From Thermaerobacter sp. (lineage in GTDB: Bacteria; Bacillota; Sulfobacillia; Thermaerobacterales; Thermaerobacteraceae), in the NCBI GenBank assembly GCA_036562425.1, contig DATCKH010000156.1, forward strand, positions 1 to 54,585: a DNA stretch of 54,585 nucleotides. Reading direction: 5' to 3'. A model generated the notes under the pieces. It was given only the letters and a program-made list of their open reading frames with translations, did no database searches and was not told the DNA's origin. Of this stretch, positions 1-54,585 are shown one piece after another. Numbering within the stretch: the first letter of the stretch is position 1; each line of letters begins with the position of its first letter. The position numbers were made by a program, and so were the translations under genes.

Positions 1-82
1 CGACCACCTCCAGGCCGGGACCGACGCGCGTCTCGTAGATCCGGTCACCCACGGACCCGACCTCGCGCACTTGGACCTCCAT
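1..82 (-). CDS. hypothetical protein, N-terminal fragment; the gene runs off the left edge
   Basis: ATG at 82-80 has GGGAGGAGG about 10 nt upstream. It reads MEVQVREVGSVGDRIYETRVGPGLEVV to the window edge. Too short to assign a family. Confidence 0.3.
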   Translation of the reverse strand, partial: MEVQVREVGSVGDRIYETRVGPGLEVV

Positions 83-306
83 GGATGCATCGCCTCCTCC
101 CGCGCGCGGGCGCGCCCCGCGCCATTGGCGGGCACCGTACCCCTGGCGCTCAGGCCGCGTAGGTTCGCCAGGACCGCTCATGCCGCGCCTCATGCCGCGC
201 CGCAGCCGGCCGTCGCTGGCGGTACCCGGGGCTGTCGCTGCCACTAGGAATACCGCGGCGGGGGGCCGCGGATACTACCGCCCAGGACCAGAAGGAGGGA
301 CCCGCC

Positions 307-570
307 ATGCCCGTGACGGACCAGTTCCAGCAGTTCGCGCGGGAACTGTCCCAGCGGGTTCGGGCCGCCCAATCCGCCGGCATGTCCCAGGACGAGATCA
401 AGGCCCGGGCCCAGGAGATCGGCGACTGGCTGGCGCGCGCGGTCGAGCCGCGCACACCGGAGCAGCGCCTGCTGAAGGAAATGTGGCAGGTCGCCAACCA
501 GCAGGAGCAGGAAGCCATCGCCAGCTCGCTGGTGAAGCTGGTGCAGCGCCAGCCCGGCGCTCAGGGCTGA
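307..570 (+). CDS. DUF3243 (YmfJ-like) small protein
   Basis: 87 aa with GAAGGAGGG 6 nt upstream of the ATG. The pattern ..AGMSQDEI..IGDWLA..VEPRTPEQRLLKEMWQVA..EQEAIASSLVKLVQ resembles the Bacillus YmfJ family, recalled from memory. Confidence 0.75.
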   Translation: MPVTDQFQQFARELSQRVRAAQSAGMSQDEIKARAQEIGDWLARAVEPRTPEQRLLKEMWQVANQQEQEAIASSLVKLVQRQPGAQG

Positions 571-610
571 CGCCCGGCGCCAGCCGCACGACCGCTGGAA
601 ACGACCCGTG

Positions 611-648
611 CTCGCGAGCCTCGAGGATCTCGAGGCTCGCGATTTTCG
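611..648 (+). terminator. intrinsic terminator after the DUF3243 gene
   Basis: Near-perfect inverted repeat TCGCGAGCCTCGAG / CTCGAGGCTCGCGA (612-642) followed by TTTT (643-646). Confidence 0.8.
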
Positions 649-711
649 TGAGCCTTATGGGCGCGCCGCCCGGCCCCTTGCGACCCCCTCTTTCTTCAAT
701 GCATCCGTTCT

Positions 712-1587
712 TCATGCGCCCATGCCGCAGGACGCGCGGATGATGAGCCGGGGTGGCAGCCGCTCCGGCTCGGCTCTGCGTTCCCCGGCCGGCGTCCCGG
801 CCCGGGCCAGCTCCGCCAGGCGGAGGGCGGCCGCCCCGGCCAGTTCTGCCAGCGGCGGCGCGATGGTGGTCAGGCGCGGTCGCAGGGCGCGGGCCAGCGG
901 CCCGTCGCCGTAGCCGACCACGGCCACGTCCCCGGGAACGCGCAGGCCGCGCTTCTCCAGCACCTCGAGGGCAGCCGCCGCCAGGGACTCGGAGGCCGCG
1001 AACAGGGCCGTGGGCGGCTCGGAGGCCGCCAGCAACTCCTCGCAGGCCAACTGGCCGGCACCCGCCGTGGCCGGCACCTGGCGCACGCGCTCCTCGGGCA
1101 GCTCGCGGCCGTTATGCAGGAGTGCCTGGCGAAACCCACGCAGCCGCTCATCGTGGGACGTGACACCCGGCTCCGGGCCCAGGTAGGCGATGCGCCGGTG
1201 CTTGAGGTTGACCAGGTGCTTGCCCGCCTGGTAGCCGGCCCGGTAGTTCTCGACGACGAAAGCATCGAAGCGGGTCGCGGGCAGGTAGCGCTCGGCCAGC
1301 ACGGCGACACGGCCGGCTAGTTCCCGCGCCAGCGCCTCGCCGGCCCCCCGGGCCGGCACCACCAGCAGCGGCTCGCCGGCGGGCAGCGACCGGATCCACT
1401 CCACCTGGACGGCCTCCGACTCGCCCGCGGGCCAGACCGCCACCTGCCGGAAGTAGCCTCGCAGGGCGCCGGCCAGGGCATCCACCAGCGGCGCCCATTC
1501 CGCGGTCACGCCGGGCACCACCACATGGCAGCGCTCGAGGGTGCCCCGGCGCGCCGGTTCCTCTTCACCCGGCCTGCCGATGGACAT
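712..1587 (-). CDS. LacI-family ligand-binding (periplasmic-binding-fold) domain protein lacking the N-terminal HTH
   Basis: ATG at 1587 has GGGGAGGAAGG 7 nt upstream; 291 aa. The core matches LacI/GalR sugar-binding domains (..RIAYLGPEPGVTSHDERLRGFRQAL.., ..DVAVVGYGD..). No HTH is encoded in any upstream frame. The 480-aa track ORF is an artefactual extension. Confidence 0.8.
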   Translation of the reverse strand: MSIGRPGEEEPARRGTLERCHVVVPGVTAEWAPLVDALAGALRGYFRQVAVWPAGESEAVQVEWIRSLPAGEPLLVVPARGAGEALARELAGRVAVLAERYLPATRFDAFVVENYRAGYQAGKHLVNLKHRRIAYLGPEPGVTSHDERLRGFRQALLHNGRELPEERVRQVPATAGAGQLACEELLAASEPPTALFAASESLAAAALEVLEKRGLRVPGDVAVVGYGDGPLARALRPRLTTIAPPLAELAGAAALRLAELARAGTPAGERRAEPERLPPRLIIRASCGMGA

Positions 1588-1691
1588 GGGTCGACCTTCC
1601 TCCCCGTGCTCCCTTCCCAGGGTAATGTGCCGCCCGTCGCCCGGCAAGCCATAGGGTCCGTTGCGCCGGGGCCCGGGCGCGCCAGCGCGAG

Positions 1692-1780
1692 GCACCCGCA
1701 CGGCACCACAGCACCCGCGCCGCCCGCGGGAGCACCCGCAATCCAGCAAGAGCACCCGCGCGGCCCGCGGGAGCACCCGC
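1692..1780. repeat. five phased copies of GCACCCGC (starts 1692, 1711, 1732, 1752, 1773)
   Basis: Read directly from the sequence. Spacings are 19, 21, 20 and 21 bp. Copies 2 and 4 extend to nearly identical 21-mers, GCACCCGCGC(C/G)GCCCGCGGGA. The array lies in the divergent intergenic region between 1587 and 1886. Confidence 0.9.
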
Positions 1781-1885
1781 ACGGCGCCCGCGGCGGCGCC
1801 CCGGTCGCCCGGTGGCGGACCTGGACGGGCGGAATAATCGCTGACAGCCCCCCATATTCCTGTAGCACGAGAGGAGGGTGGGGGT

Positions 1886-2425
1886 ATGGAGCGACTCAAT
1901 CGCGTCTGGGCCGTGGTCGCCGTCCTGGTCGTCGCTTTCATGGCGTACAGCGTCGGCGGTTGGCTGAACAACGTGCAGCAGACCATGGCCACCGTCGACG
2001 ACCTCACCGTGCGCCTGACCCAGCTGGAGGCCCAGCAGGCCGAGATCTCCGCGGCCCTGGCCGGCAGCGGGGAGCTGGCCTCGGCCTGGCCCGATGGCGA
2101 CAGCAGCCAGAGCGGCTCCGGCCAGCAGGCCGCGGGCGACGACCAGGACGGCACGTCCCCGGGTCAGGACCAGGACGGCAGCGATAGCGGTAGCGCGCCG
2201 GCCCAGCCGCAGGCCAGTGCCGGCGGCGGCAACACGGCCACCGTCACCACCCAGTACCTCAACGTCCGCGCCGAGCCGACCACCGACTCCACGCGGGTCG
2301 GCACCCTGGCGGAGGGTTCCACCGTGCAGGTGCTGGAGGAACGCGACGGCTGGGCGCGGGTCCGTTACCAGGCCGGCGGCAAGACCTACGAAGGCTGGGT
2401 GGACGCCCGCTACCTGAAGCGCTGA
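1886..2425 (+). CDS. membrane-anchored SH3b (SH3_3) domain protein
   Basis: GAGGAGGGTGGGGGT precedes the ATG. It has an N-terminal TM helix (VWAVVAVLVVAFMAY), a coiled/low-complexity D/S/G/Q region and a C-terminal bacterial SH3 pattern (TTQYLNVRAEPTTDSTRVGTLAEGSTVQVLEERDGWARVRY..GWVDARYL). Confidence 0.8.
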   Translation: MERLNRVWAVVAVLVVAFMAYSVGGWLNNVQQTMATVDDLTVRLTQLEAQQAEISAALAGSGELASAWPDGDSSQSGSGQQAAGDDQDGTSPGQDQDGSDSGSAPAQPQASAGGGNTATVTTQYLNVRAEPTTDSTRVGTLAEGSTVQVLEERDGWARVRYQAGGKTYEGWVDARYLKR

Positions 2426-2569
2426 ACTCGTGGCCGCCGCGCTCCCCCGGCCCGGCACCGGCCGCCCCTGACGGCGCCCGCGACGCGGAAGATGGCCCCG
2501 CTCACCGCCGCCTCGCCCGTTCTCGCGCGGCCTCACCCCGAGGCCGCTCTTCTCTGGCCGGGAAATCCC

Positions 2570-2593
2570 GGAGCCGCCCTCGCGGGCGGCTCC
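2570..2593. terminator. 10-bp perfect GC hairpin between convergent genes; possible bidirectional terminator
   Basis: GGAGCCGCCC tcgc GGGCGGCTCC. There is no clear U-tract on either strand, so function is uncertain. Confidence 0.35.
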
Positions 2594-2702
2594 CGGCCAT
2601 GCCGACGAGAAGATGAACCCGGGAATCAGGCGGTTGTCCCGCCATCGGCGGGAAGCCCGCCATGGCGGCTGGCGGCCCCGCCAATAGCGGGCGGCGCCGC
2701 GC

Positions 2703-3098
2703 TCAGGCCTGTTCCACCGCCGCCGCCAGCGCCGCCTGGACGGTCGCAAGGAGGTCGTGCAACCCGAAGGGCTTTTCCAGGACCCACCGCACGCCGTAGG
2801 CAGCGACGATCTCGTCCACCCCCACGCTACCGGTCATCAACACCACCGGGATGGACCGGAGTTGCGGGTCGCCCTGCAATGCCTTGAGGACGGCGCCGCC
2901 ATGCATGCGGGGCATGACCCAGTCCATCAGGATCAGGTGGGGACGAACGCTGCGCGCCTGCTCGAGGGCCTGGTGCCCGTCGTCCGCCAGGTGCACCTCG
3001 TATCCCTGCTCCGCTAGCGCCAGTTGGAGAAAGGCTCGCACCGACGGCACGTCGTCGACCACCAGGATGCGAACGCCGGCTCCCGATCTCCGCTGCAA
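2703..3098 (-). CDS. stand-alone response regulator (CheY-like receiver domain only)
   Basis: TTG start has GGGGGAGGGGG 7 nt upstream; 131 aa. Receiver motifs are present: ILVVDD, MDWVMPRMHG, PVVLMTGS. Confidence 0.85.
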   Translation of the reverse strand: MQRRSGAGVRILVVDDVPSVRAFLQLALAEQGYEVHLADDGHQALEQARSVRPHLILMDWVMPRMHGGAVLKALQGDPQLRSIPVVLMTGSVGVDEIVAAYGVRWVLEKPFGLHDLLATVQAALAAAVEQA

Positions 3099-3235
3099 GC
3101 CCGCACCCCCTCCCCCGGCCCGTCCAAACCCAGGCTCCGCTCCGGGCCGGGTTGTCTATACGAGTTGGGGATTCACACCCTCTTTCCATTCTCCTGCCAC
3201 TTGTCGAAGAGTAGACGGGATTCGACATGATGCGG

Positions 3236-3272
3236 GGTAAAACAACAAGGGCCGGTGCATGGCACCGGCCCC
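3236..3272 (-). terminator. intrinsic terminator of rpsD
   Basis: On the minus strand, GGGCCGGTGC ca TGCACCGGCCC is followed by TTGTTGTTTTA, starting 10 nt after the stop. Confidence 0.85.
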
Positions 3273-3282
3273 TGTCGCTATG

Positions 3283-3888
3283 TCACCGCGAGTAGAACTC
3301 GACGATCAGCGATTCTTCCACATCCACGGGGATCTCGTCGCGGGCTGGTACGCGCAGCAACGTCCCCTGGAACTTCTCCGGCTCCACGCTGAGGTAGTCG
3401 GGCACCCGCTGGGCATTCTCCAGGCTCTCCTGGATCAGCGGGATGCGCCGGCTCTTCTCGCGCACGGCGATGACGTCACCGGGGCGAACCTGGTAGGACG
3501 GGCGGTCCACCTTCCGGCCGTTGACCTCGATGTGACCGTGGACCACCAGTTGCCGCGCCGCCCAGATCGTCGGCGCGAAGCCGAGCCGGTATACCAGGTT
3601 GTCCAGCCGGGTCTCCAGGAACTGGAGCAACCGCTCACCGGTGTTGCCGCGCGCCCGCTGGGCCCGCTCGAAGTACCGCCGGAACTGGCGCTCGAGAACC
3701 CCGTACATGAAGCGCAGCTTCTGCTTCTCCAGCAAGCGGCGGCCGTACTCGCTCAACTTCTGCCGCCGCCCCGGGCCGTGCTGCCCGGGCGGGTACGGGC
3801 GCTTGAGCGCCGGGCACTTCGGCGACCCGCAAAGGGGCCTCCCCACACGCCGGCACATGGCGTGCTTGGGGCCCGTGTACCTCGCCAT
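3283..3888 (-). CDS. rpsD: 30S ribosomal protein S4
   Basis: MARYTGPKHAMCRRVG..., 201 aa, with GGAGG upstream. Classic S4 N-terminus and S4 RNA-binding domain. The upstream 27 codons in the track ORF are not part of the gene. Confidence 0.97.
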   Translation of the reverse strand: MARYTGPKHAMCRRVGRPLCGSPKCPALKRPYPPGQHGPGRRQKLSEYGRRLLEKQKLRFMYGVLERQFRRYFERAQRARGNTGERLLQFLETRLDNLVYRLGFAPTIWAARQLVVHGHIEVNGRKVDRPSYQVRPGDVIAVREKSRRIPLIQESLENAQRVPDYLSVEPEKFQGTLLRVPARDEIPVDVEESLIVEFYSR

Positions 3889-3922
3889 CCAACCAACCTC
3901 CCACTGCCAGCAGCCAAGCGCT

Positions 3923-3950
3923 ATTTTAACCCAAGTCCCGCTCCGGTGAA
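3923..3950 (-). promoter_or_regulatory. candidate sigma-A promoter for rpsD (TTCACC-17-TAAAAT)
   Basis: AT-rich island in the 105-nt metY-rpsD gap. The -10 TAAAAT is the complement of 3923-3928 and the -35 TTCACC is the complement of 3945-3950. Confidence 0.4.
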
Positions 3951-3993
3951 GAGGCGATTTCACGAGCACGGCAATTGGCCGCGCCTCGCGGGC

Positions 3994-6021
<2,028 letters not shown>

Positions 6022-6612
6022 CTACGGGTGCCGGTCGCTACGGATCAGGGCGAACACTTCCTGGCGGCTGGCCACGTTCTCCCGGAACAGGCCGCGCACC
6101 GCGGATGTGACGGCATAGGAACCCGGCTTCTGGATCCCGCGCATGGTCATGCACAGGTGCTCGGCCTCGATCACCACCACGACGCCCCGCGGGTTCAGCC
6201 GCTGCTCGATGGCGTCGGCGATCTGGACCGTCAGGCGCTCCTGTAGCTGGGGACGGCGCGAGGCCACCTCGACAGCCCGCGCCAGCTTGCTGAGCCCCGT
6301 GATGCGCCCGTTGCGGGGCAGGTAGGCGACGTGGGCGCGGCCGTGAAAGGGCAGCAGGTGGTGCTCGCACATGGAGTAGAAGGGGATGTCCTTGACCAGC
6401 ACGACCTCGTCGTGATCAGTCTCGAAGAAGACGTCCAGCTCGTCGGCGGGGTCCCTGCCCAGGCCGCTAAAGAGCTCCTGATACGCCCGGGCGACGCGGC
6501 CCGGCGTGTCCACCAGGCCCTCCCGCTGGGGGTCCTCGCCGATGGCCTCGAGGATGGCCAGAACCGCCCGCTCGATCTGCTGCAGGTCGAATTCCTCCGC
6601 AAGGCGGGGCAT
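6022..6612 (-). CDS. folE: GTP cyclohydrolase I
   Basis: [11 protein letters not shown].., 196 aa, with AAAGGAG upstream. It contains the FolE hallmark ..[12 protein letters not shown].. and ..[11 protein letters not shown].. Confidence 0.95.
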
Positions 6613-6655
6613 GGACACCGGCTCCTTTCTCTGGGCATGTCCGCTTGACGCTCCC

Positions 6656-6684
6656 ATTCTACCGGAAGGGCCGTCCCTGCCCAA
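6656..6684 (-). promoter_or_regulatory. candidate promoter for folE (TTGGGC-17-TAGAAT)
   Basis: The -10 TAGAAT is the complement of 6656-6661 and the -35 is the complement of 6679-6684, with an exact 17-nt spacer, about 40 nt upstream of the ATG. Confidence 0.45.
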
Positions 6685-6703
6685 GGAAACCGGTCCGGTC
6701 CCC

Positions 6704-7171
6704 TCACCCGCCGTGGATCCGGGCGACGCACCACAACACGGTGATGCCGCAGGCCGCCTCCACGGCCAGCAACGCCACCAGCCACCGCATGCCGGCGGCC
6801 AGGGTGGCGGAACCGGCCGGGCGGCGCAACATGCGGGTGACACCGAGGGAGATGGCACCGCCGGTGAGCAGCATACCGAGGGCGCCGGCCATCTTGCCCA
6901 GCAGCAGGCGGCCGTAGCCGGTGGCCGGCAGGCGCGCGGGCTCCCAGGGCAGGGCCAGGACGCGGGCCAGGCCGCTCAGGACCACCACCGCCGCCGCACA
7001 GGCGGCCAGGTGGTGAAAGCGGCTGATGAGCTCCAGCCACAGCCGGCGCCGGGCCGGCGGCGGCTCGGCCGCCAGCACGGGAGTCACCACCATCAACTGG
7101 TACAGCACGCTCCCGAGCCAGAGCACCGCGCCCACGTCATGGGCCCAGACCCACCATGCCCCTCGACCCAT
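6704..7171 (-). CDS. small polytopic membrane protein (about 4 TM, CopD-like by composition)
   Basis: 155 aa with four hydrophobic helices. It sits in the same-strand run of genes with folE. Family assignment is weak. Confidence 0.55.
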
Positions 7172-7249
7172 GGGCGTCGCCCCCCGAGCACGGTACGCGG
7201 GGGCGGTCGCGGGTAGAACCGGCCGGGGCCCCGGTCCCGGCCCGCGCGC

Positions 7250-7663
7250 TCACACCTCTTCGGCCCGGGGCGGCCAGGGATGGACCGTCAGTTCCTCCCG
7301 CTCCCCGTAGCGGGCCAGGTCTACGCGCAACTCGGCGCGCTCCGCCCGGTCCCGCGCCCCGTCCCCGTACCAGTCGCGGACGAACTCGTCCACCAGGGGA
7401 TCGACGTAAACTTCCACGGAGACCGGTTCCGGCGAGGCGGCTCCCGGGCCCGCCGTCGCCGGGCCGGCACCATCCAGGGAAACCGTCACCGCGCGGAAGC
7501 CGCCCTCGGGGGGCGGCCCCAGGTGAACCTCCGGGGGCAGGTTGGGCGAGCAGCAGCCACTCACCAGGAAAGCGGTCACCGTCAGGCAGTGCTGGAGCTC
7601 GGGACGTGCCGCCAGCTCCCGCCGCACGAACGCCGCCGCCGCGGGAGAGAGCCGCACCCGCAT
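7250..7663 (-). CDS. hypothetical protein with a vicinal Cys-Cys motif (..FLVSGCCSPNLPP..)
   Basis: ATG at 7663 has AGGAGG 8 nt upstream; 137 aa. Its shape recalls small 'CC/Se motif' proteins, but that is an unverified recollection. Confidence 0.6.
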   Translation of the reverse strand: MRVRLSPAAAAFVRRELAARPELQHCLTVTAFLVSGCCSPNLPPEVHLGPPPEGGFRAVTVSLDGAGPATAGPGAASPEPVSVEVYVDPLVDEFVRDWYGDGARDRAERAELRVDLARYGEREELTVHPWPPRAEEV

Positions 7664-7717
7664 CGCGGCCACCTCCTGACCCGCGGGCGCCGGTGGCGCC
7701 GGGCGCCCGTTCTTCCC

Positions 7718-7730
7718 ATTGTAGTACAAT
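7718..7730. promoter_or_regulatory. 13-bp palindrome ATTGTAgTACAAT giving back-to-back TACAAT -10 boxes for the two divergent genes
   Basis: Read directly. TACAAT on the plus strand is at 7725-7730, 47 nt before ATG 7777. TACAAT on the minus strand is at 7723-7718, 55 nt before ATG 7663. It is the only AT-rich spot in the 113-bp intergenic region. Confidence 0.5.
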
Positions 7731-7776
7731 CAAGTCTGGCACGGATTTCGAGGGATTGCAAAGGAGTGTGGCGTGC

Positions 7777-8562
7777 ATGAGCGCGACCCAGGTTCTCGCC
7801 CAGCCCGTGGAGGTCCCCCGCGACCGCTTCGAGCAAGAAGTGCTGCAGCACAAGGGCCAGGTTCTGGTAGAGCTGTGGAAGCCGGGCGCGGCCACCCGGT
7901 TCTTCAGCGAAGCGCTGGTGGAACAGGCGCGCCGCCACCCCGAGGTCAAGCTGGTGCGCATCAACGTCGAGGAGTACCGGGATCTCATCGAGGAATACCA
8001 CAGCCGCCGCGCCATCAACCAGACGTACGATCTCTCCCACGTGCCCGGTGTGGCGCTCTTCCGGAACGGGAAGCTGATCACGACGATGAAGCCCATCATC
8101 GTCAACTCCGATCCGGCCCTCATCGCCTACAACGTGCGCCGGCAACTGGACGTGTTCCTGGCCAAGTTCGTGGAGGACGTGAAGACCAGCGTGCCCACCG
8201 ACGAGTCCGATTCGCCGGGCGCCGGCCAGCAGGGTGCCGGCGGCGGGGCCGATGACAAGGACGCCAAGGTCAAGGCCGCGCTGGAGAAGGCGGCCAAGCT
8301 CAAGGCCGAGCGGGCCAAGCAGAAGGCGGCGGCCGCCAAGGCCGGCGGCGCCCCGGAGGCGAAGGCCGGCACCGCCGGGAAGGGCGGTGGCAACGGGCGC
8401 GGCGGGGAGACCGCGGGCTCGGCGGTGGGTACGCCGGCCCAGCCCCGTGCGGCCGCGGCCAAGGACCCCGCCGCGGCCCAGGGCTCCCAGGGAACCCCGG
8501 CCGGTGGCAACAAGGGAGACGGCGGAGACGGCGGGAACAAGGAAGAGAACCAGCAGTCCTGA
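7777..8562 (+). CDS. thioredoxin-fold protein lacking the CxxC active site, with a K/A/G-rich low-complexity tail
   Basis: AAGGAG lies 9 nt upstream of the ATG. Residues ~10-125 align to thioredoxin topology, but the WCGPC position reads WKPGAA. The C-terminal ~120 aa are Lys/Ala/Gly-rich. Confidence 0.75.
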   Translation: MSATQVLAQPVEVPRDRFEQEVLQHKGQVLVELWKPGAATRFFSEALVEQARRHPEVKLVRINVEEYRDLIEEYHSRRAINQTYDLSHVPGVALFRNGKLITTMKPIIVNSDPALIAYNVRRQLDVFLAKFVEDVKTSVPTDESDSPGAGQQGAGGGADDKDAKVKAALEKAAKLKAERAKQKAAAAKAGGAPEAKAGTAGKGGGNGRGGETAGSAVGTPAQPRAAAAKDPAAAQGSQGTPAGGNKGDGGDGGNKEENQQS

Positions 8563-8673
8563 CGCGACAGCCCGCCACGGCTGGCGGCCGGCGACGGCCC
8601 GCAACGGCCCGCAACTGCCAGCGACGGCCGGCCCCTCCCGCCGACGGCCGCCAGGGGTACCCCGCGGTCCAGA

Positions 8674-8730
8674 GGGAAGGCCGCACGGTTTCCCGGAAAC
8701 CTCCGGGCCGTGCGGCCTCCCTTCTTCCTT
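8674..8730 (+). terminator. intrinsic terminator after the thioredoxin-like gene
   Basis: A 14-bp stem, GGGA(A)GGCCGCACGG ... CCGTGCGGCCTCCC, is followed by TTCTTCCTTA. It lies between convergent genes. Confidence 0.65.
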
Positions 8731-8808
8731 ACGCGCCTCTCTTCTACCCCGGCACCCGGATTCCCCGGCCCCCTTACCGCTGGCCGGATCGCCCGCGGGC
8801 CCGGTTGG

Positions 8809-10404
8809 TCAGTCGATCCGCTCGTAGGCGGGCAGCGTCAGGAACTCGATGAACTCCTGGCTGAGGGCCACCTGCTCGAACAGTTCCCGCGCCTCCTGGA
8901 AGCGGCCGTTGCGGAAGAACTCGTCGCCAGTAGCGGCTCGGATCTTCTCCATCTCCTCGTCGGCGACGCGCCGCACCAGGTCGGCGGTCACCCGGGGGCC
9001 CTCCTTGAGGCTGGCGCCGTGGCGCACCCACTGCCAGACCTGGGCCCGGGCGATCTCCGCCGTCGCGGCGTCCTCCATCAGGTTGAAGATGGCCGCCGCG
9101 CCGTTGCCCCGCAGCCATGACGCCAGGTACTGGATACCCACGCTGACGTTGTTGCGCAGCCCGGCCTCGGTGATCTCGCCCCCGGGCACCCGCACGTCCA
9201 GCAGGTCCCGCGCGGCGACCTGCACGTCCTCCCGCAGGCGCTGGATCTGGTTGGGCCGGTCGCCCAGCACGCCATCGAAGACCTCCATGGCCACCGGCAC
9301 CAGGTCCGGGTGGGCCACCCAGGTGCCGTCGAAGCCGTCATTGGCCTCGCGGACCTTGTCCTCCCGCACCTTGGCCAGGGCCACCTCGTTGACCTTCGGG
9401 TCCTTGCGGCTGGGGATGAACGCGGCCATGCCGCCGATGGCGTGGGCCCCCCGCCGGTGGCAGGTCTTCACCAGCAGCTCGGTGTAGGCCCGCATGAAGG
9501 GCACCGTCATGGTCACCTGGGCGCGGTCCGGCAGCAGGAAGGCCGGGTCGTGCCGGAACTTCTTGATGACGCTGAAGATATAGTCCCAGCGCCCGGCGTT
9601 GAGGCCGGCGGAGTGGTCCCGCAGCTCGTACAGGATTTCCTCCATCTCGAAGGCGGCCAGGATCGTTTCGATCAGCACGGTGGCCTTGATGGTCCCGCGG
9701 GGGATGCCCAGCTCGTCCTGGGCGAAGTTGAAGACGTCGTTCCAGAGCCGTGCCTCCAGGTGGCTCTCCAGCTTGGGCAGGTAGAAGTAGGGGCCGGATC
9801 CCTTCTCGATCAGGCGCCGGGCATTGTGGAAGAAGTACAGGCCGAAGTCAAAGAGGCTGGCGGACATGGGCTTGCCGTCCACCAGCACGTGCTTTTCCTC
9901 CAGGTGCCAGCCGCGCGGCCGCACCACCAGGGTCGCCACCTTTTCCTTCAGCTTGTAATGCCGGCCGTCGGGGCTGGTGTACTCGATGGTCCCATTGACT
10001 GCGTCCACCAGGTTGATCTGCCCCTGGATGCAGTTGTCCCAGGTAGGCGTGTTGGCGTCCTCGAAGTCGGCCATGAAGACCCTGGCGCCCGAGTTGAGGG
10101 CGTTGATCATCATCTTCCGGTCCACCGGCCCGGTGATCTCCACCCGGCGGTCCTGAAGGTCCTTGGGCACCGGCGCGACGCGCCAGTCACCCTCCCGCAC
10201 GTGCCGGGTGGCGTCCAGGAAATCAGGCCTAGCGCCGGCGTCCAGTTCCGCCTGCCGCTCCGCCCGGCGGCGCAGCAGCGCCTCGCGCGTGGGGTTGAAC
10301 TCCCTCTGCAGGCGCGCGATGAAGGCGAGGGCTTCGGGTGTGAGGATTTCGTCGTAGCGTTCCTTCATCGGCCCGCGGATCTCGATGCCGTCCAGTGCGG
10401 CCAT
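8809..10404 (-). CDS. aceB: malate synthase A
   Basis: About 531 aa with full-length family match (..[13 protein letters not shown].., ..[11 protein letters not shown]..). The start is ambiguous among GTG 10422, ATG 10410 and ATG 10404. ATG 10404 has the best spacing to GGAGGGAGG. Confidence 0.95.
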
Positions 10405-10590
10405 GCCCATACCTCCCTCCACTCTGCCTCGACCCTCGCTTTGTCAACGCCGTTCGCCGTCACGGAGGAGATCCCTGCCAGCCCGCAGCCGGTACAACCG
10501 CCCCTTCGCGGGGCCCGGCCGCCCAATCTGGCCCTGCCCGTACACCGAGTACACTCGCACCGGCATACACAGATGCGGGAGGTGAAAACG

Positions 10591-11247
10591 GTGACGAGCC
10601 AGCATCACGACCACCACGACCCCTGCAAGGACCACGATCATCACGATCCTTGCAAGGACCACGACCATCACGACCGTCACGACCACGATCACCGCAAGAA
10701 GAAGCGCAAGGACCACGACCATCCCGACTTCCAGGTGCCGTCGTGCCCGCAGGGGTTCCTGTACACCGTCCAGCCCGGCGACACGATGTTCCTGATCGCC
10801 CAGCGGTTCGGGGTCAGCCTGCAGGCGCTGATCAACGCCAACCCGCAGATCCCGAACCCCAATCTGATCTTCCCGGGGCAGGTGCTCTGCGTGCCCACGG
10901 GCGTGGGCGCGCCGGCGCCAAGGTGCCAGGTCGGGTTCCTCTACACGGTCCAGCCTGGGGACACCATGTTCCTGATCGCTCAACGGTTCGGGGTCAGCCT
11001 GAACTCGCTCATCGCCTTCAACCCGCAGGTCCCGAATCCCAACCTGATCTTCCCGGGCCAGGTTCTCTGCGTGCCCACGGGCTGCCCCAACGGCCAACCC
11101 TACATCGTCCAGCCCGGGGACACGATGTTCCTGATCGCCCAGCGGTTCGGGATCAGCCTGCAGGCCCTGATCAACGCCAACCCGCAGGTCCCCAATCCGA
11201 ACCTGATCTTCCCGGGCCAGCAGCTCTGCATTCCTGTCAGCCCGTAA
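10591..11247 (+). CDS. His/Asp-rich N-terminus plus three LysM domains; no signal peptide
   Basis: GGGAGGTG lies 6 nt upstream of GTG 10591; an in-frame ATG at 10573 is an alternative start. The N-terminus reads HHDHHDPCKDHDHHDPCKDHDHHDRHDHDHRKKKRKDHDH. Three LysM units follow (YTVQPGDTMFLIAQRFGVSL..LI..NP...NPNLIFPGQ.LC.P), each bracketed by Cys. Confidence 0.85.
   Translation: MTSQHHDHHDPCKDHDHHDPCKDHDHHDRHDHDHRKKKRKDHDHPDFQVPSCPQGFLYTVQPGDTMFLIAQRFGVSLQALINANPQIPNPNLIFPGQVLCVPTGVGAPAPRCQVGFLYTVQPGDTMFLIAQRFGVSLNSLIAFNPQVPNPNLIFPGQVLCVPTGCPNGQPYIVQPGDTMFLIAQRFGISLQALINANPQVPNPNLIFPGQQLCIPVSP
10744..11244 (+). repeat. three near-identical 165-180-bp intragenic repeats, one LysM module each
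   Basis: Direct comparison of the three DNA units shows roughly 85-90% identity by eye. Confidence 0.9.
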
Positions 11248-11279
11248 GGATCAGGTGCTCCCTACGCCACCCATCGCAA

Positions 11280-11318
11280 CAGCTGCCGGGGGCGGTTCCT
11301 TGCCGCCCCCGGCAGCTG
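11280..11318. terminator. 16-bp perfect hairpin between convergent genes; probable bidirectional terminator
   Basis: CAGCTGCCGGGGGCGG ttccttg CCGCCCCCGGCAGCTG. U-tracts are weak on both strands. Confidence 0.55.
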
Positions 11319-11385
11319 CTGGCGGCTCCGGCGGCCTCCGGGCTGGCCGCCGGGGGCCACGCCCGGCGGCTAGCCCGGGCCGGGG

Positions 11386-12870
11386 CTACCTGCCAAACTG
11401 GGCCATGGCCGCCTGGTAGACGAAGAAGGCGTAGAACAGCGACATCGCTACCAGGACGAGGCGGGAAAGCCAGCCGGACCGCAGTTCCGGCGGCAGCACC
11501 CTGCTGTTGAGCCACGCCACCCCTACGCCACCGAGCACGAAGGCCACGCCCGCCATGTTGGCAACCAGCAGCACCAGGCCGAGAGGCGTGCCCCTGACGA
11601 AGAGGAACGCCAGCCAGAGCGTGATGAGGGTCAGGATGAAGTAATAAATCGTGCGAATGTCGTTGCGGGCGAGCCGCCGGGTGCCCGGGCCGAAGCTCCA
11701 CAGCAGGTCGGTCAGGTGCCGTACGACGGCGTCGGTGGCGGCGAGCTGCGTACCCCACAGGACCCAGAAACCGATGAGCAGGACCCAGACCCAGCCGAAG
11801 GCTCCCAGCTGCGCGGCCACCGCCTGGGCCTGAATGGCCGCCACGTCGTACTGGCCTTTGAGCTCCGTGCCCGGCGCGATGAGCCCCACGGCCAGGAGCA
11901 CGCAGAGGTACATACCCACCAGGCAGCCCGTGCAGTAGAGGGCCCACTGCTCCCAGCGCGCGTACCTGAGCCACTCGCGGAAACGCCGCAGGCTCTCCGC
12001 GGTGATGTCGAAGATCTTGCCGGTCTCCGATACCTCCACCTTGCGGCCGCCGATCAAGGCCGGGATGTAACCCACCTGGCCGCCCATGCCCCAGCCGCGA
12101 TCTCGTATCCAGTTGGAGGCGGCCATGTTGAGGACGCCGCCGGTAGCGGCGTAGGCGGCGAAGCCGCTGACCAGCACCCAGTTGACGCTCCCGCCCGCGC
12201 CCGCCTGGGGAAGGAAGCCGAAACTGAAGAAGCCGGCCGCCACCTTCCACCACCACTCCGGGGGCACCAGCCACAGGTCGAAGATGACCAGGCTGATAAA
12301 GATGATGGCGACGGCGAAGGTGGACACCCGGGCCAGCGTCCGCTCGACCCGGCTGCCGAAGGCGACCACCGCCATGACCAGGATCATGGCCACGATGCCC
12401 AGCATGAGCACCAGCTGTCTGTCAGCAGGTACGGCATCGTTGGGCATCCGCTGCAGTCCGAGGGCCGCCAGTGCCGTGGCCGATGCAGCCGCCCAGCCGG
12501 GGGACACCGACAGGATGCAGATCAGGAACCACACAGGCCCCCAGAACCACCGGCCGGGCCACAAGCGGAGGAGCCCCGGCAGGATGGGCTCACCGGTGGC
12601 CAGCGTGTAACGCTGGCACTCCAGGTTGAACACGGTCTGCATCACGGTGGCCACGGTAACGATCCAGAGCAGGGCCGGGCCGTACTGGATCACGGCCCGC
12701 GGCCCCAGCAACCACTCGCCGCTGCCGATGGACAGGCTCAGCAGAATGGAACTGACGCCGATCATGCGGAGGAAGTTCTGGAAGCCAAAGGGCGGTGGTG
12801 CCGGCAGCTCACCCACTTCCATGGCCGGCCCCAGGCCCATGGGGACGGTCCGGACCTCTGTCTTCCCCAT
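11386..12870 (-). CDS. polytopic membrane transporter, Nramp / APC-superfamily-like
   Basis: ATG 12870 has GGGAGGGG 7 nt upstream; 494 aa with about 11-12 TM helices. The family call is from general resemblance only; the canonical Nramp DPGN motif was not seen. Confidence 0.75.
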   Translation of the reverse strand: MGKTEVRTVPMGLGPAMEVGELPAPPPFGFQNFLRMIGVSSILLSLSIGSGEWLLGPRAVIQYGPALLWIVTVATVMQTVFNLECQRYTLATGEPILPGLLRLWPGRWFWGPVWFLICILSVSPGWAAASATALAALGLQRMPNDAVPADRQLVLMLGIVAMILVMAVVAFGSRVERTLARVSTFAVAIIFISLVIFDLWLVPPEWWWKVAAGFFSFGFLPQAGAGGSVNWVLVSGFAAYAATGGVLNMAASNWIRDRGWGMGGQVGYIPALIGGRKVEVSETGKIFDITAESLRRFREWLRYARWEQWALYCTGCLVGMYLCVLLAVGLIAPGTELKGQYDVAAIQAQAVAAQLGAFGWVWVLLIGFWVLWGTQLAATDAVVRHLTDLLWSFGPGTRRLARNDIRTIYYFILTLITLWLAFLFVRGTPLGLVLLVANMAGVAFVLGGVGVAWLNSRVLPPELRSGWLSRLVLVAMSLFYAFFVYQAAMAQFGR

Positions 12871-13181
12871 CACACACCCCTCCCGCTGGTGACGAGGTCT
12901 GCCCGCCGCCACATCCGGCGGGATTAGAAGCCGGGCGGAACTCGCACCGCACAGGGGTCACGGCTGGATGCATCCCCCTCGCGCCAGCCGTCATCCCCTC
13001 CTGTCCATCCTGCACCCTGCCCGGGGCACGGGCTTCGCCCCGGGGCTACGGCTGCCCGGCGGGCACGCCAACCACCAGCTCCAGCTGCTTGCATCGCCCC
13101 CTTCCTGCCGGAACCCGGCCCGCCCTTCTCCCACGCCGGCCGGTCATCCGCCACGCCGCGGTGCACCTGCGGTCCCTGCCC

Positions 13182-13238
13182 GGCCGTAACGAGGAGCAGG
13201 ACATTCTCGAGCAGGGGTACCCACCCCCCGTTACGGCC
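13182..13238. repeat. inverted repeat GGCCGTAACG ... CGTTACGGCC (10-bp stem, 37-nt loop)
   Basis: Read directly. It encloses the only AT-richer stretch (GACATTCTCGAG) of the 514-bp intergenic region. Confidence 0.8.
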
Positions 13239-13384
13239 CGGCAGGAGGCCCCTCCCCCCCGCACCACCCGACCCGCAGGCCGTTCCGCAGGCCGCCAGGT
13301 AGCGGTGCGGCCCGCTCCGGGTTGGGCGACGGTCCGGCCGGCGCCTGCCGGGTGACGGACGGGTCCCACCCCCTACCAGGCCTC

Positions 13385-14797
13385 TCAACCAGCCGCACCG
13401 GTGCCATCCACAACCGGATCGATCACCTTGCCGGGATTGAGGATGCCGTTGGGATCCAGGGCACGCTTGATGGCCCGCATCAGCGCCAGCGCCGGGCCGT
13501 GCTCGGTGGCCAGGTATTTCTTCTTGCCCAGTCCCACCCCGTGCTCCCCCGTACACGTGCCGCCCCGGGCGAGGGCGTACTCTACGATGGCGGCGTTGAC
13601 CCGCTCCGCCCGGGCGACGTCCTCGGGATCCTGGGGATCCACCATGAAGGCGGCGTGGTAGTTGCCGTCCCCCACGTGGCCCAGGATGGCGGCGTGGACG
13701 CCGTGTTCCTCCGCCATCTGCCGGGCATGGCGAATGGCATCGGGCAGCTGGGAGAGAGGTACGCACACGTCGGTGACCATCATCTTCTTGCCGGGCGCCG
13801 TGGCGGCGATGGCGAGGGCCGCGTGGTGCCGGGCCTCCCAGAGCTTCTCCCGGGCCTGGGGGTCGCTCTCGAACTCGAAGGCGAGGCACTCCTCCAGGGC
13901 GGCCAGCTCGCGGGCGAACTCCACATCGGCCCGGACGCCGGCCTCGGTACCGCTGAACTCGAGAAAGAGCGTGGGGCGCTCCGGGTACCCCGTCCCCTTG
14001 TAGGCGTTGACGGCCCGGATCGTGGCCTCGTCCACCAATTCCACGCGGGCCACCGGGACGCCGGCGCGGATCAGCCCCACGGCCACCCGGGCCGCCGCCT
14101 CGACCGTCGGGAAGGACGCGCGAGCGGCCACCACGTGTTCGGGCAGCGGGTACACCCGGAGCGTCGCCTCGGTGACGACACCGAGGGTTCCCTCGGAGCC
14201 GATGAACAGGCCGGTCAGGTTGTAGCCGGCCGAGGACTTCACCGCCCGGCTGCCGGTGCGGATGACGCTGCCGTCAGCCAGCACCACTTCCAGCCCCAGC
14301 ACCTGGTGCTTCATGGCCCCGTACCGCACGGCGTTGGTGCCGCTGGCGTTGGTGGCCACCATCCCGCCGATGGTGGCGTCGGCACCCGGATCCACGGGGA
14401 AGAACAGGCCCTCCCGCGCCAGCCGCAGGTTCAACCGCGACCGGGTCACCCCCGCCTGCACACGGACGAGGAAATCATCCGGCCGGACCTCGACGATCTC
14501 GTCCATACGGGTGAGGTCCAGGCTGATGCCGCCGCGCACGGGCACCACGTGCCCTTCCAGGCTGCTGCCCACGCCGAAGGGAACCACGGGGATGCGCCGC
14601 TCATTGGCGAACCGCAGGACGGCACTGACCTCCTCCGTGCTCTCGGGGAACACCACCGCCTCGGGGAGCCGGGGGGTGTGGTAGCTCAAGTCATGACTAT
14701 GGTTTTCCAGGACGGCGGCGCTGGTGCTGACCTTGCGGTCGTCCCCCAGCAGCCGCCGCAGCTCGCCGATCCAGGTGGACGTCGCAGGCTGGCCCAA
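13385..14797 (-). CDS. FAD-linked oxidase (GlcD / D-lactate dehydrogenase family paralogue)
   Basis: TTG start has GGAGGTGA 6 nt upstream; 470 aa. It has an FAD_binding_4 N-terminal domain (..PVVPFGVGSSLEGH..) and an FAD-oxidase C-terminal domain (..GEHGVGLGKKKYL..). Confidence 0.9.
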   Translation of the reverse strand: MGQPATSTWIGELRRLLGDDRKVSTSAAVLENHSHDLSYHTPRLPEAVVFPESTEEVSAVLRFANERRIPVVPFGVGSSLEGHVVPVRGGISLDLTRMDEIVEVRPDDFLVRVQAGVTRSRLNLRLAREGLFFPVDPGADATIGGMVATNASGTNAVRYGAMKHQVLGLEVVLADGSVIRTGSRAVKSSAGYNLTGLFIGSEGTLGVVTEATLRVYPLPEHVVAARASFPTVEAAARVAVGLIRAGVPVARVELVDEATIRAVNAYKGTGYPERPTLFLEFSGTEAGVRADVEFARELAALEECLAFEFESDPQAREKLWEARHHAALAIAATAPGKKMMVTDVCVPLSQLPDAIRHARQMAEEHGVHAAILGHVGDGNYHAAFMVDPQDPEDVARAERVNAAIVEYALARGGTCTGEHGVGLGKKKYLATEHGPALALMRAIKRALDPNGILNPGKVIDPVVDGTGAAG

Positions 14798-14926
14798 CCC
14801 GTTTCACCTCCGGAGCGCCGGCCTCCGCGGCAGGCCCGCGGCGGGCCGGCCGCCCTTGCGTTGACCTGTGCCTGGGAGTCGCCGTCTGGCCCCCGGATCC
14901 CGGCCGCGGTGACCGGGGCCCCGCGC

Positions 14927-16216
14927 TCAACCCGCCGCCCGTTCCGCCCCCGCCGCGTAGGCCTCCGCCAGGAGCTCCATGGTGTGCATGACCCGCACCG
15001 GGGCTCCGCGCCGCCGCAGCCCGGCCGCGATCTGGACCAGGCAGCCGATGTTGCCGGTGACGACGATGGCGGCACCGCTGCGCAGGATGCTGTCCACCTT
15101 CCTCTCCTGCAGCTGCCGGGCCACCTCGGGTTGCTCGATGTTGTACGTCCCCGCCGATCCGCAGCAGATGTCCGGTTCGTCCAGTTCGACCAGCTCCAGG
15201 TTGGGGATGGCACCCAGCAGGCGCCGCGGCGCCTCGCGCACTCCCTGGGCGTGCGCCAGGTGGCAGGCGTCATGGTAGGCCACCCGCACCGGCTCAGCCA
15301 GGGGACCGGGGGGCAGGGGCCCCAGCTCGGCCAGAAACTCGCTGGCGTCCCGTACGCGGGCGGCCAGGGCGCGGGCCCGCTCCTCATCGGGCGAGCCGGC
15401 GAAGAGGTGATGATACTCCTTCATGGCGGAACCGCAACCGGCGGCGTTGACCACGATGGCGTCCACGTCCAGGGAGGCCAGGGAGTCGAGGGTACGGGCG
15501 GCCTGCTCCCTGGCCTGCTGGCTGGCTCCCGCGTGCAGCGCCAGCGCCCCGCAACATCCCTGGCCCGGAGGCACCAGCACCTCGACGCCGTTGGCGGCCA
15601 GCACCCGGGCGGTGGCGTGGTTGATCTCGGGCGCCAGCACCTGCTGCACGCAACCGGTGACCAGGGCCACGCGGGCACGCCGCGGGCCTTCGGCGGGGAT
15701 CCGCGCCGGCAGCGGGCGGGCCGCCGGCAGGCGCTCCGGAACCAGTTCCAGCATGGCCCGGAGCTGCGCCGGCACCCAGCGGGGCAGCGGCAGCCGGCGG
15801 GCGACGGCCCCCAGCCGCGCGGCCAGGCGGAACCGCCGCGGGTAGGGCAGGGTTGCCAGCAGGACCGCCCGCACCCAGCGAGCCACGGTCGAACGCGGTG
15901 CCTCCCGTTCCCGCATGGTCCGAAAGGGGGTTAGCAGCTCGCCGTAGCGTACTCCCGCGGGACAGGCGGTGACACACGCCAGGCAGCCCAGACAGCGGTC
16001 CAGGTGCTCCGTGACGGCGCCCGCCAGCGGCAGCTCACCTTCCAGCACCTGCTTCATCAAGTAGATGCGGCCGCGGGGCGAATCCATCTCCTCGCCCAGG
16101 ACAAGATACGTAGGGCAAGTACTGAGACAGAACCCGCAGTGGACGCAGGCCTCGACCGCGGCGGCCATCCCCGGCCCCGCCGGCCCCAGTTGCTCGACAG
16201 GAATGCGGTGTTGCAT
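14927..16216 (-). CDS. glcF: glycolate oxidase iron-sulfur subunit
   Basis: ATG 16216 has GAGAGGGGAG upstream. Two 4Fe-4S motifs are present (CVHCGFCLSTCP, CLGCLACVTACP), plus C-terminal CCG domains. Confidence 0.9.
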   Translation of the reverse strand: MQHRIPVEQLGPAGPGMAAAVEACVHCGFCLSTCPTYLVLGEEMDSPRGRIYLMKQVLEGELPLAGAVTEHLDRCLGCLACVTACPAGVRYGELLTPFRTMREREAPRSTVARWVRAVLLATLPYPRRFRLAARLGAVARRLPLPRWVPAQLRAMLELVPERLPAARPLPARIPAEGPRRARVALVTGCVQQVLAPEINHATARVLAANGVEVLVPPGQGCCGALALHAGASQQAREQAARTLDSLASLDVDAIVVNAAGCGSAMKEYHHLFAGSPDEERARALAARVRDASEFLAELGPLPPGPLAEPVRVAYHDACHLAHAQGVREAPRRLLGAIPNLELVELDEPDICCGSAGTYNIEQPEVARQLQERKVDSILRSGAAIVVTGNIGCLVQIAAGLRRRGAPVRVMHTMELLAEAYAAGAERAAG

Positions 16217-16383
16217 CGGCTCCCCTCTCACCTGCCTCGCGATACACGACGGCATGCCTCGCCCGAGCGCACGCATCCCGCCGGTGTTTCATCCCTCGGG
16301 CGCGTGCCCGGCGCCACCGCAAGTCGTGATGTCGCCCCGCCGCGCCGGAGGAGCCCGGCCAGGTCCCGGATGACGCCCGGGGG

Positions 16384-17544
16384 CTAGGCGGGCACCTTCC
16401 AGCCAAAGGGCGGGAACCGGCCTGCGGGGTCCAGTAGCCCTTTCACCGCCCGGGCCACCTTGACGCCGGCCGGAGGCACCAGGTGGGTCACCCCGGGCGG
16501 GCCGCCCCGCCAGCACAGGGCGGTGATCCCCGCCCCCGCCAGCGCGGCCGTCAGGGCGTCCCAGTCCGGTTCGGTGGGGAACAGGGCCCAGGCGGCGCTG
16601 CCGGCCTGGCTGAAGACGCGCAAGGCTCCGTGGTGCGCCAGCAACTCATCGAGGGTCTCGATGGCGGTGGGACGGGCGTACAGGCGCAACAGCGCGCCAC
16701 CGCCGGCCGCCCACTCCAGTTCCCGGAAGCGGCGCCAGACGGCGGCTTCCTCCTCCGAACCCGCCGCCAGGCGGTCTCCAGGCCGGCCCACGCTCTCCTC
16801 GACGCGGTCGAGCCAGGAGGCCATCGTCGCGGCCGGCCCGCCGATCCGGACGAACAGGGTGTACCCGGGACCCTCCACGCCGGGCCCGGCCAGTTCCAGG
16901 GCGTGGGGCTCCAGCGGCGAGCGGAACAGCGCCCGCATCGCGGCCGCCGCCTCCTGCACGCGGTCGAAGGTGAAGCGGATGGTGGCGAAGGCCTGGGGCC
17001 GCGGGAAGACCTTGAAGGTCAGCTCCGTGATCACGCCGAAGCGGCCCTGGCTGCCGCAGAACAACTTGGGCAGGTCATAGCCGGCCGCGTTCTTCACCAC
17101 CCGGCCCCCGCCCCGGGCGATGCGCCCGGTGCCGTCCACGAAGGTCAGGCCCAGCACGAAATCCCGCACGCCGCCGAAGCGGAGGCGGCAGGCGCCGGAA
17201 ACCCCGGTGGCCACCGTGCCCCCTAGGGTCGCCCCCGCCTCCACCAGCAGCGGGTCGAAGGGCAGGTACTGGTCATGCTCCGCCAGGAGGCGTTCCAGGT
17301 CGGCCAGTCGCGTACCAGCCCGGGCGGTCACGGTGAACTCCGCGGGGTCGTAGTCCACGATCCCGGCGAGGCCGGTGATGTCCAGCACCACCACGTCCCC
17401 GTCTCCGGACAGGCCCGCCGTTCCCCACTTGGTGCCCCCGCCCCGGGCGATGAGCCGCGGGAACTGCTGAATCGCCTGCCGGACGTCCTCCGTAGACGAG
17501 GGACGCACCAGCCGCTGGTTCATCCCTTCGGTCATACCTGCCAT
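16384..17544 (-). CDS. glcE: glycolate oxidase FAD-binding subunit
   Basis: ATG 17544 has GGGAGG upstream; 386 aa. It has an FAD_binding_4 pattern (..ARGGGTKWG.., ..NAAGYDLPKLF..) and sits between glcD and glcF. Confidence 0.85.
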   Translation of the reverse strand: MAGMTEGMNQRLVRPSSTEDVRQAIQQFPRLIARGGGTKWGTAGLSGDGDVVVLDITGLAGIVDYDPAEFTVTARAGTRLADLERLLAEHDQYLPFDPLLVEAGATLGGTVATGVSGACRLRFGGVRDFVLGLTFVDGTGRIARGGGRVVKNAAGYDLPKLFCGSQGRFGVITELTFKVFPRPQAFATIRFTFDRVQEAAAAMRALFRSPLEPHALELAGPGVEGPGYTLFVRIGGPAATMASWLDRVEESVGRPGDRLAAGSEEEAAVWRRFRELEWAAGGGALLRLYARPTAIETLDELLAHHGALRVFSQAGSAAWALFPTEPDWDALTAALAGAGITALCWRGGPPGVTHLVPPAGVKVARAVKGLLDPAGRFPPFGWKVPA

Positions 17545-17695
17545 GGCCGCCTCCCACCCGCTTCTCGCGCGGCTCTCGCCTGGCGAGCCCGACCTCAACG
17601 AGCCGTCGTCGTGCCGCCGTCTCACCATGGTGCTACCGTAGCGCCACGGCCCCCGGGCCAGGGGCATCCGGCGCCGCCAGCCCGGCCCGGAGCGG

Positions 17696-19177
17696 TCAGT
17701 CGGGAAACATCTTGCCCCGGTTGGCCAGCTCCCGCGGGTCGAAGGCCCGCCGCAACTCACGCATCACGTTCAGGCTGTCGGGATCGAACATCTGCGCCAG
17801 GAACCGCCGCTTCTCCAGGCCCACCCCGTGCTCGCCCGTGATGGACCCACCCAGCTCGATGCACATCTCGATGATGGCTTCCGCCAGCCTCTCGGCCCGG
17901 TCCACGGTGTCCGGCGCCCTGTCATCGAAGAGGATGAGGGGATGCAGGTTGCCGTCGCCGGCGTGGAACACGTTGGCCACCCGGAAGCCATGCTCTGCCG
18001 CCAGCCGCTCGATCCGAGCGAGGGCCTCGCCCAGGCGGGTACGGGGCACCACGCCGTCCTGCACCAGGTAGCCCAGGCTGATATGCCCGACGGCGGAAAA
18101 GGCGCTCTTGCGGCCCTTCCAGAGCCGCATGCGCTCGGCGTCGTCCCGCGCCAGCCGGACCTCCAGCGGCCCCGAGGACTCCACCACGGCCAACAGGCGC
18201 TGGAAGTCGGCCTCGACCTCGTCCCGTGGCCCGTCCAGCTCGGCGATGAGCACCGCCCCGGCATCGCGGCGATATCCCGCGCCCACCGCTGCCTCCGCCG
18301 CCTCGATGGCCAGGCGGTCCATGATCTCGATGGCTGCCGGCAGGATCCCCGCGGCCACAATGGCTCCGACGGCCTCCCCCGCCCGTTCCAACCGGTCGTA
18401 GGCTGCCAGCAGGGTGCGGACCGCCTCCGGCCGCGGCAGCAGGCGCAGGGTCACCTCCACCACCACGCCGAACTGCCCCTCGGAACCGACGAACAGGCCC
18501 GGCAGGTCCGGCCCGGCGATGTCCAGGCTGTCGCCGCCCAGCTCCACCAGTTCCCCACCCGGCAGAACCACCTTCATCCCCAGCACGTGGTTGGCGGTCA
18601 TGCCGTACTTGAGGCAGTGGGCACCCCCGGAGTTGAAGGCCACGTTGCCGCCGATGGTGCAGATGACCTGGCTGGAGGGGTCGGGCGCGTAATAGAGGCC
18701 GTAGGGTGCCGCCGCCCGGCTCACGGCCGCGTTGATCACCCCGGGCTGGACCACCGCGAGCCGGTCATCGGGATCGATGGAGAGGATCCGGTTCATCCGG
18801 TTGAGGCCGATCACGATCCCGCCCGGCACGGGCACCGAGCCGCCGGACAGGCTGGTCCCGCTGCCGCGGGCGACAAAGGGCACGTCGTACTGGGCGCAAA
18901 GGCGGAGGGTAGCCACCACCTGTTCCGGCTCCCGCGGCAGGACCACCGCCAGCGGCCGGGCACGGAAGATGGTCAGGCCATCACACTCATAGGTGGAGAG
19001 CTGCGCGGGATCCGTGTGAATGGCATCCGGCGGGTAGACCTCCCGCAACTGCCGCAAGAACTCCTGGCGGGCCGGGGCCTCCGGGCCGCTCGCCCCCTGC
19101 GCATTCCCCCTGGCTGGCGGGTGCGCGGGCCCCGCCGGGCCCGGCCGGGTCACCTGCCGGGACGACACCACGTGCAC
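17696..19177 (-). CDS. glcD: glycolate oxidase subunit GlcD (FAD-linked oxidase)
   Basis: GTG start; 493 aa. Motifs include ..[14 protein letters not shown].. and ..[13 protein letters not shown].. It is the first gene of the glcDEF run. Confidence 0.9.
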
Positions 19178-19534
19178 GGCAACCCGCCCCTTTCCGTCAC
19201 TCGGACGGTGTATTTGAGAGGAGTCTATTCAACGCTTCCGACCCAGTTCCTGGTTTCTCGCAACAAGAACCGGGAGCGGCGAAAAGAGGGCGCGTAAGGA
19301 TCCAAACCCGGAATCGGACCCGGGCAGGGAAGCAGAAGGCGGCGATCTAACTTACGGTACTAGTTAGGAAGCGCGGGCAGTCGTGTAGCAAGATGCCGGA
19401 CGCGTGGAAGCGAGGCCGTGCCTCGCGGTAGCGGACTGGGCTGCCGCCCGGCCCCGGTGGGGCCGGGCACTGGCTTTTCCGGCTGTCCCGAGACCGGAGC
19501 GGCGGGGGGCCGGCACCGGACGGGAGGAGAAACC

Positions 19535-20260
19535 TTGGCCCGGGCGGTCTTACACCTGATCACCGATCGCGGCACCGCTCCCGACCTGGTGGGGGCCGTG
19601 ACGGCCGCCCTGGCGGGCGGGGTCGACTGGGTCCAGTTGCGGGACAAGTCGGCGGCGGCACGGGACCTCTTCGCTCTGGCCCGCCAGTTGCGGCCGCTCT
19701 GCCGGGAGCGGGGCGCCGGTCTCCTGGTCAACGACCGGGTGGACGTGGCCCTGGCCGCCGGCTGCGACGGCGTGCACCTGGCCAAGAAAAGCCTCCCCGT
19801 ACGGGAAGCCCGCCGGCTGCTCCAGCCAGGCCGGCTGGTGGGAGCGTCGGTCCACTCCATCGAGGAGGCCGTGGCCGCCGCCGGCGAGGGAGCCGATTAC
19901 GTCACCTTCGGCAGCGTCTTCCCCACCCGCTCCCACCCCGGCCGCCCGGCCGCCGGCGTCGAGGAGCTGGCCCGGGTGGTCCGGGCCGTAGAGATCCCGG
20001 TCCTGGCCATCGGTGGCATCACGCCGGAGAACGTGGCGGAGGTGCTGGCGACGGGGGTGGCGGGCGTCGCGGTCATCTCGTCCATCCTGGCCGAGGCCGA
20101 TCCGGCCCGGGCCGCGGCCCGTCTCCGGGAGACCATGGAGCGGGTTCCCCACCGCCCGCGCGTCCCCTTCCCGCCACCCCGGTCACCCTGGCCCGGCACT
20201 GCCGCCACCGTCCCCGCTGCGCGTACACCCGGCCCGGAACCCGGCGGCCCCGCTGGGTGA
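19535..20260 (+). CDS. thiE: thiamine-phosphate synthase
   Basis: TTG 19535 has GGGAGGAG 5 nt upstream. ThiE pattern: ..VQLRDK.., ..LLVNDRVDVALA..DGVHL.., ..GASVHS.., ..DYVTFG.VF.T.SH.., ..AIGGI.. It has a P-rich C-terminal tail. Confidence 0.9.
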   Translation: MARAVLHLITDRGTAPDLVGAVTAALAGGVDWVQLRDKSAAARDLFALARQLRPLCRERGAGLLVNDRVDVALAAGCDGVHLAKKSLPVREARRLLQPGRLVGASVHSIEEAVAAAGEGADYVTFGSVFPTRSHPGRPAAGVEELARVVRAVEIPVLAIGGITPENVAEVLATGVAGVAVISSILAEADPARAAARLRETMERVPHRPRVPFPPPRSPWPGTAATVPAARTPGPEPGGPAG

Positions 20261-20346
20261 TACCCGCCGGCGGAACGGCACCGGAAGCCAGGGCATGAGG
20301 CCCATCCGGTCGCTGCAGGACAGCACCAAGGGAGGGAGATCCGGCC

Positions 20347-21489
20347 ATGACAGCCCGGCCCCAGAACCGTGTTGTCCGCCTGACGGTCAACGGCAGGGAG
20401 GTGGTCCTGGAAACCCGCCCGGACGGTGGTCTCCCCACCGTGGCGGACCTGATCCGGCACCTCGGCCTGGCCGGTCAGCCCGCCGTGGCAGTCGCCGTGG
20501 ACCGGCAGGTGGTGCCCCGGGATCGGTGGGAGACCTGGCCCTTGCGGGACGCCGTCGAGGTGGAGGTGGTACGGCCCATGGCCGGTGGTGAGCATCGCGG
20601 GAGCGGGACCTCCGGGGACGGGACCCCCATGGACGGAGCGGACCCGGCCGGTGCCTACGACCCGGACCGGGACCCGCTGCTCATCGCGGGGCGCAAGTTC
20701 CGCTCGCGGCTCTTCCTGGGGACCGGCAAGTACCGGGATGCGGCCACCATGGTCGCCGCTCTGGAACGCTCGGCGACGGAGATGGTGACGGTGGCCATCC
20801 GGGCCATGAAGCTGGACGAACCGGGCGGCGGTGACATCCTCGTCCACCTGGACCGCCGCCGTTACCACCTGCTGCCCAACACGGCGGGCGCCACCACGGC
20901 CGACCAGGCCGTCCGCATCGCCCACCTGGCCCGGGAAGCCCTCGGCACCAACTGGATCAAGCTGGAGGTCATCGGCGACCAGCGGACGCTACTGCCCGAC
21001 CTGCAGGGCACGCTAGAAGCCACGCGCCAGCTGGTGCGGGATGGGTTCGTCGTCCTCCCCTACTGTACGTCGGATCTGGTCACCTGCCTGCGGCTAGAGG
21101 ACGCCGGCGCCGCCGCCGTCATGCCCCTGGCCGCCCCCATCGGCACGGGCCAGGGGATGATCGACTGGGCGGGCATCCAGCGGGTGATCGAGCGGGTGTC
21201 GGTGCCCGTGGTGGTGGATGCCGGCCTGGGGGTGCCTTCTGACGCCGCCATGGCGATGGAGCTGGGCGCCAGCGCCGTCCTGGTCAACACCGCCATCGCC
21301 CGGGCCCAGAACCCGCCCCTGATGGCGGAAGCCTTCAAGTGGGGAGTGCTGGCCGGGCGCCAGGCGTTCCTGGCCGGCCGGATGCCGCCCCAGAAAGAAG
21401 CCAGCCCCTCCAGCCCCACCGAGGGGGTACCCTTTAGCGGTAGCGGCGTGGCACGGGCCACCCGGCCGGCGGGAGGGACCCGGGCATGA
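20347..21489 (+). CDS. thiG: ThiS (sulfur carrier) - ThiG (thiazole synthase) in-frame fusion
   Basis: Single 380-codon ORF. Residues 1-81 are ThiS-like and end in VVRPMAGG. The next codon (20590-20592) is GAG, not a stop. A G/D/P linker leads into full ThiG (LIAGRKFRSRLFLGTGKY..NWIKLEVIG..VVVDAGLGVPSDAA..). Confidence 0.85.
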   Translation: MTARPQNRVVRLTVNGREVVLETRPDGGLPTVADLIRHLGLAGQPAVAVAVDRQVVPRDRWETWPLRDAVEVEVVRPMAGGEHRGSGTSGDGTPMDGADPAGAYDPDRDPLLIAGRKFRSRLFLGTGKYRDAATMVAALERSATEMVTVAIRAMKLDEPGGGDILVHLDRRRYHLLPNTAGATTADQAVRIAHLAREALGTNWIKLEVIGDQRTLLPDLQGTLEATRQLVRDGFVVLPYCTSDLVTCLRLEDAGAAAVMPLAAPIGTGQGMIDWAGIQRVIERVSVPVVVDAGLGVPSDAAMAMELGASAVLVNTAIARAQNPPLMAEAFKWGVLAGRQAFLAGRMPPQKEASPSSPTEGVPFSGSGVARATRPAGGTRA

Positions 21490-22832
21490 CGTTTCCTGGG
21501 AGTGCCGCGGGGGCGTCCAATTTCCGGGCGGGCGAAGCCCGCCCGCAGGCGGGCCAGGGGCAGCCGAGCCCGTCCGCCGGCCAGGGGCAGCCGGGCCCGT
21601 CCGCCGACCAGGGGCAGGCCAGCCCGTCCCCCGCTAGCCACGGCCCGGTCCCGGTTCCACCCCAGAGCAGCGCCTTTGACATAGCCGTCATCGGGGGCGG
21701 TATCATCGGCCTCGCCGTCGCCTTCCAGCTGGCCAGGGATGGCGCCCGGGTCGCCGTCCTGGAGCGGGAGCGCCCCGGAGCCGGCGCATCCACCGCCGCC
21801 GCCGGCATGCTGGCCCCGGGTCATGAAGCGGGCACGGACCCGGTGCTCTACGAGCTGGGCATCCGCAGTTGCCGGCTGTGGCCGGAGTTCGCCCGGGACA
21901 TCGAAGCTGCCGCGGGAACGCGTACGGGTTACGTCGCCCGCGGGATCGCGGTGGTAGCCACCGGCGAGGGAGAGGCCGCCGGCCTCCGCGAGCGGGCGGA
22001 GCGGGAAGGGGGCCAGCGGCGCCTGCGCTGGCTGCCGCCCCAGGCGCTTCCCCCGTACCTGACGGACTTTCAGGGCGTCCGGGGTGCTCTGGTCTTTGAG
22101 GAAGGAGGACATGTGGACCCCGTGGCCACCGTCGGGGCGCTGGCGGCCGCCTTCGCAGCCGTGGGCAGCCTCTGGACCGGGGCGGAGGTCACCGACATCC
22201 GGGACGAACCGGCCGGCAGCGGGCGGCGCCTGGTGGCCGTGCGCACGCCGTGGGGGGAGGTCCGGGCGGGCACCTTCGTCCTGGCAGGGGGCGTGGCCAA
22301 CGCCGCCCTCTCCGCCCGCCTGGGGGTCCCCCTGCCGGTGGTGCCCGTGAAGGGGCAGGTCCTGGCCGTGCAGCCGCCACCCGCCCTGCGGCCCTTCCTG
22401 GACGGCCAGGTCCCGGTGTTCGGCGCCGGCGTCTACCTGGTCCCGCGCCTGGACGGGAGGCTGCTGATCGGCGCCACCGAGGAACCGGAGGCGGGGTACG
22501 ATCGCTCGGTGACGCTGGGTGCCATCACGCGCCTGGCCGCCGCGGCCCAGCGGCTGGTGCCCGCCCTGGAGCGAGCCCGGTGGCTGGAGGCCAGGACAGG
22601 CCTGCGCCCGGGGAGCCCGGACCGGCGCCCGCTGCTGGGCCCCCTGCCGGGCTATCACAACGTGATCGCCGCGGCGGGGCATTACCGGAACGGCATCCTG
22701 CTCGCCCCGCTCACGGCCCGAATCGTGGCCGGCCTCTGCGCCGGCCGGGAACCCGAGATGGACCTGGCCCCGCTGGATCCAGGGCGTTTCGCGTCCACGC
22801 CCGGACCCGGGGCGGGTCGCTCGAGTGCCTGA
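21486..22832 (+). CDS. thiO: glycine oxidase ThiO (FAD) with a repeat-containing N-terminal extension
   Basis: The ATG overlaps the thiG stop (ATGA). The DAO-family dinucleotide motif FDIAVIGGGIIGLAVAFQLARDG begins about residue 60. No alternative start codon lies closer to it. Confidence 0.85.
   Translation: MTFPGSAAGASNFRAGEARPQAGQGQPSPSAGQGQPGPSADQGQASPSPASHGPVPVPPQSSAFDIAVIGGGIIGLAVAFQLARDGARVAVLERERPGAGASTAAAGMLAPGHEAGTDPVLYELGIRSCRLWPEFARDIEAAAGTRTGYVARGIAVVATGEGEAAGLRERAEREGGQRRLRWLPPQALPPYLTDFQGVRGALVFEEGGHVDPVATVGALAAAFAAVGSLWTGAEVTDIRDEPAGSGRRLVAVRTPWGEVRAGTFVLAGGVANAALSARLGVPLPVVPVKGQVLAVQPPPALRPFLDGQVPVFGAGVYLVPRLDGRLLIGATEEPEAGYDRSVTLGAITRLAAAAQRLVPALERARWLEARTGLRPGSPDRRPLLGPLPGYHNVIAAAGHYRNGILLAPLTARIVAGLCAGREPEMDLAPLDPGRFASTPGPGAGRSSA
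21552..21632 (+). repeat. 3 x 27-bp tandem repeat inside the thiO 5' end
   Basis: Units at 21552-21578, 21579-21605 and 21606-21632, with consensus GGCCAGGGGCAGCCGNGCCCGTCCGCC. They encode GQGQPSPSA / GQGQPGPSA / DQGQASPSP. Confidence 0.95.
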
Positions 22833-23013
22833 CCCGGCGGGGTTGGTCCGGTCCGGGCCGGGCGCGGGGGCGCGGCCCTGCGGCGGCGAGCCGTGACACG
22901 GGGACTGTTCCTGCCCGCGTCCACGTTCAGGCGAGGCGGTAATGGCGGAGGGACGGTCGTGACCCGCAGCGAACGTCCCGAGATGACGCGGAAACCGGAT
23001 CGGAGGTCGTGAC

Positions 23014-24828
23014 GTGTTCGACGCCAGGGGCGTTCTCTGGTTCCAGCAATTCGCCACGCCGTGGCTGGACGCCGTGGCGCACTTCTTCACGTCGCTGGGC
23101 TCGGAATACTTCTATATGGCGCTGCTGCCCGCCATCTACTGGTGCGTGGACCGCCGCCGCGGGCATGAACTGGCGTTCCTGTTCCTCGCCTCCATGTGGC
23201 TCAACGGCCTGACCAAGGACGTGTTCAACCTGCCCCGGCCCTCGGCCGGTGAGGGCATCCGCGTTCTCGCCCGGGAATCGAGCCCGGGCTTTCCGTCGGG
23301 CCATGCCCAGGGCGCGATGACGCTGTTTGGCTACCTGTTCGCCGAGTACCCCATGGCCTGGCTGCGCGGGCTGGCGGTAGCCATGGTGCTCCTGATCGCC
23401 TTATCGCGGCCGTACCTGGGCGTGCACTACCTGGGGGACACCCTGGGTGGGCTGGCCATCGGTCTGCTACTGGTCGTGATCTTTCGCTGGGGCTACCGGC
23501 GGCGCCTCGGTGCGTCCTGGCCACGGGGCCTCAAGCTGGCGCTGGCCCTGGTCCTTCCTCTCCTGCTCCTGCCCCTGTATTCCGAGAGCGTGGCCTATCA
23601 GACCCTGGGGTTCCTCATGGGTTGCCTGGCCAGCGACCTCTACGCCTTCGCGGCCGTGCCCTTCCGCGAGCGGATCCCCTGGCCCGGCCAGCTGCTGAAG
23701 CTCGCCCTGGGCTTCGCAGGGTTCGCCGTTCTGTATGCCTTGCACGCCACCCTGATCCCCAACGGCATCCTCGAGTTGCCGGGCTACGCGGTTCTCGGCG
23801 TGTGGGTGACCACGGGCGCCCCGTATCTGTACCGCCGGCTCGGCCTCGCCGGGGACGATGCCCCGGCCCGGGCCGCGGCCCGGCGTCCCGAGAGCGGGCA
23901 GGCCGGCGACCCCGCCAGTCCCCGCCCGATCTTCACCGGCGCGGCCCTGGCCGTGCTCCTGCTGGTCGCGGGCACTGCCCTTGCCCGTCCGCCTGTTCAT
24001 GAGGCAGCCGTGTCAGCCCTCGCCCGCACCGACGAGATGGCCCGGACCGGACCCCTGGTCATCGCCCACCGGGGCGGTGCCGGGCTGCGGCCGGAGAACA
24101 CGCTGGAGGCATTCCGCCACGCCGTCGCCCTGGGCGCGGACTGGCTGGAGCTGGACGTACACCTCACGGCCGACGGCGAGGTCGCGGTCATCCACGACGA
24201 GACGGTGGACCGCACCACCGGCGGCACCGGCTCCGTTCACGAGATGACGCTGGCCGAGCTCAAGGCCCTGGACGCCGGCTACCACTGGACGCCCGATGGC
24301 GGTCGCACCTTCCCCTACCGGGGGCGGGGGCTCCGCATCCCTACCCTGGACGAAGTCCTGGCGGCGTTTCCCGAGACGCCGGTCCTGATCGAGCTCAAGG
24401 ACGACGACCCGGCCCTGGCGCAAGCCGTCGCCGACCGCATCCGGCTGCACGGCGCCGCCGGCCGGGTCATGGTCGCTTCCTTCCATGACCGGACCCTGGA
24501 CCGCTTCCGCTCCCTCGCCCCGGGGGTGGCCACCAGCCTCGCCCACGATGAGACGCTGCGCTTTGTGATCCTGCAGCGCCTGGGCCTGACCGCCTTCCAC
24601 CAGCCGCAGGGCGTGGCCCTCCAGGTCCCCGAGTACAGCGGGCGGTTGAAGGTGTTCTCCGGTGGGCTGGTGCGGCTGGCCCATGACCGCGGCCTGGCGG
24701 TCCACGTCTGGACGGTCAACGATCCGCGGAAAATGGAGCAACTGATGGTCGCCGGAGTGGATGGGATCCTGACCGATTACCCGGATCGGGCGCTGGCGGT
24801 TCGCAGCTCGTTGATGGGCGCACGGTAG
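23014..24828 (+). CDS. membrane PAP2 phosphatase fused to a glycerophosphodiester phosphodiesterase (GDPD) domain
   Basis: GTG has GGAGG 7 nt upstream. The N-terminal part has PAP2 motifs (KDVFNLPRP, PSGH, SRPYLGVHYLGD) and several TM helices. From about nt 24055 there is a GDPD domain (VIAHRGG..PENTLEAF..ELDVHLTADGEVAVIHD..). Confidence 0.85.
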   Translation: MFDARGVLWFQQFATPWLDAVAHFFTSLGSEYFYMALLPAIYWCVDRRRGHELAFLFLASMWLNGLTKDVFNLPRPSAGEGIRVLARESSPGFPSGHAQGAMTLFGYLFAEYPMAWLRGLAVAMVLLIALSRPYLGVHYLGDTLGGLAIGLLLVVIFRWGYRRRLGASWPRGLKLALALVLPLLLLPLYSESVAYQTLGFLMGCLASDLYAFAAVPFRERIPWPGQLLKLALGFAGFAVLYALHATLIPNGILELPGYAVLGVWVTTGAPYLYRRLGLAGDDAPARAAARRPESGQAGDPASPRPIFTGAALAVLLLVAGTALARPPVHEAAVSALARTDEMARTGPLVIAHRGGAGLRPENTLEAFRHAVALGADWLELDVHLTADGEVAVIHDETVDRTTGGTGSVHEMTLAELKALDAGYHWTPDGGRTFPYRGRGLRIPTLDEVLAAFPETPVLIELKDDDPALAQAVADRIRLHGAAGRVMVASFHDRTLDRFRSLAPGVATSLAHDETLRFVILQRLGLTAFHQPQGVALQVPEYSGRLKVFSGGLVRLAHDRGLAVHVWTVNDPRKMEQLMVAGVDGILTDYPDRALAVRSSLMGAR

Positions 24829-24920
24829 CATGCATCGCGCCTTAGCCCGCATAGGCGACGCGCCGTGACGCGGTCGGCACCTGCCGCCACGGGCGGTGCC
24901 GGAGAACCGAGGCGGTGGCC

Positions 24921-25541
24921 CTAACCCGGCCGCCGCGCCACGCCGAACACCTGCGGCCTGGCGGGTCCGCCTCCGGGCAAATCGAACCGCTCCAGCTCCT
25001 CGAACACAAAGCCGGCATCCTGAATGGCCTCTGCCGTTCGCCGGTTGGGGTGGCAGCCAGCGGCCACCCAGCGCCAGATGGGTGTCAGGCGGTCCTGCCA
25101 GCGGGCCGCCCGTTCGTCGGTGGCACGGACGTGCTCGAGGAAGCGCAAGCGCCCGCCCGGCCGCAGCACCCGGAAGACCTCGGCCAGGGCCTGCGGCGGG
25201 TCGGCGACGGTGCAGAAGACGTGGGTCGCGATCACCGTGTCGAAGGACCCGCTCGCGAAGGGGATCTCCTCCGCAGGAGCAGCGACCAGTTCCAGCGACA
25301 CGCCAAGCCGGCGGGCACGCGCCGCCGCCCGCCTGCGCATGTGCGGATCGGGATCCAGCCCGACAAGCCGCTGGACGCGGTCCGGCGGGTAAAATGGCAG
25401 GTTGAGCCCGGTGCCGATACCGATCTCGAGGACGCGTCCTTCCGCCCCGCCTGCCACTCGTTGCCGCCACGGGTCGAGAATCCTGGCCGCCGGCCGCTGG
25501 CACAGGTCATAGAGTGCCGCGAAGAGCGGGTGCCCGGCCAT
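24921..25541 (-). CDS. class I SAM-dependent methyltransferase (Methyltransf_11 type)
   Basis: VLEIGIGTGLN is SAM-binding motif I, and ..LRPGGRLRFLEH.. is also present. ATG 25541 is preferred over GTG 25544 by spacing to GGGGAGGGG. Confidence 0.85.
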   Translation of the reverse strand: MAGHPLFAALYDLCQRPAARILDPWRQRVAGGAEGRVLEIGIGTGLNLPFYPPDRVQRLVGLDPDPHMRRRAAARARRLGVSLELVAAPAEEIPFASGSFDTVIATHVFCTVADPPQALAEVFRVLRPGGRLRFLEHVRATDERAARWQDRLTPIWRWVAAGCHPNRRTAEAIQDAGFVFEELERFDLPGGGPARPQVFGVARRPG

Positions 25542-25592
25542 CACATGCCCCTCCCCGGCCCCGGCAGCTTTTCCCCGGCTGGCCCCCCGCGC

Positions 25593-26273
25593 TCAGGGCG
25601 TCCCCCATAGCCCGCGGCCCGCTTTCCGTGCCTCCCGCTGGAACCGGACGAACCAGTCCGTGTAGCGGACGTCCGGCGGGAGCGTCACCACGCGAGCGTA
25701 GCCCTCCAGCAGGAGGATGGCGTTGAACATCTTGTGACGCACGTCGCGCTCCGCGGGATGCCCGGGTGGTTCGGAAAGCCAGGCGTAGCGCAGGGCCCGC
25801 CCGTACCGGTCCGTCTCACTGACGTCTCTCTCAAGCCAGACTGTCCGGCCCTGCAGGCGCTCCCGGGCGAACCGCCTGGCCTCCCGGCCGAAGGGCTCCG
25901 CCGGAGGCCGGACCTCCGGCGTATCCACGCCGATCAAGCGGACCCGGTCGGAGGGCAGCGGCGCCCCCGCCTCCCGGCGCACCCGTACGGTATCCCCGTC
26001 GATGACCTCCACGACGGTGACCCGGGTCACGCGGGTGGCGTCGATGGGGGCCGGACGGGCGTCTTCATTCACACGTTCATTGATGGTCTGAGGGACGCCC
26101 TCGCCGCGCGCCACTGCCCGGGTCTCGTGCTCGTCCCGCCCATCCTCCCCGGATATCGCGGCGGGAGCGGAGCACCCCGTGACGACCCAGGGCACGGCGA
26201 GGACCGCCACCATCAGGCCAAGCACCTTGGAGAGCTTCACCGCCGTCGCCGGCCCCTCCGTGCACCGAACCAT
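25593..26273 (-). CDS. thermonuclease (staphylococcal nuclease homologue), probable lipoprotein
   Basis: ATG 26273 has AGGAG upstream. A signal sequence with lipobox is present (LAVPWVVTGC). SNase motifs include ..VIDGDTVRV.., ..VRLIGVDTPE.., ..DRYGRALRY.. Confidence 0.85.
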   Translation of the reverse strand: MVRCTEGPATAVKLSKVLGLMVAVLAVPWVVTGCSAPAAISGEDGRDEHETRAVARGEGVPQTINERVNEDARPAPIDATRVTRVTVVEVIDGDTVRVRREAGAPLPSDRVRLIGVDTPEVRPPAEPFGREARRFARERLQGRTVWLERDVSETDRYGRALRYAWLSEPPGHPAERDVRHKMFNAILLLEGYARVVTLPPDVRYTDWFVRFQREARKAGRGLWGTP

Positions 26274-26325
26274 CCGGCTCCTGGCATACCCGCCCCGGCG
26301 CGGCCCGGGTCGTTTCAGGCACCGG

Positions 26326-27603
26326 CTAGGCCCACGACGCCACGGTCTCCGCCACGAGCCCCCTGACCAGCTCCACCTTGTAGGCGTTCTGGGCCAGCGG
26401 CCGGGCGCCCTCCACGGCCACGGCGGCCGCCTCTTCGGCCAGCAGCGCGTCGGGGCGCCGCCCGCGCAGCAGCTCCTCCACGGCATGCAGGCGCCAGGGC
26501 TTGATGGCGACACCCCCCAGGACCACTCGCGCGTCGCGGATGATACGCCCCGCCGAGCCCCCGGTGCCACCTTTGTCTGCGTCCTCCCCGAAATCGACCC
26601 ACATGGCCAGGCTCACCAGGGCAAATTGCCACGTCCGGCGGCCCATCAACTTGCGGTAGACGCTGGCTGAGCCCGCGGGGAGGCGGGGGAGCCGGACCTC
26701 GACGATCAGCTCGTCCGGCCGCCGGGCCGTCAGGCGGGGCAGGGCGGGGGTCCCAGTGCCATCGGGGCCGGGGTCATCAGGGCCGGGGCCCGACCCGGAA
26801 CCCGAACCGGCCCGGTGGCCGGCGCCCTGCAGCCCGGTGTCCTGGGGGCGCGTGTCCCGTAACCCGGTGTCCTGCAGGCCCGTGAAGTACTCCTCCACCG
26901 GCACCTCGCGCTCCACCAGACCCCGCTCCGTCCAGCGGGCCAGGCGCACGGTGGCCCCCAGGGCTACCAGCGCCACCGCGGGGTCGGAGGGATGCACCGC
27001 GGCGCAGCCGCCGCCCGGCTCGCCGGGACCGTGGCCGAAGATGGCGTGGTAGGCGCTGGCCGCGTCCGGCCCGGTGCAGGCGCAGTGATCGTCGCCGGCC
27101 AGCAGGCACGGGAGGCCGGTCCGGAAGTACCAGCAGCGCACCTGCTGCTCCAGGTTGCCTCCCAGGGTCGCCCGGTTGCGCAGGGCAGGCGTGGCCGAAG
27201 CAGCGGCGGCCTGGGCCAGGGCCCGGTAGGGCGACGGCAGGGCGCCCGGCTCCGCCAGTTGCGATAGCGTCACCAGGGCCCCCAAGCGCCAGCCGCCGTC
27301 CTCCGCCGGCGCCATGCCGCCCAGCTCGGGCACGCCCGACACGTCCAGCAGGCGCTCGGGTGCCAGCAAATCGCCCTTCATCAGCGTCAGGAGGTCGGTG
27401 CCACCGGCCAGCACGGCCAGCGGCACGGCGGTGCGGGCACCGATCCCCGGGCCCGCCTTAGCGAGACGGGAGACCGGGCCCGGCTCCGTGGCCGGGCCAT
27501 CATCCCGCGGGCCGCCCTCCGCCTCCTGCCCGCCATACCACTGGTGCAGAACCCGCAGGGCCTGCTCCAGGCTGGTCGCCCGCGCGTAGCCGAACCGGTT
27601 CAC
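26326..27603 (-). CDS. xanthine dehydrogenase family FAD-binding (medium) subunit
   Basis: The GTG start overlaps the large-subunit stop (GTGA). FAD_binding_5 pattern: ..LAGGTDLLTLMK.. It carries a low-complexity insertion. Confidence 0.85.
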   Translation of the reverse strand: MNRFGYARATSLEQALRVLHQWYGGQEAEGGPRDDGPATEPGPVSRLAKAGPGIGARTAVPLAVLAGGTDLLTLMKGDLLAPERLLDVSGVPELGGMAPAEDGGWRLGALVTLSQLAEPGALPSPYRALAQAAAASATPALRNRATLGGNLEQQVRCWYFRTGLPCLLAGDDHCACTGPDAASAYHAIFGHGPGEPGGGCAAVHPSDPAVALVALGATVRLARWTERGLVEREVPVEEYFTGLQDTGLRDTRPQDTGLQGAGHRAGSGSGSGPGPDDPGPDGTGTPALPRLTARRPDELIVEVRLPRLPAGSASVYRKLMGRRTWQFALVSLAMWVDFGEDADKGGTGGSAGRIIRDARVVLGGVAIKPWRLHAVEELLRGRRPDALLAEEAAAVAVEGARPLAQNAYKVELVRGLVAETVASWA

Positions 27604-30080
27604 GGCCGCCCACCTCCCCTGCCGTTCCCCGCCCCCGTGCCGGATGCCGCCTGCCCGCGGCGGTGGCGCCGGCCGTCAGGCCCGATGCCGTGCTTGCGCA
27701 GCAGTTCCAGCACGCGCCGGCGCGTCAGCGGCAGCTCCCGCACGGGGATGCCGGTGGCGTGGAAGAAGGCGTTGGCGATGGCCGCGGCGGTGGGAATGAT
27801 GGGCGGCTCGCCCGCCCCCTTCACCCCCAGGTTGTTGCCAACCGGGTCCGGTTCGTCGGTGAAGGCGTGGTGCAGGGGCGGAACGTCCGCCACCGTCGGC
27901 ACCGCGTAGGTCTCCAGGTTGTCGCTCAGCACCCGGCCGCTGACGGGATCCAGCACCCGTTCCTCCATCAAGGCGAAACCCAGGCCCTGGATCATGCCGC
28001 CTTCGATCTGGCCTCCCGCCGTCAGGGGGTTGACCACCCGGCCGATGTCATGGACGGCCCACAGTTGCAGCACCTGGATCTCCCCGGTCAGGGGGTCCAC
28101 CGCGATCTCGGCGAACTGGGCGCCGAAGGTGTGGATGGCGTAGTCGTCCGGGTTGGGGCCGCGGGATCCCTTGCCGATCACCATGTAGTTGCCCAGCGTC
28201 CGGGCGAGTTCGGTCAGGTCCACGCCGCGGTCGGGCGCCCCCTTGACCTGGACCCGGCCGGGATACACCAGCTCCAGGTCCCGCGGATCCGCTTCCAGCA
28301 GCCCGCCGGCCAGCTCCAGGATCTGCCGGACGGCGTCGGCGGCCGCGGAACGCACCGCCGGGCCCATGGAGGGCACGGTCATGCTGCCGGCACCGATGGG
28401 GGCGTAGGGCCCGCCGTCGGTGTCGCCCAGTAGCACGCGCACCCGCTCAATGGGCAGGCGCAGTTCCTCGGCGGCGATCTGGGCCAGCACCGTGCGCGTG
28501 CCGGTGCCGATGTCCTGGGTCGCGGTCACCACCGTCACCGTGCCGTCGGGTTGCAGGCGCACCTCGGCGTGGGCGGGCGGGCCACCGGCGCCACCCCAGA
28601 TCTGGCTGGCCATGCCTACGCCCCGGAGCTTGGGCCGGCCGCCGTGGCGGCCCGCCGGCTGGCCGGTCGTGCCGCCGCCCGCCCGGCCCGGGGCGCCGTC
28701 ACCGCCGTCCCCGGCACCGGACGTGCTGCTGAGGGTGAGGCCCCCGGCCCGCCGTTTCTCTTCCCAGCCGAAGGCTCGCGCCCCGAGCTCGTAGGCCCGG
28801 CGCAGCCCCTTGCTGGAATAGGGCCGGCCACTGGTGGGATCCACCTCCGCGTAATTGCGCAGCCGCAGCTCCAGGGGATCCAGGCCCAGCCGGGCGGCCA
28901 GTTCATCCAGCAGCGACTCCAGGGCGAAGGTCCCCTCCACGTAGCCAGGGGCACGGAAGGCCGAGGCCGGCCCGGTATGGGTGTGGACGGGCACCTCCAC
29001 CGTCCGCACGTTGGCACAGGCGTAGAGCTGCCGGGCGGGGCCGCCGATGGGGCCGGCGCTGCCCATGATCCCCACCGCCGCGTAAGCCTCGAGGTCGATG
29101 GCCGTCAGCCGCCCGTCTCGCCTGGCTCCGATGCGCAGCTTCTGCAGCGTGCTGTGGCGGTTGCCTGCCGCCAGGTTCTCCGCCTGCCGGTCCAGCACGC
29201 AGCGCACGGGCCGGCCGAGCTGCCGGCTGAGGACACCGGCGAGGGCGGTGTGCTTGGCAAGGCTGTTCTTGCTGCCGAAGCCGCCGCCCATGTACTCCTT
29301 GATCACCCGCACGTTGCTGACGGGCAGGCCGAAGAGCTCGGCGAAGCGTTGCCGGACACCGAAGAGGTGCTGGGTGGAATCGTAGATGGTCACCTTGTCG
29401 CCGCGCCAGTCCACCACGCTGCCGTGGGTCTCCATGCTGTTATGTAACTGGGCCGGCGTGCGGAAGGTGCCCTCCACCACGACGTCGGCCTCCCTGAGCC
29501 CGGCTTCCACATCCCCGCGGGAGTAACGGGTGGCCCGGTCCCAGCGCACGTTCCCCTGGGGCCGGACCTGAGGAGCGTCGGGCTTCATCGCCTCCTCCAG
29601 GTCGACCACGAAGGGCAGCGGCTCGTACTCGATCTCCAGGAGGGCCGCGGCATCGCGGGCGGTGTCCTCGTCCACGGCGGCCACCACGGCCACCTCGTCG
29701 CCGTGGAAGCGCACCACGGGTTCCAGCAGCAGGTCGCCCTCCCGCCCCCAGCGGATGGGCGGGCAATTTTCGTGGGTCAGCACCGCCAGCACGCCGGGAA
29801 GGGCCAGTGCCCGCTCGGCGCGGATGCGGCGGATCCGGGCGTGGGGGTACGGGCTCCGCACCACCACGGCGTGCACCATGCCGGGTAGCCGCACGTCGTG
29901 GGTGTAGCAGGCACGGCCCGTCACCCGCTCCACCCCGTCCACGCGGGCGTGCGGGCGCCCCACGTAGCGCAGTTCCTCCTTATCAGGCAGGGGATCGGCC
30001 GCCGGGTCCTCCTCCACGACGACCCAGCTCTCCCGAACCCGGCCTTCGAACTCGAAGCGGGTGCGCACGAGCCGTGGCAT
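27600..30080 (-). CDS. xanthine dehydrogenase / aldehyde oxidase family molybdopterin-binding (large) subunit
   Basis: 826 aa. Ald_Xan_dh hammerhead and MoCo-binding domains are present (..MGGGFGSK.., ..GQIEGGMIQGLG..). Confidence 0.92.
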   Translation of the reverse strand: MPRLVRTRFEFEGRVRESWVVVEEDPAADPLPDKEELRYVGRPHARVDGVERVTGRACYTHDVRLPGMVHAVVVRSPYPHARIRRIRAERALALPGVLAVLTHENCPPIRWGREGDLLLEPVVRFHGDEVAVVAAVDEDTARDAAALLEIEYEPLPFVVDLEEAMKPDAPQVRPQGNVRWDRATRYSRGDVEAGLREADVVVEGTFRTPAQLHNSMETHGSVVDWRGDKVTIYDSTQHLFGVRQRFAELFGLPVSNVRVIKEYMGGGFGSKNSLAKHTALAGVLSRQLGRPVRCVLDRQAENLAAGNRHSTLQKLRIGARRDGRLTAIDLEAYAAVGIMGSAGPIGGPARQLYACANVRTVEVPVHTHTGPASAFRAPGYVEGTFALESLLDELAARLGLDPLELRLRNYAEVDPTSGRPYSSKGLRRAYELGARAFGWEEKRRAGGLTLSSTSGAGDGGDGAPGRAGGGTTGQPAGRHGGRPKLRGVGMASQIWGGAGGPPAHAEVRLQPDGTVTVVTATQDIGTGTRTVLAQIAAEELRLPIERVRVLLGDTDGGPYAPIGAGSMTVPSMGPAVRSAAADAVRQILELAGGLLEADPRDLELVYPGRVQVKGAPDRGVDLTELARTLGNYMVIGKGSRGPNPDDYAIHTFGAQFAEIAVDPLTGEIQVLQLWAVHDIGRVVNPLTAGGQIEGGMIQGLGFALMEERVLDPVSGRVLSDNLETYAVPTVADVPPLHHAFTDEPDPVGNNLGVKGAGEPPIIPTAAAIANAFFHATGIPVRELPLTRRRVLELLRKHGIGPDGRRHRRGQAASGTGAGNGRGGGRP

Positions 30081-30745
30081 CAGGAGCTCCCCCCTTCCCC
30101 GCCGCCCTGCTCACGGTTTCCTGTGGAGATTCCCTGCTCACCGCGTCCCCGCTGGCCGTCTCCGCCCCCGTCATCGCCGTCGCCCGCGGCGGCCGCCTCA
30201 TGGCCATCCCCTCCCATGAGCTCCGCGGCCCGCAGGGCGGCCGCCACGATGCGCGGGTATGCCCCGCAGCGGCACAGGTTGCCCGCCACCGCGGCCACGG
30301 CCTCTTCCCGCGTGGGACGGGGATTGCGGTCGAGCAGGGCCTTGATGGCCATGATCTGGCCCGGGGTGCAGAAACCGCACTGGTAAGCGTCGAGCTCGAG
30401 GAAAGCCTGCTGGATCGGGTGCAGGGCGTCGCCGCGGGACAGGCCTTCGATGGTTTCCACCCGCCGCCCGTCGCAACTGGCGGCCAGCACGAGGCAGCTA
30501 TAGACCAGCTCCCCGTCCACCAGCACGCTGCAGGCCCCGCAGTTGCCCGTATCGCAACCGAGCTTGGTGCCGGTGAGCCCCAGATCGTCGCGGAGGAAAG
30601 CCAGCAGCGTCCGGCGTGCCGGTACCTCGCCCCGCCACCGCTGGCCGTTGACGGTGAGGTCGATGAGGACCCGCTCGCGGAACTGCGGCCCGGTCTCTGC
30701 CGGACGCGACGCGGGATCGCCGGAGGGTTCATGGGATGCGATCAA
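30080..30745 (-). CDS. (2Fe-2S)-binding small subunit of the same oxidoreductase
   Basis: TTG 30745 has GGGGGAGAGGGG 4 nt upstream. Motifs: ..GCDTGNCGACSVLV.. and ..QCGFCTPGQIM..CRCGAY.. The stop overlaps the large-subunit ATG by 1 nt. Confidence 0.9.
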   Translation of the reverse strand: MIASHEPSGDPASRPAETGPQFRERVLIDLTVNGQRWRGEVPARRTLLAFLRDDLGLTGTKLGCDTGNCGACSVLVDGELVYSCLVLAASCDGRRVETIEGLSRGDALHPIQQAFLELDAYQCGFCTPGQIMAIKALLDRNPRPTREEAVAAVAGNLCRCGAYPRIVAAALRAAELMGGDGHEAAAAGDGDDGGGDGQRGRGEQGISTGNREQGGGEGGSS

Positions 30746-30843
30746 GGCGCCCCTCTCCCCCTTGTCGGTTCGTCCGTCCCGGATCACACGGAGGTACCCA
30801 AGGCACGTGGCCTCGGAAGGTTCACCTACGGGGTGGCCCTTCG

Positions 30844-31647
30844 TTACCGGCCCCGCCACTGGGGTGCACGCTTCTCCAGGAAGGCGCGCATGCCTTCCTT
30901 TTGATCTTCCGTCGCGAACAGGCTGTAGAACAGCCGCCGCTCGTGCTCCAGGCCGGCGGACAGCGGCGTCTCGTACGCCTGCAGGACCGCGGCCTTGGCC
31001 AGCTGGACGGCGATGGGTGGCATCTGGGCGATCTCGTGGGCGAGGCGCAGCGCCTCCTCGAAGCACTGCTCGTCGGGTACGACCCTGGTGACCAGGCCCC
31101 ACGCCTCCGCCTCGCGGGCGGGGATCATGCGCCCGGTCAGGATCGCCTCCATCGCCTTGTACTTGCCCGCCACCCGCGTCAGGCGCTGGGTCCCGCCGGC
31201 CCCCGGAATCACGCCGATCTTGATCTCGGGCTGGCCGAACCGCGCCGTCTCGGCGGCGATGATGATGTCACAGCCCATGGCCAGCTCAAACCCGCCGCCC
31301 AGGCAGTAGCCGCTGACGGCAGCGATGACGGGCTTGCGAAGGCGCCACAGGCGCTGCCACGAGCCCAGCAGGTCGTCCCGGGTGACGTCGGCCAGGCCCT
31401 TGTCGGCCATCTCCGCGATGTCCGCCCCCGCCGCGAAGGCCCGCTCGTTGCCGGTCAGGACCATGCAGCGGATCGCCTCGTCCCGGTCGAAGGCGGTCAG
31501 GGCGTCCGCCAGTTCCTCGATGAGTTCCCGGCACAGGGCGTTCAGCACCTTCGGCCGGTTGAGCCTGACGATGCCCACCGGCCCGTCGGTCTCTACGAGC
31601 AGGTACTTGTACTGCGGTGTGCGCGCGTCCCCTGCTGCCCCGTTCAC
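30844..31647 (-). CDS. enoyl-CoA hydratase (crotonase family)
   Basis: GTG has GGAGGTGA 6 nt upstream; 267 aa. Motifs: ..AFAAGADI.., ..GYCLGGGFELAMGCD.., ..GQPEIKIGVIPGAGGTQRL.. Confidence 0.93.
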   Translation of the reverse strand: MNGAAGDARTPQYKYLLVETDGPVGIVRLNRPKVLNALCRELIEELADALTAFDRDEAIRCMVLTGNERAFAAGADIAEMADKGLADVTRDDLLGSWQRLWRLRKPVIAAVSGYCLGGGFELAMGCDIIIAAETARFGQPEIKIGVIPGAGGTQRLTRVAGKYKAMEAILTGRMIPAREAEAWGLVTRVVPDEQCFEEALRLAHEIAQMPPIAVQLAKAAVLQAYETPLSAGLEHERRLFYSLFATEDQKEGMRAFLEKRAPQWRGR

Positions 31648-31836
31648 GCTGGGTCACCTCCGCCCATCGGATTCGAGCAGGAGGAATGGCTTTCCTTTTG
31701 CGGCGGCTGCGGAGGGGTGCGGGGGGACCTCCCTGCCCTGGGACCGGCCCGCGAGCCCGATCTGGTATCATCATGGGGGTACGGGGATGCGCGGGGAGCA
31801 CCCAACACCAGCAGGTACGAGAATGGAGGCTGGACT

Positions 31837-33285
31837 TTGCATCACCTGCGGCAGGCCATCCACAACGACCCCGGTAGCCCGCTTCCCTGGACCCTGCTGC
31901 CGTCCGCCTGGCTCGATCCCTCTCCCGGCGGGCCCAGCCGGCCCTGGCGGCCGGAATGGCGGCTGGCGCCGCGGCCGCTGACGCCCTATTCGGCCGCCGC
32001 CCTGCAGCGGGTCCTGCCGGGCCTCACGGCGCGCATCAGCAGGGAACTGGCCCTGCCCAGCGGCGGCGTCGAGATCGATATTCGCCAGGGGTACGTCTTC
32101 ACCCGGCCGCTGCCCTTGACCGGCCTGACCCGCTGGCTCCCGCTGCGCGCCGCCCTGCACGGCCTGCGGGCCGGCCGGGTGGGTTGGGAACTGGTGCGCT
32201 GGTGGGACGAGCAGGGCGCCCGCACCATCCTGGTGGACGTTAGCGAGCTGCGTTTCCGCATCGCCCCGCTGGAACGGCGCCCTCCCGAACCCCGGGAATG
32301 GGCCCGCGTCCTGGAACGCTGCCTGGAGGTGTGGCACGAGCACCTGGACCGGGTGCTGCGGGCCGAGGCGCTGGCCGCCCTCGGCCGCCTGCAGCTCCAG
32401 GCGCTGCTGGAGGCCTTCGGCGTCACGGAGGCCGCGGCGGCCGGGCAACCCGGCCGGCCGGTGACGGCCGACGATCTGATTCCCATCCCCGGCGTCGAGG
32501 CCGAGATCAACCAGCTCCTCCGCCACATGGCGGACCGTACCCGCCATGAGAAGGCCATCAGCGAGATCTTCACCGGCCCCGGCCGTGGCGCCGGGGAGCC
32601 CGGCGGGCCGGGCGCCGCGGTACCGGCCGCCGAGTTGCCCCGTCGCCTGTCCCGGCTGGCCGCTGAGCCCGGCCGCCTGGGCGAGGCGGGCCAGGCGTTT
32701 TTGGCCCAGTGGAACCAGTTCCTCGAACGCTACGGCCACCTGGCCTGGCCGCCGGCGGAACTGGCGGCACCCACCTGGGCGGAGGATCCGAGCCCGGCGC
32801 TACAGATCCTGGCCGCCCACTTGGCCGGCCGCGGCCTGAGCCCCGTGGCGGAGGAAATCAACGCCGAGCGGCGCCGCAAGGAGATTCTGGCCACCATCGA
32901 GGCGCACCTGCGCCACCGCCGCATCGACCGGCAGCGGCTGGAGGAGACGCGGCGCCTGGCGGAAGCCATGCGGCGGGTCGCCTCCGAGCTGGGCTACCAC
33001 CTGCTGCTGACCCGTTCCTGGTGGCGGCGGGCGGTGCTGCTGGCGGGGCGGGAACTGGCGGGGCGGGGCTGCCTGGCCGAGGCCGGCGACGTCTGGTACC
33101 TCACCCCGGACGAAGTGCTGGGGGCCCTGGCAGCCGGGGACACCGGTCAGCGGCCGGACCTGCAGGTGCTGGCTGCCAGCCGGCGCCGCGAGTGGGAAGA
33201 GGTCCTGGGCGGCACGCCTCCCTGGGTGGAGGCGCGGAATGGAGGACGAAACGAGCGGGATGGACGAGCGGACGAACCCGACTGA
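31837..33285 (+). CDS. hypothetical protein (482 aa), faint resemblance to the N-terminal region of PEP-utilising / phosphotransferase-type enzymes
   Basis: TTG 31837 has GGAGG 7 nt upstream. Composition looks coding and it is helix-rich. I recognise no confident family. The ..AGDVWYLTPDEVLGAL.. segment recalls the end of PPDK_N-type domains. Confidence 0.6.
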   Translation: MHHLRQAIHNDPGSPLPWTLLPSAWLDPSPGGPSRPWRPEWRLAPRPLTPYSAAALQRVLPGLTARISRELALPSGGVEIDIRQGYVFTRPLPLTGLTRWLPLRAALHGLRAGRVGWELVRWWDEQGARTILVDVSELRFRIAPLERRPPEPREWARVLERCLEVWHEHLDRVLRAEALAALGRLQLQALLEAFGVTEAAAAGQPGRPVTADDLIPIPGVEAEINQLLRHMADRTRHEKAISEIFTGPGRGAGEPGGPGAAVPAAELPRRLSRLAAEPGRLGEAGQAFLAQWNQFLERYGHLAWPPAELAAPTWAEDPSPALQILAAHLAGRGLSPVAEEINAERRRKEILATIEAHLRHRRIDRQRLEETRRLAEAMRRVASELGYHLLLTRSWWRRAVLLAGRELAGRGCLAEAGDVWYLTPDEVLGALAAGDTGQRPDLQVLAASRRREWEEVLGGTPPWVEARNGGRNERDGRADEPD

Positions 33286-33640
33286 GGCGAGGACCGGGGC
33301 GGCGACGGAAACAACCCGCGGCTCGGGGGAACCCTCCGCCCCGGCGCCCTACACGCACTCCCAGGAGGAGATCGAGCGCGCGCGCCAGCGGGCCCTCAAG
33401 GTCTTCCGCTACGGGGCGATCGCTTTCTTTCTGCTGCTGGGTCTGATCGCTCTGCTCCTGCACCTGCAGGGCGTCCTCTGGATCGCCCTCCAGCTGCTGG
33501 CGGCCGGCGTGTTCTTCCTGGTGCTCCTCTCGCTGCCCTTCCTCCTCCTCGGGGGCTTGTTGGTGTTGCTCTTGCGACGGGGGCGCCGGGACGAGGGGGC
33601 CGGTGGCGGCGGGAATCCGGGGCGGGAGCGTACGGGCTAG
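33239..33640 (+). CDS. small membrane protein (2-3 TM) with acidic N-terminus
   Basis: ATG has GGTGGAGG 6 nt upstream. It overlaps the upstream gene by 47 nt in another frame. Hydrophobic core: AIAFFLLLGLIALLL..LLAAGVFFLVLLSLPFLLLGGLLVLLL. Confidence 0.45.
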   Translation: MEDETSGMDERTNPTEARTGAATETTRGSGEPSAPAPYTHSQEEIERARQRALKVFRYGAIAFFLLLGLIALLLHLQGVLWIALQLLAAGVFFLVLLSLPFLLLGGLLVLLLRRGRRDEGAGGGGNPGRERTG

Positions 33641-33665
33641 CCTGCGGGCCCGCCCGCACCGGCGG

Positions 33666-34079
33666 TCATTCCTCCCCGTCGGGATCCGGCAGCGGCAGCC
33701 GCTGCGTGGCGGCGGCCACGGCCTCCTCGTGGGCGGCACGCCGGGGGAGGTGCCCGCTCCGCTCCAGGCCCTCGCGCACCAGGTGGGCCAGGCTGCTTTC
33801 CTCCAGCCGGCCGATCATCTCTTCCAGGGACGAACCGGCGCACGCCCAATTGTCCTTGATGGAGTCGTAGCAGAACAGCAGCCACCCGCGCGGGCAGCGG
33901 TAGATCTCCACCCGGCCCGGCCGCGTGAAGGGCTCGACCCGGGCCACCAGGTCACCCTCGAACCGCACCCGGTTCCCGTCCCGTGCCGTGATCGCGGTCA
34001 CCTTGCCGATCTCATCGAGCACCGTGGCCGACTCCCGGGCTCCCGCGGGCCGGCTCAGCCGGACCTCCAGTTCCTGCAC
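33666..34079 (-). CDS. hypothetical protein (137 aa)
   Basis: GTG has GGAGGTG 8 nt upstream. Composition is non-repetitive and it lies downstream of the BtuF-like gene on the same strand. No family recognised. Confidence 0.55.
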   Translation of the reverse strand: MQELEVRLSRPAGARESATVLDEIGKVTAITARDGNRVRFEGDLVARVEPFTRPGRVEIYRCPRGWLLFCYDSIKDNWACAGSSLEEMIGRLEESSLAHLVREGLERSGHLPRRAAHEEAVAAATQRLPLPDPDGEE

Positions 34080-34203
34080 CAGTGGTCCACCTCCATGCGC
34101 CTCCCGGCACCCGCGGGCCTCCCTCCTTGACCCGCCCGCAGGGCTCAGGGATCCGTCACCACCGGCCGCCGGCGGGCGTAGCCGCTGGCGCGCTCCCGGG
34201 AAC

Positions 34204-35073
34204 TCACGGACCCGGCGGCCCTTGCTCCCGGGAGGGCGGCGGGCCGCCCTGGCGCGGCCATGCCAGGCCGGCTCGCTGGCACGCCGTCTCCGGCGGACCG
34301 TCCAGGATGGCGGCCAGCATCTCCAGCGCCTCGATCAGCCGCGGCCCGGGGCGGCCGAACCGGTCTTCCGGCAGCGGGTAGATCCGGCCCTCCCGTGCCG
34401 CCCGCAGGCCCGCCCATCCCGGCCGCGCCAGCACCTGCTCCTGGTTCATCCACGACTGGAGGCTGCCGCACCAGCACACCAGCACGGCATCGGGGTCGCG
34501 GCGCAGGACCTCATCCGGCGCCACCGGCGCGCTGGTGGCGGCCAGGTCGGCGAAGATATTCTGCCCCCCCACCAGTTCCGCCATGTCGGTGAACCAGCTC
34601 AACCGGCCGGGGGTGATCAGCGGCTTCGGCCACCACTCCAGGAACAGGCGCCACGACCGGCCCCGGGCCGCGGCTACCCGGGCCATGCGCCGGCGTACCC
34701 GCTCCGCCCGTTCTTCCAGTTGCGCCACCAGGCGATCGGCCTCGGCCTCACGGCCGGTGGCGGCGCCCACCTGGCGGATGGAGGCCAGCACCTCCGGCCA
34801 GCGGCGGGGATTGAGGACGATATGGGGAATGCCCCGCCGCCGCAGGCCCTGCACGTTGTGCTCCATGCCGGGCACGCTGAGGGAGGCCAGCACCAGGTCC
34901 GGCCGCAGCGCCTCGACCCGGTCCAGGTCCACGCGCAAGTCCGGTCCCACCCGGGGCAGGCGCGCCACCTCCGGCGGGTAGTCGGAGTGATCGTCCACGC
35001 CCACCACCTGCGGCCCCAGGCCCAGGGCGAAGGCGATCTCCGTGTTGCTGGGCGCGATGGAGACGATCCGCAT
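34204..35073 (-). CDS. BtuF-like periplasmic-binding-fold (cobalamin/siderophore type) protein without a signal peptide
   Basis: ATG has GGGGGAGGGGGG upstream. MRIVSIAPSNTEIAFALGLG..VVGVDD.SDYP.. is typical of the PF01497 cluster-A binding-protein fold. It starts directly with the mature domain. Confidence 0.8.
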   Translation of the reverse strand: MRIVSIAPSNTEIAFALGLGPQVVGVDDHSDYPPEVARLPRVGPDLRVDLDRVEALRPDLVLASLSVPGMEHNVQGLRRRGIPHIVLNPRRWPEVLASIRQVGAATGREAEADRLVAQLEERAERVRRRMARVAAARGRSWRLFLEWWPKPLITPGRLSWFTDMAELVGGQNIFADLAATSAPVAPDEVLRRDPDAVLVCWCGSLQSWMNQEQVLARPGWAGLRAAREGRIYPLPEDRFGRPGPRLIEALEMLAAILDGPPETACQRAGLAWPRQGGPPPSREQGPPGP

Positions 35074-35144
35074 GCCGCTCCCCCCTCCCCCGCCGCGCGA
35101 CCCGGGCGGGCGCAGCGGAACGGCCTGAATTTCGGCCCGCCGCG

Positions 35145-35717
35145 CTAGCCGGCCAGTTCCAGCTCGCCGGCGATCCCTCGCAGCGCCTCGATGACGTTGG
35201 CGATGTGCTCGTCCAGGGGGACCCCCAGTTCCTCGGCGCCGCGGATCACGTGCTCGCGGCTCACGCCCTTGGCGAAGGCCTTGTCCTTGAACTTCTTCTT
35301 CACCGACTTGACGGTCAGGTCGGCCAGCCCGTTGGGCCGCACCAGGGCGCAGGCGATGACGAAACCGACCAGTTCGTCCACGGCGTAGAGGGTTTTCTCC
35401 ATCCGCGTCTCCCGCGGCACGCCCGTGTGATCACCGTGGGACAGGATCGCGCGGATGATCTCCTCGGGCCAGCCCCTTTCCCGCAGGATCTCCGCGCCCC
35501 GGAAGGGGTGATCCTCCAGGGAGGGGTAACGGTCGTAGTCGAAATCGTGCAGCAGGCCGGTGATGCCCCACTTCTCCTCGTCCTCGCCGAACAGCCGCGC
35601 ATAGTACCGCATCGCGGCTTCGACGCCCAGGGCGTGCTTGATCAGGTGGGGCGACTTGGTGAACTCGGTCAGCAACTGCCAGGCCGCCTCGCGGTCGAAG
35701 CGCGTCTCTGCCAACAC
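35145..35717 (-). CDS. HD/HDIG-domain metal-dependent phosphohydrolase
   Basis: Start is GTG 35717 or TTG 35714, after GGAGGG. Motifs: ..HLIKHALGVEA.., ..GLLHDFDY.., ..ILSHGDH..; about 190 aa. Confidence 0.85.
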   Translation of the reverse strand: MLAETRFDREAAWQLLTEFTKSPHLIKHALGVEAAMRYYARLFGEDEEKWGITGLLHDFDYDRYPSLEDHPFRGAEILRERGWPEEIIRAILSHGDHTGVPRETRMEKTLYAVDELVGFVIACALVRPNGLADLTVKSVKKKFKDKAFAKGVSREHVIRGAEELGVPLDEHIANVIEALRGIAGELELAG

Positions 35718-35732
35718 CCATCCCTCCGCTGC

Positions 35733-35778
35733 CCCGCCATGCGACACCCGGCCGGGCGGCCGGGTGTCGTATGGCGGG
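35733..35778 (-). promoter_or_regulatory. long (about 20-bp stem) hairpin in the HD-gene leader, ending 10 nt before the Shine-Dalgarno
   Basis: CCCGCCAT(a)CGACACCCGGCC gccc GGCCGGGTGTCG(c)ATGGCGGG on the minus strand, read directly. Confidence 0.8.
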
Positions 35779-35783
35779 AAGTC

Positions 35784-35815
35784 GCTGTGCATCCTGCCAA
35801 GCTGTGCATCCTGCC
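35784..35815. repeat. 2 x 15-bp direct repeat GCTGTGCATCCTGCC (17-bp period)
   Basis: Copies at 35784-35798 and 35801-15. On the gene strand they read GGCAGGATGCACAGC twice, immediately downstream of the candidate promoter. Confidence 0.9.
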
Positions 35816-35831
35816 GAATTGTTTGGTTTAC

Positions 35832-35860
35832 AGGATAGCGCGCCTCTCTCGCGATGGCAA
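35832..35860 (-). promoter_or_regulatory. candidate promoter for the HD gene (TTGCCA-17-TATCCT)
   Basis: The -35 is the complement of 35855-35860 and the -10 is the complement of 35832-35837, with an exact 17-nt spacer. It sits in an AT-richer island just after the moaA stop. Confidence 0.45.
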
Positions 35861-35872
35861 ATCGGTGGGGGT

Positions 35873-36955
35873 TCACCCGCCGATGGCGTACATCGCTCTT
35901 TGTGGCTTCACGAACCCTTCCTGGTTGATCAAGTGACCGCGCCACTTCACCCAGACGGCGCGGCGAATGGCCTGCTCGATCTCGGCGTCGCTGGCGCCGC
36001 CGCGCAGCATCTCCCGCAGATCGAACTCCTCTACGGCAAAGAGGCAGTTGCGGATCTTGCCGTCGGCGGTCAGGCGGATGCGGTCGCACGACTGGCAGAA
36101 GGGCTGCGAGACGGAGGCGATGATGCCGAAGGTCCCCTTGCCGTCGGCGAACCGGTAGAGCCGGGCCGGATCCGACGGGTCGTTGTTGAGAGGCTCCACG
36201 GGCCCGATACGGCGGGCCTGCTCCAGCATCTCCTCAGCCGTGTAGACCAGATCCCGCGTCCAGACGTTGGCACCGTCCAGGGGCATGAACTCGATGAAGC
36301 GGACGGTCAGCGCGATGGGCTGCTCCCGGACCCAGCGCAGGAAGGTCGGGATCTCCCCATCGTTGATGCCGCGCATGATCACGGCATTGATCTTGATGGG
36401 CTCCAGCCCCGCCTCGGCGGCGGCGCGGATCCCGGCCAGCACCCGCTCCAGTTCGTCCCGCCGGGTCAGCTGGCGAAAGCGGTCGCGGTCCAGGGAGTCG
36501 AGGCTGACGTTGACGCCCTGCAGGCCGGCGGCCTTGAGGGCCGCGGCCTTCTTGTCCAGCAGGAAGCCGTTGGTGGTCATGCTGACGGCACGGACCCCCG
36601 GCACGCGGCGGATCCGGGCCACGATGTCCTCAACGCCGGGCCGCAGGAGCGGCTCGCCGCCGGTCAGCCGTATCTTCTCCACGCCCATCCGGGCGCAGAT
36701 ACGGACCACCCGCTCGATCTCGTCCGGAGTGAGGATCTCGGGATCGGGAATCCACGGAATATCGCCGTCGGGCATGCAGTAGAGACAGCGAAAGTTGCAC
36801 CGGTCGGTGAGGGAGATCCGCAACTTGCGGACGACCCGGCCGAACTGGTCCACCAGCGGCCCTTCCACCGGCATCCCGGGCGGGCTCGCATCGGAACTGC
36901 GGCTGACATGGGTTGTGACGGCGGCCGTCGCGGGCCGCAATCGCCCCAGCGTCAT
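35873..36955 (-). CDS. moaA: GTP 3',8-cyclase (radical SAM, molybdenum cofactor biosynthesis)
   Basis: ..LRISLTDRCNFRCLYCMP.. is the radical-SAM CxxxCxxC motif, and the C-terminal MoaA Fe-S motif (CQSCDRIRLTADG) is present. The start could instead be the internal ATG at 36874. Confidence 0.93.
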   Translation of the reverse strand: MTLGRLRPATAAVTTHVSRSSDASPPGMPVEGPLVDQFGRVVRKLRISLTDRCNFRCLYCMPDGDIPWIPDPEILTPDEIERVVRICARMGVEKIRLTGGEPLLRPGVEDIVARIRRVPGVRAVSMTTNGFLLDKKAAALKAAGLQGVNVSLDSLDRDRFRQLTRRDELERVLAGIRAAAEAGLEPIKINAVIMRGINDGEIPTFLRWVREQPIALTVRFIEFMPLDGANVWTRDLVYTAEEMLEQARRIGPVEPLNNDPSDPARLYRFADGKGTFGIIASVSQPFCQSCDRIRLTADGKIRNCLFAVEEFDLREMLRGGASDAEIEQAIRRAVWVKWRGHLINQEGFVKPQRAMYAIGG

Positions 36956-37187
36956 GCCTTCACCCCCAGCGCAGGCGGGGAGCCTGGACCGCCCGCCTGC
37001 CGGCGGGCCATCCCGCCGGCCACCGCCGGCGGCTCACCCGGCAGGCCGCCCCCCTCACCCGCCGGAAGCGCCCGGCGAGCCGTCATCGGCAGCGGCCACC
37101 TACGGCTTGCAGGCGGTCACCGGGGGCGCCCACCGCCTGGTTAGAGGATAGCATTCGGGTTCCGGCACCCTGAATCCTGTCCCGGGA

Positions 37188-38033
37188 TCAGCGGCGGCTG
37201 TCCGGCGCCAGCCGGGGCGGGGCGATGGGCACCTGCCGGCCGGTGTGGTCGACGTAATACGGGCCCTTGTGGAGGAGCTGGGAGACGGGGACGATCTCGT
37301 AGCCCTGCCCCTGGAGGCGCCGCAGGATCTCGGGCAGGGCGGCGGGGGTGGCCTCGGCGTTGTTGTGGAACAGGACGATGGAGCCGGGCCGGACCAGGCG
37401 GGTCACCCGGTCGACCACTTGCTGGGGCGTCACCTTCATCCAGTCGAGGGAGTCCACGTCCCACTGGATGGGGATGATCCCCTCGTCCTCGATCACCCGG
37501 ATCACGCGGTCGTCATAGGCGCCGTACGGGGGCCGGAACAGGCGGGCCTCGAAACCCGTGGTCTCCCGCACGGCCTGGAGGTTGTCCCGGAGCTCGCGGC
37601 GGATCTCCTCGTCCGACAGGGTGCGGAAGTCCGGGTGCGTGGCGGAGTGCAGCCCGATCTCGTGCCCCTCGCGGGCGATCATGCGGGTCTCGTCGGGGTA
37701 CTTGCGAATCCACATGCTGACCAGGAAGAAGGTGGTCTTGACGTTGTGGGCGCGCAGGATTTCCAGCAGCCTGGGCGTCTTGTCGGCGCCCCAGGTAGCG
37801 TCGAAGGAGATGGCGACGCGCTTCCGGTCGGTGGCCACGCTGTAGATGGGGAGCTTCTTCTTGGCCGGGGCGGGCTCACCCAGGGCGAAGCGCGGGGGCA
37901 ACTCCACGGGGCCGGCGGGCGCCACCATGTCCGCGGCCAGGGACGGCGTCGCCGCCACGCGGATCGCCAGGACCAGAACGAAGAGCCCGGCCAGCAACCC
38001 GGCCCAGAACACGGTGGTCTCCTCCCGCGGCAT
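37188..38033 (-). CDS. polysaccharide deacetylase (NodB homology), N-terminal membrane anchor
   Basis: ATG 38033 has GGGAGGG 6 nt upstream. Motifs: ..VAISFDATWG.., ..HEIGLHSATH.., ..FRPPYG.., ..IVLFHN.. Confidence 0.88.
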   Translation of the reverse strand: MPREETTVFWAGLLAGLFVLVLAIRVAATPSLAADMVAPAGPVELPPRFALGEPAPAKKKLPIYSVATDRKRVAISFDATWGADKTPRLLEILRAHNVKTTFFLVSMWIRKYPDETRMIAREGHEIGLHSATHPDFRTLSDEEIRRELRDNLQAVRETTGFEARLFRPPYGAYDDRVIRVIEDEGIIPIQWDVDSLDWMKVTPQQVVDRVTRLVRPGSIVLFHNNAEATPAALPEILRRLQGQGYEIVPVSQLLHKGPYYVDHTGRQVPIAPPRLAPDSRR

Positions 38034-38402
38034 GGCCAACCCTCCCGCCCGGGGCCGGGCCGGCGGCAGCGCCGCCGGCCCCCGCCCCCTGTTCCTCGAC
38101 TGTTCGGCCCGACCTCCCCCTTCATCCCTATGCCGGCACCGCCCTCGCCAGCACGGGCCACCCACGCCCGCACGGCGGCTCGCCGCGGTCACAACCCCGG
38201 GGGCCGGGGCGAGCCACGCACCCGGGACCCGCGCTGGACCCGCGATGCGGCGCCGGGTCGGGACCGGAGCAGGGAACCGGGCGCCGGGTGCCGCAAGCAG
38301 GGCAGAGGACGGGGCGACTCTACACCCACGGCCGTACGGGATCCGGCCGCATCAACTCACACCGCTGCGCGCCCCGTTGCGCTATGACTCAATTCGTTGC
38401 GC

Positions 38403-38444
38403 TACAATATCAAGACGCATTCTGCCGTGATCAAGACGCATTCT
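38403..38444 (+). promoter_or_regulatory. TACAAT -10 box followed by two 15-bp direct repeats ATCAAGACGCATTCT (21-bp period); probable tetR promoter/operator
   Basis: TACAAT is at 38403-38408 and the repeats are at 38409-38423 and 38430-38444, followed by GGAGGAG and ATG 38468. Confidence 0.5.
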
Positions 38445-38467
38445 CACGGGCCGGAGGAGCCGCCGCC

Positions 38468-39154
38468 ATGACCAAGCAGCCACCCCTGGCAGGACGCAGC
38501 GAGCCCAAGCTGCAGGAACGCTACGAGCAATTGCTGGCCGCCGCCGAGGCGTTCGCCACCCGCGGGTACCACCAGACGACGGTGAAGGACATCGTCGAGC
38601 GGGCCGGTGTCGCCACCGGTACCTTTTACCTCTATTTCACCAACAAGGAGCAGTCGTGCGCGGCGCTGATCGAGCGCCTGTACCAGCGCGTGCTGGCCGA
38701 GGTCGCCGCCGCCCGCCAGGGGCGCCGGACCAAACTGGAAAAGCTGGCCGCCTCCATCGAGGCGGCCTTGCGCGTGTTCGGAGAAGAGCGCAACCTGGCC
38801 CATATCGCCCTGGTGCGGGCGCCCGGAGCCCACCCCCTGTTCGACCAGCTCCTGGCCAGGATCCAGCGCGAGCTCTGGGATCTGGTGGCGGAGGACATCA
38901 AGGAGGCCATCGCGGAAGGGCTCCTGCCCTCCCAGCCCGCCACCATCACCGCCCGGGCGCTGATCGGTTCCCTCTACGAGGTGGTGATCAGCTGGCTGCA
39001 GGACGGCGTGCCCGCTACCCTCGACGAAGCCATCGACCCTCTGGTGAGATACTGCCTGCGGGGCCTCGGTGCACCGGAGGCTCTGCTCACCGCTTCCACA
39101 TCGCTCCTTCCCGGCGCTCACCGGGAGGCGGCCGCCGAAGACGGCGCCCGCTAG
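38468..39154 (+). CDS. TetR/AcrR family transcriptional regulator
   Basis: GGAGGAG lies 8 nt upstream. The HTH signature is ..[34 protein letters not shown]..; 228 aa. Confidence 0.9.
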
Positions 39155-39681
39155 GAACGGGCCGCCATCGCGGCGGCGCCGGCTCGAGGCGGCTGTTCCC
39201 CGGCCTGCCCCGGCTCCCCGGGAAGCAACCGCATCAAATTGCCCATTTCCAGGGCAGCCAGGGCCGCTTCGGCGCCCCGGTTGCCCGCCCGCACGCCCGT
39301 GCGCTCCACGGCTTGTTCCAGGGTTTCGCAGGTGATGACCCCGAAGATGACCGGCACCCCGGTGGAAAGGCTGACCCGGGCGATACCCTGGGCCGCCGCA
39401 CCCGCCACGAAATCGAAATGGGCGGTAGCCCCGCGAATCACGGCACCCAGGCAGATCACCGCGTCGTACCGGCCCGACCGCGCCAGGCGGCGGGCTACCA
39501 CCGGCAGTTCAAAGGCGCCGGGCACCCAGGCCACGTCAATGTCTTCCTCACGGACCCCGTGCCGCCGCAGCGTATCCAGCGCCCCTTCCAGCAACCCCGC
39601 CGTCACCGGCTGGTTGAACCGCGCCACGACGATCCCGAACCGCAGGCCCTCCCCGACCAGCGACCCTTCGAAGACGGCCAT
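39151..39681 (-). CDS. ribH: 6,7-dimethyl-8-ribityllumazine synthase
   Basis: [23 protein letters not shown].., with GGGAGGTGGAG upstream; 176 aa including a short A/G/P tail. Confidence 0.93.
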
Positions 39682-39900
39682 CCGGCTCCACCTCCCTGTT
39701 TCCCGGCACCTTCCCGGCACCGTGAGTCACCGTGCGTCTCCACCCCTCCCCGGACCGGCGCGTGCCCGCCCGGGGACAGCCCGCAGCCCCCGGGGCTCAC
39801 GAGCCGGGGCCGGGCGGGCGGAAGCAGCGACGTGACGGGGATACAGGGTGAAGCAGGAAACACAGGACGAACGGGACGAACAGGACCAGCGGTCAACAAC

Positions 39901-41907
39901 TCAGAGCCAGTGCCCCAGTTTGGCCCGCTTGGTTTGCAAGTAACGTTCGTTGTGCGGGTGGGGCGGTACCCGCAGCGGTACCCGCTCGCTCACCGCGAGC
40001 CCGTATTCGACCAGCTGTTCTTGCTTGTCGGGGTTGTTGGTGAGCAGGCGTACCCGCCGCACGCCCAGGTCCCGCAGGATCTGGGCCGCCACACCGTAAT
40101 CCCGGGCGTCCGCGGGGAAACCGAGGGCCTGGTTGGCCTCCACGGTGTCCAGCCCCCCATCCTGCAGCTCATAGGCGCGGATCTTGGCCGCCAGCCCGAT
40201 ACCGCGCCCTTCCTGGCGCAGGTACAGGAGCACCCCCCGGCCCTCGGCCGCGATGGCCTCCAGGGCGGCGTCCAGTTGCTGGCCGCAGTCGCAGCGCAGG
40301 GAATGGAGCGCGTCGCCCGTCAGGCACTCACTGTGCAGCCGGACCAGCACCGGTTCTTCATCCGCCCAGGAACCCCGCACCAGGGCGAGATGGGTCTCGC
40401 CGGTGGGCTCGAAGGTGTACGCGTGGACCTGGAAATCCCCGTGCACCGTGGGAAGCTTGGCCTGCGCTACCCGGCGCACCACGCGCTCGTGGCGCAGCCG
40501 GTAGCGAACCAGGTCGGCCACGCGCACCAGCCGCAACCCGTGACGGCGGGCGAAGGCCGCCAGGTCGGGCAGCCGGGCCACCGTCCCGTCGTCACGGAGG
40601 ATCTCGCAGATCACCGCCGCGGGGTACAGGCCGGCCAGGCGGGCCAGGTCCACGGAGGCCTCCGTGTGCCCCCGCCGCGCCAGGACGCCGCCGGCGCGGG
40701 CACGGAGCGGGAACACGTGCCCGGGGCGAACCAGGTCGCCGGGGCCGCTGGCCGGATCCACCGCCACGCGGATGGTACGGGCCCGGTCGGCGGCGGAGAT
40801 GCCGGTGCGCACCCCCTCCCGGGCGTCAATGGAAATGGTGAAGGGCGTCTCCATGGGGTCCCGGGGCGGGTCCACCATCAGCGGCAGGTCCAGTTCGCGG
40901 CACCGCTGCTCCGTCAGAGCCAGGCAGATCAGGCCGCGGGCCTCCCGCAGCATGAAGTTGATGTGCTCCGGCGTCACCTTCTCCGCCGCCAGGACCAGGT
41001 CGCCCTCGCCCTCGCGGTCCTCGTCGTCCACCACCACGACCATGCGCCCGGCCCGGAGGTCAGCCAGCGCAGCCTCGATGGGGTCCGCCATGCCCGCGGC
41101 CGGGTCGCCTGGGTCCCCGCCGGGTCGCCGCCCGTCGCCGCCACCGGCACCGGGACCGGCCCACGGTGCCTGGAGCGGGCCTCCCCCGATGGAGACCGGC
41201 ATTCCGCCGGGGCCTGCGTCCTCTGCCCCCCGGGGCGCTCCCCAGCCTCCGCTTGGGAGGCCGGAGCGGCCGTCATCTCCGCCGCCGGTGGCGGTGACGG
41301 CAGGAGCCGCCCGGAGCGGGGCAGCGCTGGATGTCCAGCGCCGGGCATACTTGGCCACGATGTCCGCTTCCAGGTTCACCAGGTCCCCCGGGCGGCGGGT
41401 GCCCATGGTCGTGCGCTCGGCGGTGTGGGGAATGACGGCGACGGTGAAGCCCGTCGCGTCGCACTCCACCACCGTCAGGCTGATGCCGTCCACCGCCACG
41501 GACCCCTTGGGCACCACGTATGCCATGAACTCCGGCGGCGCCTCGATGCGGAACCACAGGGAGTTGCCCGCTGGTTCCCGGGCGGCGATGCGCCCCACCA
41601 CGTCCACGTGGCCCTGGACCAGGTGACCGCCCAGCCGGTCCCCCAGCCGCAACGCTCGCTCGAGGTTCACCGGATCCCCGGCCCGCAGGTGCCCCAGCGT
41701 GGTCACCCTGAGGGTCTCGGGCACCACGTCGAAGGCCAGTTCCTCCCCCGCCACCGCGACGACGGTCAGGCACACCCCGTTGACCGCCACGCTGTCACCG
41801 GCGCGAACGCCCTCCCAGCCGGGCGCGGCCACCACCAGCCGCCGGCCGCCCCCGGCCGGTTCGACCCGCCGGCAGGTTCCCAGCGCTTCGATCAGTCCCG
41901 TGAACAC
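39901..41907 (-). CDS. ribBA: riboflavin synthase (RibE) fused in frame to DHBP synthase / GTP cyclohydrolase II (RibBA)
   Basis: GTG 41907 has GGAGGAGGGGAG 5 nt upstream. [10 protein letters not shown]..two lumazine-binding repeats..[11 protein letters not shown] is followed by an ~85-aa G/P/A linker with no stop. Then come [26 protein letters not shown].. (RibB) and ..[19 protein letters not shown].. (RibA); 668 aa. Confidence 0.9.
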
Positions 41908-42018
41908 CCCGTCTCCCCTCCTCCGAACCCGGACCCTGCGTGCCCAGCAGAGCCGGTTCCACTCGATCCACCGTCGCCCGCCCCGCCGGCGGCCACGACC
42001 ACCGGCGGCCATGGCCGC

Positions 42019-43275
42019 TCACGGGCCACCGGCGCGCGACACCCCCGGCGCGGTGGCCGAAAACACGTCCAGCGGTAGAGTCGCGGGATCCCGCAGGTAC
42101 CCTTCCACCAGCCAGTCGTCGCCCAGGCGCCGCAGCCTGACCCGGTGGAGGCGCAGGGCACCGGCCATGCGGTCCACCCCCGGCCCGCCGACCGGCCCCG
42201 GCGCGCCGGCGCCGCCCACCAGCTTGGGAGCGATGAAGGCCAGCACGTGGTCCGCCAGGCCCGCCGCCAGGAGCGCCCCGTGAATGGCCGCCCCGCCCTC
42301 CACCAGCACGTGGCGGATGCCCCGCCGGCCCAGTTCCACCAGCAATTCCGCCAGGTCCACCCGGCCCTCCGCCGTCGCCGGCACCCGGAGGACCTGGGCT
42401 CCGGCCGCCTCCAGCGCCCGCACCCGGTGGGCCGGCGCGCGCTCGGTCACGGCGATCCACGTGGGCGCGGGAGAGGCGGCTGCCGCGCGGACCACCCGGG
42501 CGCCCGGCGGCGTCCGCGCCTGGCTGTCGATGACCAGCCGGATGGGATCCCTGCCCCCCCGGGGCAGGCGGGTGGTCAGGCACGGGTCGTCCGCCAGCAC
42601 GGTGCCGATCCCGACGGCGATCAGGTCGACCCGATCGCGCAACCGGTGGACGAAGCGGCGGGCGGCGTCCCCCGTGATCCAGCGGGCATCGCCGCGGCGG
42701 GTGGCGATCCGCCCGTCCAGGGTCATGGCGTACTTCATGGTGATCAAGGGGCGCCCCAGCAGGTTCCAGGCCAGGTAGGCCGCGTTGAGGCGGCGCGCCT
42801 CTTCCTCCAGCAGCCCCACCTCGACCCGGACCCCGGCGGCCCGCAGGGCGGCCAGCCCCCGCCCCCGCACCCGCGGGTCCGGATCCACCATGGCGGCGAC
42901 GACGCGCCGGATGCCCGCCCGGATCAAGGCGTCGCTGCAGGGCGGCGTCCGCCCGTAATGGCAGCAGGGCTCGAGGGTCACGTAGAGCGTCGCGCCACGC
43001 GCCCGGTCACCGGCCTGGCGCAAGGCCTCCGCCTCCGCATGGGGAGCGCCGGCGCGGCGGTGGAAGCCCTCGCCGACAACCCGGTCGTCCCGCACCAGGA
43101 CCGCCCCCACCAGCGGGTTCGGGGTGGTGCGCCCCCGCGCCCGGCCGGCCAGGGCCAGCGCCCTGCGCATCCAGCGCCTGTCCTCCTCCGGCCAGTTCGC
43201 GGCCGGTACGGCCGGCTGCCACCCGCCCGCCGCGGGCGCGGCCGGCAGGCTGCCGTTCCCTCCCAGGGGGTTCAT
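42019..43275 (-). CDS. ribD: bifunctional diaminohydroxyphosphoribosylaminopyrimidine deaminase / 5-amino-6-(5-phosphoribosylamino)uracil reductase
   Basis: ATG 43275 has AAAGGAGGG 6 nt upstream. It has the deaminase zinc motif (HAEAEAL..TLEPCCHYGRTPPC) and a reductase domain. The 644-aa track ORF is an artefactual upstream extension. Confidence 0.93.
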   Translation of the reverse strand: MNPLGGNGSLPAAPAAGGWQPAVPAANWPEEDRRWMRRALALAGRARGRTTPNPLVGAVLVRDDRVVGEGFHRRAGAPHAEAEALRQAGDRARGATLYVTLEPCCHYGRTPPCSDALIRAGIRRVVAAMVDPDPRVRGRGLAALRAAGVRVEVGLLEEEARRLNAAYLAWNLLGRPLITMKYAMTLDGRIATRRGDARWITGDAARRFVHRLRDRVDLIAVGIGTVLADDPCLTTRLPRGGRDPIRLVIDSQARTPPGARVVRAAAASPAPTWIAVTERAPAHRVRALEAAGAQVLRVPATAEGRVDLAELLVELGRRGIRHVLVEGGAAIHGALLAAGLADHVLAFIAPKLVGGAGAPGPVGGPGVDRMAGALRLHRVRLRRLGDDWLVEGYLRDPATLPLDVFSATAPGVSRAGGP

Positions 43276-43600
43276 GGGCACCCTCCTTTGAGCGGGGCAG
43301 GAACAGGGGGCGGCCGCCGCGCAGGATGGACCGCACCGCGAGATTGCGCGGGCGTCCCGGCTGGCGGGTGAACGCGGCGCACTTTGAGAAGGCGGCCCGT
43401 AAGCAGCCGACAGCTTGAGGGGTGGGCGGAGGGGAGAAGCTGGCAGGCGCAAGGCAGGCCCGGACGCCGGCCGCGGCATACGGACGCCCAGGCCGGGCGA
43501 AATCACCCGACCCCCGGCGCCGTAACCGCCGGCCCGGTTTCGTGCTCGCAGCGCCGCCCGGCAGCCACCCGGCATGGCCAACGGGGGTCGACGCCCCGCC

Positions 43601-43636
43601 GAAACAAAGCGCCCCGGCGTCCGTTCACCGGGGCAG
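43601..43636 (-). terminator. riboswitch-associated intrinsic terminator (expression platform)
   Basis: On the minus strand, GCCCCGG tgaacggacg CCGGGGC is followed by GCTTTGTTTC, about 110 nt downstream of the aptamer 3' end. The preceding CCTTTCCTCT could pair with the aptamer P1 3' strand. Confidence 0.55.
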
Positions 43637-43749
43637 AGGAAAGGCATGCCGGGCAGCCCACAGCCTGTCCAGCCCGCGCACGGGCGCACCCGTCGTCGCG
43701 GGCACGCCCGGCCCGCCGGGCGGCTGCTGCGGCCACGGTTCACGCCTTG

Positions 43750-44058
43750 CCTCCTTCTCCCATCCGGACTATACCGTCGGCGCCGGGATCTCACCGGACT
43801 CCTGCCCGCCGCCAGTCCGGGGTACTCCCCGGCATGGACCGCCCCGGACCACCCGTGCGCCGGCACGGGCGGGCCGGTCCACGGCGGCAGGCTCGCGGGC
43901 TCGTCGCGGGACCGCGCCGGCAGAACCATTCCGGCCGCTGCTCCGGCCCTCACGTGCCGGCACCGGAGCCGCCACCCGGTACGGCCAGGCCGTCGAGGTC
44001 CCGCGCATCACCGCCGGTCGGGAATTGGGCTGCCGCCCTCACCCTGCCCCGAAGGAGA
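43750..44058 (-). promoter_or_regulatory. FMN riboswitch (RFN element) of the rib operon, unusually long
   Basis: The minus strand reads TCTCCTTCGGGGCAGGGTGA..AATTCCCGACCGGCGGTGA..AGCCCGCGAGCC..GTCCGGTGAGATCCCGGCGCCGACGGTATAGTCCGGATGGGAGAAGGAG. All conserved RFN blocks are in order and P1 is CTCCTTC/GAAGGAG. Confidence 0.88.
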
Positions 44059-44286
44059 CACAGACGTCACAACCGGTTGTCGCGTTGTACCCGCCCCGAA
44101 GGGGCGTGTCTTGCAAACCAGTATAAACGGAGATTCCTGGCGCTGCCAGGGGCCTGCGGGCCTAGCCACACCACGGCGCCCGGCATGTGCTGGACGGGAT
44201 ACGGCCGGCGGCGGACAGCGGTGCAATGACTCTTCGTCCCGTATAATCGGCCCTCTCTCACCGGGCCGGCGTCGCGGCCTCTTCCC

Positions 44287-45555
44287 TCACACCGGCCCGG
44301 GGCCCGCGATGTCCCGGCGGAGCTGCCGGCCGGGGAAGCGGATCCGGTCCGCCGCCTCGTAGGCGCGGCGGCGGGCCTCTTCGAGACCTACCCCTAACGC
44401 GGTCACCGCCACGACCCGGCCACCGGCGGTGATCCAGCCCCCGGGCGTGCGCCGGGTGCCGGCATGATCGATGTAGACCCCGGGCAGTACCGCCGCCTCT
44501 TCCAGCCCGGCGATGGGCAGGTCGCGCCGGGGTGCCTCCGGGTATCCCGGCGCGGCCAGCACCACGCAGACCGCGGCCTCCTCCCTGCACCGGAGGGGAC
44601 CCGCCAGGCGGCCGGTGGCGGCCGCCAGGAACAACTCGGCCAGGTCGCCTGCCAGCCGGGGCAGGATCACCTGTGCCTCCGGATCCCCCAGGCGGCAGTT
44701 GAATTCCAGCACCCGCGGCCCCTCGGCCGTCAGCATCAGGCCCGCGTAGAGGACGCCCCGGTACGGGTGTCCTTCCTCGGCCAGGCCCCGCACGGCTCGC
44801 TCCAGGATCTCCCGCCGCACCCGTTCCAGAAGATCCGGCGTCACATCCGGCACCGGCGAGTAGGCGCCCATCCCGCCGGTGTTGGGCCCGCGGTCCCCAT
44901 CCAGGAGCCGCTTGTGGTCACGGGCGGGCGGCAGCAACTCCACCCGCTCGCCGTCGGTCACGGCCAGCACCGACAGCTCCCGGCCGGACAGCCGCTCCTC
45001 GACGACCACCCGCCGGCCGGCATCGCCTAACGCCCGCTGGCGCATGAGCCGCCGCACGGCTTCGACCGCTGCGGCCGCATCGTCGCAGACGAAGGCGCCC
45101 TTCCCGGCCGCTAGGCCGTCGGCCTTCACCACCCACGGGCCGAGGTGCCGGCGGAGGAAGTCCTCCGCCTCCGCCGGGTCGTCAAAGACCCAGCCGGGGG
45201 CCGCAGGGATCCCGTGACGCTGCATGAATGCCTTGGCGAAAGCCTTGCTGCCCTCGATGCGGGCCGCGCCGCGCCGGGGCCCGAAGGCCGGGATGCCCGC
45301 CGCTTCCAGCCGGTCGACCAGACCCGCCACCAGGGGCGCCTCCGGCCCCACCACCGCCAGGTCGGCGCGTTCCTCCGCCAGCGCCCGGCACACGCCATCC
45401 AGGTCCAGCGGATCCACAGCCAGGCAGCGCACGCCCTCGCCGGCGATGCCATCGTTCCCCGGCAGTGCCAGCACCTCCCGGACCGACGGGCTGGCCCGCA
45501 GTGCTCGCACCAGCGCGTGTTCCCGGCCGCCGCTGCCGATCACCGCCACCCGCAT
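44287..45555 (-). CDS. purD: phosphoribosylamine-glycine ligase
   Basis: MRVAVIGSGGREHAL.., 422 aa, with GGGAGGTGG upstream. Confidence 0.95.
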   Translation of the reverse strand: MRVAVIGSGGREHALVRALRASPSVREVLALPGNDGIAGEGVRCLAVDPLDLDGVCRALAEERADLAVVGPEAPLVAGLVDRLEAAGIPAFGPRRGAARIEGSKAFAKAFMQRHGIPAAPGWVFDDPAEAEDFLRRHLGPWVVKADGLAAGKGAFVCDDAAAAVEAVRRLMRQRALGDAGRRVVVEERLSGRELSVLAVTDGERVELLPPARDHKRLLDGDRGPNTGGMGAYSPVPDVTPDLLERVRREILERAVRGLAEEGHPYRGVLYAGLMLTAEGPRVLEFNCRLGDPEAQVILPRLAGDLAELFLAAATGRLAGPLRCREEAAVCVVLAAPGYPEAPRRDLPIAGLEEAAVLPGVYIDHAGTRRTPGGWITAGGRVVAVTALGVGLEEARRRAYEAADRIRFPGRQLRRDIAGPGPV

Positions 45556-45576
45556 GGCCGCCCACCTCCCGGGACC

Positions 45577-47295
45577 TCAGTGGCGGAAGTGACGCTCTCC
45601 GGTAAACACCATGGCGATACCGTGCCGGTCGGCTGCGGCGATCACTTCCGGATCCCGGACCGAGCCGCCCGGCTGGATGATGGCGGCCACCCCCGCCGCT
45701 GCGGCCCGTTCCACGGAGTCGGGGAAGGGGAAGAACCCGTCGGAAGCCAGGACCGCACCGGCGGCCGCGCCGCCCGCCAGGGCCAGCGCCTGCTCCACCG
45801 CCCGCACGCGGCTGGTCTGCCCGGCGCCGATACCCAAGGTGCGCAGGCCGCCGGGCACCCGCCCGGCCACCACGATGGCGTTGGACCGGCAATGCTTGAC
45901 CGCCCGCCAGGCAAACCGCAGCACCTCCATGTCCCGGGCCGCCGGTTGCCGCTTTGTCACTACACGCCATCCGGCGGACTCGTCGCCGCGGGCCGCCGGA
46001 TCCGCTGCCTGAACCAGGAGGCCGCCACCGATGCCGCGCACGTCCAGGGCGGGAACGGCGCTGGCCGGGTCCGCCACCAGGACCCGCAGGTTCTTCCGGG
46101 TCGAGAGGTGCTCCATCGCCCCGGCATCCACCGCAGGGGCGATGATCACTTCCAGGAAGATCTCCGCCAGCAACCGCGCCGTCGCTTCGTCCAGCGGCCG
46201 GTTCAGGGCGACGATACCGCCGAAGATGGACTCCGGGTCCGCCTCCCGGGCCAGGCGGAAGGCCTCGGCCAGGGTGGCGGCGCTGCCAATGCCGCAGGGG
46301 GTTCCGTGCTTCACCGCCACCGCCGCCGGTTCTTCTAAATCCCACACCGCCCGCCAGGCGGCGTCGGCGTCCATGAGGTTGTTGTAGGAGAGCTCCTTGC
46401 CCATGAGCTGGCGGGCACCGGCCACGCCGGCACCCGGCCGGCCGCCTGCGGATGCCCGCTCCGCGCCGCCCGGTGCGGCCACCGCATAGAGGGCCGCGGC
46501 CTGGTGGGGGTTCTCCCCGTAGCGCAGCCGCCGCAGCCGCCGCAGGGGCACGGCCAGCCGTTCGGGCCAGACGTCATTCTCAGCGGCGGACCCCTCCACG
46601 CCGGCCGGGGTGCCCGCCTCCCGGGCCAGGGTGACGGCAATGACCGCGTCGTAGTAGGCGGTGTGGGCAAAGGCCTTGACCGCCAGCTGGCGCCGCACCT
46701 CGGCCGGCACCCCGCCGGCCCCCCTCAGCGCGGCGATCACCCGCGGGTAGTCATCCGGGTCCACCACCACGGTCACGTGCGGCCAGTTCTTGGCCGCCGC
46801 CCGGATCAGAGTGGGCCCGCCGATGTCGATCTGCTCCAGCAGCGCCTCTCCCGTCGCCCCGGCGGCTGCCGCCTCCGCAAAGGGATAGAGGTTGACGGCC
46901 ACCAGGTCGATGGGGACGAACCCGTGTTCAGCCAGCGCCGCCAGGTCCGCCGGGCGCCGCCGGGCCAGGATGCCGGCATGGATGCCCGGGTGCAGGGTCT
47001 TGAGGCGGCCGTCCAGGAGTTCGGGAAACCCGGTCACCTCGCTGACGGGTGTCACGGGCACGCCCGCCTCCTGCAATACGGCCGCGGTGTTGCCGGTGGA
47101 GACGATTTCCCACCCCTGCTCGTGCAGGGCCCGGCCCAGTTCCGCGATCCCGCGCTTGTCGGACACGCTGAGCAAGGCCCGCGGGCGCGCACCGGACGCG
47201 CCGTGCCCTGGCAGGTGTCCTTGCTTCTCGGCGCCGGCGGCCCGCTGGCCGCCCGCCGTCCCGCTGCTCGCCGTTGCTGGGCTGACGGACATCAC
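45577..47295 (-). CDS. purH: bifunctional AICAR formyltransferase / IMP cyclohydrolase
   Basis: ..ALLSVSDKRG.., ..LKTLHPGIHAGIL.., ..FTGERHFRH at the C-terminus. There is an ~38-aa N-terminal extension if the start is GTG 47295 or ATG 47292, so the exact start is uncertain. Confidence 0.95.
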   Translation of the reverse strand: MMSVSPATASSGTAGGQRAAGAEKQGHLPGHGASGARPRALLSVSDKRGIAELGRALHEQGWEIVSTGNTAAVLQEAGVPVTPVSEVTGFPELLDGRLKTLHPGIHAGILARRRPADLAALAEHGFVPIDLVAVNLYPFAEAAAAGATGEALLEQIDIGGPTLIRAAAKNWPHVTVVVDPDDYPRVIAALRGAGGVPAEVRRQLAVKAFAHTAYYDAVIAVTLAREAGTPAGVEGSAAENDVWPERLAVPLRRLRRLRYGENPHQAAALYAVAAPGGAERASAGGRPGAGVAGARQLMGKELSYNNLMDADAAWRAVWDLEEPAAVAVKHGTPCGIGSAATLAEAFRLAREADPESIFGGIVALNRPLDEATARLLAEIFLEVIIAPAVDAGAMEHLSTRKNLRVLVADPASAVPALDVRGIGGGLLVQAADPAARGDESAGWRVVTKRQPAARDMEVLRFAWRAVKHCRSNAIVVAGRVPGGLRTLGIGAGQTSRVRAVEQALALAGGAAAGAVLASDGFFPFPDSVERAAAAGVAAIIQPGGSVRDPEVIAAADRHGIAMVFTGERHFRH

Positions 47296-47572
47296 GATTT
47301 CCGACCCCCTGCTGCATGTGGGGCGCCGCCCCCGCCTTCACATCCCGCCGCCCGGTCATACAACGCCGCTCCTGGCCGGGCGGCCCGGCAGCAGCCGCCC
47401 CCTCCCGCCTACCTGGCAGCAACTCGCGCCCCGCCCCGCCTCCCGCCACCTCTCGCCCGCGGCAGCCGGACCCCCGGGGCCCGTCGCCGGCCTGCCGCGG
47501 CGGCCCCACCGCCGGCCACCGGGCGGCACCGGCCGGCTCCCCGGCCGTCACGGCCGAGCGCTGCGGGACCGG

Positions 47573-48220
47573 TCACGCCGGGGGCGTCACGGCCAGCCGC
47601 TCCGGCACCGGCCCGCGCACCCAAACGCGCCGCCCTTCCACGGCCAGGCGCCCGCGGGCGAACAGCCACACGGCCACGGGGTAGATCCGGTGCTCCTCCC
47701 GCTGGATGCGGCGGGTGAGGGTCGCCTCGTCATCGCTTTCGTACACCGGCACCGCCGCCTGCAGGATGATGGGCCCCGTGTCCACCCCTTCGTCCACGAA
47801 GTGCACGGTACAGCCCGTGACTTTGACCCCGTGGGCCAGGGCCTGCCGGACCGCGTGCCGGCCGGGGAAGGCGGGAAGCAGGGACGGGTGGACGTTCATG
47901 ATGCGGTTCCGGTAGGCGGACACCACCTCCGGACCGAGGATGCGCATTAATCCCGCCAGCACCACCAGATCGGGCTGCCAGCGCGCCAGTTCCCGGAGGA
48001 TCGCCCGGTCCCACGCCCGCCGGTCACCACGATCAGGCGCCGCTTGAGGCCGCAGGAGCACCGCCGCCTTGCCCGCCGCCCGCGCCCGTTCCAGAGCCCG
48101 GGCCCCGGGCCGGTCGGAGAGGACGGCCACGATCTCGCCGCCCAGCACGCCCGCCCGCTCGGCGTCCAGCAGGGCCTGCAGGTTCGTCCCTTCACCCGAC
48201 GCCATCACCACGATCCGCAC
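47573..48220 (-). CDS. purN: phosphoribosylglycinamide formyltransferase
   Basis: GTG 48220 has GGGAGG 8 nt upstream. VRIVVMASGEGTNLQALLDA.., ..NVHPSLLPAFPG..; 215 aa. Confidence 0.92.
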   Translation of the reverse strand: MRIVVMASGEGTNLQALLDAERAGVLGGEIVAVLSDRPGARALERARAAGKAAVLLRPQAAPDRGDRRAWDRAILRELARWQPDLVVLAGLMRILGPEVVSAYRNRIMNVHPSLLPAFPGRHAVRQALAHGVKVTGCTVHFVDEGVDTGPIILQAAVPVYESDDEATLTRRIQREEHRIYPVAVWLFARGRLAVEGRRVWVRGPVPERLAVTPPA

Positions 48221-48416
48221 TGGACCCGCCTCCCTGCGTGGCCAGCGGCCGGGCCGGGGCCAGGCCGTGCTCGCCGCGCCGCGCCCTGGCCGCCAGGGCC
48301 TGGCTTCTCGCCCGCGCCGGCAGCTGCGGCCGGGCGGCCGCCCGCGGCCGTGGGCGGCCGCCGCCGGCGCCTCCCCGCCCCTGGGCCGGTTGTTCCAGCC
48401 CTGCTGCTGCCGCGGG

Positions 48417-49541
48417 TCACTGCCAGTCCACGCCCCGGGGTCCCTCGACGACCCGCCCGATGACGGGCACCGGCTCGCCCAGGGCCTCCCCGGCCACCCG
48501 GACGGCGGTCTCCGCCTGCCCGGCGGGCACGATGACGGCGAACCCGATGCCCAGGTTGAAGACCCGTTCCATCTCCTCATCGGGCACGCGGCCGAGCTCC
48601 TGCACAACGCGGAATACGGGCGGCACCCGCCAGCTTCCCCGTTCCAGCACGGCGCGGCACCCCTCCGGCAGCGCCCGGGGCAGGTTGCCCGGCAGGCCGC
48701 CTCCCGTGATGTGGGCCATGCCCCGGACCTCCACGGCCGCCAGCAGCCGGCGCACGGCGCCGGTGTACAGGCGCGTCGGCGCCAGTACGGCCTCGGCCAG
48801 CGTGGTCCCCAGACCGGCCGGCCGGTCGTGCCAGTCCAGGCCGGCAGCCTCCACGATGGCGCGGAGCAGGGAAAACCCGTTGCTGTGGGGCCCTGATGAC
48901 GGCAGGCCCAGGATCACGTCACCCGGTCGCACCGACCGGCCGTCCACCAGCCGCTCCTCGCCGGCGATGCCCACCGCGAATCCGGCCAGTTCCATGGCCC
49001 CGGGCGCCAGCAACCCGGGCACCTCCGCCGTCTCGCCGCCCAGCAGGGCGCAGCCCGCTTCCCGGCAGGCATCGGCCATGCCCCGCACCACCGTGGCCAC
49101 CTGCTCGGGCTCCAGCCGCCCCACGGCCACATAGTCCAGGAAGAACAGGGGCTCGGCACCGTGGGCCAGCAGGTCGTTGACGTTCATGGCCACCAGGTCC
49201 CGGCCCACCCCTTCCAGCCGCCCGCAGGCCCGGGCCACCTCCAGCTTGGTACCGACGCCGTCGCAGGTGGCCAGCAGCACCGGCCGTCCCGCGCCGGCGC
49301 CGAGCCGGTCCGGGTCGAGGCGGAAGAACCCGGCAAAGTCGCCGATGCCCCGCAGCACCTCCGGCCTGCGGGCGCGAGCCGCCTCGGCGGCGATGAGCTG
49401 CACCACCCGCTCGGCCGCTGCCAGGCTGACGCCCGCCCGTTCGTAGGTGAAACCGGAGCCGGGCGCGGCGCCGGTGCCGGCCGCGTCACCGGCGCGCTGG
49501 GCGGGCCGGCCGGATCCTCGCTCCGTCACGTCCCGAGCCAT
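48417..49541 (-). CDS. purM: phosphoribosylformylglycinamidine cyclo-ligase (AIR synthetase)
   Basis: ATG 49541 has GGGGAGGAA upstream. ..DGVGTKL.., ..NDLLAHGAEPLFFLDY.., ..SSGPHSNGFSL.. Confidence 0.95.
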   Translation of the reverse strand: MARDVTERGSGRPAQRAGDAAGTGAAPGSGFTYERAGVSLAAAERVVQLIAAEAARARRPEVLRGIGDFAGFFRLDPDRLGAGAGRPVLLATCDGVGTKLEVARACGRLEGVGRDLVAMNVNDLLAHGAEPLFFLDYVAVGRLEPEQVATVVRGMADACREAGCALLGGETAEVPGLLAPGAMELAGFAVGIAGEERLVDGRSVRPGDVILGLPSSGPHSNGFSLLRAIVEAAGLDWHDRPAGLGTTLAEAVLAPTRLYTGAVRRLLAAVEVRGMAHITGGGLPGNLPRALPEGCRAVLERGSWRVPPVFRVVQELGRVPDEEMERVFNLGIGFAVIVPAGQAETAVRVAGEALGEPVPVIGRVVEGPRGVDWQ

Positions 49542-51280
49542 GCTCGTTCCTCCCCAGCAGCGGCCGGGAAGCGAGCGCTCCGGTCCGTGCCCCCGCCGGC
49601 AGCCGGGCCTCGCGCCGGCATCTCGGCGCGAGCGCGAGCCACCGCATCGGGCCAGGGGCCGGGCGTCCCGGGCGGGACCGGATACTCGCCCGTGAAACAG
49701 CCAAGGCAAAAGGCCTGGGGCGCGCAGCCGGTGGCGGCCACCATCCCCTCCAGCGAGAGGAAGTGTAACGAATCGGCCCCGACCAGCCGCCGGATTTCGT
49801 CCACGCCGTGGCGGGCGGCGATGAGTTTCTCCCGGTCGGCGGTGTCCACGCCGTAGAAGCACGAATGGCGGTACGGCGGCGAGGTGATGCGCAGGTGCAC
49901 CTCGCGGGCCCCGGCCTCCCGCAGGGCACGGACCAGGCGCCGGGCGGTGGTACCGCGGACCAGGGAGTCGTCCACCAGCACCACGCGGCGCCCCGCCACG
50001 ACCTCGGGGATCGGGTTGAGCTTGATGCGCACGCCCTCGGCCCGTAGCCGCGGATCGGGCCGGATGAACGTGCGCCCGGCATAGCGGTTCTTGATCAGGC
50101 CCAGCTCATGGGGGATGCCGGACTCCTCGCTGTAGCCGGTGGCCGCGGGCAGGCTCGAGTCCGGCACGCCGATCACCACGTCCGCCGCCACCGGATGCTC
50201 GCGGGCCAGCCGCCGGCCCAGCTCCTTGCGAACCTCGTAAATACTGCGGTCACCGAAGCGGCTGTCGGGGCGCGCGAAGTAGACGAGCTCGAAGACGCAG
50301 AAGGCCGGGCCGGGGGTCGCACCGCGGGCCGCACCGGCCCAGGCCAGCCGCCCGCCTCGGAGACCACGGTCATCGATCCAGAGCCACTCGCCCGGTTCCA
50401 GTTCCCGGATGGTCTCGGCGCCGATGGTGTCGAAAGCGCAGGTCTCGGAGGCCACCACCCACGCCTCCTCCAGGCGTCCCAGCACCAGCGGGCGGATCCC
50501 GCGGGGATCGCGGGCCGCCAGCAGGCCGGCGGGGGTGAGCGCCACCACCGCGAAAGCCCCGCGCACGCGGCTCAGCGCGTCCACAAGCGCGCGGCAGACC
50601 CGCCCGCCGGCGCCCGCAACGCCCTCCGCACCGGCGCCCCTGGCACCGGCGTCCTCCCGGGAGCCCACCCCACCCGGGCAGCCGGCCCCCGGGTGGTTTC
50701 CTCCCGCCGCGTTCCGCATCAGGAACTCCGCCAGGCACCCCATGACTTCGCTGTCGGAGGAGGTGATGAAGCGGATCCCCTGGCCGCGCAGCCACTGCCG
50801 CATCTCCTCACTACCCACCAGCTGGCCGTTGTGGGCCAGGGCGAAGGGCACGCCGGCCCCCTGGAAGACCAGCGGCTGGGCGTTCTCCGGCCGGCTGCCG
50901 CCCGTGGTGGTGTAGCGCACATGCCCCACGGCGGCCTGAAAGGGACCGGCCGCCACCAGGCGGTCCAGCCGGGCGGGGGTGAAGACTTCGGAGACCAGGC
51001 CCATGGCCTTCTCCACCACCAGGGACCCGCCCGGGTGGCAGGCGGCGATGCCGGCGCTGTCCTGGCCGCGGTGCTGGAGGGCGTACAGGGCCTGGCAGGT
51101 CAGGGGCACGGCCCGCGGGTGGCGCCAGATGCCGAAGACACCACATTCCTCCCGCAGTTCCGGGAAGAAGGGCACCTCCGCAGGCACCGCCCCGCCGTCC
51201 GCCGGGCCGGGTGCGCCCGGGCCGGCGGCATCCCGGGCCACCCGCCGCGCCCATTTCGTTACCGGGTCGCCAGCGCGCAT
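49526..51280 (-). CDS. purF: amidophosphoribosyltransferase
   Basis: ATG 51280 has GGGAGGAGG upstream. A propeptide is followed by CGVFGI, plus the PRTase motif VVLVDDSLVRGTT. It carries a G/A-rich insertion and a C-terminal tail overlapping purM by 16 nt. Confidence 0.95.
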   Translation of the reverse strand: MRAGDPVTKWARRVARDAAGPGAPGPADGGAVPAEVPFFPELREECGVFGIWRHPRAVPLTCQALYALQHRGQDSAGIAACHPGGSLVVEKAMGLVSEVFTPARLDRLVAAGPFQAAVGHVRYTTTGGSRPENAQPLVFQGAGVPFALAHNGQLVGSEEMRQWLRGQGIRFITSSDSEVMGCLAEFLMRNAAGGNHPGAGCPGGVGSREDAGARGAGAEGVAGAGGRVCRALVDALSRVRGAFAVVALTPAGLLAARDPRGIRPLVLGRLEEAWVVASETCAFDTIGAETIRELEPGEWLWIDDRGLRGGRLAWAGAARGATPGPAFCVFELVYFARPDSRFGDRSIYEVRKELGRRLAREHPVAADVVIGVPDSSLPAATGYSEESGIPHELGLIKNRYAGRTFIRPDPRLRAEGVRIKLNPIPEVVAGRRVVLVDDSLVRGTTARRLVRALREAGAREVHLRITSPPYRHSCFYGVDTADREKLIAARHGVDEIRRLVGADSLHFLSLEGMVAATGCAPQAFCLGCFTGEYPVPPGTPGPWPDAVARARAEMPARGPAAGGGTDRSARFPAAAGEERAWLGT

Positions 51281-53577
51281 GGGATCGCCTCCTCCCACAC
51301 TCGCTGCAGGCCGGCTACCGGCTCGTCCAGCCACGTGCGGCCGCCGATGCGGAGCCGCAGGCGCGGCTCGCGTGTCACCCGGCCGATCACGGTACAGGGG
51401 ACGTTCAGCGCCGCCGCCCGCTCGGCCAGGAGGCGGGCCTGCTCCGGTGCCGCGGCGACCAGCACGCGGGACGGCGCCTCGCCGAACAGGAGTTCATCCA
51501 CCCGGCCATCCCGCAACCACTGGGCGGGCAGTTCCACCTCCGCCCCCAGCGCCGGGCCGCCCGGCGGGGCCCCGGGTGCGGGGGTGCCACCGCCGAAGCA
51601 CATCTCCGCCAGCCCCACCGCCAGCCCGCCCTCGGCCAGGTCGTGGGCCACCCGCACCCTCCCGCCGGCCACCGCCTCCCGCACCAGCGCCTGGACGTTC
51701 CGTTCCAGCGCCCAGTCGATGGGCGCCAGCGGGCCGGCCACCCGGCCGTGCAGGCGCTTGAGGTACTCGCTGCCGCCGAGATAGCCCCGGGGCGGTCCCA
51801 GAAGCACGATGACCTCCCCGGGCGCCTCGAAATGGCTCGCGGCCCGGCGCGCGGGATCGTCCAGCACCCCTACCACCCCAACGACGGGCGTGGGGTCGAT
51901 GTCCCGGCCGCCGGTCTCGTTGTAGAGGCTGACGTTGCCCCCCACCACGGGGATGCCCAGTTCCCGGCAGGCCTCGGCCAGGCCGTCGACGGCGGCGGAC
52001 AGCTGCCCGTAGACCTCGGGATGCTCGGGATTGCCGAAGTTCAGGCAGTTGGTCAGGCCCAGGGGCCGGGCGCCCACGCAGCTCACGTTGCGCGCCGCCT
52101 TGGCTACCGCCAGGGCCGCCCCCCGCCGGGGATCCAGCGCCGTGTAGCGCCCGTTGCCGTCCACCGCGGCGGCGATGGCCTTACGGCTGCCCGGCACGCG
52201 CAGCACGGCGGCGTCGCCGCTGCCCGGCCGCAGGACGGTGTTGGTCTGAACCATGTGGTCGAACTGGGTGTAGACCCAGGCCTTCGAGGCGATGGCCGGG
52301 GAGGCCAGCAGCCGCCGCAGGGCGGCGCCGGCCTCCTGCTGGTCGCGAGGCTGGGGGATGGCCGCCGGATCCAGCACCGGAGCCGGCGGGAAGGCGGCAG
52401 CCGGCGTGTACACCGGCGCGCCGCGGGTGAGGACCTCCACCGGCACCTCGGCCACCGTGCGCCCCGCCTCCCGCACGCGGAACAGGCCATCGCTGGTGAC
52501 GCGGCCAATCACCGCCGCCTCGAGGCTCCAGGCGCGGCAGATCTCCCGCACCTCCGCCTGCCGGTCCGGCGCCACGATGGCCAGCATCCGCTCCTGGGAC
52601 TCCGACAGCACCACCTCGTAAGGCGTCATCCCGGGCTCGCGCCGGGGCACGCGGGCCACGTCGATGTCCACGCCCGTTCCCGCCCGGCTGGCCGTCTCGG
52701 CGCAGGCGGACGCGATCCCGCCGGCGCCCAGGTCCTGGAGGCCCAGCACGGCCCCCCGGCCGGCCAGCTCCAGGCAGGCCTCGATCAGCAGCTTCCCGGT
52801 GAAGGGGTCGCCGATTTGTACCGCCGGCCGCCGCTCCTCGGCGTCCGCGCCCAGCCCCGCGGAGGCGAAGGTGGCGCCATGGATGCCGTCGCGGCCGGTG
52901 GGCGCGCCGATGAGCACGACCAGGCTCCCGGGCCGCGAGGCCACGGCCCGCACCAGCTGGCGGGCCGGCGCCACGCCGATGCACATGACGTTGACCAGCG
53001 GGTTCGTCCGGTAGCCCGGCTCGCAATGGAGCTCGCCGCCCACGGTGGGCACGCCCGCGCAGTTGCCGTAGTGGGCGATGCCCTTCACCACGCCCGTGAA
53101 CAGGCGGCGCCAGAGCTCGTCGCCCGGCTCGCCGAAGCGCAGGGAATTCAGCAACGCGATGGGGCGGGCGCCCAGCGCCAGCACGTCCCGGAGGATGCCG
53201 CCGACGCCCGTGGCAGCTCCCTGGAAGGGCTCGACGTAGGAAGGGTGGTTGTGGGATTCGATGCGGAAGACGACCGCGGTGCCATCGCCCAGGTCCACGG
53301 CTCCGGCGTTCTCGCCCGGGCCCAGCAGCACGTGCGGTGCCCGGCTGGGCAGCCGGCCCAGCAAGGGCCGCGAGTGCTTGTAGGCGCAGTGCTCGGACCA
53401 GAGCACACCCAGCATGCCCAGTTCGAGCCCGTTGGGCTCCCGGCCGAGGAGCTCGCAGGCCCGCCGGTACTCCGCCTCCGTCAGCCCAGCCGCCTGCCAG
53501 GGCGCCTGGCCGCCGCCGGCGGGAGCTTGTGGCTCCCCGCTCGCCCGCTGCCGCTCACAGACGGGGTCCATGGCCAT
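51259..53577 (-). CDS. purL: phosphoribosylformylglycinamidine synthase subunit PurL
   Basis: ATG 53577 follows GGGAGGGAGG. ..SEHCAYKHS.., ..ESHNHPS..; 772 aa. It overlaps purF by 22 nt. Confidence 0.95.
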   Translation of the reverse strand: MAMDPVCERQRASGEPQAPAGGGQAPWQAAGLTEAEYRRACELLGREPNGLELGMLGVLWSEHCAYKHSRPLLGRLPSRAPHVLLGPGENAGAVDLGDGTAVVFRIESHNHPSYVEPFQGAATGVGGILRDVLALGARPIALLNSLRFGEPGDELWRRLFTGVVKGIAHYGNCAGVPTVGGELHCEPGYRTNPLVNVMCIGVAPARQLVRAVASRPGSLVVLIGAPTGRDGIHGATFASAGLGADAEERRPAVQIGDPFTGKLLIEACLELAGRGAVLGLQDLGAGGIASACAETASRAGTGVDIDVARVPRREPGMTPYEVVLSESQERMLAIVAPDRQAEVREICRAWSLEAAVIGRVTSDGLFRVREAGRTVAEVPVEVLTRGAPVYTPAAAFPPAPVLDPAAIPQPRDQQEAGAALRRLLASPAIASKAWVYTQFDHMVQTNTVLRPGSGDAAVLRVPGSRKAIAAAVDGNGRYTALDPRRGAALAVAKAARNVSCVGARPLGLTNCLNFGNPEHPEVYGQLSAAVDGLAEACRELGIPVVGGNVSLYNETGGRDIDPTPVVGVVGVLDDPARRAASHFEAPGEVIVLLGPPRGYLGGSEYLKRLHGRVAGPLAPIDWALERNVQALVREAVAGGRVRVAHDLAEGGLAVGLAEMCFGGGTPAPGAPPGGPALGAEVELPAQWLRDGRVDELLFGEAPSRVLVAAAPEQARLLAERAAALNVPCTVIGRVTREPRLRLRIGGRTWLDEPVAGLQRVWEEAIPCALATR

Positions 53578-54307
53578 GCCTCCCTCCCGCCGCCGCGGTG
53601 GCCCGGCGGCCGCCGTACCAGGCGGCCGCGGCCGCGATCCACGAAGCCAGGAGCGGCCGCCCGTCGGTGCTTCCCAGCAGTTCGTCCACCGCCCGCTCTG
53701 GGTGGGGCATGATCCCCACCACGTTGCCCGTCTCGTTACAGACGCCGGCGATGTTGGCCACGGAGCCGTTGGGGTTGGCCGCGGGGGTCGCCTCCCCGCC
53801 GGCGTCCACGTAGCGCAGGACCACCTGCCCGCGGGCCTCCAGCCGCGCCAGTTCCTCCGGCGGCAGGTAGTAGGCCCCCTCGCCGTGGGCGATCTCCAGG
53901 CGCAGCAGCCGCCCCGGCGGGCAGTCACGGGTCACGGCGCAGCGGTTCTCCACCCGGACCCAGACGGGGTGGCAGAGAAAGCGGAGGCCGGCGTTGGGCC
54001 GCAAGGCGCCGGGCAGGAGTCCGGCCTCGCACAGGATTTGGAACCCGTTGCAGATCCCGAGGACCGGCCCGCCCTGGGCGGCGAAGGCCCGCACTGCCTC
54101 CATCACCGGCGCCCGCGCCGCCAGCGCGCCCGGCCGCAGGTAGTCGCCGTAGGCGAAGCCACCCGGCAGCACCACGCCGGCAAAGCCGGACAGGTCGCGG
54201 CAATCATGCCGGACGAACCGGACCTCCTGGCCCAGCACCTCATGCAGGACACGGGCCACGTCCCCGTCGCAGTTGGATCCCGGAAAGCGGACGACGGCAA
54301 AGCGCAT
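53555..54307 (-). CDS. purQ: phosphoribosylformylglycinamidine synthase glutaminase subunit PurQ
   Basis: MRFAVVRFPGSNCD.., ..GICNGFQIL.., ..MPHPER..; GGGGAGGAG upstream. It overlaps purL by 23 nt. Confidence 0.93.
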   Translation of the reverse strand: MRFAVVRFPGSNCDGDVARVLHEVLGQEVRFVRHDCRDLSGFAGVVLPGGFAYGDYLRPGALAARAPVMEAVRAFAAQGGPVLGICNGFQILCEAGLLPGALRPNAGLRFLCHPVWVRVENRCAVTRDCPPGRLLRLEIAHGEGAYYLPPEELARLEARGQVVLRYVDAGGEATPAANPNGSVANIAGVCNETGNVVGIMPHPERAVDELLGSTDGRPLLASWIAAAAAWYGGRRATAAAGGRHGHGPRL

Positions 54308-54380
54308 CCCCGGCTCCTCCCCGGTGCTTCCGTGCTGGTTCCCCCACCCGTCCTGGCGGGGCCTCACGGTACCGTCCCCG

Positions 54381-54585
54381 TCACGGGCCTGCCGCGGCAG
54401 GGACGGCGCCGTCCGCGCCGCGCGCTCCGGGCGCCGCGGGGTCCGCCGCCTCCACCCGGTAGCTGTAGGCTTCCAGCACCGGGTTGGCCAGCACCCGCCG
54501 GCACATGGCCTCCACCAGCTGGCGGGCCTCCTCCGCGGACGCGGCCCGCAAGTGCACCTCGATCCGCTTGCCCACCCGCACGTCG
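54381..54585 (-). CDS. purS: phosphoribosylformylglycinamidine synthase subunit PurS, C-terminal part (5' end beyond the window)
   Basis: ..VRVGKRIEVHLRAASAEEARQLVEAMCRRVLANPVLEAYSY.. matches the second half of PurS. The frame is open to the window edge. Confidence 0.8.
   Translation of the reverse strand, partial: DVRVGKRIEVHLRAASAEEARQLVEAMCRRVLANPVLEAYSYRVEAADPAAPGARGADGAVPAAAGP

What the first reader, a model, noticed from the sequence alone, without database searches (positions are those of the whole stretch)
20347..21489. ThiS sulfur carrier fused in frame to thiazole synthase ThiG, with no stop after the C-terminal Gly-Gly
Seen in the sequence:
- There is one uninterrupted 380-codon ORF.
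- Residues 1-81 form a ThiS-type domain ending in the canonical ..VVRPMAGG (GGT GGT at 20584-20589).
- The next codon (20590-20592) is GAG rather than a stop.
- The frame continues through a ~35-residue G/D/P-rich linker into a complete ThiG, including the Schiff-base lysine context IKLEVIG.

Established chemistry: ThiS needs a free C-terminal glycine carboxylate for adenylation and thiocarboxylate formation.

Possible explanations (inference):
- The fusion is proteolytically released, as with ubiquitin-like precursors.
- The fused ThiS is non-functional and ThiG is initiated separately at the internal ATG 20629.
- There is a sequencing or assembly error at the junction.

No thiF/moeB-type adenylyltransferase or JAMM protease is in the window. 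I cannot tell without a database search how common this architecture is.
Basis: partly seen in the sequence, partly recalled or inferred. Interest (0 to 1): 0.7.

Follow-up and report, generated by a model that had tools for sequence, protein, structure and literature searches.

The report
Known ThiS–ThiG fusion gene, real
The thiamine sulfur-carrier ThiS really is fused in frame to thiazole synthase ThiG here, but this is a widespread architecture described in 2006 and found in every sequenced Thermaerobacter; only how the carrier's Gly-Gly end is freed remains untested.

Summary
Window 20347-21489 (+) is one 380-codon ORF. It holds a ThiS domain (residues 1-81, ending AGG), a 27-residue low-complexity linker, and a complete ThiG whose K205 aligns with the B. 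subtilis Schiff-base Lys96.

It is not a sequencing error. The same fused ORF occurs in T. marianensis, T. subterraneus, T. composti, strain FW80 and a Thermaerobacter MAG. Linker lengths differ by in-frame indels and the Gly codons differ synonymously.

In 97 fused homologues from several phyla the two glycines are invariant. Linkers run from 1 to 51 residues (median 5), and only 6 of 97 contain a Met. The thiE-thiSG-thiO gene order is conserved.

The fusion was reported by Iyer, Burroughs and Aravind in 2006, so it is already known.

The best mechanism, by inference, is translation as one polypeptide from the strong-SD ATG 20347. Cleavage after Gly81 would then release ThiS-GG for adenylation and thiocarboxylation, as shown for the MoaD-MoaE fusions MoaX and DR2607. 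The protease and ThiF lie outside the window and could not be sought.

The record's own annotation, a 286-aa ThiG from ATG 20629, rests on a non-conserved internal start. Interest is low to moderate.

The parts
19535..20260 (+). thiE (thiamine-phosphate synthase), the first gene of the thiE-thiSG-thiO module. The ORF opens at GTG 19418; the probable start is TTG 19535, preceded by GGGAGGAG.
   Evidence: Pfam TMP-TENI at 216 bits. Sequence read. SD pairing -10.3 kcal/mol. The same neighbour lies upstream of the fused gene in L081-L087.
20330..20338 (+). Shine-Dalgarno sequence GGGAGGGAG, 8 nt upstream of the thiSG start codon.
   Evidence: Duplex energy with the anti-SD is -12.0 kcal/mol. Only 0.4% of 479 internal in-frame start-like codons in the window's genes pair as strongly.
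20347..21489 (+). thiSG, a single 380-codon ORF including the stop codon.
20347..20589 (+). ThiS beta-grasp sulfur-carrier domain, residues 1-81.
   Evidence: PF02597 and TIGR01683 both score above their cutoffs. AF2 pLDDT is 93-97 over residues 11-70, with beta-grasp secondary structure. The domain aligns end to end with stand-alone ThiS proteins that finish in GG.
20584..20589 (+). Gly80-Gly81 codons (GGT GGT). This is the canonical ThiS C-terminus, internal here, and the predicted cleavage site lies after G81.
   Evidence: G80 and G81 are invariant in 97 of 97 fused homologues. The codons differ synonymously in L084, which has GGC GGC.
20590..20670 (+). Low-complexity linker EHRGSGTSGDGTPMDGADPAGAYDPDR, residues 82-108.
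   Evidence: AF2 pLDDT is 55-59. Linker length ranges from 1 to 51 residues in homologues, always in frame. There is a 30-nt indel relative to L084.
20629..20631 (+). Internal ATG (Met95), used as the ThiG start in the NCBI annotation of this contig. Probably not a real start.
   Evidence: P0122 is 286 aa and sits on a 54585-bp contig. SD pairing is -7.5 kcal/mol, within the top 11% of the background. Met is absent at this place in P0001, P0121 and P0129.
20671..21432 (+). ThiG thiazole-synthase TIM-barrel domain, residues 109-362. The Schiff-base Lys205 codon is at 20959-20961.
   Evidence: PF05690 at 342.6 bits. Alignment to 1TYG, 2HTM and 1XM3. Foldseek TM-score 0.96-0.97, normalised to the target, against ThiG structures.
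21486..22832 (+). thiO (FAD-dependent glycine oxidase type). Its start overlaps the thiSG stop (ATGA).
   Evidence: Pfam DAO at 239 bits. The ATGA overlap was read. The same neighbour is present in L082-L085 and L087.

Best explanation
This is an ordinary member of a long-established family of ThiS-ThiG fusion genes (thiSG), sitting in a thiE-thiSG-thiO thiazole module.

Shown: the ORF is real, it is conserved as a fusion across the genus and across phyla, both domains are intact, and translation most plausibly starts at ATG 20347, which has by far the best ribosome-binding site.

Inferred: the 380-aa polypeptide is a precursor. An endopeptidase cuts after Gly81, inside a disordered linker. 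That releases ThiS with a free Gly-Gly carboxylate together with a ThiG carrying a short N-terminal extension. A ThiF/MoeB-type E1 encoded elsewhere then adenylates and thiocarboxylates the freed ThiS. ThiS-COSH docks on ThiG, whose Lys205 holds DXP as an imine, while ThiO supplies dehydroglycine; this is the B. subtilis-type pathway. On this reading the fusion serves 1:1 co-expression and perhaps co-folding of the two partners, not a new chemistry.
For: A real, conserved fusion.
- Fused orthologues occur in T. marianensis (381 aa), T. subterraneus (396), strain FW80 (396), T. composti (398) and a Thermaerobacter MAG (368).
- About 100 of the 120 closest homologues carry both ThiS and ThiG Pfam domains.
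- In an NJ tree of ThiG domains, the fused genes of Bacillota, Chloroflexota and Rubrobacter form one clade. An acidobacterial fusion (L070) nests separately among unfused relatives.
- The window and L084 differ by a 30-nt in-frame indel and by synonymous Gly codons.

The ThiS domain is still under carrier-type constraint.
- G80 and G81 are invariant in 97 of 97 sequences, although the ThiS domain is only 37% identical to the window at the median, against 69% for ThiG.
- Residue 81 aligns with the C-terminus of 83 stand-alone ThiS proteins that end in GG.

The linker suits a protease.
- AF2 pLDDT falls to 55-59 in the linker while both domains exceed 90.
- The residue after GG is S, A or D in 78% of sequences. 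MoaX is cut at Gly82|Ser83 (PMC4326299).

Precedent.
- MoaX must be cleaved at its GG for activity.
- The Deinococcus MoaD-MoaE fusion DR2607 is cut by the JAMM protease DR0402 (PMC8832034).
- QbsE/QbsD and CxnE/CxnF trim extensions that follow GG (PMC5925218).
- Rubrobacter, which carries the fusion, is listed with a JAB + E1 + ThiS/MoaD operon (PMC1779556).

Start codon. SD pairing is -12.0 kcal/mol at ATG 20347 and -7.5 at ATG 20629.
Against: No cleavage has been demonstrated for any ThiS-ThiG fusion in the literature I could search.

No JAMM protease or ThiF was found in the window or within 10 kb of any fused locus examined. I could not search whole Thermaerobacter genomes for them.

The residue after GG in the window is Glu, a minority choice (6 of 97).

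NCBI annotators model ThiG alone from an internal start (P0122, P0003, P0128 and P0133).
Confidence: 0.6

Rival explanations
1. Two independent products. ThiG is translated on its own from the internal ATG 20629, as in the record's own annotation. The upstream ThiS-like part is vestigial, or is only made as a read-through fusion of no consequence.
For: NCBI annotates a 286-aa ThiG on this very contig, and 264-282-aa versions in T. marianensis and T. composti. A weak G-rich SD-like stretch precedes ATG 20629, at -7.5 kcal/mol.
Against: The annotated internal starts are at different, non-homologous positions and use different codons (ATG here; V or L codons in the fused versions of T. marianensis and T. 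composti). Only 6 of 97 linkers contain a Met, and many linkers are 1-5 residues long, leaving no room for an RBS outside the ThiS coding sequence. The SD of ATG 20629 falls within the top 11% of random internal start-like codons, whereas ATG 20347 is in the top 0.4%. A vestigial ThiS would not keep an invariant GG or a ThiS score above the TIGR01683 cutoff.
Confidence: 0.12
2. The fusion stays uncleaved. The tethered ThiS domain acts as a structural or regulatory partner of ThiG, and sulfur is delivered by a different, stand-alone carrier (a second ThiS, a MoaD/CysO-like protein, or another donor) encoded elsewhere.
For: Iyer et al. note that ThiF proteins with a fused Ub-like domain co-occur with a separate solo ThiS, so fused Ubl domains can have non-carrier roles. 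No protease is seen near any fused locus. The whole-chain AF2 pTM of 0.82 is compatible with a stably docked ThiS domain.
Against: No solo ThiS lies within 10 kb of any fused locus, or anywhere in the 54.6-kb window, whereas unfused relatives nearly always have thiS next to thiG. Absolute conservation of GG is hard to explain without a need for a free glycine carboxylate. MoaX, the closest tested analogue, is inactive unless cleaved.
Confidence: 0.15
3. Artefact: a sequencing or assembly error removed the thiS stop codon, for example a lost base in an ancestral GGT GGT TGA.
For: A TGA lies one base out of frame at 20589-20591, overlapping GGT-GAG.
Against: The fusion is present in five independent Thermaerobacter sequences and in many other taxa, with different linker lengths that are all in frame. 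Codon-position GC stays coding-like through the linker.
Confidence: 0.01
4. Programmed -1 slippage after the second Gly codon reads the overlapping TGA (20589-20591) and terminates, giving ThiS-GG directly. Non-shifted ribosomes make the fusion.
For: The sequence GGT GGT GAG places TGA exactly one base back from the end of the G81 codon.
Against: Only 2 of 12 fused loci examined at the DNA level have this overlapping stop. The closest relative, L084, has GGC GGC GAG with no such stop. GGT GGT is not a recognisable slippery heptamer (my assessment).
Confidence: 0.02

Closest known systems
ThiS-ThiG fusion proteins described by Iyer, Burroughs and Aravind 2006 (Genome Biol 7:R60, PMC1779556), in many proteobacteria and Rubrobacter xylanophilus. 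RefSeq and UniProt entries for Thermaerobacter include WP_013496257.1 / E6SIE5.
   Same: Same domain order, with N-terminal ThiS ending in GG followed by C-terminal ThiG. The window protein is 60-64% identical to the Rubrobacter proteins P0029 and P0042. It is 78% identical overall to T. marianensis P0121, and 92% identical in the ThiG domain. thiE lies upstream in both.
   Different: Thermaerobacter linkers are unusually long (17-51 residues against a family median of 5) and rich in P, A, G and D. Nothing else differs.
MoaX of Mycobacterium tuberculosis, a fused MoaD-MoaE molybdopterin synthase (Narrandes et al. 2015, PMC4326299).
   Same: A ubiquitin-like sulfur carrier is fused through its GG to the enzyme that consumes its thiocarboxylate. 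Cleavage after the second Gly (G82|S83) was shown to be required for activity, and the protease is unidentified.
   Different: A different cofactor pathway and unrelated partner enzyme (MoaE rather than the ThiG TIM barrel). Cleavage has been demonstrated for MoaX but not for any ThiSG.
Deinococcus radiodurans DR2607 (MoaD-MoaE fusion) and its JAMM/MPN+ protease DR0402 (PMC8832034, and Yang et al. 2018 as cited there).
   Same: A linear Ubl-enzyme fusion is cut by a JAMM metalloprotease to expose the C-terminal Gly. This is a working model for how ThiSG could be processed.
   Different: No JAMM gene was found in the window or beside any thiSG locus. Specificity for ThiS is untested.
The B. subtilis ThiS/ThiG two-protein complex (PDB 1TYG) and the thiS-thiG gene pair.
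   Same: ThiG is 48% identical, with TM-score 0.97 (normalised to the target), and the catalytic Lys is conserved. A ThiO-type glycine oxidase partner is present. In most relatives thiS sits directly upstream of thiG, a few bases away.
   Different: There, ThiS is a separate 66-aa protein with a free GG. Here the stop codon and intergenic spacer are replaced by a translated linker.
Sulfur carriers with C-terminal extensions that are trimmed by JAMM proteases: QbsE/QbsD (thioquinolobactin) and CxnE/CxnF (chuangxinmycin).
   Same: The GG is not C-terminal in the primary product, and a dedicated metalloprotease exposes it before adenylation (PMC5925218). Nine of the 92 stand-alone ThiS relatives (100 aa or shorter) found here also carry 2-20 residues after GG.
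   Different: Those extensions are short peptides, not a whole enzyme, and the protease gene is clustered with the carrier gene.

Membership tests
ThiS sulfur-carrier family (PF02597 / TIGR01683) | The sequence matches the family models above the curated cutoffs. | tested here: met
   PF02597 scores 41.4 bits against 22.5. TIGR01683 scores 47.9 bits against 37.45, covering model positions 2-64 of 64.
ThiS sulfur-carrier family (PF02597 / TIGR01683) | A Gly-Gly motif at the end of the beta-grasp domain. | tested here: met
   G80-G81 are invariant in 97 of 97 fused homologues. They align with the terminal GG of 83 stand-alone ThiS proteins.
ThiS sulfur-carrier family (PF02597 / TIGR01683) | A free C-terminal glycine carboxylate available for adenylation and thiocarboxylation. 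| tested here: not met
   In the primary translation product, G81 is followed by 299 more residues. Whether it becomes free after processing cannot be tested with these tools.
ThiS sulfur-carrier family (PF02597 / TIGR01683) | A cognate ThiF/MoeB-type adenylyltransferase in the genome. | not testable with these tools
   None is present in the 54.6-kb window. Only 2 of 84 related loci have a ThiF within 10 kb, so its absence nearby is normal.
ThiG thiazole synthase (PF05690) | A full-length match to the family model and a (beta/alpha)8 barrel fold. | tested here: met
   PF05690 scores 342.6 bits over model positions 2-247 of 247. In the AF2 model most 10-residue blocks of the barrel have pLDDT above 90, and Foldseek TM-scores normalised to the target are 0.96-0.97 against 5Z9Y and 1TYG.
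ThiG thiazole synthase (PF05690) | The Schiff-base lysine (B. subtilis Lys96) and neighbouring acidic residues. | tested here: met
   K205 aligns with residue 96 of 1TYG chain A. K205, E207 and D291 are invariant in A2. The role of Lys96 is taken from established knowledge of B. subtilis ThiG.
ThiS-ThiG fusion architecture (Iyer et al. 2006) | A single ORF with ThiS at the N-terminus and ThiG at the C-terminus, conserved in orthologues. | tested here: met
   Literature.
GG-cleaved Ubl-enzyme precursor (MoaX / DR2607 type) | The Ubl carrier is fused through its GG to the enzyme that uses its thiocarboxylate. | tested here: met
   Comparison with MoaX.
GG-cleaved Ubl-enzyme precursor (MoaX / DR2607 type) | Demonstrated post-translational cleavage after the second Gly. 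| not testable with these tools
   This needs protein-level experiments. No report was found for any ThiSG.
GG-cleaved Ubl-enzyme precursor (MoaX / DR2607 type) | A JAMM/MPN+ or other GG-specific protease encoded in the genome. | tested here: inconclusive
   None was found in the window or in the flanks of fused loci. The JAMM seed came from memory and had no positive control, and whole genomes were not searchable.

The most novel reading that the evidence does not exclude
The conserved ThiS-ThiG polypeptide is never cut. The tethered ThiS domain would then act as a permanent subunit, either through a chemistry that needs no free carboxylate or with sulfur delivered by another carrier. In that case the invariant GG would serve a different purpose, such as a flexible hinge into the ThiG active site. 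A milder version is that cleavage does occur but is carried out by a non-JAMM protease or by autoproteolysis specific to this family.
Probability: 0.1. Interest if true: 0.6.

Novelty: already known. Interest (0 to 1): 0.22.

Why it matters
It matters in three small ways.

First, it settles that the junction is real and not an assembly error.

Second, it exposes inconsistent public annotation. The same gene is recorded as a 381-aa "sulfur carrier protein ThiS", as a 282-aa "thiazole synthase", and on this contig as a 286-aa ThiG with the ThiS part left unannotated. Pathway-reconstruction tools could therefore call thiS missing in these genomes.

Third, it points to a gap in the open-access literature I could search. 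Despite the many fused sequences, I found no report showing how a ThiS fused to ThiG gets the free Gly-Gly it needs. The MoaX and DR2607 precedents make this directly testable.

It does not reveal a new kind of system.

Tried and rejected
- ThiS-domain-only search in the word-indexed protein database. It returned nothing, not even the 78%-identical P0001, so it was uninformative. The exhaustive representative search replaced it.
- The look-up of encoding contigs for the window protein and for P0003. Neither was on record.
- The single genome-contig scan. Many "full-length" tblastn matches turned out to be adjacent but separate thiS and thiG genes. Only L001-L005 and L070 are true fusions.
- T. 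marianensis "ThiG-only" P0003. I first took this as a hint of an unfused orthologue. The cluster look-up showed the same gene is also recorded as a 381-aa fusion, so that reading was rejected.
- -1 frameshift termination at the overlapping TGA. Rejected because it is not conserved: 2 of 12 loci.
- TPP riboswitch upstream of thiE. None was found at the Rfam gathering threshold or at E <= 1.
- Long ThiG-containing ORFs in L029, L041, L049 and L073. These are ORF-extension artefacts with no extra domain.
- Literature searches for an experimental study of ThiSG. Several were swamped by "this", "thigh" and "jammed" matches. The clean searches found only Iyer et al. 2006.
- Search for ThiF and JAMM in Thermaerobacter genomes.

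Full report
**1. The observation.**
Window 20347-21489 (+) is one uninterrupted ORF of 380 codons. Residues 1-81 score as ThiS: Pfam PF02597 gives 41.4 bits (cutoff 22.5) and TIGR01683 gives 47.9 bits (cutoff 37.45), with the match ending at residue 81. Residues 113-357 are a full-length ThiG (PF05690, 342.6 bits).

The Gly-Gly codons are GGT GGT at 20584-20589. The next codon is GAG, and an internal ATG (Met95) lies at 20629. K205, in WIKLEVIGD, aligns without gaps to Lys96 of B. subtilis ThiG in 1TYG. By established knowledge that is the residue forming the imine with DXP.

An exhaustive HMMER search of the 81-residue domain against 1.84 billion representative proteins gave 96 hits. Of these, 92 are 100 aa or shorter, and 83 of those 92 end in GG, aligned to query residue 81. 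The domain therefore stops exactly where free-standing ThiS stops.

Codon-position GC is coding-like in this frame through ThiS, the linker and ThiG, with GC3 of 0.85, 0.89 and 0.91. The linker is 27 residues to the conserved Asp109, rather than about 35.

**2. Surroundings.**
The gene sits in a thiE (19418/19535-20260) - thiSG - thiO (21486-22832, ATGA overlap) module. A PAP2-GDPD gene follows it, and glycolate-oxidase-like genes on the other strand precede it.

- No TPP riboswitch was detected.
- Pfam scans of about 40 ORFs across the window found no ThiF/MoeB or JAB/JAMM domain.
- A ThiS HMM found no second ThiS in six-frame translations of the window.
- An E. coli ThiF sequence written from memory found nothing in the window. 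It did find ThiF-like ORFs in two other loci, so that search had a positive control.
- The JAMM search was negative but had no positive control.

**3. Not an error, and not rare.**
About 100 of the 120 closest database homologues carry both Pfam domains. A cluster look-up showed fused orthologues in T. marianensis DSM 12885 (381 aa, WP_013496257.1 / E6SIE5), T. subterraneus (396 aa), Thermaerobacter sp. FW80 (396 aa), T. composti (398 aa) and a Thermaerobacter MAG (368 aa).

At the DNA level the window and the MAG contig L084 differ by a 30-nt in-frame indel in the linker, and by synonymous Gly codons (GGT GGT against GGC GGC).

In an alignment of 97 fused proteins:
- G80 and G81 are invariant.
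- The ThiS domain is only 37% identical to the window at the median, against 69% for ThiG.
- The linker from GG to Asp109 ranges from 1 to 51 residues, with a median of 5.
- The residue after GG is S (42), A (18) or D (16) in 78% of sequences.
- Only 6 linkers contain a Met.

thiE-thiSG(-thiO) synteny holds in Rubrobacter, in Clostridia/Limnochordia-like MAGs and in others.

Among 80 species-representative loci, only L001-L005 and L070 are true fusions. Most of the rest have a separate thiS a few bases upstream of thiG. A neighbour-joining tree of ThiG domains puts the fusions of Bacillota, Chloroflexota and Rubrobacter in one clade. It places the acidobacterial fusion L070 among unfused relatives. 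The fusion has therefore arisen at least twice and has been stably inherited.

**4. Already described.**
[quoted passage not shown] They also state that ThiS is fused to ThiG in many proteobacteria and in Rubrobacter xylanophilus (PMC1779556).

From memory, and not tested here, NCBI CDD also carries a "bifunctional sulfur carrier protein/thiazole synthase" model (PRK11840). No solved structure of a fused protein exists; PDB ThiG chains are 252-268 aa.

**5. How it probably works.**

*Shown.* ATG 20347 has a GGGAGGGAG Shine-Dalgarno sequence with -12.0 kcal/mol pairing. Only 0.4% of 479 internal start-like codons in the window's genes pair as strongly. ATG 20629 has -7.5 kcal/mol, which falls within the top 11%.

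The internal starts that NCBI uses for the truncated "thiazole synthase" models are at non-homologous positions in different species. In the fused versions those positions are V or L codons. They look like annotation choices rather than a conserved start site.

AlphaFold2 with the 97-sequence alignment gives mean pLDDT 89.4 and pTM 0.82. Both domains are confident, while the linker (residues 81-100) has pLDDT 55-59, so it is probably disordered and accessible. The ThiG part superposes on ThiG crystal structures with TM-scores of 0.96-0.97, normalised to the target.

*Inferred.* ThiS chemistry requires a free glycine carboxylate, and the GG is invariant while the rest of the domain drifts. The simplest reading is that the polypeptide is a precursor cut after Gly81. 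ThiF then adenylates and thiocarboxylates the released ThiS, and ThiG uses it together with ThiO-derived dehydroglycine.

Direct precedents exist for the sister system:
- M. tuberculosis MoaX must be cleaved at Gly82|Ser83 to be active, by an unidentified protease (PMC4326299).
- The Deinococcus MoaD-MoaE fusion DR2607 is cut by the JAMM protease DR0402 (PMC8832034).
- QbsD and CxnF trim post-GG extensions from their carriers (PMC5925218).

Nine of the 92 stand-alone ThiS relatives (100 aa or shorter) found here also carry 2-20 residues after GG. GG-exposing processing therefore seems to be a wider need. I put about 0.6 on the cleavage model.

**6. Rivals.**
- Internal initiation with a vestigial ThiS (0.12). 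It conflicts with GG invariance, with Met-free and very short linkers, and with the weak, non-conserved start context.
- An uncleaved fusion with sulfur supplied by another carrier (0.15). This cannot be excluded without whole genomes. However, no solo ThiS lies near any fused locus, and MoaX argues against it.
- Sequencing error (0.01). Refuted by the comparative data.
- -1 slippage onto the overlapping TGA at 20589-20591 (0.02). That stop is present in only 2 of 12 fused loci and is absent from the closest relative.

**7. Verdict.**
It is an ordinary member of a published and well-populated architecture, so its novelty is "already known".

Two things give residual interest. First, the processing step has no experimental support for ThiSG in the literature I could search. 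Second, public annotation of these genes, including this contig's own record, is inconsistent. Interest is about 0.2.

Noticed in passing
window 39901-42012 (-): One 703-codon ORF joins riboflavin synthase RibE (two Lum_binding domains; the N-terminal motif [11 protein letters not shown] begins near residue 35) to RibBA (DHBP_synthase + GTP_cyclohydro2). There is no stop between them, only a G/P/A-rich linker of about 85 residues. This is a second stop-less in-frame fusion of operon neighbours in the same window.
   Followed up: partly
window 3994-6018 (-): A 674-aa ORF combines a Cys/Met-metabolism PLP enzyme (O-acetylhomoserine sulfhydrylase type, residues 59-474) with a C-terminal CoA_binding_2 domain (residues 548-660).
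   Followed up: no
window 20629-21489 (+); proteins P0122, P0003, P0128, P0133: Public annotation is inconsistent. The NCBI record of this 54585-bp contig carries only a 286-aa ThiG from the internal ATG. RefSeq holds both fused entries (381-398 aa, named "sulfur carrier protein ThiS") and truncated entries (264-282 aa, named "thiazole synthase") for the same Thermaerobacter genes. NCBIfam has a thiS model hit but no ThiG model hit, which probably drives the odd naming.
   Followed up: yes
window 18900-20400: No TPP riboswitch lies upstream of the thiE-thiSG-thiO module, either at the Rfam gathering score or at E <= 1. The roughly 350-nt region between the divergent FAD-oxidase gene and thiE is unexplained.
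   Followed up: partly
proteins P0143, P0147, P0152, P0166, P0169, P0215, P0218, P0219, P0224: These stand-alone ThiS-like proteins carry 2-20 extra residues after the GG motif, for example ...GGGSV...AAGGCA and ...GGGKE. They would also need C-terminal trimming before activation.
   Followed up: no
L070 9959-11014 (+): An acidobacterial ThiS-ThiG fusion (ThiS 21-84, ThiG 100-344) has a ThiG domain that nests among unfused acidobacterial ThiGs. This indicates an independent second origin of the fusion.
   Followed up: partly
window 8809-19228 (-): A cluster holds malate synthase, two or three GlcD-like FAD-linked oxidases and a CCG/4Fe-4S GlcF-like protein, consistent with glycolate oxidation feeding malate synthase. 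It also includes a 508-aa ORF (11389-12912) with no Pfam match.
   Followed up: no
window 42019-43953, 47573-48607, 48417-49862 (-): The ribD, purN and purM ORFs as listed have 130-255-residue N-terminal extensions with no domain, and they overlap their neighbours. These are probably stop-poor ORF-extension artefacts of a 72-77% GC genome rather than real extensions.
   Followed up: no

Follow-up and report, generated by a model that had tools for sequence, protein, structure and literature searches.

A described counterpart of the locus reported here is the rib operon of Bacillus subtilis (ribDG-E-AB-H-T), which has the same gene order, control by an FMN riboswitch and enzyme families, but in which RibE and RibAB are separate proteins, given as separate cistrons in the published description (PMC9048828), rather than the product of a single fused open reading frame (ORF). 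For the RibBA half a bifunctional enzyme has been described, Mycobacterium tuberculosis RibA2 (PDB 4I14), which aligns to residues 275-667 of the protein analysed in this work (E = 2.8e-135) and superposes on its model with a TM-score of 0.82 and 48% identity; unlike our protein, RibA2 has no riboflavin synthase module. In the heavy riboflavin synthase of Bacillus and Aquifex, a RibE trimer is housed in a RibH 60-mer by means of a free C-terminal signal, the C-terminal peptide of riboflavin synthase acting as an encapsulation signal for lumazine synthase and binding its residue R29 (PMC13376624). We found no paper describing a RibE-RibBA fusion in the literature searched, no solved structure of such a fusion and no PDB chain covering both RibE and RibBA.

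The window, that is, the whole stretch of 54,585 nucleotides that was analysed, contains in our reading a Firmicute-type rib operon, from an uncultured relative of Thermaerobacter, whose ribE and ribBA cistrons are merged into one gene, inherited in common with Thermaerobacter; we assign this reading a probability of about 0.8. A preliminary sequence-only reading had proposed a single ORF for both enzymes at 39901-41907, and one of 668 amino acids was indeed found there on the minus strand. The gene and its parts are listed below.

39901..41907, minus strand: fused ribE-ribBA ORF, 668 aa plus a TGA stop, with a GTG start
41913..41924, minus strand: Shine-Dalgarno sequence of the fused gene (GGAGGAGGGGAG), anti-Shine-Dalgarno duplex of -12.3 kcal/mol
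41323..41907, minus strand: riboflavin synthase module, aa 1-195, two Lum_binding barrels and a C-terminal helix (183-195)
41092..41322, minus strand: linker, aa 196-272, rich in Gly, Ala and Pro, predicted to be disordered, no Pfam match
41089..41091, minus strand: in-frame ATG (Met273) at the canonical position of the RibBA N-terminus, lacking a Shine-Dalgarno sequence
40498..41091, minus strand: DHBP synthase (RibB) module, aa 273-470, Pfam PF00926, 286.6 bits
39904..40497, minus strand: GTP cyclohydrolase II (RibA) module, aa 471-668, Pfam PF00925, 244.5 bits

The minus-strand frame is free of stops from 42012 down to the TGA at 39903-39901, and GTG 41907 is the biologically sensible start of the fused gene. 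A 703-aa version initiated at ATG 42012 was rejected: that codon has no Shine-Dalgarno sequence (-5.1 kcal/mol) and would add 35 Arg/Gly-rich residues that are present in no homolog. Within the 668 residues, RibE (1-195), the linker (196-272) and RibBA (273-668) follow one another. A Pfam domain scan, suggested as a check by the sequence-only reading, returned two Lum_binding matches (1-182), DHBP_synthase (278-469) and GTP_cyclohydro2 (479-644), all with scores far above their cut-offs, and in NCBIfam the riboflavin synthase model aligned over its positions 1-190 (of 192) and the RibBA model covered residues 273-668. All three modules are modelled by AlphaFold with pLDDT values above 90, their predicted folds agree with those of solved structures of riboflavin synthase, RibB, RibA and RibBA, and the family-invariant residues are present in each of them. 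By its predicted domains this is a genuine tri-functional gene, and it joins an architecture that is already known to databases.

In the riboflavin synthase module, the two Lum_binding stretches total 173.6 bits, the equivalog model NF006767 scores 233 bits against a cut-off of 155, and TIGR00187 scores 210 bits against 156.6; the model superposes on Brucella riboflavin synthase with a TM-score of 0.95-0.96. Residues F2, S39, C46 and H100 align with F2, S41, C48 and H102 of the E. coli enzyme (1I8D) and are invariant within the fused clade; from the mutagenesis literature we take the MFTG motif and the equivalents of E. coli S41, C48 and H102 to be important for riboflavin synthase. In riboflavin synthases a C-terminal helix forms the coiled coil of the trimer; the helix predicted here (183-195 in the AlphaFold model) leads directly into the disordered linker, and the NLExDxxAKY motif is retained. 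Free-standing riboflavin synthases from many phyla share 57-65% identity with the module; no free-standing Thermaerobacter RibE occurred among the 120 matches listed in a RibE-only search, but the fused proteins were likewise missing from that list, which therefore says nothing about a free-standing copy.

The RibBA half exceeds the threshold of NF006803 (613 bits against a cut-off of 569, NCBIfam). Its RibB module is matched from end to end by PF00926 (positions 1-191 of 191) and TIGR00506 (1-204 of 204), has TM-scores of about 0.9 against RibB structures, and carries D294, R298, E299, E301, G302, D303, H397 and T415-E416, which do not vary in a set of 76 homologs, fused and unfused, that includes the window protein; the acidic DRExEGD motif and the His of GHTE are presumably active-site residues. 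The RibA module is covered by PF00925 (positions 2-165 of 165) and TIGR00505 (2-191 of 191) and reaches a TM-score of 0.96 against E. coli 2BZ0. It contains the family-invariant Y562, E566-R568 and K575, together with C528, C539 and C541, which are invariant across the same 76 homologs and which we assume to form the zinc triad.

Between these modules, the Gly/Pro/Ala-rich, stop-free linker described in the sequence-only reading is present, with a length of about 77-82 residues that depends on the boundaries adopted (aa 191-272 by HMM, 196-273 by AlphaFold pLDDT below 50). It holds 25 Gly, 14 Ala and 12 Pro in 82 residues, and its pLDDT ranges from 27 to 38. The GC content at codon positions 1/2/3 is 0.84/0.82/0.77 in the linker versus about 0.78/0.48/0.90 in the domains, and, because the linker shows no codon-position GC signature, composition is unable to confirm its translation. 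Nor is the lack of stops significant by itself, since about 65% of first-order Markov linkers of the same composition are stop-free by chance at 72.6% GC. A second reading frame of the linker is also without a stop, and an antisense ORF of 1140 aa spans the whole rib cluster. The case against chance comes from the shared frame of the two enzyme modules and from the conservation of this arrangement in relatives, whose linkers are 30-87 aa long and not alignable. Tandem repeats were considered as the origin of linker expansion and dismissed, only weak low-complexity repeats (scores 32-47) being detected. A consensus scan gave no promoter-like site in the linker or elsewhere within the fused gene.

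The internal ATG had been described as lacking a recognisable Shine-Dalgarno sequence, which proved correct: the 22 nt upstream of it (CCCAGGCGACCCGGCCGCGGGC) give a duplex of only -3.0 kcal/mol, compared with -12.3, -12.2 and -11.6 kcal/mol for ribE, ribH and purD, a value that places it near the bottom of the 55 start-like codons found in frame along the ORF. The accompanying statement that a strong GGAGG precedes nearly all other genes of the window holds for ribE, ribH and purD, the three genes checked, and is to be read within that sample. Met273 is missing in eight of eight relatives, and any Shine-Dalgarno sequence is absent there too, so that separate translation of RibBA is not conserved. 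Taken alone, an open frame and a missing Shine-Dalgarno sequence constitute weak evidence.

We regard conservation of the fusion in relatives as the decisive evidence. Comparison with orthologous rib loci, likewise proposed beforehand, recovered the same in-frame fusion in Thermaerobacter and in metagenomic relatives: the RibE-linker-RibBA ORF is also found in T. marianensis, T. subterraneus (EKP95693.1 / K6Q354), T. composti, T. litoralis, T. sp. FW80 and T. sp. PB12/4term, and in two metagenomic assemblies, which makes eight relatives in all. The T. marianensis DSM 12885 fusion (ADU51529.1 / WP_013495833.1 / UniProt E6SMN7, 'Multifunctional fusion protein') comes from a complete-genome entry of 2.84 Mb, and an assembly made independently from reads gives an identical protein. 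The comparative evidence thus supports the earlier claim of a genuine three-activity single polypeptide in place of two cistrons, and we infer that one polypeptide would be made, carrying all three activities. The RibBA parts of these proteins (P0001-P0009) cluster together in a neighbour-joining distance tree drawn without support values. The window and T. marianensis share flanking genes, purD upstream and a TetR gene and a deacetylase gene downstream, and PurD is 75% identical between the window and the Thermaerobacter locus.

The Thermaerobacter fusions have two Lum_binding domains, a low-complexity linker, DHBP_synthase and GTP_cyclohydro2 in the same order as the window protein, to which they are 60-61% identical over aligned columns. 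They differ from it in lacking a Met at the RibBA N-terminus, in a low-complexity insertion inside the GTP cyclohydrolase II domain and in bearing C-terminal tails, neither of the last two features occurring in the window protein, whose linker is the longest in the fused clade with the exception of that of P0005. An FMN-riboswitch leader is found in both T. marianensis and the window. The fused gene is flanked by ribD and ribH in the window, whereas in T. marianensis neither lies within 10 kb, which indicates that the rib genes are dispersed in this group.

Of the unfused relatives sampled, the closest is a Bacillota metagenome-assembled genome (GCA_029961055.1; locus L084) with the order ribD-ribE-ribBA-ribH. 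It shares with the window both gene order and a long ribBA-ribH spacer (238 nt), and is identical to it at 64% of positions in RibE, 71% in RibBA, 66% in RibD and 73% in RibH. The stop codon of its 199-aa ribE, TGA, overlaps a GTG (GTGA stop/start) and is preceded by GGAGGTGG; as judged from the nucleotides, this junction is a classic signal for translational coupling. Unlike in the window, the two L084 genes lie in different frames.

In principle, an assembly or sequencing artefact could have produced the ORF, an indel or a lost stop having joined two real genes, ribE and ribBA. Wrong frames are often open at 72.6% GC, the window protein is known from one contig, the L084 genes would need no more than a 1-nt indel to become fused, and at least seven fused ORFs in the databases (P0012, P0014, P0017, P0018, P0023, P0025 and P0048) have RibE ends that are plainly out of frame. 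The window gene departs from such cases in that RibE is intact as far as its C-terminal helix and contains no out-of-frame stretch, no Shine-Dalgarno or start signal is left before RibBA, and the same in-frame fusion recurs in eight independent relatives, including a complete-genome record; we therefore consider an artefact very improbable. Marginally less probable again is that a module, RibE being the likeliest, survives as a degenerate or purely structural remnant, with its activity coming from a gene at another locus. The 54.6-kb window, which is the visible part of the genome, contains no further copy of ribE or ribBA; the dispersal of rib genes evident in T. marianensis, where the fused gene has no ribD or ribH alongside, would leave room for one. 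A remnant is, however, hardly to be expected to match free-standing riboflavin synthases as closely as this module does, to pass the NCBIfam equivalog cut-off, to keep F2, S39, C46 and H100 and to be modelled with a pLDDT above 90.

A third explanation accepts the continuous ORF but supposes that it yields mainly two proteins, either through Shine-Dalgarno-independent initiation at ATG 41091 or through cleavage of the linker after translation. We judge this unlikely, though less so than the preceding alternatives. Met273 stands exactly where a free-standing RibBA would begin, a disordered linker of 78 residues is the kind of segment that is prone to proteolysis, and the symmetry of a riboflavin synthase trimer does not match that of a RibBA dimer. 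Internal initiation is nonetheless disfavoured by the weak duplex before ATG 41091 and by the lack of a promoter-like site inside the gene, and cannot be the conserved mode given that Met273 is missing in all eight relatives; moreover, the fusion has been kept in a clade in which PurD has diverged to 75% identity, so the joined state is at least tolerated. The merged, inherited gene is accordingly the reading that we adopt. It is real and only mildly unusual, as cultured Thermaerobacter relatives already have it in public databases.

The features of the surrounding operon are the following.

44120..44149, minus strand: sigma-70-like promoter candidate, CTGGCA / 18-nt spacer / TATACT, from a consensus scan
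43753..44060, minus strand: putative FMN riboswitch (RFN) aptamer in the operon leader, with large lineage-specific insertions
43610..43635, minus strand: terminator-like hairpin followed by a T-run, candidate riboswitch expression platform
42019..43275, minus strand: ribD (deaminase/reductase), 418 aa, Pfam dCMP_cyt_deam_1 and RibD_C
39682..39900, minus strand: spacer between ribEBA and ribH, 219 nt, defined from the sequence
39151..39681, minus strand: ribH (lumazine synthase), 176 aa, Pfam DMRL_synthase, with its own Shine-Dalgarno sequence (GGGAGGTGGAG, -12.2 kcal/mol)

The promoter candidate was the one site returned by the consensus scan, against 0.1 expected. At the gathering threshold Rfam gave no matches in the whole window or in three related loci. 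A permissive search matched RF00050 to the 3' half of the aptamer alone (43848..43756; 31.3 bits against a gathering score of 66.2, E = 2.6e-4), and the canonical 5' core was placed by eye at 44060-44038. An alignment indicates that both aptamer cores are conserved with the leader of T. marianensis ribEBA; since both are present and common to the two loci, the leader would work like an FMN riboswitch with large insertions. The hairpin at 43610..43635 is, from its position after the aptamer, the probable expression platform. The ribD start (ATG 43275) is preceded by AAAGGAGGG, as read from the sequence. As previously noted, ribH remains a separate gene: its ATG (39681) lies exactly 219 nt past the stop of the fused gene. 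This spacer has counterparts of 238 nt in L084 and 161 nt in L083; a search for a structured RNA or second riboswitch within its 219 nt gave no Rfam match at E <= 1, and its fold z-score of -1.26 is not significant. Among the best PDB matches of RibH are the cage-forming lumazine synthases of B. subtilis and A. aeolicus.

Under the merged-gene reading, the operon would consist of promoter, FMN riboswitch, ribD, ribE-ribBA and ribH, and translation from GTG 41907 to TGA 39901 would yield a three-part protein of about 70 kDa. Its N-terminal riboflavin synthase would carry out the last step of the pathway, and its DHBP synthase and GTP cyclohydrolase II the two entry steps, with a flexible linker of about 78 residues that appears to be free of sequence constraint. 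The fusion would already have been present in the common ancestor of the window lineage and Thermaerobacter, and probably originated through a small indel at a ribE/ribBA junction that was translationally coupled. A single ribosome-binding site would impose an obligatory 1:1:1 ratio on the three activities. Riboflavin synthase (EC 2.5.1.9), which converts 6,7-dimethyl-8-ribityllumazine to riboflavin by dismutation, regenerates 5-amino-6-ribitylamino-uracil, and DHBP synthase supplies the other substrate of lumazine synthase; with the former tethered beside the latter, both RibH substrates may be made side by side. The fusion indicates that the last riboflavin enzyme can be tethered to the first two.

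The fused RibE also bears on the lumazine synthase cage. Its chain has no free amphipathic C-terminal signal, as it continues after helix 183-195 into the linker and RibBA, and a RibE whose C-terminus is not free would be unable to use the cage-localisation signal. On the RibH side, the window protein has Gly29 in place of a cationic residue, whereas L121 and E122 are kept; position 29 is Ala in a fused relative, Arg in an unfused relative and in Aquifex, and Lys in Bacillus, the comparison of fused with unfused loci resting on three RibH sequences. Riboflavin synthase forms trimers and RibBA forms dimers, symmetries that do not match, and a long disordered linker might let the two coexist. 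A speculative proposal, which we hold with considerable doubt, is that the Thermaerobacter-lineage fusion represents a second, independent spatial organisation, in which a tethered trimer/dimer assembly, with loss of the RibH binding site, replaces encapsulation. Such an organisation could take the form of a defined assembly (e.g. a hexamer) or of a network, bringing DHBP and the recycled pyrimidine together. A natural riboflavin synthase without a free C-terminal signal is a ready comparison case, and one that is testable because T. marianensis is a cultivable thermophile.

The practical value of the finding lies mainly in annotation. The fusion is not new to databases, Thermaerobacter orthologs having entered them from 2010 onwards with names that conceal the third activity ("3,4-dihydroxy-2-butanone-4-phosphate synthase", "RibBA", "riboflavin synthase, alpha subunit", "Multifunctional fusion protein"); owing to these names, pathway reconstructions for Thermaerobacter and for related genomes can wrongly miss riboflavin synthase or RibBA. 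An intact NLExDxxAKY motif in RibE provides a simple test to distinguish genuine fusions from indel-made look-alikes in GC-rich assemblies.

How widespread the architecture is was assessed in a survey of 80 genome loci, in which tblastn was used to determine whether both genes share a frame without a stop; a RibE-RibBA fusion was found in one (L002) of the 70 other sampled loci carrying both genes. Locus L078, the other of the two flagged as fusions, proved spurious, its RibE match lying about 3 kb downstream of RibBA. Genome rows in which residues 1-668 were matched were likewise discarded as fusions, since tblastn aligns through a stop when genes share a frame. Further in-frame fusions comprise a Chloroflexi clade of 621-629 aa (e.g. 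MBF6606112.1), the Vicinamibacteria metagenome-assembled genome at L002, and P0010/P0011/P0015, P0013 and P0016/P0020/P0021. They fall on separate branches of the RibBA tree and are thus probably independent; on this distribution of sequences, RibE-RibBA fusion is rare overall and has probably arisen several times, for example in the Chloroflexi clade. These other fusions have the same domain order as the window protein and an intact RibE C-terminal motif, but their linkers are mostly shorter, and that of the Chloroflexi clade is conserved in sequence.

The minus-strand frame is open from position 42012 to a TGA at 39903-39901. Within it, a GTG at 41907 begins the universal riboflavin synthase N-terminus, (M)FTGLIEALG, and is preceded by GGAGGAGGGGAG, which gives an anti-Shine-Dalgarno (anti-SD) duplex of -12.3 kcal/mol. 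A start at the upstream ATG 42012 was rejected, as it lacks a Shine-Dalgarno (SD) sequence (-5.1 kcal/mol) and the 35 Arg/Gly-rich residues that it would contribute are present in no homolog; GTG 41907 is the sensible start of the fused gene, ribEBA. Its 668-aa product matched the following models, those of Pfam far over their cut-offs:

Residues up to 182, two Lum_binding domains (Pfam)
Residues 278-469, DHBP_synthase (Pfam)
Residues 479-644, GTP_cyclohydro2 (Pfam)
Model positions 1-190/192, riboflavin synthase (NCBIfam)
Residues 273 to 668, RibBA (NCBIfam)

Open frame and domain matches agree with the sequence-only reading, which had described a single ORF running from RibE into RibBA and had proposed a scan for these Pfam domains. 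The Gly/Pro/Ala-rich linker that it reported between the two spans ~80 residues (25 Gly, 14 Ala and 12 Pro in 82). An in-frame ATG (41091-41089) lies exactly at the expected start of a free-standing RibBA and, as claimed there, has no recognisable SD: the duplex of the 22 nt 5' of it with the anti-SD reaches only -3.0 kcal/mol, compared with -12.3 for ribE, -12.2 for ribH (ATG 39681) and -11.6 kcal/mol for purD. The ribH gene, 219 nt past the ribEBA stop, is indeed separate.

The G+C content of the window is 72.6%. An in-frame stop is absent from 65% of random sequences with the composition of the linker, and a second reading frame of the linker is likewise open. The coding GC3 signature is missing from the linker, where GC at codon positions 1/2/3 is 0.84/0.82/0.77; the domains have about 0.78/0.48/0.90. 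By itself, the open frame says little for fusion, which leaves comparison with relatives to carry the case. A 1140-aa stop-free antisense ORF (38656-42078, plus strand), extending over ribH and ribEBA into the end of ribD, is a by-product of the 72.6% G+C, in a genome where open frames mean little.

Among 5.8 billion proteins searched were full-length homologues with all three domains, and exact look-ups assigned the fused protein to six cultured strains:

T. marianensis DSM 12885 (ADU51529.1; UniProt E6SMN7, "Multifunctional fusion protein")
T. subterraneus DSM 13965
T. composti
T. litoralis
T. sp. FW80
T. sp. PB12/4term

The fused gene was also found on metagenomic contigs (best match P0002, 62% identity). 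That of T. marianensis lies on a complete-genome record (2.84 Mb), and public reads, assembled independently, gave the identical protein. In an alignment of nine sequences, RibE is conserved up to NLExDxxA(K/R)Y, past which the proteins are unalignable and differ in length by tens of residues, and the alignment picks up again at the RibBA N-terminus; no equivalent of the window's Met273 was found in these relatives, which carry D/E-P-V-x-R-V there instead. The T. marianensis locus comprises purD, an FMN-type leader, ribEBA, a TetR gene (opposite strand) and a polysaccharide deacetylase gene; the flanking genes are common to the window, where ribD and ribH are still in place, and PurD is 75% identical. 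In a neighbour-joining tree of the RibBA part, the window protein, P0002 and the Thermaerobacter proteins form one clade, adjoining an unfused protein. Comparison with related rib loci, which the sequence-only reading had suggested, thus revealed the same fusion and flanking genes, and from these and the RibBA clade we infer that the fusion predates the split of the window lineage and Thermaerobacter and is not a contig defect.

The two lineages differ in several respects. In T. marianensis (CP002344.1, 1690088-1700202), ribEBA stands alone between purD and the TetR gene, whereas in the window it has ribD and ribH on either side; neither was found in the 10-kb T. marianensis locus, so the rib genes are dispersed in Thermaerobacter. 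In Thermaerobacter proteins the GTP cyclohydrolase II domain is interrupted by a variable, low-complexity insertion (~15-65 aa; alignment columns 520-580), and the C-terminal tails are long; the window protein has neither feature, and its identity to them over aligned columns is about 61%. The window linker is the longest but one among the fused clade.

The leader and the intercistronic region contain the following, all on the minus strand:

44149-44120, promoter-like site upstream of ribD
43753-44060, FMN riboswitch, two conserved cores split by long insertions (Rfam and core comparison)
43635-43610, terminator-like hairpin upstream of ribD
39682-39900, unusually long ribEBA-ribH spacer (219 nt)

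Rfam recognized only the 3' half of the riboswitch, at 31.3 bits versus a gathering score of 66.2, and at that threshold there was no match in the window or in T. marianensis. The window leader has both conserved cores in common with that of T. marianensis (3553-3770 of the locus); the insertions are large and lineage-specific. Since the riboswitch lies between promoter-like site and hairpin, ~330 nt past which is the ribD ATG (43275), this is a normal riboswitch-controlled ribD-ribE-ribBA-ribH operon with two cistrons joined. Within the spacer, a pyrimidine-rich stretch precedes a GC-rich hairpin; Rfam gave no match to it, and its fold is not significant (z = -1.26). Long ribBA-ribH spacers also occur in a fused relative, L083 (161 nt), and in L084, a Bacillota MAG and the closest unfused relative sampled (238 nt).

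All residues invariant in 76 fused and unfused homologs are kept by the window protein, including the GTP cyclohydrolase II Cys triad (C528, C539, C541) and the DHBP synthase motifs (D294...D303, H397, T415-E416), and RibE F2, S39, C46 and H100 align with F2, S41, C48 and H102 of E. coli riboflavin synthase. Among the matches listed, free-standing riboflavin synthases from many phyla share 57-65% identity with the RibE module. AlphaFold2, run on the 76-sequence alignment, gave a mean pLDDT of 87.4, with each of the three modules above 90 and residues 196-273 below 50; TM-scores of the model against solved structures were 0.95-0.96 for riboflavin synthase, about 0.9 for RibB, 0.96 for RibA and 0.82 for M. 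tuberculosis RibBA. That one module is degenerate is very unlikely, and no second ribE or ribBA was found within the window. An assembly artefact is very unlikely, given an intact RibE and eight independent fused relatives. RibBA might instead be made separately, by internal initiation or linker cleavage, but this is improbable, as no start signal supports it and Met273 is not conserved.

We therefore favour a single fused enzyme. As a single ORF that has one strong ribosome-binding site, encodes three intact modules and is conserved across the clade, ribEBA would yield one ~70 kDa polypeptide in which the final pathway activity and the first two are present at 1:1:1, and the tether between modules, predicted to be disordered, would put riboflavin synthase beside DHBP synthase. 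Of the two RibH substrates, the pyrimidine is regenerated by riboflavin synthase and the other is the product of DHBP synthase. Riboflavin synthase is a trimer and RibBA forms dimers, which a long flexible linker might, speculatively, reconcile.

In Bacillus and Aquifex, riboflavin synthase enters the RibH capsid by means of a free C-terminal signal, which makes contact with R29 of lumazine synthase (PMC13376624), whereas the C-terminus of the window RibE is not free. RibH position 29 is Gly in the window and Ala in L083, as against Arg in unfused L084 and in Aquifex and Lys in Bacillus; this pattern, drawn from very few sequences, is suggestive. The window RibH (39151-39681, minus strand) ends in a low-complexity tail of ~22 aa, absent from that of L083 (154 aa).

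Public records have carried this architecture ever since the T. marianensis genome of 2010, with names that conceal one or two of its activities. Literature searches found no published description of a RibE-RibBA fusion, and PDB searches found no solved structure of one nor any chain covering both; it is known in databases but uncharacterised. The window protein, which comes from an uncultured relative, is a divergent addition, with its rib neighbours retained and a long linker.

The protein recovered 80 genome loci; the 71 having both ribE and ribBA were tested for a shared frame without a stop. Two were flagged, one of which (L078) was rejected: there, RibE matches ~3 kb downstream of RibBA. 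One of the 70 other two-gene loci, from a Vicinamibacteria MAG, has a stop-free in-frame fusion (641 aa). In 39 protein matches an intact RibE C-terminal motif is followed by RibBA; these form several groups, including a well-populated Chloroflexi clade (621-629 aa, short conserved linker), that lie apart on the RibBA tree, which suggests several independent fusions. The fusion is rare but recurrent. In seven metagenome ORFs (P0012, P0014, P0017, P0018, P0023, P0025, P0048), the final 30-90 residues of RibE are read in another frame, giving recurring Arg-rich strings like RRAGQVRR; rather than true fusions, these ORFs are probably pseudogenes or the result of indel errors in GC-rich assemblies.

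In L084 (RibE 64%, RibBA 71% identical to the window), the ribE stop is overlapped by a GTG (GTGA; 3940-3965), after GGAGGTGG. This suggests translational coupling, and a deposited ribBA start (4001) ~40 nt too far downstream. The junction shows why fusions come easily: given the overlap, a small indel brings ribE into the ribBA frame.

Fusion of rib enzymes is a recurring theme. In a 50%-identity representative library, RibE-RibD-RibBA-RibH occurs in one chain of ~1100 aa, along with RibE-RibBA-RibH, RibE-RibH-PAPS_reduct-RibBA, RibD-RibBA and HAD phosphatase-RibBA; the larger riboflavin fusions are P0182, P0194, P0210, P0219, P0174, P0167 and P0180.
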